Origin: Intoshia linei
Lineage: Eukaryota > Animalia > Orthonectida
Assembly (NCBI GenBank): GCA_001642005.1
Contig: LWCA01000293.1
Location: 1-33,319, forward strand
Reading direction: 5' to 3'
Length of the DNA stretch: 33,319 nt
The number at the start of each line of letters is the position of its first letter. Within the stretch, counting starts at the first letter, position 1. The notes beneath the pieces are model-generated. The model saw nothing but the letters and a program-made list of their open reading frames with translations. It was not told where the DNA came from and searched no databases. Positions 1 to 33,319 of this stretch are shown here, in pieces. Position numbers and translations under genes: made by a program.

Positions 1-386
1 TTGTCATCATTTTAAATATTTTATGCTGTAAAAATAAACTGCTTTACAGTAAAGATAATATTTGAGTAAAGTTACTCTTTAGTTTATGCTAACATATAGA
101 TGCTGTTTATTAAAAAATTCTTATTGAGTTAGAAATAATCGAGAATTTTGAAATTAAAATAGTAAATATCATATTGTCTTATACATGTATGTATATTGTA
201 CTATGTTATATAAAAATAATCACGTCCCGTGATTTAAGGAAACACAAAAATTACAAAAATGAACATACGTTAACAGTTGATGTTATAGGGCATGCAACAA
301 TCAATATTCACTCTTTGAATATGCATATTATAGAATACATATTAACTAATAGTATCTAATTAATATATCATAACCTATTCATTCAG

Positions 387-3300
387 GAAGTAAATTTTTA
401 GTTACATTAATATAAAATTTATACACATTAATGACAAAAAGTATCCAATTTCTGATTAAAGAATTATAACCAATGAAAATAGACAGTAAATTATTTATTT
501 AATTTGTAGGCCTTGCCTATTGTAAATAAATTTGAATAATTCACAAACGACCTCGGAAAATTAGCATTTACATGTTAATAATATTTTTTAGCTTGTAAGA
601 TATTAGTCATCTTAATTTTTGATGGAGTCATTTCGGTTCATGTTATTTTTTTTATTTATCCATGTTTAGTATGTAATTATTTTCCTTTTATATTTAGTCG
701 AAAATATTTCCTATTAAAATAATTATAAAAAATTTACTATTTTAATTTAGACAGTAACGATTAAAACATCAATTTATTTACCTTTCATTTTTTTTTCATT
801 TTTATTTTAAATAGATGGTATTTCAACATAATAGCTTAATTAATAATGTCTAATACAAAAATTTAATAAAACAATAAAGTCGGTAAATTATTACTTACTC
901 ATCAAAATATTTAAAAATTTAAAATGTGTATAATTTTATCTGTTAAAATTATTTAACAATATTTTATAGTTGGTATAATTATGCATAAATATTTGATGAT
1001 AAAACTACAGGCATTATTTTTTTGTATTTTAATTTGTAATTTTTAATATTTAAGATAGTAAATATTTAAAATACATTTAAATGTATTTATGCAAAATATG
1101 CAAAAAAAAAATAAAATAAAAGAATAATAAATAAGAAATAAAAGAATAAAAGAAAAAAAAATAAAAATATAGTGATAATTATATTTGTTATGGATTAACT
1201 ATAATAAATGATATTGATAAATCGGACAAACAACAGTGTTTTTTATGTTTAAAGCTTTTTTCTAATTCTAATTTAAAGCAATTTTTAGCCATTCTAGATC
1301 ATTTTATTACCATAGTTACATATTAAATTTTTTCGAATTTAAGTTTTTTAATTTTTGCCGATACCAAATCGAATTTTATTGAATTAAGGGGTCCCAATAG
1401 AAAAAGGTTAAGAAACCGTGATCTAAGATGTATCGCTCTAACTATACATGACTCAAATTAATGTCGCTTAACTATGTTTGCCATTTTTATTTATTAATTT
1501 TTTACTCAGCTAGTAATGAATACATATATTCTAAAATTTCATTATCTTGTGTATATTGTATTGTTATATTGCAAAATTTTGATTTAATTTCACATATGAT
1601 GCCATAAATGTAATCCAAAACAGTTTGTAATTTACACTATTTTTATTATTAAAAATATCTGTAACACGATATATGATATAAAAATGATAATAATTGTATA
1701 CATACAGTGTATATTGTAAATGTGTATAAATTTAGATGGTACATATTTTGGCGGTATTATAAATATTTTGAATTATTATGTTACATATAAAAGTTAAGAT
1801 TGAACTTAACCAAAGGGAAATTGTGGTTTATCAAACCCTGAAAATTATACATATTTTAGAATTAATATCTATTGCACTATCTATATCTAATAAACATGGT
1901 TTATGTATGATATTAACAGGAAATATACATTTATAATGAAACACAGATGGTAAATTTAAATATTTAAAACTACTCATATTGAACTTTCATCTACTACATA
2001 GCGAGTAAATCCAATATTCAAATATTTTAAACCTTTTTGCCAAGTTTTAAATTTTTTTAGCTTGAAAATATGTTTTACATATTAATTATATAATGTCATT
2101 TATTATTATTTAGAGAGTATATAATGTTATATAATGAATATATGTAAAATTACTGTGAGATGTATTCATTTATGATAATTTCAATAATTATTAGAAAGTA
2201 AATAATAATAAATACATAATAATATCACTATTAAATAAACTCTATTTATATTTGACAATTGTAGGCAGTATTATATTAATTCATCGTATTTAATTTATTA
2301 TTTATATATTCTGTTAATTTAAAGAGGGTACATACAAATTACATACAATTACTTTTAATATTACATGATATACAAATGTAGTATATATAATTATTAACAT
2401 AAATATTTATCAATACATGTAGACGGTTATTTCATTTATTTTTTATAAATGATATACTGAATAGATTTTAATACTCTATTTAGAAATTAATGAAATTGGT
2501 AATTTAAAAATATTTATTTTTATTTAAATTATTTTAAATTACACTAATATTTACCATTTTATCTATCAATTATCTAATTTTATTCTAGAAAGTAAATAAT
2601 AGTCTTTAAAGTTTAAAATATGAAATGATAAAATATTATTTGAATATAACATTTTTTAAATTTAAATTTTTAAAATTTTATTACATTTTGTCAATAAAAT
2701 TATACATTATATTAATTTGCGTTTAGTACAAGAAAAAAAATGTAATTTTGATAAAAATAAATAGACAAACGTATAATATAAATGTTTTTTCAAAGTTCTA
2801 AAAAGATATACAAAAAATCTAATCAGTCAATATTACTAGTGTTCAAAACCAGTTTTTTTCATTTCAGAAAAAAACATAGTTTGTAGTATCATAACCGATT
2901 TATTATATACTTATTATCATTCAAATCGTGATTTTAAAGTTAAAGGAAAAAGAATTTTATGTGGCTAAATAATTACTAAATTCATTAAAAAAAATTTATA
3001 TGCAGAGGCATAAGATAAAATTAATATCTGGTTTATTATATTTAAATAATTCAAATTAATTAAAAAATCGCAGTTTCCCGCTTTACACGAAAAAAATAAA
3101 AATTTAATTTATTGTAACATTTATTGTGTTGAGTAATGTGGACTATACTTACAAGTTTATATATTTATCTTAAGAAATGTGCCCTAAGTCAAAAATAGTA
3201 GATAATAATATAATGAGTGAGTATTTAAATTAAATTAAAGATTTGAATACACCTAGAAGAAAAAAATTGTAATAAAAAAACATTTATAGATATATAGAAT

Positions 3301-6300
3301 AAAAAACGAATAAAGTGTTTTTATAAGTCAAGCTGAATAGACTATTAACGATAAAGCCGTTGAGTTTTGAATGAGAACTTATATTTTCCAAATTATCAAA
3401 CTTTCTATGTCAAAAAAGGATTAAATTAGACTCGTTAGTGCTTGACGCAATTTTATTTTTACTATAGCTATAGCTATAAATTAGCAACAATTTTCTAGTA
3501 TAGTACCGACGCGATATTCTGAAAAAAATTCGGAAACTTACCACAGTGTTAAATTATTGCTATATTGCAATTACAATTATATTCTTATAAGACACTAGGT
3601 TGACTGATGTGATGACTGACAGCACCTAGCTCTGCCGAGGGCCATTTTCATTATACCAAAAAATTTTGCTATTCACTACTATCAACTTTTTAAAGGAGTG
3701 GTTACCGAATTTATTTCAGGTGGAACCGTCATATCACATTACTTTTGACTTTAAAGTGAATTATTCTATCTTAATTTTTTTTGTTAACACATTTACATAA
3801 AGAATTTTAAAAACAATTGTTATTTCATTTTTTTAATTTATTAGACAGAATGTGTGCATAATATTAAAAATTAAATAAAAACAATCCAATCCTAAAATTT
3901 GTCATAACTAGCATAAATTTCAAAAAAAATAAAATTATAAAAACCTATTTTGTCATTTTCAATGTGATAATATGTATTCAGTAACGATTTAATAAATATT
4001 TAAAAATACAAATTATGTATCAATAATTAACGGAATTAGCACTTTATAAACATATTTCATGTGAATTTTACCAATATTGCAAAGGATTATAATAAATATA
4101 AAAATGATAATAACAAAGTTGTATTACTGTTAGTAATTCGTTGTTGTAGTTTTAATTTAAATTTTATACAAAAATATTTTGAAAATGAGAATTTGAGATT
4201 TAAAAATTGCGTAGCAATGAAAAAAATTCCGAAGGAATAAATTATATAGATTTTCACACATATTACTTAATTGGAAATGTGTAGATCGTCAATACACATT
4301 TTTGTTGAAATTGTAGGATCAATATTTACATTTTCAATTTTTATTTTAATCGAAATATTTTGAAAAATAATGGTAGATAATATATTAAAAATTATTTTTC
4401 ACCGGGAATGCGTAGATTTCTGGGGTTGAACTTTTGTATTTATATCAACTGGAATAAGCTTTATCAGACTAATCTTTATTTTTAATTTTCGGACCCTTAA
4501 TTAATTCACATTTTTTGTTTAATATATAATAATTCCAAAGTAATTAATTAGAGTAATTAAAGTTCAGATAATTAGAATTTAAACACATAAAGGTGGGTTA
4601 AAGTAATTAAGATGTGTCAATACTGATAAATTATTTTAAAATCATTGTAAACTATTATATTTTTCAATATAAAATAATACAATAAATAGATAGTAAATAA
4701 AAAATTTTTCAATATTTTGTTTATAATGATTTTAACTAAAATTTTGTAGTGAGTAATACATAAAGGAGTTTAGTACATTATATATAAAGTGTATGTTTTT
4801 AAATATTTTTGCAATTTTATATTTAACATATTATAGCTGGTATTCTTATGTAATGATACTACTTATATAAATGACATCCTATGAAAGGTATAATTTATCG
4901 AGTTGATAAAGAAATATTTTATTGAGAATGGATATGCAATGGAAATTAATATCCCTTTTGAATTATTTTGGAATGTATTGTCTCATCACTTTCTAATGTT
5001 AAAATATTATTAATAATGTTATTATAGTCAGTAAATATAAGTTTCATAATGTAGTTATTTATCATTATTATTAATTATATATTATTGTTTTACATCTTAA
5101 ATAAATGATCTAAATGAAATGGTCAACCAAAATTTATTGTTACTACATCAGTATTTTTTGCTCTATTCTATATATCTATATTAATCATGATGAAATGAAT
5201 ATTTAATATACATTTTAAAATTTAGCTGGTAAATACTTTATGTATACATAATAATTGTATAAGTTACATATAATATTGAAGAACATTTAAAATACATTCA
5301 ATTAAATTTATTCTGAAATGATTTCATATGTTCATATTCATAGAAAGTAATAAATTCCATTATGAAAAGATTTTATTCTTATATAATCTTCACGTAGAGA
5401 GTAATATATATGCAAAATTACAAAATATCAATATAATTTTTTCGATTAATTTTATATTATGATATAATTAAACATTTACAACATCAAAAATAATGTTAAA
5501 AAACTAAAACACTAAAACACTGTAGCCAGTAAATACATATTATGTATAATAATCATTATTTTCCTTATTCTAGATTATTGTATACATTATAACATGTTAT
5601 TATTTAGAACGTAATTATATAAAACATTTGTATTGCTAATCAGCATATTGTGCAATTTACCAGCAATTAAAAAATCAGTATTTAAATAAAAATTAAATAT
5701 TCATTAAAAATTAAACATTAAAATTGATTTTTTTAAATTGAGTAAATATTAATGAATTTAATTAGATTGTAATTTAATTATTTCGTATAAATTAAATTCT
5801 AAATTATAATTTGAAGGTTTTCATAAGATGAAAAACCAAGCTGACTAGAATGAGAAATAACTAAAACAGCAATTACATGTAGATCGAAAATGTATGAAAA
5901 AAATTGAAAATTTCAGTCTCGTGAAATTATATTATAGTATTCAAAATGTCTGCATTTTTTCTAATTTTATTTAATTTTAACTCAAATATTCAAATATATT
6001 TTACTTACAATTAACTACTCGTAAAAAGCTTGTGTTATTAAAATTGTAATAAATGCATATGTATTACTACTAATATATTAGTAGTTGTGACATTTTAATT
6101 TTAATTTGTAGTTAACAAATTAAATTCAAATTAATAATACATGTATTTAAAATCATTCAGTAAGTAATATGTTTTATATTTTAACTTTTTAATAATTTTA
6201 TTATTATTTAATTTAATTTAATTATTTTATTAGGGCAAGTTTTTGAAATTTTTTTAAAAAATTATAAACATGGCCCTAGAGTCTAGGGTGTGAATTTTAG

Positions 6301-9300
6301 TTGTTTTTTTGGAAATTTTATAGATAGGAACGTATAAATTCGCGTATGACAGTTTTATGGCTACACTGAAAAAACTTTTCAAAATTCCAATATATTCGTT
6401 AAATTCCTCAAGTCCCACCAGTCGGCCTAATCCCACGTTTAGAAAACAATGATCTATTTTTTCAATTTTATTGTGGTGAATATAAATTTTAATAAGATTT
6501 TCATTTTTTTTGCAATATTTTCAATTTTTTTGTAACTTTTTAGTAGCTCTAATAATAACCTAGTTATAATTATGTATTGTACTAATCATTTAGCTTGTAA
6601 ATAATTTATTTTATAATAATAGTAGACATCACAGTTACCTATAATATTATTGTACAATTATAAATCTTATATAGACGTTTCCAGTAAATTTTCCGGCTTC
6701 TAGAGAGTTACCATACTTTGCTGACTAAATTGGGTTTAATGCCAAATTAATTTTTTAATATTGTTTCGTTCCATATATTTATACGTTTTATATATATATT
6801 TACATTATAAACAGTAAGTAAATTACACTTCATGTTTAATATAAAATTAATATTTTAAATATGATTTCATAAACTGAAAATAGGTTGTAAAATATATTTC
6901 AATTTTATTTAAACTAATTAATACGAATCGACGGAAATTAGTACATTGGAATTTATAATATGAAATTTTTATACTTTCTACGAGTTTATAATATCATTTT
7001 ATTTCCAAAATACATTTTGCGCTAGATGCGTGATATATAATGGATGTGACATATGTAGTACTTTAAATACTCAATGTATTAATAGTATATTTTATTTATT
7101 AAAAAATTATAGATTGTAATTTTATACTGTATAATTTATATCGTATTTCTTAATTTAATGTCTCTCGCGCCCTATTTTTGTAATTAAAACATTGCGCAAC
7201 CCGGTTACAAAATCCTGCTGTACAGTAATATTTTGCAGTATAAAATTTTTATGCTATAATTACAATTATATAGTATAATTTTATTTAACCGAATAAACTG
7301 AAAAACCACTTTTTTATTATTTCATAAGAAGTGACTTGAAAAATATCACGCTTCGATATAAAAACTCCTATTTTATAATTTTACGTGCCAAAATCCTTAC
7401 ATAACTTATACTAAATTTTACATATATTTTATACAATGTATACTATACATGTATAATTAGAAAGTTGATTATATTGAATATCTTATATTAGTCGGTAATA
7501 TAAAGTGGTTATTGTATTGTGTACTGAGTCTCAAACATTTATAAATTTAAATTTAAAATAATTTAGATGAATGTAATACAATTAAATTGATTCATTATAT
7601 TTTATATTTATTGGAATAATTTTTTATTTTAGTCGGTAATTTCCAATAAATTTTTAAAAAATTTTTTAATAAAAAAAATGTTAAAAATTAAACTTTACAT
7701 TAAATTAATTTCAATTAGGATGTAATTACGCTACAATATACATATATAAATATATGTACTACTGTCTTTTCTCGATTATAAGCAGACCCCTGAAATACAA
7801 ATTTTCAGTGAAATTTTATACTAAATAAAATTTGAATATAAGCGCAGTTTCTGCTTGTATTCGAAAGAAAGAACTTTAAACAAAAAATAGACAACATATC
7901 AATTTATTTTTAAAAATTAACTTTCTTCATACAATACAATGTCTAATTTGAAGTTTTGCTTTCACCATATACAATATGTTGTTTATGCAATTCGTTGAAA
8001 GTAATCAGAGTTTCAAATTTTTTAGAAGCAACAAAAAATTCATTAAGATAAGGTGATTCGGAAGTGTTTTTAATATTTTCAATGTACTTGTAATGATTCA
8101 ATATTTGAAAGTAAGCTTTAATGATCAAATGTTTAAATTTAAAATACGTTTACAATTAAGTTATGTTGATTGTGATTATTGTTGTTATAGTGATTGTTTA
8201 TAAGGTAATAGCTAGATATTAGATATGATAGTGGTGTATGAACACTACAGTACTCATAATTAATGATATCAAGCGGAACCAAATATTCTTTAAGTCCTTC
8301 ACAGACCTCATTTTTTCATTTATAAGTTTCATCTCAAACAAATAGATTTTGAGAATACCCCAATATGTAATTTAATACAAATTTAACGAGTTTTTAAAAT
8401 ATAAAAGCAAACTTTTAGTGTATTTTTTATATTTTTCAAGGTCTGCTTAAAAGTCTGCTTGTTTTTGATTATAAGCATTTTTCCTTCTACTCTCGAATAT
8501 GAAAAGACTTCTTATAATCGAAAAAAGACAGTAGCTTATGATAAAATCATACCTAATTTTTGTAACTTGTTACAAAATAGGGGGTAAATAATATTGATAT
8601 TAACTAAATGTATTATATTTAATAATTATAATGATTTTATAATAATTTCAGCTTGTAATACATAATAATTAATTTTGTTTACAATTATTTAGCATTTACA
8701 TTTTACATCAATTAAATTTTTTAGTTGGTAATAATATATCGATTATTAGCCATTTTCAAATTGAATAATAAATAAGTAAACACAACTAATATACTGTCAT
8801 ATAATTTTAGAAAGTATATTTTTTAATTAATCTAGTTTATAAAACATTATTTTCATGTCTGAAATGATTATATAATCATGAACGCTTAGAAAGTAATTAA
8901 TATTATTAAGTAATAAAGTAAATAATTATAATACTAAATATTTGTACATACTAATAATACTAATTAAAATGAATACTATAATAATTATGTGTAAATACAT
9001 GCATGTATTATTATTAGCTAATTTTATGTATCTGAATACTTGTAAAGTCGTTAAAAGATTGATTTATATTAATAGTGTGTAAATATACATTTTTTTAGAT
9101 AAAAACTTTGTATAACATAGTCATAATAAATTTTAATACAAATAAATACAACATAATTATATTCAGATTGTAAGTTTTTTAATATACATGTATTTAATTG
9201 TTTTGTCTTTATATTGAATTTGTTAATGTGTTTTATTTATATGAAAGATTGTAATCATTTAATACGTTTATTAGATTAGTGTATTACTGTGGTTATTAAC

Positions 9301-12300
9301 TTTTTTGTGTAAAGCACCGTTGAAGGTTTATAATAAAGAAATAAACTCAAGATAATTTTTAACCTAATATATAAAGTGGAATGTTTGGGTAAGTATTTTT
9401 TTGATTTATTTCGAAATTAAATTAAATAATACATTTTTTATAAAGAATTTTAAGACTGGTATTATCATTAAATCTATCGTTCATGTATTTCAAATGAAAG
9501 TGGAGCCTCCACTATTTATTCCGTTATTCATATTTTAACTATTTGCAAAATAATTTTCAAAATTTAATAAAATTTTGCATGTCTTAATTCCCTGATAACT
9601 AAAATAAAATTTCAAAAAATTTACGAGTTCCAGAATTATAAAACTTATGAGTACCACAAACATAACATTTTATATGCTAAAAGTAAAAATAATTTTTATT
9701 GCAGTAAGTTTGGAAATTTTTTTTTCTAGTTAGTGCATGAATACTACTGTAGTTCACTAAAAAACTGTACACATCATATAATATCGATAATGTTATCAAA
9801 ATCAATAATAAATAGTCAGTAAATCATTAATATATTAATTTTATCATATATCATATATGTATGTCATTGAAATTATAATTGTGTTTATGTACAAATTTTC
9901 ACGTCTATCGAAGAACCAAATACAGTCATGCAGTAGAATTGGTGTATTTAAAAAAATATAAATTAACATAATAACCCCATAATAATCAAAGTATATATCC
10001 TTGAAAGTGAAAAAATTTGAAATTTTTAATATAATTCATGGATAAGTAAATATTATCGATATTACCTGAAAAAATGGGCATGTAAATCAATTTTATGATA
10101 GTTTTTATTATTTTAAATAACAAAAAATAAAAATGTACATTGTACAATAATAGTAAATCACACGTTTATTGTAAAAAAAAAACTGATGGGAGGTATTTAT
10201 TTAGCTAAAACACTAAACCTTACAAATAATACATTTTTAATTAGTTGGTAAATTTAATATAATATATTATATTATTTAAAATACATACTATGCAGTTAAT
10301 GTATTGCAGTCAGTTCATTATATTCTCAAATTTTAAGTAGACTCAAAAATAATTGAATAATTATAGTAAATATACAGTTAATTTAATATTAAGTCATTAT
10401 GAGTGTGTTACGAAATTAATTTTGGTTTTATTCTAAAATAATTAAACACTTTTCATTTTTTATATTGATACTCAAATAATATTGAATTATTAATACTATT
10501 AATTTACAAATTACGATTAATAGTTTCTAATAATTATTAGTAAACCAAATATGTTTTCCTCTGAAATTAATATTGGATAGAAACCACTATATGTCTATGT
10601 ATGTAATATAGAAAATACTAAGATCTGACTGTAAATAAATGGTTCAGTTTGTTTATATTGATTTCCAGATGGTATATTAATTTTGATGAAAACATTACAT
10701 TATATTTTTAATATAAATTTTTGAATAAAATAATATTAACAATAATAATGATATTATAGATCGTAAATTTATATTACACTTTACAGATTATGGATAATAA
10801 ATTATTATAGATCTATCAATAACTATTGCCTATTAGTTTGTAATAAATATTTAAACTTTAAAAGTCAGAATTTTTATTTTGTTAATAAAGTAAATAATGC
10901 CAATTTTCAGTGTGTAATTGAATAGTTATCATATTAATATATTATTATTAGTATTATTATAAAATAATGTTAATAAATTCTAAAAAATATGAAGGTATTA
11001 CCATTTTTATGTGTAGTTGGTATTAAATTTAAAATTAAAAAATATTAGTGATATATATAACAATTGGATACCTTTTTATAAAGTATATTTGGTAAATAAA
11101 GGGATGCAAAGTAACCATAGACTTTGGATATATTGAATAATTATAATTCACATTTTTATTTTACCAAAAAAATAAATTCACGTTGAAAATCTAGCTTAAA
11201 AATCCTACTATTGACTATTATCAATCCTTTAAAGGAGTGGTTCCCAAACTTGTTTCAGGTGGAACCGTCATATCACATTACATTTTACTTTAAAGTGAAT
11301 TATTATATTTTAATTTTGTTTGGTTAACATTTGCGTAAAGAATTTTAAAGACATTGTTATCACATTTTTTTAATTTATTTTTTTTTATATCAACTGGAAT
11401 AAGATTTATCAGAATAATATTTTTGTTTATTTTTCTGACTGTTAATTAGTTCACATTTTTTGATTGAAATTTTTTTGTGGTTTAACAGGATACAACTGTA
11501 CGACCTGTAAATTTTTTAAATTCTACTGCTATTTTCATTAAAAAAAGGGTCATTTGTGGTTTTGGCCCTAAAGATAAATTTTTTTTTAATTAAATTTATA
11601 ATAATATTTATGATTTTAAAATCCGTATCAGAGTATATATTTTTTTAATTTCTCGAACTCGTTTGATTTTCAAAAAAAATAAGAATTTGGCTTTTTGACC
11701 ATGTAAGATGTGAGTTACGGAGGTTGAAATTTATTTTGCTAACACCAGAAAAAAATTTCATTGAAATTTGGACTTTATAAAATTCTAACACAGGTAGTTA
11801 CTGAAATAAACGATGACATACACAGACAAACAAAGCATATTATATAAGTAATAATTATATTTATGAATGCTATACCTTGTTTCATTGAAACAGTATTTAT
11901 TAAATTGGAATTGTTTTATGATAAAAATTTTTAGTTGGTACAATAAATTTGTTTTTTATATGTAAAATAATAAATATGTTAATATATTAATGTATAAATA
12001 TGTTAGTCAGTAATGATTTAATATTATTATAATAAATATTATTATTAGTGTATATGTATATGTAGGTTACAGGCAAAATTCAAATTATACACGTTTTATT
12101 TGTTAAAGCAAGTATATTAAAACATTAAGCGTTGATAAATATTGGGAATATTATGAAAGATTGATAAAATTACAAAATAATGTAAATGAACCCAGAATAA
12201 AAAATGATTGGAACATTTTGAACTTATTTTTTAATCTATTATTATATTATATTTTATGTTAAATTAATTAATTAGGTCAAATTTTCAAATTTGAATTATT

Positions 12301-15300
12301 ATTCACGTTGCTTGTTAAAATTTGAAAATTGCCTGTAACATATATACTTCAGCATCATTGATATTAATAATAAATCATTTATATATATCATAATTTAGAA
12401 GGTAAAATTGATATTTTAATATAACGTAATGTGTTGTTAATTATGTTTACATTCACCAATTTAGCTTGTAATATATTTATGTTTAATTAATGGAAGCATA
12501 TACTTATTAAATATATTAATTTATGCAATATTAAGCAATTAAACAATATTTAAATTTTAAATAGACATTTTTAAATAATATTTATTCAACAATTTACAAC
12601 AATATTAATTACATTAAATTTCGAAAAAATATGTCATTTCTTAGTTTGTAAATTTATGCATTCATTTATAATTTTAATTTATAAATGCATGTAAATAATT
12701 ATTAAAAATATGAAATACACGTATATTTCCTTATAGATTGTAAATTTGAAGATAATAAAAAATTTCATTAATTTTTCCATAATTTAAATTTAAAATTTTA
12801 ACAATATATTGACACTTTATTTAAGATGGTATGTGATTTAGAATAATTTTATTTTTATTTGTGGATTCATTTTTTTAAATAATTGGCTTGATAGGAAGTA
12901 TGTTTTATATTATTTATGAATTATTAATCATAATTTATGATATATCAATTATGAACGTACAATATACTATTAAATTAATTTAATTTATTTTTTCAATAAC
13001 CGAATATACTTTATTAATAACTTAATACAATTGTCAAAAAATACGAATTTCTTATAATTAGATGGTATTACATTGTATTAATTGTATTGAGTAATATAAT
13101 TTTATATTCAAACTATTTTATTTAGATATATATATATATGTATTTATACAATTAATTATTTCAGACAGTAATTTTTATAAAAATGAAAATAAATAATAAT
13201 ATAAATCATACATAACAAAAAATGTGAGATAAAAAAATTTTTATTATTTTATATATATTTATTAGAAAGTAAAAATTTAAACTTCAATTTTCGACTTATC
13301 TTATAAATTAATAATATAATTAATAATATTAATCATGTCATTAATATATTAATACTATCAATCAATATTGATTAAATAAAAATTTTTTTTAAAATATAGT
13401 CAGTAAAAAATACACTAAACTACGTTTTAAATCAGCGGTTCATAAATGCAAGTTCAAGGTCACTAAAAATCATTATTAATAATTATTAATTACATATTCA
13501 CAGAAAAAAATTAAAAATTTTAACATTGAACCAAGAACGTACATATTTTAGTAATTATATTAAGTGGCAGTGAAAAAATTAATGTATAACTATGATTTCA
13601 AATTGCGATAATTATCGATTTGTAATGTAAAAAATTTTGAGAACTCTTGTTTTAAACAATGATTATGATAATGATAGTGTGTATAATGCAAAATTAAATA
13701 GAATGTAAATAATTTCATAAATAATAGTGTACAATTGTATATTATAATTTTGAATAAAAATAAATATTTTTATCGCAATAACTGATATGTAAATCGATGA
13801 TAAACAAATATTACCTTTTATTTAGCTTTTAACATACCAAATGTATATTAACAAAGTATATTCTTACGTGTATATTTAGTGTGTAATTTTAATTCAATTA
13901 ATACATGTGTATCATTGAAATATGTAATACATTTTGAACTCGTAAATATATTTCTTTAATTTACATAATATTATAGCCAGTAAATATTTACAACAGATAA
14001 TACAGTTTCCGGTAAAGTAGGTGGCGCGCCACCCATTTTAACTTTATATAACTACTATTGAATTAGTGAATGGAATGATAATGCGAATATAAATATACAT
14101 AATATTTATTATTTTATGCAATATACAATGTATTGCAATAAATATGTAAAATGTATATTATAAATGTAGTAGGTATTAATATATGATTTAAAATTTAAAA
14201 AATGTAATATATATTTATTTTTTTTTATATTCACGCTAGCATGTATATTTATTTTTACAATTCAGTAGACACTAGAAAAGTGATCACACGCAACGATTAG
14301 TCATTTAGTACAGGAACCAATACCATACTACAGAGTTTTATAAAACTTAAATCTTAAAAATTCTTCTTCTACAAATTCTTCTGGAACAAATTTTAAAATC
14401 ATTAACATTTTCAAACATTTTAACCTCAGAAATTTACACTATCATTGTCAACACCTCAAATTACCCCTTTGTTTGAAAATGAAAATAAATAATCAAAGAA
14501 TTATATATAACATAAATTCTGGGATAATTTTTAAAATCATAAACATTATCATAAATCGCAACCTCAAAAACTAACAGTTTCGCGATTAAAGCCTTAGATA
14601 ACACTTTTTTTAAAAAATGAAAAGTCTAAGAATTTTTTAAAAATTGCAGCTCATAGTTATTTTCAGTAATCATGATAAAAAAATAAAAAATTTAACTATG
14701 ATTTAATTTTTTTAAGGGTGTATAGTAATTTCTATAGTCAAAACAGTCATAAAGTCAAAAATCTGCCTTAAATAGTTATTCAAAAAGTTGGTTCTCTGCA
14801 GAGCTAGCTACTGTTTGAACCAATTTTTTAATACATAACAGTTTATCTGATTCTAACTAATGTGTAATAAATGCATCTAATTAATATTTCATTGGTTGTA
14901 GAAAGGTTTCTATAACAATGTGTCATTTTCGAATCTACTGAATTAATAAAAAAATTAATTTATTTTTTTAAAAAGGAAAATTTGGGACATCATTATTTGG
15001 GATTGTGATATCATCTATGGGATTAAATGTCATTATAAGCACATTTTAGATCGTAATTATATTCTGTACAAAAATTTATCAATTACCAAAATTTATATTA
15101 CATTGAACAGATATAAATAATATTAAAAAACAATAATTATAATTAATAATAAATGTTATGATTGTATTAATAACAAGTACTGATCATTATAAATTTAGAA
15201 AGTAAAAATTAAATTTTTACAAAATTATTAAAATAGAATATGTAAAAAATTACATTGATACAAACAATTACATTATAGTATGTAATACATATATTTATTA

Positions 15301-17980
15301 ATTTAATACATACAATATTATTTACTCTTTTTATTTATAATAAACGTGTAATTGACATGTATCATTTAGTAAGTAAAAATAAATTTTAGTTAATAATTAT
15401 TTGGTGTTTATTATAATAAACACTTTCATCCCCTATGTGGGACCTGGGAATTTTCAAAGTTATATGAAAATTATGAATATAATTAACACTGCATATAAGA
15501 GCAAAAGCCACAGTATCAAGACCACAGGAAACAGAGACTTCAGGGCTCAATAAAATTGATCAATTTCATAACTGTTTTGTGTGAATAAATTAAAATAAAT
15601 TAAATTTAAATTATTAAGTTTATATCCGCTCAAATGTGACTAAGGCTGTTTGGTAATATGCACCTTTTTCTATTTTTTAATGACTTATTTTTAATTTCTC
15701 TATTCTCTAAAACTTTATTTTATGTGTAAATCTCACATTTCTACTTAATTAGATGGTAATACTTTTTTCTTATACTTCATGTATACGTTTATGATTTAAT
15801 ACCTGTCGTACAGATTTCGACAACTTGGGCGATTAAAATTTTTTGGTTTCACGTTTAATAAATATTGTACAATGTATATGTTGACATGTTTTATTCAATA
15901 TTTAAAATTGATAAATATATATTATAAATAATAGATAATAATATAATTAAATTACTATAATCCATAAAAGAAAAATAAAAAATTTTGCTTATTTTTAATT
16001 ATTAGAGTCCGTTATAAATTTTTGGGGAGACGGATAGAATGTGATCAAAAAACAGAATTTTTTAATTTAGGGGGCGATAATTCAAAAAAGGTTGAGAATC
16101 CTTGATATAATGTAATAGAATAACATAATACATGCCCATATTGTATATATTACAGATGGTAACATTATATTAATGCATATGCAAAACATACTTTATAATA
16201 TAAACTTTATATTAAATATTCAAAAATGTGGCCCAAAGAATTTTTTGATATATACTAATGGCCCACGAGATGCAAAAGGTTGTCGACTCTTGATGCAAAG
16301 TTTATATTATAATATGATTAATTATACATACTTTATGTACATCTCTATTACTATGTGGAATCCACAGTGTGGATGAGAAAATAAATTACTACATGTAATT
16401 TTTAAATAAATAGACAGTAAATTATAAATAAATACTTTATACAAAATCTATAATAGGGATGATAACTAAATATAAAAATATTAACCGATTAATTAATTTT
16501 GACATATTATTAAATTTGAAAGTATGAAAATATTTCGAAAGTCTTGATTTATAAACGAAAAACTAAAAAAATCGTATGTGGAAAATATATGTTCAAAAAA
16601 TAAATCTTAAAGACCCTCATTACATTCCAGTAAAAAAGTAAACCCCTAAAAACCCTAATCATATTTTGGTTCAAAAAATAAACCTTAAAAGCCTTCATTA
16701 TATTTTGGTACAAAATTTTCTATCTTTATTTAATTTTTAATCTTCTTTAAAATTCAATGGCTGTTTTGATTTTTTAAGAAAAGGGTAATTTTTGGTTTTT
16801 GCCAAGATATACCTTTTTAAAATAACTAATTTATGTTAATATTCATAATTTTAAAATAGACATTAGAGAGTATATTTTTTTAATTTCTAGGACTCGTTTG
16901 ATTTTAAAAAAAGGATAATGTGGGTTTTTAAGGGGAAAATATATTTTTGGTTGTAATTTTCTAAAATGTGCATTGATCTTACTTTCTCATTAAAAAAATC
17001 TGACTTGGAATTTTTGTATGTTAATTTCTAGAGCTCTTAGTTATTGAAATAAACGATAACACACACTCAGGCAAACACACAAAAAAAAAGTTTTATATAC
17101 GTCAGGATATGTATTGCTTTTAATTAATTATTACTGAGGTTGAAATTTTGAAAAGATATTTTATATTGATTTTGTAACGAGAATTTACATTTTCATGTAA
17201 ATATATAACCAGTTATCAACAGGTTAACGATTTCGAGTTATTTATTATCCCTACTACTACGCTAACATGATGCATAATTTATATCTTAATAAAATAATCT
17301 TAGAAGGTAACAAAAAATGAATAATTATAATTAATTACAATATAACGTATGGTAATCAGTGATGGGACGTATTATTTGTGAATAATAATTTGTGGAATAA
17401 GTACATTGTGTCATATAAATAAACCAACTCTATATATGATATGGTTTACGAAATTATGCATAAATAATATACAATCCCATAAGTAATTTTCATTAACTAT
17501 TAATGTACATTTTTACCACAAGACTGACACTATTGACATCACTCATTTATTGTAGATACACATTCAAATTTATCTCAAATAATATAATTCAATTAAAGTT
17601 GGTATTACTTAATTATTTCATTTGATGGTGTACTACACTGTAGACATGATTGATCTATCATCATTCATCATATTAGTCATTATTATTATGATTTTAAAAT
17701 TACAGTAGAATTAAACATAGTACGTAATTTATATATTTATTATTGTGAAATTCATAATATGTGATATTGTATAGTACAATGTATAATGTTATACCATAAA
17801 TAATACATGAAGTAATTTGTACAGTGTAAAAATAAAACTTAAATAAAAAATATTTAGTGGAAGGTAATTATATATATAATAATCATGTAAAATATTACTT
17901 ATTCTTAATATATTAGAACATTATTATTTAAAGTTCAAAGAGCAAATAAAAAATAAAATAATTTTTTGATTTTAGACTAA
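387..17980 (+). CDS. Putative extreme micro-exon gene (about 82 x 3-nt exons plus 6/15-nt exons, all phase 1), 5'-partial; product unknown, about 93 aa visible
   Basis: Exons read as AG|exon|GT, start coordinate and sequence: 387 GAA, 483 ACA, 592 CTT, 670 TAT, 751 ACA, 815 ATG, 880 TCG, 970 TTG, 1055 ATA, 1510 CTA, 1624 TTT, 1736 ATG, 1947 ATG, 2002 CGA, 2114 AGA, 2195 AAA, 2265 GCA, 2325 AGG, 2423 ACG, 2484 AAATTAATGAAATTG, 2589 AAA, 2765 ACAAAC, 2880 TTT, 4690 ATA, 4750 TGA, 4837 CTG, 5028 TCA, 5226 CTG, 5344 AAA, 5398 AGA, 5526 CCA, 5608 AAC, 5766 ATT, 6161 TAA, 6594 CTT, 6815 TAA, 6884 GTT, 7113 ATT, 7492 TCG, 7567 ATGAAT, 7633 TCG, 7719 GAT, 8652 CTT, 8725 TTG, 8811 AAA, 8890 AAA, 9076 TGT, 9167 ATT, 9248 ATT, 9816 TCA, 10245 TTG, 10310 TCA, 10669 ATG, 10760 ATC, 10837 TTT, 10911 TGT, 11017 TTG, 11935 TTG, 12007 TCA, 12109 CAA, 12399 AAG, 12465 CTT, 12645 TTT, 12737 ATT, 12826 ATG, 12895 GAA, 13062 ATG, 13165 ACA, 13266 AAA, 13400 TCA, 13702 AAT, 13880 TGT, 13977 CCA, 14170 TAG, 14240 CAT, 15050 ATC, 15199 AAA, 15279 TAT, 15370 TAA, 15753 ATG, 16156 ATG, 16414 ACA, 17304 AAG, 17599 TTG, 17721 TAC, (17775 TACAAT optional), 17858 TGGAAG, terminal exon 17976 AC-TAA. 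Phase-1 translation: NTLYNVVDTIYDAKKSKDEINEIENKLYMTVTEKTKHLTLSYFDEFGSFEKMYYFIVNDLLFVVTKAFYYGNDKIKLSIAYQILNDDKVVLED*. Individual exons may be false or missed. Confidence 0.8.
1234..1420. mobile_element. Degenerate hAT-like MITE
   Basis: Starts CAGTGTTTTT and ends GGGGTCCC...AAAAAGGTTAAGAAACCGTG, resembling hAT (Charlie-like) MITE termini. It sits in the gap between micro-exons 1055 and 1510. Confidence 0.4.
3665..4520 (+). repeat. Dispersed repeat copy A (long form), hAT-MITE-like end GAGTGGTTACCGAA
   Basis: 3665-3840 and about 4440-4520 align with about 11200-11465 (shared TAAAGGAGTGGTT..TTTCAGGTGGAACCGTCATATCACATTAC and TATATCAACTGGAATAAG). Confidence 0.75.
7762..8531. mobile_element. Non-autonomous Tc1/mariner-superfamily (pogo-like) element
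   Basis: 21-bp TIRs CTGTCTTTTCTCGATTATAAG / CTTATAATCGAAAAAAGACAG (20/21 match), flanked by TA at 7760-7761 and 8532-8533. Confidence 0.85.
11200..11465 (+). repeat. Dispersed repeat copy B (short form of 3665-4520)
   Basis: Direct similarity to 3665-3840 joined to about 4440-4520. Contains GAGTGGTTCCCAAACTTGTTT, a hAT-like terminus. Confidence 0.75.
11540..11845 (+). repeat. Dispersed repeat family 2, copy 1
   Basis: Shares AGAGTATATATTTTTTTAATTTCT..ACTCGTTTGATTTT and TGAAATAAACGAT.ACA.ACAC..ACAAAC with 16780-17090. A reverse-complement copy lies at 18610-18790. Confidence 0.7.
13433..13649. mobile_element. Degenerate hAT-like MITE
   Basis: Termini CAGCGGTTCATAAA ... TTTGAGAACTCTTG form imperfect inverted repeats. 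Lies between micro-exons 13400 and 13702. Confidence 0.45.
16780..17090 (+). repeat. Dispersed repeat family 2, copy 2
   Basis: Similarity to 11540-11845. Confidence 0.7.
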
Positions 17981-18609
17981 TGGACCAGCCAAGATTAAAT
18001 ATTTTTTAAATTGTTATAGTTTTTTAATTAAATATATATATTTTTTATCTTTATACACAAAACAAACCTCTGAGTGTATACGTTAATTTTTATCACGTCT
18101 CAATGAACAATTTAAAATTTCTGAATTTTATTCAGATAGTACAATTTATGTATTATAGTATACAAATATATAATCCTAACAGGTGTCAAAACTGGATAAT
18201 TTAGAGTTATAATTAAATTCAATACTGAAAAATATTATTTTATAAATCTAAAAATATATGTGCATGGTTAACTAGAGAGACATTCTAAAAAAATGTATAA
18301 CCACGGTTTATAGTGTTAAAATAACTCAAAAATAAATTATTTAACTAAGAACTAGGGTTGCAAATTGAAATTTACTCCATAAATTTTAACGTTAAATTTT
18401 TTTTAAAATTCCAAAACTAAATTAATCTTCATAATTTATTTAAACATATTTACATTATTAGTTAAAATAGTCCTTACTTCAATAATTATAATTATAGCAT
18501 ATTATAATATGCTATGCAATATTTGTTTGTCTTTTGTTTATTTCAATAACTACCAGTCTTAAAATTATCTATATTTTATAAAGTCCAAATTTCAAATATA
18601 GTTTTTTCC

Positions 18610-18790
18610 AGGGTGTTAGCAAAATACATTTCAACCTCCCAAACCCACATACACACATCTTACGGGTCAAAAACCCAAATTTTCTTTTATTTTGAAAATC
18701 AAACGGCAATGGGCAATTAAAAAAATATACGCTGATATTGATTTTAAAATCATAAATATTATCATAAATTTAAAAAAACCATATCTTTAG
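18610..18790 (-). repeat. Dispersed repeat family 2, copy 3 (inverted)
   Basis: ACATCTTACGGGTCAAAAACCCAAATT..TTTTGAAAATCAAACG and GATTTTAAAATCATAAATATTAT are reverse complements of segments at 11600-11715. Confidence 0.65.
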
Positions 18791-18881
18791 GAGTAGTCAA
18801 ATAATCAAATAATCTCAAGTTTAGACAAGTTTAAAAAATAAAAAATAGATATAAAAATTTAATATACACTTTAAATTAATT

Positions 18882-20453
18882 TTAATTTTTCCAACGAACA
18901 TCTTTATTAGAAATGGTATTATTTGCGAAATCTAAAGCATAAGATCCTTTTCTAAGTCTAGGTAACAATTTAACAATAGATTGCCGATCTCGCCAATCCA
19001 AATATATTTGTATGATAATTTCAAAACATTCAAGCCTCTCAGCAACTTCTAGCCTAGATTGAACATTGGGAATCAATGAACAAAACCTCATAATAACTGT
19101 AGATGGAGCATTAACCTCAAAAAGAGTGAAAGCAACATCCTCAATAGTAATGACATTATCATTGATAAATTTATTAAAAATGGATTTTTTTTTAAACATT
19201 TTTTCAATTTCATCATATTCACTCCTATGTAAATGTAATTTGATAGTAACCCAACAATTTTGTTGTTTAGATATTTTAAAAATATTGGCTAATGAAGAAG
19301 CTGATCCAGTAAAATTCTGAATATTACATGTATATAAAGAATCTAAAACGGAAGAATGATCATTAAATAAAACTTTGGATATTTTCTCAGGATCATTTTG
19401 ATTCAAAGTGTGATGTTGCCATTTGACTAGATTATGGTGTTGGTTAATCATATTTAAGAGTAAATAATCATCAGTTTGAGGTATAGAAATGGAATTGTTG
19501 AGATTTGTGAAACATTTAAATTCCTTGTTGGTGGGTTCCACTGAAGACATGGAAGAAACTGAAATATTTGAAGAGAGTTTGGACGTTATTTTTAAAAACG
19601 CCACATTACTGTACGAACCCGTCTTAAGATTGAAATTATCATTTTTATCCAGAGTGTGCATTTTAGAAAAAGAGGAAATTTGATCTTTTATAGTTAAAAT
19701 AGTGTTAATGGCATCATCTGAAATGGTATACGAGCTATTATTTTTCATTAAAGCAGGATTGAGGAATTGGTAAAAATACATGATAAACGCATCTCGCCTT
19801 CTTCCGATAAGAATATAAAAATTGAACAAATCTACATAATTTTCCATTGAATCAAGATGTGAAATGTAAAGATTAATCGTAATTTGATTTCGTTTGATTA
19901 AATGAACAAATATTTCAAATCGAAAAATTTTTTTTAAATGTAGAATAACCGTTAAAATTGAATCACCACAACCCAAGGTACAAACATCCTCCAACAATGC
20001 TAAAGCGTCTTCTTTTGTTGTGACGCTTATTAGCATTGAATCAACGTATGCATTTTCAAACGAATCGTAGTCTAAATTGTATTTACTAGCTACTAAATCT
20101 CTAGCAATTTTTCGTAAATTTGCGTCAACTGAAGTGGATGGTGTGAGTCTAGATTTATATGCTATGGATGACAAATTTCTGCCGTGTTTAATCGTTTTTT
20201 TTACATTTATAAAATTACTCTTATTTGTTTCGGTATTTTGAATCTTTTTTTGAGTACTATTTTTAGGTTGTATTATTAAAACTTTTTCGTTCAATGATTT
20301 TGGTACCTGTGGAACTTTTAGTGATTTTTTAGGCTGTTTTTCTATGACTGTGTTTCCGTTCCAATCAATCAATTCATTTTTTATATTGACATCAAACATG
20401 TTTGCGTCGTTGCATTTTTGCGCAGATGAAGCGTTCCAATAATCATCAGACAT
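18882..20453 (-). CDS. VIPAS39: VPS33B-interacting protein / spermatogenesis-defective 39 homolog, intronless, about 523 aa
   Basis: 536-aa ORF, with the likely ATG at 20453 (MSDDYWNASS, compare the VIPAS39 N-terminal EYWNSS). Central KEDALALLEDVCTLGCGDSILTVILHLKK resembles the SPE-39 motif, and the family-typical C-terminus is ...WKN. Recognised from memory. Confidence 0.85.
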   Translation of the reverse strand: MSDDYWNASSAQKCNDANMFDVNIKNELIDWNGNTVIEKQPKKSLKVPQVPKSLNEKVLIIQPKNSTQKKIQNTETNKSNFINVKKTIKHGRNLSSIAYKSRLTPSTSVDANLRKIARDLVASKYNLDYDSFENAYVDSMLISVTTKEDALALLEDVCTLGCGDSILTVILHLKKIFRFEIFVHLIKRNQITINLYISHLDSMENYVDLFNFYILIGRRRDAFIMYFYQFLNPALMKNNSSYTISDDAINTILTIKDQISSFSKMHTLDKNDNFNLKTGSYSNVAFLKITSKLSSNISVSSMSSVEPTNKEFKCFTNLNNSISIPQTDDYLLLNMINQHHNLVKWQHHTLNQNDPEKISKVLFNDHSSVLDSLYTCNIQNFTGSASSLANIFKISKQQNCWVTIKLHLHRSEYDEIEKMFKKKSIFNKFINDNVITIEDVAFTLFEVNAPSTVIMRFCSLIPNVQSRLEVAERLECFEIIIQIYLDWRDRQSIVKLLPRLRKGSYALDFANNTISNKDVRWKN

Positions 20454-20612
20454 TTTATAAATGTGAAAAATTACAATGTTTAATAGTACCACTGCGATTT
20501 AACTTATTTATTTTCTTGTTGTCGTAGTGCTTAGATTTGTATACAATTTTTAGTTTATTGATTTTCAATTTTTTGGATTGAATATTTCATTTAAATAGTT
20601 TTATTTGATCAA
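20454..20612. promoter_or_regulatory. Putative bidirectional promoter between VIPAS39 and ZMAT2
   Basis: The divergent start codons are only 159 bp apart. Confidence 0.6.
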
Positions 20613-23610
20613 ATGGCTGATAATCTAAGAAAAACGTGGGATAATGAAGAATATACCAACAAGGCTTTAGAAAGAATTGCTAGAGATGGTATTAGTGATA
20701 TGGGATATAAAGAAGCTAAAAAGGAAAATCTTACTCGCAGAGATTACAAAATTGATATTGATTCTAAAATTGGTTCATCTGTTGTTATTAGCAAAGCTGG
20801 TTGGTCTGATCAGTTGAGTGGGTATATTTTATTTTTTTTTATTATTTACATGAAAAAATATTTTTATTTCCCTTCAAGGGTTAATTTCAAATTTCTTGTC
20901 TAATTTATGTTGTTTAGTTATTGAAAAATGTCCGCTTTAGTGAATAATTTCGTTAGTTTTTATTTTTTTTTTTTGATAAATTTCACATTACTCAGATGAA
21001 AAATTTTGTATTATACCAATTCACAGAAAGGAGCGTGGGAGATGAGTTTTTCAATTTATCGTATACTAAAGAAATTTATATCAGCTCGTGATACGAGGTG
21101 ATACACCCAAACTTTGACAATATTAATTTAAATAGGGGAAAATGGCCATGTTTGAATAAATTTTTGTATTATTTTTTAATTACCGCATGACATAGGAAAT
21201 GATAATTAGTAGTGTATAATATTAACGTTTTTTGTTTAGATATTATTGCAACGTTTGTGACTGTGTTATCAAAGATTCTATCAATTTTTTTGATCATATT
21301 AATGGAATTAAACGTAATTATATTATATTTATATTGCTCATTAATTATATGCATTTTTTTTCACACTTTCTATCATTTTATAATTAATTCAGTGATTTAA
21401 AATATCAGAAGGGCTTATAAATAGATACAGAGTAGTCGAAAGCTTGTATGTAATTATATCAGTTTTGTATTATGTTTATGTTTATCCACTTGGAGTATTG
21501 CATTGGATGTATTTGTTATCTCCAAACTTTCCATACCCGTAATTATTTCCATAGGGTTGAAAATATTAGCTTCGATTATAATGGAACCCAAAAAAACCCA
21601 TTATTGTAAAAAAATGTTATTACGATAACATCTTACAATTTGAACCGTAAAGATTTCATTGTTGAGAGTAGGGATTGGAATTTTGATCTATCGCAGCCAA
21701 TTCAGAATGAGTATCTAAAATAATAGACGCTAGTTTTACAATTTCTGTAGGTAGCCACACAGTAAAAACTCTGATACTATGGAAATAAAATTATTGTGAA
21801 ATTGGCCCTCATTTTTTTAAATTGTGAATTTAAAATATGAATATTTTTTAAAAAAAATTTTTAATATCAACTATTTTGATAATCAAATTTAAACTGACAA
21901 GTTCAGACCGTCACATTTTTAAAAACTAAAATTTTGGGTCGATTTTTAAAATAATCTAATTATGGGTCTTACTAAGCAGTGAATCACAGTAAAAAAATTT
22001 CTGAATCAGTCATTTTGCCATTTCATTCATTATGAAGAATTTTCTTTAATGTTAAATTTTTTCAATATCCATCATTCAAAAATCCACTTTTACCCAACTT
22101 TATGGAAAAATCCAATTTTACCAACCCTTAAAGAAAAAATCCCTTTTTGCCAAACCTTAAGGATTTTTTTTACTGTGATTCACTAAGATTTACTGTGGAG
22201 TTTACCTTAAGGTCAGATTGGTTTGGTAAAATGGGATTTTTTCTTTAAGGGTTGGTAAAATTGGATTTTTCCTTAAGGTTTGACAAAAGGGAATTTTTTC
22301 CTTAAGGGTTGGTAAAATTGGATTTTTTTATAAAGTTTGTTAAAAGTGGATTTTTGAATGATGGATTATGAAAAAATTTAAAATTAAAAAAAATTATTCA
22401 TAATGACTGATTCAGAAAATGACATTTTCAAGATATAAATTACAAACTACCCCTTATTTAAAAAAATTTAAAAACTGAGTCTTAGAAATTAAAAATCTCA
22501 ATGCTAATATTTATTTTCAGTTAACACATTCAAAAAATTGAAGTATCACGTAATTAAACCTTTACCATCAAAAAAGAATTTTACATTTTACTCTTCTTTT
22601 TTACCATCAAAGTGGAAAGTTATGAGACTACATCAGCCTTGAAAAGCTGTATTATAAATTTTGTTTTGTACAATTCAAAGACTGATTTAGCACATATATT
22701 CAACTGTATGTAAATAAAGATTTCAAATTAATCATTTTTTTAGACCAAAAAAATATGGGAATGTCTATGAAAATTGAACGATCATCTTTGTCAAAAGTTA
22801 AAGAAAGAATTGCAGCAAATAAACGCAAATTATTACAGAAAGTACCCAAGTATGATTTTGAAAAACAAATAGAAGATGTCAGAAAACATGAAACTATCAA
22901 GCGAGACGCAAAACGTACATATTTAAAGTTTCAATTAATTTTGTGTTTAAAGTGTGACGTAGATTAGGCCCGTGCTAGATGGAAATTATAGGCCCCATAT
23001 TAATTTATTTAAAATGGAATCTCTATACTTGCTTAATGGATCGTTCATTATCTAAAAATTAAAAATAACTAATCGGACTGTTAATATAACATTCTATTAT
23101 ACGATAATTTTGGTATACTTGAGAAATTTTTCAACATTACCTAAAATTAAATTAAAATTTTAGGTCCGGTCAATACGGCCTCGGTATATAACGCTGTTGA
23201 TAATAAAAAAAAATTTGGTCATGGAACTTATAGTAAAATCAACTTTAATGTTTATAAAATAAAGATATATTTACTAAGAATTTTTCACGCATCACACGCC
23301 CCAGGGTTCACAAATCGACTTGAAAATGCTTGAAATAAAAATGGTACATACTGTATTTGACGTTTAATCGACATTAAATGTTAATAAAAACCTTGAATAA
23401 ATTTAAATGTCCTCAAAATTATTTTATTTGATATTGATTATATTCCAAAATTTAGGAGATAAACGTTTCAAAAAACGCCAACAACAGAGTGAAAAGAAAA
23501 AGAAAGAAGAAAAAGTTGTTCAACCCGATTCCACTGAAGCTGATGAAATTTCAAAAGTTATGGGATTTTCATTTTTTGGTGGAAAAAAAACACAAATAGG
23601 AAGAAACTAA
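20613..23610 (+). CDS. ZMAT2: Zinc finger matrin-type protein 2 (Snu23; U4/U6.U5 tri-snRNP/B complex), 4 exons: 20613-20821, 21240-21313, 22744-22914, 23456-23610
   Basis: Contains [22 protein letters not shown], the zinc finger [41 protein letters not shown], and C-terminal VMGFSFFGG. All GT-AG junctions keep the frame. Confidence 0.95.
21977..22420. repeat. Foldback / long inverted repeat with about 30-bp subrepeats, in ZMAT2 intron 2
   Basis: About 22025-22160 is the reverse complement of about 22220-22405 (AAAAATCCAATTTTACCAACCCTTAA vs TTAAGGGTTGGTAAAATTGGATTTTT). A second inverted pair is AGTGAATCACAGTAAAAAAA (about 21977) / TTTTTTTACTGTGATTCACT (about 22164-22183). Confidence 0.85.
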
Positions 23611-23803
23611 AAAACCACCAATACAATCGAAAATTATTCATGTCTATTAAATTTGTAAATATAAAATTGATAATTCTGAATTTTAAATGTTGTTAATAAA
23701 TAAATTTTCAATATAAAACACTTCCTTACTTTTAATCTATAATCTTAATGTAGTATAATTTTTTCGTTTTAAATTTTATATAAATTCAATTTTTTAATTT
23801 AAA

Positions 23804-24612
23804 ATGTCTGATAGAAAAACATGGGATACTGATTATTATTACCGAAAGATTGAATTTCGAAGGAAAATTGTGTTTTTCCAAATGTTGAACAATTTGTAGG
23901 CAAAAAATATTTAACCCGTGATTATAAAATTGATATTGATTCAAAAATTGTAGATAGTCACGGTTGGGCTAATCAACGTGGAGGTTTGTAATTTAAATTA
24001 TCAATAGTTACATGCGTTTATTACAGTCCTATATTTTTAAACATTACAACAATCGAAACAATAAATATATAGTATACATTTTTATGCATTCACCAAATTT
24101 ACGGGTATTTAAACATGTACAAATGTGGTTAATTAACTAGAAATATTAATCGAATATTTTAACTTTTTAAATTATAGCTATTTTTGCAATATATGCAAAG
24201 TTCTAATAAAGGATTCGATAACGTTTATAGATCATATTAATGGAACAAAACGTAATAATATTAAAATCCTAAATTAAATAATCAGATCAAAGATGTTTGG
24301 GGATGTCTATGGTATTAAAAAGATCCACTCTACAACAAGTACGAGAGAGGATACATCTAAACAAAATGAAATTATTACCTAGTCAAATGAATACTTTGTA
24401 TAGTTTTGAAAAACAAGTTGAAAAGACAAAAACCAAAGATATGAAAAAGAAGTTGAAACGTATTTACACTTAAACATTTATAGAATGATTATCATTGACT
24501 ACAGTTAGACGAAAGAAAAAAAACTATGAAATTAGAGAAACAATACAAAGTGAATTCAAAAGACATGCTTAATATAATGGGATTTACGGAATTCGGCAAA
24601 AAAAATATTTAA
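23804..24612 (+). pseudogene. ZMAT2: Tandem, diverged ZMAT2 paralog with frameshifted first exon (exons about 23804-23983, 24178-24251, 24286-24459, 24509-24612)
   Basis: MSDRKTWD, then in another frame [53 protein letters not shown], and IMGFTEFGKK. Intron positions match the first copy. The ATG frame stops at about 23899, and the exon1/exon2 phases do not match. Confidence 0.75.
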
Positions 24613-25794
24613 ATGTAATTAATAAATATTAAATAGTTGAATTGTTTTTTAGTTTATAGAACAAGTGTTCAGTCGTGTATTAAATTAAAATGTTACAAAC
24701 GCAATTTAATTACATTAAACAATTCACTCAATTTATTAAAAATTATTCGTATAAATCGACACATTAAAAACTAAATCATAATCCACTCCATAAATATACT
24801 TGTCAAATATTAACACTTTCATTAAATGATAATTTTGTGGCAATTAATTTTATATTTTGCATTAAAACACAGACAAGTAAATTGCATTGATGAAATAGGT
24901 ACAGGTAAATTTCTAATAAAATAAATGTAAAGATTGTAGCTTGTAGGCAGGGTTCGCATCAAACCTTGTTAGCAACCACCAAACAACAAAATCTATCTTG
25001 GACTACACCATCACATGAACGTCTAAAGACAATAACAGATAGATATGAAAGTCAATACGACAAATCACTATACTGTCATTGGAAAATTATATGTCATAAT
25101 CTATCCGAAACTGTATTTATCCAACTAAATCAACTCAATCTTACAAACAGTCTAACGTGTAAGAATGAATACCTTGCAATTAAAAATGGTAATTAATAAA
25201 AATAAAGTCATAATATTTAGGAGAATATTTATGGAGTCGCACCTTAAAGAGTTTTTGCGGAGTTGTCAATTCACCCATCAATGTATTCACCAGCCTCGCT
25301 GCTATAAGTGTCATTTTTCGTAATAAATATAATCTGTACAATACTACTTTTTCTCTTAACTATAGATCTGTTCCAATAGGTAATTTTTAGTCAATCATTA
25401 CATTTATATATTTAAATTCACATTAGAAACTTATCATATCATTCACGAAAAAAGTCAATATTTTTCTGTACTTTTATATGCAATTTTTAGCATTGTGCTT
25501 TTATTCACAATTATATGCATACTGTTGATGGTATCTCAATGTAAATATAAATAAATTTTTTTATTGACATATATATTACATTTTACATATAAGAACATCT
25601 ATGCTAAAGCAGCTAATAGATACCTTGGAGGTACTATTCAGGACATAAAATGCTTATAAAACAGTTAATTCATCCTTTAGTTTCTAAAACTATAATTTTA
25701 TGACCATTTAGGGAAGATCACTGATCAAGTATTAATTTTTTATATTTTATTTATTTATAAATAATTATTGTACATAACTAATTAATATTAATAT

Positions 25795-28700
25795 TTATTG
25801 CGCATATTTTTTAAAATATACAATTTCTGGACAACTTTTAAACATGTTTTGTCGATTTCTAGTTATTGCATAAACTTTGGAGGTTCCATTGTTTATATAT
25901 CCATAATACCCCTATAAAATCAATTTTAGTTTTTAAAAATTCAAAAATTCAAAATCAGGGATAATATTCCTATGAATTTAAGACCTTACCCGTATTGTCC
26001 TGTACATAAATAATAAAATAAAAATAATTACAAATTTTAAATGCTTTTTTACAATATTCAGTTCATCCTTTTCCCAATCGAATGTAAATTCATCATTTCC
26101 ACAAATGTAAAGAATTTGATTAGAGTTTTCGCCATACATTAAATGATTTTTATAATTTATATTGAAATTTGTAGTAGACGTTTTTCTCAAAGTTTTTGGG
26201 TATTTTTTTAACAATTTTTGGGTAAATTTGGTATATTTTCTTCGCTTGTAATCAAATTCTACAATCTAAAATTCAAATTAAAATGTAACTACAATAGCGA
26301 CAGATTAAGCGTACCATGGACCAGTTGTGAAAAGTGGACCACTTTTTTTTAAAATTTAAAAATTTTCATTGATGTCAGTTTTTTATATACAATAATTTAA
26401 ATATACTTGCATAAAGTAAACTTTGGAACAAAAAAAGCGGACCATGTACTTTGAAAAATCTGAACAATATTATCATTTTGCTCATAATATTAACAATTTG
26501 GATAGTCTATGTCAGGGGTGGCCAACAGGTCAATCCCGAAATTTTTTGAGTCGATCGCTGGAATATAAAAATTATTATTTATAGAAAATTATATTTGAAC
26601 AAAAATTTTGTGTTCAGATCTACACATTATACTACAATAAACAAGCAGGTCCCGTCATATGCAAGGATCTCTGAAAACACCTTTAAAATGAAGATCTGAT
26701 ACTCCACTATTCATCTTTAACGTAGCGGACGTTTTAGTAGATTTAAGATGTGTTCAGAATACAGCATTGGAAAAATTATTAGAAAGAATTTATAAATTTT
26801 ATTAAATCTTTCAGCATAGTATATTTAAGACTTTAAATAAATATATAATGTAATGAAATTATCAGTGAATATCAGTTAAAAGTATAAAATTAATAATTAA
26901 ACACATTCTCTAGTCCCACATATGAATACTTGCGCATTAACGTGTCTCCATCGTATTATAGATATATTTCTTAATGCGCAATTTTTTCATTGTTATATTT
27001 TATAAGTACTTAAATGACCCATATTAACAATTAACACGTGAATTCTTAATTAAATATCACTCACCACGGTATACGAATATTTTATTATCAAAAAAATAAT
27101 ATTTACAATGGGTCAAAAATCAGATTATTACCGGAAACAAAATCTAAAGTAATTGCTATGCTTGAGCACTAATCGAAATCTTAAATGGAAATTGCAAAAA
27201 TTTGTAATATTTCGGAATCAGCAGTATCAAAAATTAAAATAAAAAATTGTAAAAATTCAAGTTTTGAATAAAACAGAACAAATGTATGCGGGCGTAAAAA
27301 GGTATCAAATAAAAGAATAGATCGAAATAGAGTTAGAATGTCTTTAAAAAATCGATCTATGACTAGTAGTGAGATAGCCTACAATTTGCACAGTGAATGC
27401 AAAAAATTATCTAGAAAAACAGTTAACAATATATTAATTGAGGCATCTTTAAGATCTTATGCTAGACGCAGACAACCCTTATTAACGAAAAAGATGCAAT
27501 TGACTCGATTATAATAGGCCAATAAGCATAAAAATTGTTAAAAATTGTTAAAAATTATAAATTAATAATTAATATTTTATGAGAATTTCTAATAATTTTT
27601 CTAATACTGTATGTTCAATCATGTTTCGGTTCGATATACTTGTGCGAATCAGCGTTTTCTGTAATGAACTCGAAAAATCGGTCGTCCCTTACTGATAAAA
27701 ACTTGGAAAATTTAATGAAGTTATCCTTGTTAAATTACACTTCTAATTTTAACAAACTAGTAAATGACACAAAAATACAACCATCTCATTAATGATTAAA
27801 AGTAAATATTTCAACTAATTATTAACTAATATAGATATTTTAGTAATGCAACGTCACATTTTGATTTTTTTTAACTATAAAGTGTATTTAATTTATATAA
27901 TAAAATTTTACTATTTTTTAATTTATATTACAATGTCCTATTACATATTACTTATTAAATTTCAGTATAGTCGCTTACTAGTATTTCAAAAAATATAAAG
28001 TCAATGTCTAAAAAATCAAGTTGGCCAGCCTGGTCTATGTAAAAACTTTGACTCAAAGCTTTGAACAACATGTAAATAAAACTTTTAAATTTAATTAAAT
28101 AATTAACATTTTTAACAATTCAATCGTATAGTATATATATTATTACACCAGTGGTTCCCGATTGGTGGTCCCGGGACCCCTTGGGGTCCAAAACTACATG
28201 GCTGGGATCCGTGAGATTCAAATAAAATATAGAAAAATTTTTATCAATGTTTTGTTAGTTTTACAGGAGAATTTTCATAGTTGCCAGATGTTGGAAATTT
28301 ATCTTTAAGCCTATATGACCACTACATTATTATTTCAAAAATCCCACTTTTAATAACATTTCATTTCAAATCTTATGTGAAAAATCGACTTTTACCAATA
28401 TTTTTTGAAAAATCCACTTAATCAAACCACAAAATAAAAATACAATTTTAAAATTTTAAAAACGCAGGAAATATCCTTTTATTCCAATTTTTTTAAAAAT
28501 TCCCTTTTTTCAATATTTTTTTGAAAAACATGATTTTACCAAACCTTATGAGAAAAAACTTTTAATTTTTTCTAAATGTTTTATATTTCTTGTTTCCCTA
28601 GCTCTGTACACTATTTGAATAGAGACCACTGAATTATACGGATTAAAAATGCTAAAAACAACAGGGACCAATTACTAAAAGTGGTCCGCTTAATCTTTCC

Positions 28701-31700
28701 ATAGAATGGACTCCAAAGTTCGGAGTTCAGACTGTAGCATTTTCCAATAAGGTACAAAACAGTTACACATGTATTAATAATTAAATGTCGATACAATATA
28801 ACAGTCTATGACTAAGATTACCAATATCTCTCGCCTTATTATAAAAAAAATTTAAAATTCAATATTTTCTATAATATTATTAAAATAAATTAATGATTAA
28901 ATTGTAATTCTAAAAAAAAAATACATTCATGATTTATGGAAAATTCAATTGAAAAATAATAATATTATCTTTTTGAGTACTTTTCGAGTATTAAGGTAGT
29001 GATGTTAAAATAAAAAATTTAACACTTGACCAGGAATTCAAAATTCCGTGTTTTAAATTTTGACTGATTTTATACATTATTCCAGTTAATTTATGGACAA
29101 AAATTTGAAACTCACAAGTTTACGTTTTCCTGGTCAAAAATTACTTTTAATTTATTATCAACCAATACATTTTAACATTGATGAATTATAATGTTAATTA
29201 ACGCTTAGGCGTTTTTGCGATTTCTCTCAAATCTCTTCTCTTCTTCGAAATCTCAAAGATTTACAATTGTATTTAACATTATTTACATGCTAATTGTTAA
29301 CAATTGTTAATATGAGTATTTTTTATATACCCCTCTGGTCATGGGTTTAATTTGTAAAATTATGAAACCGTCTGTACATAGTCTTATCATGTATATCTTG
29401 GTTAGAGAATTAATTCATTAATAAAAATAAAAAATAAAATTAATTTTAATTTTTTTTAATTTATTAATTCATTATTTCTGCAAATAAATGAAATAAATTT
29501 ATGGACAAAATTGGGAAATGTAATGTAAATTTATGTATCCATAATTTAAAAATAATTATTAAAATATTACCATATTATTACAAAATTCCAACAACACCAA
29601 AGAATCCATTAGATGAAATATTAAATCATTAATATCGTTCTTGAATAAATTTTTCGAAATAATCTAGGCAAAAATAAATAAGATGGAACTACAATAAATA
29701 ATAAATGAAACATACTTTAAGGTTCATGTTCTGTTTATCGACAGTAGAATAGGATAAAATATAAACGGTATTTGTAAGTGATAATAAAGCAACAATTGAT
29801 TGGAATTTTGATACAAAAATATTTACAATTTGCTCTAAAAGGTAAAAAAATAGTAATAGCTATAAAAATTACATAAAATTAAAAAGGTACCTTCAAATTT
29901 CCATTTTGCAACAATTTGAAAGCTATCAACCGCATTATAGATAATAAAATCATTTTGAAGGGTAACAGCGACCAAATTTTCATTGATAATATTATCGGAT
30001 AAAAATTCAAAATTGATAAAATATTCAAAACAACTTTCTTGAAAACAGGGAAACTTTAAATTTGAAACAATTTGATAAGATTTGTTAATTTGTTTTTTCT
30101 AAATTTAAATAATAAATTTAAGTCATGTGAATTAAATTTTAATAGTATACCGTATTAGAAATTGAAATCAAATACATTCCGTCAATAGTTGAATAGATAA
30201 TTAAAGAACCTGTTGAGTTAACGGAAAAATTCAGAATAATTATTTCGGAATCCACCTTAACACACATTGACACATCTATTAAAAATAAATTTAAAATATT
30301 TCAATATATTGTACATTGTAGATCAGACTATTAACTAGTTGGGTATTATGGAAATATATATTCGAAAGCAATAAATAAAAAACACAATAGCCATCTAACC
30401 GGTTCAGATACCTACTAATACCGTTTTAACCACCTTCAACAACCTGATGTAAATAATATCTATATATAAATACCTTTATCAACCAAAGTCCACAATTCCA
30501 GCGTTTTAGAATTTGTTTGAACGACAAAATGACCCTTCTTTGTGAATTTCACGGATTTAACTTTAAAAAACTAAATTAAATGTAAAATTACCCATAAAAT
30601 AAAATATTATTATATTACCCTGTCTATACTGGTTATAACTGATTTAATTTTGTTGGATTCTTTATCAACAAAATTAACCATTCCACCATTTCCTATATTT
30701 TTAAATGTATTTATTTTATATTCACTTTAATGTCCATTAAAATGAATGATTTACCTGCAACCAGTACAGAAGTGTCAGTTATGCCAATAGAATGAAAAAT
30801 ATCAAACAATTGACGACGTGACTCAAAAGTTTGTATCCATTCAAAACCATTTTCATTGGTAATTTTTTTAAAGTGAACCAATTTTGCATCTACTCCAGTG
30901 GATATTACAGTGTCCTATTTTTATTTGGATAAAATATAAAATAACCGTATATATTCAAGTGCGCAAGTCTTGAATTTTGATAAAATACAATAAAAATGGA
31001 CAACGTTTTTAGATTTGATTTTGCTAACCAAATTAAAAAATTGTAAATTTCCATTCATTATTTATAACATTTATAAACACTATAAAGAAAGTGTTGATTT
31101 TAAAGAAAATTATATCATTGCAATTTCCACTACAATTGTTAATATAACGATACCATTTTATCGTGCCATAGCAATGAAGCCTAACGTGGGCGGTAGTGCC
31201 AACCTAGGGGCACTGGAGCTATTTGAGGTGCCTTTGAAGGACTCAATTTCTGAAAATAAAATTTGCGATAATTATGCGATAAAACATAACCTTCAAAAAA
31301 CTGTATTAGAAATGGATATTATTAAAACTCTACGCCTCTTACTTTCTTAAATAAACTATAACAAATAAATAAATAAACAGACATATTTTTAACTAACATA
31401 ATTATTAATGTAAATTACTCTATATACGTAAGGATTTACCGTTATAAATTTTTATCGATTGCCAACCCTAGTAATCAGTTTATAACAAAAAAACAATTTA
31501 AGTGGGCGGTGGAATGTTTTAATGGCACTCCTGGGCGCTATGGTGAAAACGCTTAAGAATCACTGTTATAGGCTGCTGATTATTTAATTCAATTAAAGAA
31601 ATATACCTTTAAAACTGAAATAGTTCTGACGTCGTATTTGTGCGAAGAAAATTCCTAAATAAAATTGCATGATTTTAAAAATAAAAACTTTAATAAATCC

Positions 31701-31761
31701 CAATTTGATATCCCAAAATGTTGTAAATCCATCAGAAGTTCCAGTAACAATTGTGATATCA
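25795..31761 (-). CDS. UTP4: U3 snoRNA-associated protein 4 / Cirhin (WD40), multi-exon, 5'-partial (upstream exons expected beyond the right edge)
   Basis: Spliced exons read DITIVTGTSDGFTTFWDIKLGFIK (31761-31689), EFSSHKYDVRTISVLK (31654-31607), DTVISTGVDAKLVHFKK..EWIQT (from 30914), VVQTNSKTLELWTL, NFSVNSTGSLIIYST, IVEFDYKRRKYTKFT (from 26265), and a last exon ...VYAITRNRQNMFKSCPEIVYFKKYAQ* (25911-25795). These match the order of UTP4 motifs (GKVQFWD, LELWRL, IAYST, FEYSI..YTDWS, LPPPIKKKKF) as I recall them. Confidence 0.85.
26513..28032 (+). mobile_element. Internally deleted hAT (Buster/SPIN/GTF2IRD2-like) transposon
   Basis: TIRs CAGGGGTGGCCAAC / GTTGGCCAGCCTG with a perfect 8-bp TSD GTCTATGT (26505-26512, 28033-28040). 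Residual transposase C-terminus FGSIYLCESAFSVMNSKNRSSLTDKNL...IQPSH* at about 27625-27792. Confidence 0.92.
27108..27535 (+). mobile_element. Tc1-like transposase N-terminal (paired/HTH) remnant, pseudogenised, nested in the hAT element
   Basis: MGQKSD..., EIAKICNISESAVSKI, CGRKKVSNKRIDRNRVRMSLKNRSMTSSEI, SRKTVNNIL, ARRRQPLLTKKMQLTRL, with stops and frameshifts. Confidence 0.85.
28149..28215 (+). mobile_element. hAT (Charlie-like) MITE left end
   Basis: CAGTGGTTCCC...GGTCCCGGGACCCCTTGGGGTCC is typical of hAT MITE 5' ends. No partner end was found. Confidence 0.55.
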
Positions 31762-31789
31762 CTAAATAAAGTATATAATAAAATAACAT

Positions 31790-33319
31790 TAGACTGCTAC
31801 TTGTTTTCTGGTAAAACAAGAACTGGCCTTTCGTGGAAATAATACAAATAAGAATTCATTAAATCGCGGTAATTACGTTGAATTAATCAAATATACCGCA
31901 AAATTTGATATCAAATTACAGGAACATTTAAACAATTCATCTGTATTTTCGGGACTGTCTAATTATGTGCAAAATAATTTAATTGATGCCATTTGCAAAG
32001 TTGTAGAAAATAGTATTATATAAGAGATTAAAAAAACACCATTCGTTGCAATTGAAGTCGATGAAGCCACCGATGTTAATAACGCAGCTTATTATTCCAC
32101 AATATTTAGATATTTGTTAGATGGAGAATCAAAAGAGACATTCATAGGTTTTAAAGAAATCAAAGACAGAACAGCCTTTGGTGTAGCAAAGTATATATTT
32201 CATAACCTCGAAAAATACAATTGCAAAGATAAACTAGTGGCTCAAACGTATGATGGAGCAAGTGTAATATTTTCTAATTTAAATGGTGTACAAGCTAAAG
32301 TAAAGGAAATTGCCCCATCAGCACTCTTTACACATTGCTACGCTCATAAATTAAATTTTGTCTCAATCAACCAAAAATATGCTAGAATGTAAATCATTTT
32401 TTATGACCTGCGATGGTTTTTCTGCATTTTTTAGTCATTCTACAAAAAGAACTCAATTACTTAATGAAATAGTTAAAAAACGTATCCCTAGGACTGCTCC
32501 GACAAGATGGAGTTCTAAGTTTAAATTAGTTCAAACTATAATACACTATCATTATGATCTTTGTCAGCTTTTCAGTTCTATTATTATCTATTATTGATAA
32601 TCATTTTAAGTGGGATTCTAATACTTCACTGGTGAGCCAAGGCTTTCTAAATTGGTTAATGAAAGATTCAACTTATTTTTTACTTGTTGTGTGTAACGAA
32701 ATTTTTGTTAAAACTGATACACTTTTCAACGTGTTACAAACAAAAATTGTAGATATATCGTATTGCATTAAAAAAATAAATGAAACCAACAAATCACTTC
32801 AATTATTAAGAAGCCATTTTGATGACATATATGAAAACTTTAATTGTTATTCCAAAAAGAACAACCTCATTGAAAAAAAATCTAGAAATAATAAAGACAA
32901 CAGACAAGAAAATAAACGAATTTTTTTATTTATACTCGATATTGTATGTCAACAAATAAATCAGAGGTTTAAGACTTCAAGGAACTTAGGTTTATTTCTT
33001 TGGTAAGCCCCATTAAAAATTCTAATATTGTTTTTGAAATGGACAAATTAGCTTTAAATTGTTTAGAGCATAATTATGGTCAGTTTTTTGATGTCATGCG
33101 ATTGAAAATTAATCTAGTTGGGATTTACAATTACGAAATGCTAAAATCAAAATCTATTAAAGATCTTCTTACTTTCATATTTGAAAACAATCTAAACTAA
33201 ACTTTTTGTGAAATTATTAAATTGTTACAGTTAATATTGACCATTCCAGCAACAAACTGTTTCGATGGAAAGATCTTTTTCCACTTTAAAGCGGATAAAA
33301 TCTTTCAGTAGAAATAGAA
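31790..33319 (+). mobile_element. Degenerate hAT transposase (ZMYM1-like, DUF4371 plus hAT dimerisation domain), runs off the window edge
   Basis: KQELAFRG..NRGNYVEL, FVAIEVDEATDV, AQTYDGASV, FTHCYAHKLN, APTRWSS, ILTIPAT..ERSFSTLKRIK, broken by several frameshifts and stops. Accounts for ORFs 32114, 32358, 32554 and 33000. Confidence 0.92.

Follow-up and report, generated by a model that had tools for sequence, protein, structure and literature searches.

Evidence for an expressed and very probably protein-coding gene split mostly into three-nucleotide exons in the orthonectid Intoshia linei

Whether a gene can be cut almost throughout into exons of three nucleotides is the question raised by LWCA01000293.1, a contig of the orthonectid Intoshia linei analysed here over its full length of 33,319 nt (the window). 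In a preliminary description, made from the letters alone, a stretch resembling a gene desert, between 387 and 17980, was taken for a single gene, because an acceptor-like AG appeared to be followed about 82 times on the + strand by a donor-like GTA exactly 3 nt further on.

To evaluate this spacing, AG-N(k)-GTA was counted on the + strand of 387-17980 for k from 0 to 12, which gave 9, 14, 3, 86, 5, 4, 10, 7, 7, 13, 5, 4 and 8 sites, respectively. The 86 sites at k=3, close to the number announced, stand against a background of 3-14 at all other spacings, on the - strand of the same region (8 AG-NNN-GTA sites) and in the remainder of the window (10 on the + strand and 11 on the - strand of 18900-33319). 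The peak that the preliminary description had named as a test of its own proposal is thus sharp, strand-specific and region-specific. Site density is uniform from 387 on, and about 8 of 87 AG-NNN-GTA sites are expected by chance. Moreover, TAGNNNGTAA has 52 matches in the window, 48 of them on the + strand between 480 and 17727, compared with 5.15 +/- 2.26 expected from 100 dinucleotide-preserving shuffles, none of which reached the observed count. The AT-rich composition estimated earlier was measured as A 0.397, T 0.399, G 0.107 and C 0.097, and the triplets quoted as examples (ACA at 751, ATG at 1736 and ATT at 9167) were all as described.

The sites share the logo (T)AG / NNN / GTA(A)(A/T)(T), in which the slashes mark the exon borders. 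An adjacent conventional zinc-finger gene has introns of its own with GTATAT and GTAATT donors and a TTTAG acceptor; since these introns carry the same signals, those of the array are the ordinary splice signals of the species. In the final 25 nt of the array introns, AG is five-fold depleted (0.65 versus 3.25 per 100 nt), and a shortage of AG ahead of the acceptor is a classical feature of genuine 3' splice sites. Neither a branch-point motif nor a pyrimidine tract stood out above the AT-rich background in the array introns.

In order to obtain a gene model, acceptor and donor matrices were trained on the array sites, all AG...GT pairs enclosing 1-60 nt were listed, and a chain was built by dynamic programming on the splice scores, in which introns had to measure at least 40 nt and the reading frame played no part. 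Two RNA-guided edits were then made to this score-only chain, by which the exon at 17599 was added and the site at 16867 was dropped. The resulting model has 77 micro-exons, 73 of them of 3 nt and four of 6-15 nt, and excludes 13 more AG-NNN-GTA sites. The string of 3-nt exons proposed earlier therefore holds for 73 of the 77, the four others being of 6, 9 or 15 nt; candidates of other lengths that passed strong-site filters were mostly multiples of three. Upstream of 15199, individual exons count only as provisional members of the model, as their assignment is based on statistics and not on RNA. The modelled features are the following:

387..17863, + strand: micro-exon array, 77 modelled exons, all symmetric with phase-1 introns on both sides, from the k=3 peak and the dynamic-programming chain
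3-nt exon starts, part 1, + strand: 387, 483, 592, 670, 751, 815, 880, 970, 1055, 1510, 1624, 1736, 1947, 2002, 2114, 2195, 2265, 2589
3-nt exon starts, part 2, + strand: 4690, 4750, 4837, 5028, 5226, 5344, 5398, 5526, 5608, 5766, 6161, 6594, 6815, 6884, 7113, 7492, 7633, 7719
3-nt exon starts, part 3, + strand: 8581, 8652, 8725, 8811, 8890, 9076, 9167, 9816, 10245, 10669, 10760, 10837, 10911, 11935
3-nt exon starts, part 4, + strand: 12007, 12399, 12465, 12645, 12737, 13062, 13165, 13266, 13400, 13702, 13880, 13977, 14170, 15050
3-nt exon starts, part 5, + strand: 15199, 15279, 15370, 15753, 16156, 16414, 17304, 17599, 17721
2484..2498, + strand: modelled 15-nt micro-exon, acceptor score 2.6 and donor score 3.2; a multiple of three, with which the phase-1 frame stays open
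6675..6683, + strand: modelled 9-nt micro-exon, splice scores 1.8 and 3.4
7567..7572, + strand: modelled 6-nt micro-exon, splice scores 2.6 and 2.0

In the 77-exon model the introns extend from 51 to 2098 nt, around a median of 109 nt; the range from the 10th to the 75th percentile is 67-226 nt, where a spacing of typically 55-120 nt had been noticed at the outset, and the exonic share is 1.8%, where under 2% had been estimated. All-against-all BLAST of the 55 introns of at most 200 nt gave a level of similarity comparable to that of shuffled sequence, with no tendency of neighbouring introns toward mutual likeness. Significant pairs were found among long introns only, via common interspersed repeats, of which the genome contains tens of further copies, and these repeats explain the large gaps in the array. 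Tandem Repeats Finder reported short low-complexity arrays only, none with an intron-sized period. A satellite or a tandem duplication, against which the preliminary description had already decided, was thus rejected on the results of both programs, as no unit similarity was detected. The hypothesis of a mirtron or snoRNA host gene was discarded as well, because 47 short introns folded no better than their shuffles (mean z -0.2, mean folding energy -7.9 kcal/mol) and a search of the whole window against Rfam gave no match. Zero-length recursive splice sites were excluded on two grounds, namely the background level of 9 sites at k=0 versus 86 at k=3, and the presence of the triplets in a transcript contig.

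This contig comes from the public run X1, in which 22% of the sampled words of 12000-21000 were present and whose contigs were placed on 13000-18999. It is 574 nt long with a depth of 337, matches 17974-18035 without differences, and extends upstream (left) of 17974 by an overhang of 512 nt. Of this overhang, the 30 nt adjoining the acceptor were compared with the end of the joined model, and 30 of 30 letters were identical. They consist of the last 2 letters of 15199-15201, of the triplets at 15279, 15370, 15753, 16156, 16414, 17304, 17599 and 17721, and of the first 4 letters of 17858-17863, the final AG of which coincides with the acceptor AG at 17974-17975. The ten micro-exons joined in this way span 2.7 kb. 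The 30 letters therefore support the splicing, in the manner proposed, of no fewer than eight complete 3-nt exons, of one 6-nt exon and of a ninth triplet (15199) through its last 2 letters, and the second of the two joined sequences that the preliminary description had predicted, from DNA alone and before the transcript data, was found in the X1 contig. By contrast, the good-looking AG-NNN-GTA site at 16867, a further candidate exon, is missing from it, and 16414-16416 is joined directly to 17304-17306. The features at this end of the gene are:

15199..15201, + strand: 3-nt exon, whose last 2 letters are the first of the compared X1 overhang
15279..15281, + strand: 3-nt exon, in the X1 contig
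15370..15372, + strand: 3-nt exon reading TAA, which is no stop in the phase-1 frame, in the X1 contig
15753..15755, + strand: 3-nt exon, in the X1 contig
16156..16158, + strand: 3-nt exon, in the X1 contig
16414..16416, + strand: 3-nt exon, in the X1 contig
16867..16869, + strand: AG-NNN-GTA site, a skipped or false exon, absent from the X1 contig
17304..17306, + strand: 3-nt exon, in the X1 contig
17599..17601, + strand: 3-nt exon missed by the score-only model, in the X1 contig
17721..17723, + strand: 3-nt exon, in the X1 contig
17858..17863, + strand: 6-nt exon, in the X1 contig
17976..18035, + strand: terminal exon, in the X1 contig; its stop TAA ends at 17980 and is followed by the 3' UTR

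We infer that X1 is an RNA library and not genomic DNA from the depth contrast between exons and introns and from the share of words present. In fact, X1 pieces of perfect match within the 887-nt intron (16500-16665 and 16676-16859) have a depth of 2-4, and the neighbouring gene is represented by a 1602-nt contig of depth 195, whose start at 18891 lies 9 bases inside its ORF; although expression can be gauged only poorly from the depth of a contig, depths of 337 and 195 against 2-4 in the intron, together with the 22% of words, make a transcriptome pattern. The terminal exon is reached by a single unbranched contig, of a kind of assembly that drops rare variants. Since the overhang of 512 nt is longer than the 255 nt to which the modelled exons of the window add up, the whole array could fit in one transcript. 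About 250 nt of the contig, roughly half of the transcript, are unplaced and may belong to another contig or to missed exons.

Does the joined RNA encode a protein? The score-only model is open in one frame only, frame 2, in which each intron separates codon base 1 from base 2 (phase 1). This frame runs over 85 codons, also after the RNA-guided edits, until it meets a TAA 5 nt inside the terminal exon, while frames 0 and 1 contain 5 and 12 stops, respectively, before that exon. If all 87 raw sites are joined, frame 2 has one stop versus 5.2 expected from shuffling of the exon order (p=0.01); this lone stop arises by joining 13678 and 13702, and, as the two sites lie 24 nt apart, both cannot be used. 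Exon positions 3, 1 and 2 resemble, in this order, codon positions 1, 2 and 3 of a neighbouring 536-codon ORF, for whose 536-aa product a homologue search gave nothing other than the protein of the window itself. Moreover, the codon-usage log-odds amount to +21.9 bits in frame 2 and to -22.6 and -52.2 in the others, and the frame-2 score is reached by 0.65% of shuffled exon orders.

The literal reading of one codon per exon (frame 0) was discarded, since it meets 5-6 in-frame stops and its triplets include TAA, TAG and TGA. The open frame is offset by one base, so that the first two letters of each 3-nt exon complete one codon, as its bases 2 and 3, and the third letter begins the following codon. 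Within the window, 255 of the 260 coding nt lie in the 77 modelled exons of 3-15 nt. What the model yields is the C-terminal part of a product, 85 residues in length, in which Lys, Asp, Glu, Ile, Tyr and Phe are abundant and Cys, Pro and Arg are absent. On this statistical basis (p about 0.005-0.01 for the locus) the locus is very probably protein-coding, and, by analogy with flatworm micro-exon genes, its predicted product may be a parasite-specific and possibly secreted small protein.

The ends of the gene are unequally represented in the window. In the 3' UTR of the terminal exon, ATTAAA occurs at 17992 and 18026, and the true 3' end may lie slightly beyond 18035, where the X1 contig stops. 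A first exon that is open and of suitable phase was sought in 1-386 but not found, and the first 101 nt of the contig are a repeat. A link through the repeat in the first 98 bases to another contig (C1847) was rejected, as the match is internal to that 24.9-kb contig, which carries no array. Because the window is a whole contig that begins with a repeat and holds no start codon for the gene, the 5' exons and the start codon must lie outside LWCA01000293.1 and the gene is incomplete in the window. The claim of one gene in 387-17980 thus stands at its 3' side, where the terminal exon begins at 17976, and needs correction at the 5' side, which is beyond the contig. A 76% copy of the last intron, the terminal exon and the downstream flank is present on a short contig (C767), and a decayed copy, in which the acceptor AG has become AA, on another (C1965); neither is accompanied by a usable upstream array, and no paralogue at the DNA level was obtained from them. 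A SNU23/ZMAT2-like tri-snRNP zinc-finger gene is present in two tandem copies 2.5 kb downstream, and for the time being we read this vicinity as a coincidence.

The architecture does not appear to be confined to this contig. In the 41.6-Mb assembly the triple-site pattern was found at 82 places, compared with 27 for a reversed control, and these are concentrated on about 18 contigs, with the largest number, 12, in the present window. When 14 others of these contigs were examined, each of the 14 showed, on one strand, a k=3 peak of 11-50 sites versus about 5 at other spacings. Summed over them, stops in frame 2 numbered 11 where 21 were expected, and those in frames 0 and 1 numbered 33 and 35, respectively. 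To judge from the pattern scan, the 41.6 Mb may contain about 15-20 loci of this kind, which together would comprise several hundred 3-nt exons.

The known genes closest in kind to this locus, by architecture, are the flatworm micro-exon genes (MEGs), which have 10-20 very short exons, mostly multiples of three (6-81 bp, most of 15 bp), and a signal peptide (PMC10526429). In common with the MEGs of Schistosoma mansoni and other flatworms, the coding sequence is made almost wholly of tandem symmetric micro-exons, the stop lies in a conventional terminal exon, the host lives as a parasite and the genes escape annotation pipelines. With micro-exons defined as those of at most 36 nt, we found tandem micro-exons, symmetric in a single phase, followed by a conventional 3' exon with stop and UTR; the likeness concerns the architecture, and the locus is not placed in the MEG protein families. 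Unlike MEGs (exons of 6-81 bp, mostly 15 bp, in numbers of 10-20), about 95% of the exons here are of 3 nt and about 80 of them stand in a row; the introns are mostly short (median 109 nt) instead of 100-5000 bp, and the host is an orthonectid and not a flatworm. Isolated micro-exons, such as the 3-nt micro-Ex8 of Drosophila homothorax (PMC7392893) and the plant micro-exons of 1-15 nt (PMC8831610), likewise indicate that the spliceosome can include exons of 3 nt or less. These are, however, single, often alternative and flanked by normal-sized neighbours, whereas in the array 3-nt exons are neighbours of 3-nt exons, so that no flanking exon helps to define them. In a full-text literature search, which covered sources other than the Curr Biol 2016 paper on the Intoshia genome, neither arrays of 3-nt exons nor micro-exon genes of orthonectids were the subject of any paper retrieved, and we found no description of a gene split this finely in the literature searched.

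A further likeness is with recursive splicing. This process reportedly occurs at ratchet points in long introns of Drosophila, work that is attributed to Burnette et al. in 2005 and Duff et al. in 2015. As at ratchet points, an acceptor adjoins a donor, which would be active only after the upstream intron has been removed, and removal would be stepwise. Ratchet points, however, amount to a zero-length exon that leaves no trace in the mRNA, whereas here the distance is exactly 3 nt and the triplets are kept and, very probably, read as code.

Several other explanations of these observations were weighed. It is improbable, in our opinion, that the 3-nt exons are real but that the joined RNA is left untranslated, the act of splicing or the introns themselves being what matters. 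Such a spliced non-coding RNA would agree with the eight stop triplets found in frame 0, with a stop avoidance that at the locus alone attains only p about 0.01, and with a product for which no start codon, homologue or domain is on record; it accounts poorly for one frame that is open over 85 codons and closes 5 nt into the last exon, for a codon-position composition and a codon usage that suit the phase-1 frame only, and for the fact that the same frame has the fewest stops at the 14 other loci. In addition, with unstructured introns (mean z and folding energy as above) and an empty Rfam search, a non-coding host gene would be a host of neither hairpin nor snoRNA precursors. We consider it highly improbable that the joined form is present as DNA, in a processed retrocopy or through programmed DNA elimination, so that the contig would not reflect splicing of this locus. 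The run type of X1 is unstated in its record and its RNA nature is deduced from coverage, and the dicyemids, also simplified parasites of invertebrates, have been reported to rearrange their genomes, although in the phylogeny of the same study they are not close to orthonectids (PMC6543705). On the other hand, the coverage of X1 is transcriptome-like, with a contig starting at 18891 within an ORF, introns at depth 2-4 and 22% of the words; the skipped segments have GT...AG ends and an AG-exclusion zone; and a retrocopy would itself prove that splicing had happened.

The RNA letters compared cover the gene from 15199 onward, and 16867 is a good-looking site that is left out; both facts would fit a gene that uses only its 3'-most micro-exons, the upstream sites being those of other genes or decoys. 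We give this explanation very little credence, because the 512 nt found in the contig upstream of the terminal exon exceed all modelled exons together, the phase-1 frame is open through the whole array and the density of sites is uniform from 387. As for chance, a degenerate satellite, or zero-length ratchet points in one long intron, they have nothing in their favour beyond the very AT-rich composition and can be dismissed: 0 of 100 shuffles reach the observed count, neither an intron-sized tandem array nor similarity between introns was detected, and ratchet points in particular would require an excess at k=0, where 9 sites are found, and the loss of the triplets that the transcript retains.

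We therefore hold it as highly likely that the region from 387 to about 18035 of the + strand is most of one expressed, very probably protein-coding gene, with about 78-88 exons of which about 95% are of exactly 3 nt. The real gene of 3-nt exons that had been claimed at first is largely upheld by the match of its last 30 joined letters to a transcript contig and by the open phase-1 frame. According to this interpretation, the remaining exons would be of 6, 9 or 15 nt, and all introns would be ordinary spliceosomal introns in phase 1, with GTA(A/T) donors and (T)AG acceptors, the long ones having been swollen by interspersed repeats. The mature RNA would retain every triplet, and the TAA 5 nt into the conventional terminal exon would end the frame.

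The proposed mechanism follows from steric considerations. A 3-nt exon would fall within the footprint of the donor factors and abut the acceptor, so that both sites could hardly be occupied at once; as it is too short for acceptor and donor factors together, exon definition would be impossible and intron definition with ordered removal would be expected. The introns would thus be recognised singly and removed in order, each donor being used once the upstream intron is gone, when it would stand beside a long ligated exon. Formally, such a scheme would be recursive splicing that retains 3 nt per step.

A more far-reaching idea, which we regard as unlikely, starts from the fact that any subset of symmetric phase-1 exons can be skipped in frame: the gene would be a single-residue diversity generator at the host-parasite interface, and the approximately 15-20 loci would form a dedicated system, possibly served by an adapted spliceosome. 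If this were true, a gene of about 80 exons could give astronomically many protein variants.

The implications of the more likely reading concern both splicing and annotation. Models of exon and splice-site recognition assume room within the exon for factors at both ends; if about 80 consecutive 3-nt exons are indeed spliced accurately and abundantly, the spliceosome works with essentially no exon, and the locus would be a natural system for the study of ordered, intron-defined splicing. How a gene could have acquired an intron in almost all of its codons, and invariably in one phase, becomes a question in its own right. Gene finders, spliced aligners and protein-to-genome aligners are blind to such genes and, since these are invisible to the tools, gene deserts in I. 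linei, and perhaps in other AT-rich parasite genomes, may hide expressed proteins.

In the window, interspersed repeats with copies elsewhere in the genome were found at four places:

1-101, interspersed repeat
1156-1430, interspersed repeat
2837-3000, interspersed repeat
18050-18138, interspersed repeat

Each has from 5 to more than 40 further copies in the genome, at 73-98% identity, and they are located in long introns of the micro-exon gene and at the start of the contig. This placement probably accounts for the break in the assembly within the gene. Among the contigs assembled from the public sequencing run X1, very high depth (up to 2298) was observed at 18580-18780, at 90-95% identity, with many joints linking this stretch to 14409-14570 and 16870-17041. 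These three places look like members of an abundantly transcribed interspersed repeat family; none of them had a match in Rfam.

The segment that runs from the 3' part of the last intron through the terminal exon into the downstream flank also occurs at two other loci of the 41.6-Mb assembly (G000):

C767, 1201-1504, - strand (L001), copy at 76% identity, acceptor retained
C1965, 4357-4501, + strand (L002), copy at 82% identity, acceptor AG changed to AA

No micro-exon array was detected near the C1965 copy.

Downstream of the micro-exon gene, the following genes were identified:

18882-20492, - strand, 536-codon ORF without introns
20613-23607, + strand, small zinc-finger gene, first of two diverged tandem copies
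23854-24470, + strand, second of these copies

The 536-codon ORF is an expressed orphan gene, since a 1602-nt X1 contig covers it; it contains no Pfam domain, and the database yielded no match apart from the protein predicted from the window itself. The two zinc-finger copies have three blocks in common, namely '(R/T)' with 11 residues not shown here, a zf-met-type C2H2 finger, 'CN(V/I)C...KDSI.F.DHING.KRN', and 'GMSM...R(S/T)L.QV(K/R)ERI', in a layout that we take to be that of the U4/U6.U5 tri-snRNP protein SNU23/ZMAT2. A duplicate of a spliceosome component adjoining the micro-exon gene is curious, and may be a coincidence. Further along, at 24966-25196 (+), 27272-27511 (+) and 31793-32389 (+), we observed a CUB-domain exon, a remnant of a Tc3-type transposase helix-turn-helix and fragments of the transposase-associated DUF4371.

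Loci with the AG-NNN-GTA spacing of three-nucleotide exons form a genome-wide class. They were found, within L005-L022, on these contigs of G000:

C1593, C516, C1037, C970, C2698, C1522, C197
C2340, C2186, C1428, C2327, C2237, C752, C2300

All 14 show a k=3 peak on one strand, with 11-50 AG-NNN-GTA sites per 5-16 kb, and stops pooled across them are fewest in the phase-1 frame, in which every intron follows the first codon base.

Follow-up and report, generated by a model that had tools for sequence, protein, structure and literature searches.

The stretch of DNA analysed here, a 33,319-nt contig of Intoshia linei referred to below as the window, carries on its plus strand, from 387 to 17863, an array of about 75-80 exons of three nucleotides and one of six, each bounded by a TAG or CAG acceptor and a GTAA or GTAT donor. 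The splice-site pairs are real and strand-specific, and they bear the hallmarks of functional 3′ splice sites. Judged from its sequence, the plus strand between 387 and about 18000 is probably the 3′ part of a putative protein-coding gene in which phase-1 introns interrupt nearly all codons. On balance, I. linei may well possess a hidden class of such protein genes, spread over 30 contigs or more, whose exons would be three bases long and whose codons would nearly all be split by a phase-1 intron. No known nuclear gene architecture would be more fragmented, and some of these genes may encode secreted proteins of the parasite, in parallel with schistosome micro-exon genes and aphid bicycle genes.

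Results

Within positions 1-18000 the motif AG-NNN-GTAA was found 62 times on the plus strand (63 times in the whole window), compared with two minus-strand sites, whereas each of the other spacings from 0 to 12 nt between AG and GTAA gave 0-5 plus-strand sites in the same interval. The enrichment at spacing three exceeds 10-fold over every control spacing and over the opposite strand, and it bears out the micro-exon array reported in the first-pass annotation. Exons were called with a splice-site model trained exclusively on other contigs, which returned 64 to 79 three-base exons depending on the threshold, with 2-5 false calls expected. At a score of at least 0 there were 79 three-base calls against about 4.5 per control spacing (∼4-5 false), and a looser set reached 97 calls, about 16 of them false by the control spacings. 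Good acceptor-donor pairs numbered 39 at an exon length of three and at most six at any other length between 0 and 40. Since the control spacings imply about 75-80 real exons, the 93 open codons originally claimed are too many, and the corresponding 93-residue peptide includes some 10-15 doubtful exons; the extra exons placed at 2880, 3218, 3849 and 4285, in the repeat-rich gap 2592-4689, score below 0 in the model. Leaving out a candidate at 7461 (triplet AAA, donor GTTGAT), which would create T|AA, was defensible, as the site is weak (score −2.9).

The called exons are arranged in sub-arrays A to E, all on the plus strand. Sub-array A (387-2591) holds 19 called exons, starting at 387, 483, 592, 670, 751, 815, 880, 970, 1055, 1510, 1624, 1947, 2002, 2114, 2195, 2265, 2325, 2423 and 2589. 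The 17 of sub-array B (4690-7721) start at 4690, 4750, 4837, 5028, 5226, 5344, 5398, 5526, 5608, 5766, 6161, 6594, 6815, 7113, 7492, 7633 and 7719, and the 15 of sub-array C (8581-11019) at 8581, 8652, 8725, 8811, 8890, 9076, 9167, 9248, 9816, 10245, 10669, 10760, 10837, 10911 and 11017. Sub-array D (11935-14242) contributes 16, with starts at 11935, 12007, 12399, 12465, 12645, 12737, 12895, 13062, 13165, 13266, 13400, 13702, 13880, 13977, 14170 and 14240. Called exons of sub-array E (15050-17723) start at 15050, 15199, 15279, 15370, 15753, 16156, 16414, 16867, 17304, 17599 and 17721. The call at 16867 is doubtful, as it lies inside a dispersed repeat. The single six-base exon, TGGAAG at 17858-17863 (+), has the highest combined splice score of the window (7.7) and preserves the frame; it is the only convincing one among five six-base candidates in the window, and addition of all five gives two in-frame stops versus one in the 79-exon set. 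A search for longer in-phase exons inside the window yielded chance-level candidates only. The exon triplets are of 53 different kinds and have a GC content of 28%, compared with 20% for the region, which indicates that the exons hold varied information rather than a splicing consensus. Self-comparison showed that the sequences flanking the exons are not repeats of each other.

Donors follow the consensus GTAA(A/T)T, on one strand only. Acceptor position −3 is occupied by T in 72% and C in 16% of cases (88% together) and by G in 1%. Within 20 nt upstream of the acceptor the dinucleotide AG occurs at 0.0065-0.0084 per position against a background of 0.035; this AG-free zone amounts to a 4-5-fold depletion from −2 to −20, with recovery by −40 to −60. 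The branch-point-like sequences TTAAT and TAAT are enriched ∼2-fold between −10 and −20 of the acceptor. Introns in the window are sharply limited to lengths of 51 nt or more, most commonly 60-100 nt, which compares with a median of 57 bp published for I. linei (PMC6543705). Dependence on a UGC-type enhancer was considered and rejected, since TGC within 25 nt upstream of the acceptor is depleted, being present at 11 of 273 sites where about 36 would be expected. Neither Rfam at gathering thresholds nor a tRNA scan found anything in the whole window, introns included, which leaves a reading of the array as a snoRNA or miRNA host gene unsupported.

Every long intron contains dispersed repeats, and no strict exon (one with a GTAA donor) is broken by one. 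The longest intron, of 2098 nt (2592-4689, +), includes two repeat fragments, 3659-3842 and 4433-4520, which are found again at 11198-11465. The 915-nt intron that separates exons 11017 and 11935 contains fragments at 11198-11696, kin to those two and to 16746-16929. Between exons 1055 and 1510, a short dispersed repeat at 1156-1430, for which at least 40 genome matches were listed at 73-86% identity, occupies part of a 452-nt intron; another repeat, at 14379-14701, lies between exons 14240 and 15050, in an intron of 807 nt. The intron between exons 7719 and 8581 measures 859 nt because of a repeat at 7745-8539, composed of two blocks (7745-8094 and 8250-8539) and present in dozens of copies at up to 95% identity. 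Dispersed repeats are also found within sub-array D (12057-12346) and sub-array E (16730-17123, the repeat that includes the call at 16867). An origin of the array by recent tandem duplication was rejected, as self-BLAST of 1-18200 returned dispersed-repeat fragments only; a search of the genome for a paralogue or haplotig of the array likewise gave dispersed repeats only.

The frame tested in the joined triplets combines the last base of one exon with the first two of the next (a one-base/two-base junction). In this frame the 62 strict exons contain no stop in 61 codons, versus four and five stops in the other frames, and shuffling of the exon order gives about four (3.9-4.2; p = 0.003-0.005). 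The 64-65 exons with a model score of at least 1 also give no stop (p = 0.004-0.009), and the 79 with a score of at least 0 give one (p = 0.02-0.03). The open phase 1 of the first-pass annotation thus holds on unbiased, automated exon calls, where it stays open or nearly so (0-1 stops versus about four when shuffled), and its scarcity of stops withstands shuffling at p = 0.003-0.03 across exon sets, values that are inflated for this window since the open frame helped to single out the stretch in the first place. A weak exon at 12826, in sub-array D, would if real remove the sole in-frame stop of the 79-exon set. Stops in phase 0 were present as described (TGA at 4750, TAA at 6161, 6815 and 15370, TAG at 14170). 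The stop said to close phase 2 within eight codons depends on the exon list then used; with the strict set the first stop falls at codon 17. The impression that the joined sequence reads like a protein proved weak: composition follows AT-richness and the G at the last exon base, and when usage is judged by four long ORFs from this genome, the joined codons differ only marginally from shuffles (z = 1.6, p = 0.05), the non-coding junction frame giving z = 1.4. Joined residues are rich in I, F, V and K, and Cys is absent from 248 junction codons of nine arrays, a make-up largely due to base composition and splice-site constraints.

At least 30 other contigs have the same architecture, against 1-3 matches per strand for a reversed-pattern control. 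Stops were pooled over ten arrays, namely this window and nine sampled arrays of the same genome. In the one-base/two-base frame the ten arrays contain three stops where 13.3 are expected (p = 6e-5), and the nine sister arrays without this window contain three where 9.3 are expected (p = 0.003). The pooled two-base/one-base frame shows no depletion (19 stops versus 22 expected), and 21 stops occur among the pooled whole triplets. When each exon was paired with the next but one, 10 stops were found, compared with a random expectation of 13.3 and with three for true neighbours, indicating that stop avoidance is specific to true neighbours; with such skip-one pairing (9-10 stops) as the null in place of full shuffles, the pooled p is only ∼0.015. 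In the DNA, 51 nt or more separate each triplet from the next, so that the signal can reside only in the joined RNA. The claim that introns split nearly every codon is supported statistically, in so far as the one-base/two-base frame is stop-poor both here and in the nine arrays, although it was partly overstated. Combinatorial exon skipping is unsupported, as skip-one joins have stops near the chance rate. Comparison among the ten array peptides revealed no convincing similarity, the best z being 3.3 over 13 residues.

At one sister locus, C2509, an ATG-initiated hydrophobic exon of 52 nt (62393-62444) has at its 3′ end the phase that the open frame needs; 61 nt separate it from the first micro-exon, and it lies ∼100 nt beyond the stop of an upstream Listerin-like gene. 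The probability of finding this signal-peptide-like exon by chance is ∼0.06, and since chance alone yields an ATG exon of this kind every ∼3.7 kb in each phase of such AT-rich DNA, the candidate is a lead only. The possibility that the C2509 array is the missing half of the upstream RING finger was rejected, as that half sits in a conventional exon with its stop at about 62290.

The first called exon lies 387 nt from the contig end, so that the contig begins inside or just before the array. Positions 1-386 were scanned for an open exon that begins with ATG, measures at least 31-40 nt and has a scored donor in the required phase; no first exon or start codon came to light, in agreement with the first-pass annotation, and no promoter is visible in the contig upstream of the array. 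At the other end, the candidate terminal exon originally chosen, 17976-18020 (+), does have the acceptor (ttttag) and the AC-TAA claimed for it at 17976-17980: AC completes GAC (Asp), TAA occupies 17978-17980 and ATTAAA lies at 17994. The stop is present, but it is uninformative. Acceptors at 17917, 17934, 17976 and 18020 all score at least 2, and the first three of these, read in frame, each lead to a stop within 1-17 codons, an early stop being expected in DNA of 20% GC whichever acceptor is used. Part of contig C767 matches 17892-18200 at 76-81% identity. No conventional plus-strand exon was found between the array and a minus-strand gene at 18882, and Pfam searches of neighbouring ORFs gave weak matches only.

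Discussion

We propose that a coding sequence is cut here into about 75-80 exons of exactly three bases and one of six. The introns between them would be spliceosomal introns of the ordinary GT-AG kind (GTAAWT ... TAG), 51 to about 130 nt in length unless enlarged by an inserted dispersed repeat. Each would interrupt a codon after its first base (phase 1 for the intron, exon phase 2 in GFF terms), such that every exon would complete one codon (bases 2-3) and begin the following one (base 1), and exons joined in genomic order would give an open frame of about 80 codons ending just past the last micro-exon. Since U1 and U2AF could hardly occupy at the same time a donor and an acceptor separated by three bases, introns would have to be removed one by one, by intron definition and probably 5′ to 3′ during transcription. 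The joined product would then be translated. Its first exon would lie beyond the contig start, possibly encoding a signal peptide as suggested at C2509.

The triplets might instead be spliced and left untranslated, in a non-coding RNA, a UTR or a transcript that exists for its introns or for splicing itself, its exons reduced to the shortest length that keeps the splice sites apart. Splice-site hallmarks would be equally strong in such an RNA, and it would suit the triplets' near-background base composition, the marginal codon-usage test, the mutually unrelated array peptides and the scan of 1-386 that gave neither first exon nor start codon. An untranslated RNA has, however, no reason to avoid stops in one junction frame and between true neighbours only, as seen in the pooled arrays and again when this window is left out; nor do the introns contain an Rfam family or tRNA, or any common sequence except dispersed repeats. 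We consider this alternative unlikely, though it accounts for the splicing signals as well as a translated array does.

Ratchet points of Drosophila, attributed to Burnette (2005) and Duff (2015), are said to have the form AG|GTAAGT and to leave zero nucleotides behind. The array resembles them in that an acceptor signal followed by a donor is repeated over an exon-free stretch, implying stepwise removal, and the contig starts inside the array; the pairs could thus be imagined as recursive-splicing points that remove one very long intron piecewise, the real exons lying off the contig to the left. This is very improbable. Juxtaposition at spacing zero occurs at four sites, the background level, compared with 62 at spacing three, and three bases kept per step would leave a triplet each time, which is the micro-exon reading itself. 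The pieces, at 51-130 nt, are of this genome's normal intron size, so that subdividing would be unnecessary; frame-specific stop avoidance would be left unexplained, and the interval between the array and the gene at 18882 has no conventional plus-strand exon. That the motif has nothing to do with splicing, being a DNA or RNA binding motif, a set of mobile-element joints with 3-bp target duplications, or a product of chance or misassembly, is scarcely credible, as this would account for the bare recurrence of a 9-nt motif and nothing more, and against it stand the enrichment over every control spacing and strand, the AG-free zone, the T or C at −3 and the length floor between sites, identical neighbouring triplets at 13 of 263 pairs versus 8.6 expected (on which grounds an introner origin with target-site duplications was rejected), inter-site segments that share neither termini nor sequence, and the recurrence of the architecture on other contigs far above the reversed-pattern control.

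A translated array of three-base exons invites comparison with the micro-exon genes (MEGs) of schistosomes. These genes, which DeMarco et al. are said to have described in 2010, reportedly contain about a dozen micro-exons of 6-36 nt, typically begin with a signal-peptide exon and are diversified by exon skipping. The putative gene is like them in belonging to a parasite, in coding mostly through very short multiple-of-three exons between ordinary introns and in being missed by standard gene finders; the sister locus C2509 has a candidate signal-peptide first exon, with the chance probability given above, and none is present on this contig. Unlike those of MEGs, the exons here are of 3 nt (one of 6 nt), about 80 in succession, and nearly every codon would be split; and the skip-one joins, with 10 stops (13.3 random, three for true neighbours), lend no support to tolerated exon skipping.

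The bicycle genes of aphids have 5-25 microexons and ∼17 exons on average (Korgaonkar et al. 2020, 10.1101/2020.10.28.359562; Stern and Han 2022, PMC9168663), and a megacycle gene has 118 exons for 2092 aa, or ∼53 nt per exon (PMC9168663). Bicycle genes are highly divergent, are recognised by gene structure rather than by sequence and are putative parasite effectors (10.1101/2020.10.28.359562; PMC9168663). The array is like bicycle and megacycle genes in having many small internal exons with long introns between them, nearly all the exons being in exon phase 2 (PMC9168663), as the open frame here requires throughout. It is unlike bicycle genes in that its exons are of 3 nt, that the lineage is a probable orthonectid rather than the hemipteran insects, and that the defining CYC (Cys-Tyr-Cys) motifs cannot occur, given the Cys-free junction codons of nine arrays.

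A full-text literature search gave no paper that links micro-exons to orthonectids or Intoshia and none that describes 3-nt exons in runs. If confirmed by RNA, the array would set a new lower limit of gene splitting, with runs of about 80 three-base exons, which had been known only in isolation, and it would be a third, independent and more extreme case of same-phase micro-exon parasite genes after MEGs and bicycle genes. The spliceosome would have to take out dozens of introns in a strict order, with three bases between one and the next, which poses the question of how a donor and an acceptor so close together are recognised and what that order is. Gene finders, spliced aligners and transcript-to-genome mapping would all miss such genes; gene counts and lists of missing genes may then be biased for orthonectids and perhaps for other fast-evolving parasites, and some of the 'gene loss' reported for orthonectids could be an annotation blind spot.

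Single microexons of 3-27 nt in animals and plants show that the spliceosome can include a 3-nt exon, and aligners and annotators routinely miss them (PMC4317164, PMC8831610, PMC8632122). They are isolated between normal exons, often neuron-specific and dependent on an upstream UGC-type enhancer (PMC4317164, PMC8831610, PMC8632122). Unlike them, the exons of this array follow one another by the dozen without a normal exon between, and TGC upstream of their acceptors is depleted (11 of 273 sites).

Enrichment of three-base exons

The window is very AT-rich (GC 16-24% across 1-18000 and 22-29% beyond), and no ORF of at least 80 aa was found on either strand in its first 18 kb. AG-N(k)-GTAA patterns were tallied for k = 0-12. 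A spacing of k = 3 gave 63 plus-strand matches, 62 of them within 1-18000, a region in which every other spacing yielded 0-5 matches each and the minus strand yielded two at k = 3. The flanks of these 62 strict sites are mutually unrelated, and the sites are therefore not copies of one repeat unit. A splice-pair model, built from position weights for the 20 nt that precede AG and the 6 nt that follow GT and trained on sites from other contigs only, called 79 three-base exons in 1-18200 at a score of at least 0, where control spacings averaged ∼4.5 each and the minus strand had six; at a score of at least −5 it called 97, against ∼16 per control spacing. Good acceptor-donor pairs numbered 39 at a length of 3 nt and at most six at any other length from 0 to 40 nt. 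Allowing for the control-spacing background, the model calls place the real exon number at ∼75-80, so that the 93 codons counted in the first-pass annotation are too many. One weak call, at 16867, falls inside a dispersed repeat and is doubtful. The sole convincing exception to the 3-nt length, a 6-nt exon at 17858-17863 on the plus strand, has the top score of all.

The sequences around the triplets have the character of splice sites. At acceptor position −3, T makes up 72%, C 16%, A 11% and G 1% of cases. G is scarce throughout the 20 nt upstream (2-7%, background 12%), and donors follow the pattern GTAA, then A or T, then mostly T. In the 20 nt that precede the acceptor, the per-position frequency of AG dinucleotides is 0.0065-0.0084, compared with 0.035 in the background, and it is back up by 40-60 nt. 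An AG exclusion zone is expected from the branch point to the 3′ splice site, and the AG-poor stretch is such a zone. TTAAT/TAAT is enriched ∼2-fold between −10 and −20. Site-to-site distances in the window have a hard floor of 51 nt and a mode of 60-100 nt; the published median intron of Intoshia linei is 57 bp (PMC6543705).

The long gaps of the array are occupied by dispersed repeats common to many other contigs (1156-1430, 7745-8539, 12057-12346, 14379-14701 and 16730-17123) and by repeat fragments (3659-4520 and 11198-11696). The base architecture is thus one of short introns, some of them enlarged later by insertions that left all strict, GTAA-donor exons intact. The repeat at 7745-8539, within one array intron, is non-coding and consists of two blocks (7745-8094 and 8250-8539). 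It is present dozens of times in the assembly, with 80-95% identity; the ∼155 nt between the blocks are absent from the other copies. Judged from these copies, it was apparently active recently.

Reading frame of the joined exons

When the 62 strict exons were joined, the three frames contained 4, 5 and 0 stops. The frame without stops takes base 1 of each codon from the end of one exon and bases 2 and 3 from the start of the exon that follows. Its introns are in phase 1 and its exons, by the GFF convention, in phase 2; it is the frame that the first-pass annotation had reported as open where the others stop. Shuffling of exon order, a null that preserves the composition driven by splice sites, gave a mean of ∼4 stops, with none in 0.3-0.5% of shuffles. 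The same frame stayed nearly stop-free under automated exon calling: no stops at a score of at least 1 (64-65 exons, p 0.004-0.009), one at a score of at least 0 (79 exons, p 0.02-0.03), which disappears if a weak exon at 12826 is real, and one at a score of at least −2 (89 exons, p 0.01). The candidate at 7461, originally left out as weak, scored −2.9, in agreement with its omission.

Since the open frame was part of the reason for flagging the window, replication was sought elsewhere in the assembly (41,603,068 bases in 3520 contigs). Three-site pattern searches returned 26, 32 and 26 matches, where a reversed-pattern control returned 3-4 over both strands (1-3 on each), and micro-exon arrays were present on at least 30 contigs. 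The matches were divided 23/3, 25/7 and 18/8 between the forward and reverse strands of the contigs; contig orientation should be arbitrary, and the forward-strand excess may come from the way the pattern search works or the way the assembly was oriented.

A pooled test covered the window and nine further contigs, giving ten arrays with 273 exons called by leave-one-contig-out models. Whole triplets contained 21 stops, and the two-base/one-base junction 19 against 22.2 expected, which is not significant. The one-base/two-base junction contained three against 13.3 expected (p 6e-5), and with this window removed three against 9.3 (p 0.003). Two of the three remaining stops came from one contig, C207, in which the "triplets" are the opening bases of ordinary 96-99-nt Cys-rich exons; with both C207 and the window removed, one stop was found against 7.5 expected (p 7e-4). 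Joining each exon to the next but one gave 10 stops against the same shuffle expectation of 13.3, and with this count as the null in place of shuffles the pooled p was ∼0.015. Adjacent triplets lie at least 51 nt apart in both DNA and pre-mRNA, and stop avoidance can therefore act on joined RNA only. Taken together, the evidence, good but not overwhelming, favors a transcript that is spliced in genomic order and then translated.

The site pairs, their splice-site character, their strand and the frame-specific avoidance of stops are observed directly; the route of splicing is proposed here. Introns would be recognized by intron definition, as suits a genome whose introns are ∼57 nt long, and would be removed successively, one at a time, because a 3-nt exon has no room for U1 at the donor and U2AF at the acceptor together. 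With the upstream intron removed, the triplet would form the end of a longer 5′ exon, and the donor next to it would now be an ordinary one. Combinatorial diversification by exon skipping is unsupported by the skip-one joins, whose 10 stops, compared with three for neighbors, show no sign of selection for tolerated skipping.

Coding content and ends of the probable gene

The open frame had also been described as reading like a protein, an appearance explained by base composition at the exon positions: the first exon base, which becomes codon base 2, is T in 41% of cases and so yields hydrophobic residues, and the last, which becomes codon base 1, is G in 20% and yields V, A, D, E and G. Codon usage, compared with 3141 codons from four long ORFs of the same genome, was marginal (z 1.6 over shuffles; control frame z 1.4). 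No similarity was found among the array peptides. Cys codons were absent from the 248 junction codons of nine arrays, against 2.3% Cys in the four long ORFs. A Cys codon in the open frame requires an exon starting with GT or GC; the absence perhaps arises because exons starting with G are rare (10%) and a GT start resembles a second donor. The micro-exon architecture may limit which residues can be encoded.

At the 3′ end, the choice of terminal exon is ambiguous among four acceptors (17917, 17934, 17976 and 18020), each scoring at least 2. The first three, read in frame, each reach a stop in 1-17 codons, so that the stop on which the frame was said to end is present but carries no weight. Region 17892-18200, with the candidate terminal exon and the 3′ end, matches a single other contig, C767, in two places on its minus strand with 76-81% identity; it could be a 3′ end that is conserved in a related gene. 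No first exon was found in window 1-386. The window is an entire contig, and its positions 1-98 are found again, with 92-98% identity, on at least six other contigs (C1847, C3073, C819, C856, C1091 and C2217); this repeat is probably the cause of the assembly break, inside the gene or just ahead of it.

Two sister loci bear on the rest of such genes. On contig C2509, a Listerin-like gene with weak, sub-threshold Pfam matches to UBC_like and RING-type domains has its last conventional exon ending at ∼62290. Some 100 nt past its stop, an ATG-initiated hydrophobic 52-nt exon (62393-62444) ends after codon base 1 at a GTAT donor, 61 nt ahead of the first micro-exon. Its form is that expected of a signal-peptide first exon, for which it is a candidate; comparable exons are expected by chance at a rate of about one in 3.7 kb of this DNA for each phase, so that the interval would contain one with a probability of ∼0.06. 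Contig C207 carries, on the plus strand, phase 1-1 exons of 96-99 nt with CxxCxxC Cys-rich repeats (for example 13377-13475, 13891-13989, 18262-18360 and 18577-18672), weakly matching Giardia VSP in Pfam, and downstream on the same strand clusters of 3-nt exons (19209-19486 and 22964-23249). Micro-exon runs may thus also be parts of otherwise conventional genes, the C207 gene model being partial.

Comparison with known systems

Closest in kind are the schistosome MEGs, likewise parasite genes of symmetric micro-exons, with exons of 6-36 nt. Drosophila ratchet points have 0 nt separating acceptor and donor signals, a spacing without enrichment in the array. Aphid bicycle and megacycle genes share a uniform exon phase 2 and long introns (PMC9168663), but their exons are far longer, and CYC motifs like theirs are impossible here. 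Isolated microexons are known, of 3 nt in animals (PMC8632122) and, in plants, of at most 15 nt for the very short ones (PMC8831610), but runs of them are not known. A full-text literature search returned no paper tying orthonectids or Intoshia to micro-exons and nothing on runs of 3-nt exons.

Other features of the contig

The neighboring gene at 20613-23610 encodes a ZMAT2-like C2H2 zinc-finger protein, with a weak Pfam zf-met match; by eye it has an apparent GTAT donor after exon 1 and an apparent TTTTTTAG acceptor ahead of exon 3. Just downstream, 23798-23988 is a partial second copy of its N-terminal coding exon, with residues resembling those of 20613-20780, and would represent a duplicated exon or pseudogene fragment. 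At 32114-33200, plus-strand ORFs overlapping in three frames, with a faint Pfam DUF4371 match (E 0.06), look like a decayed, frameshifted transposase-type gene.
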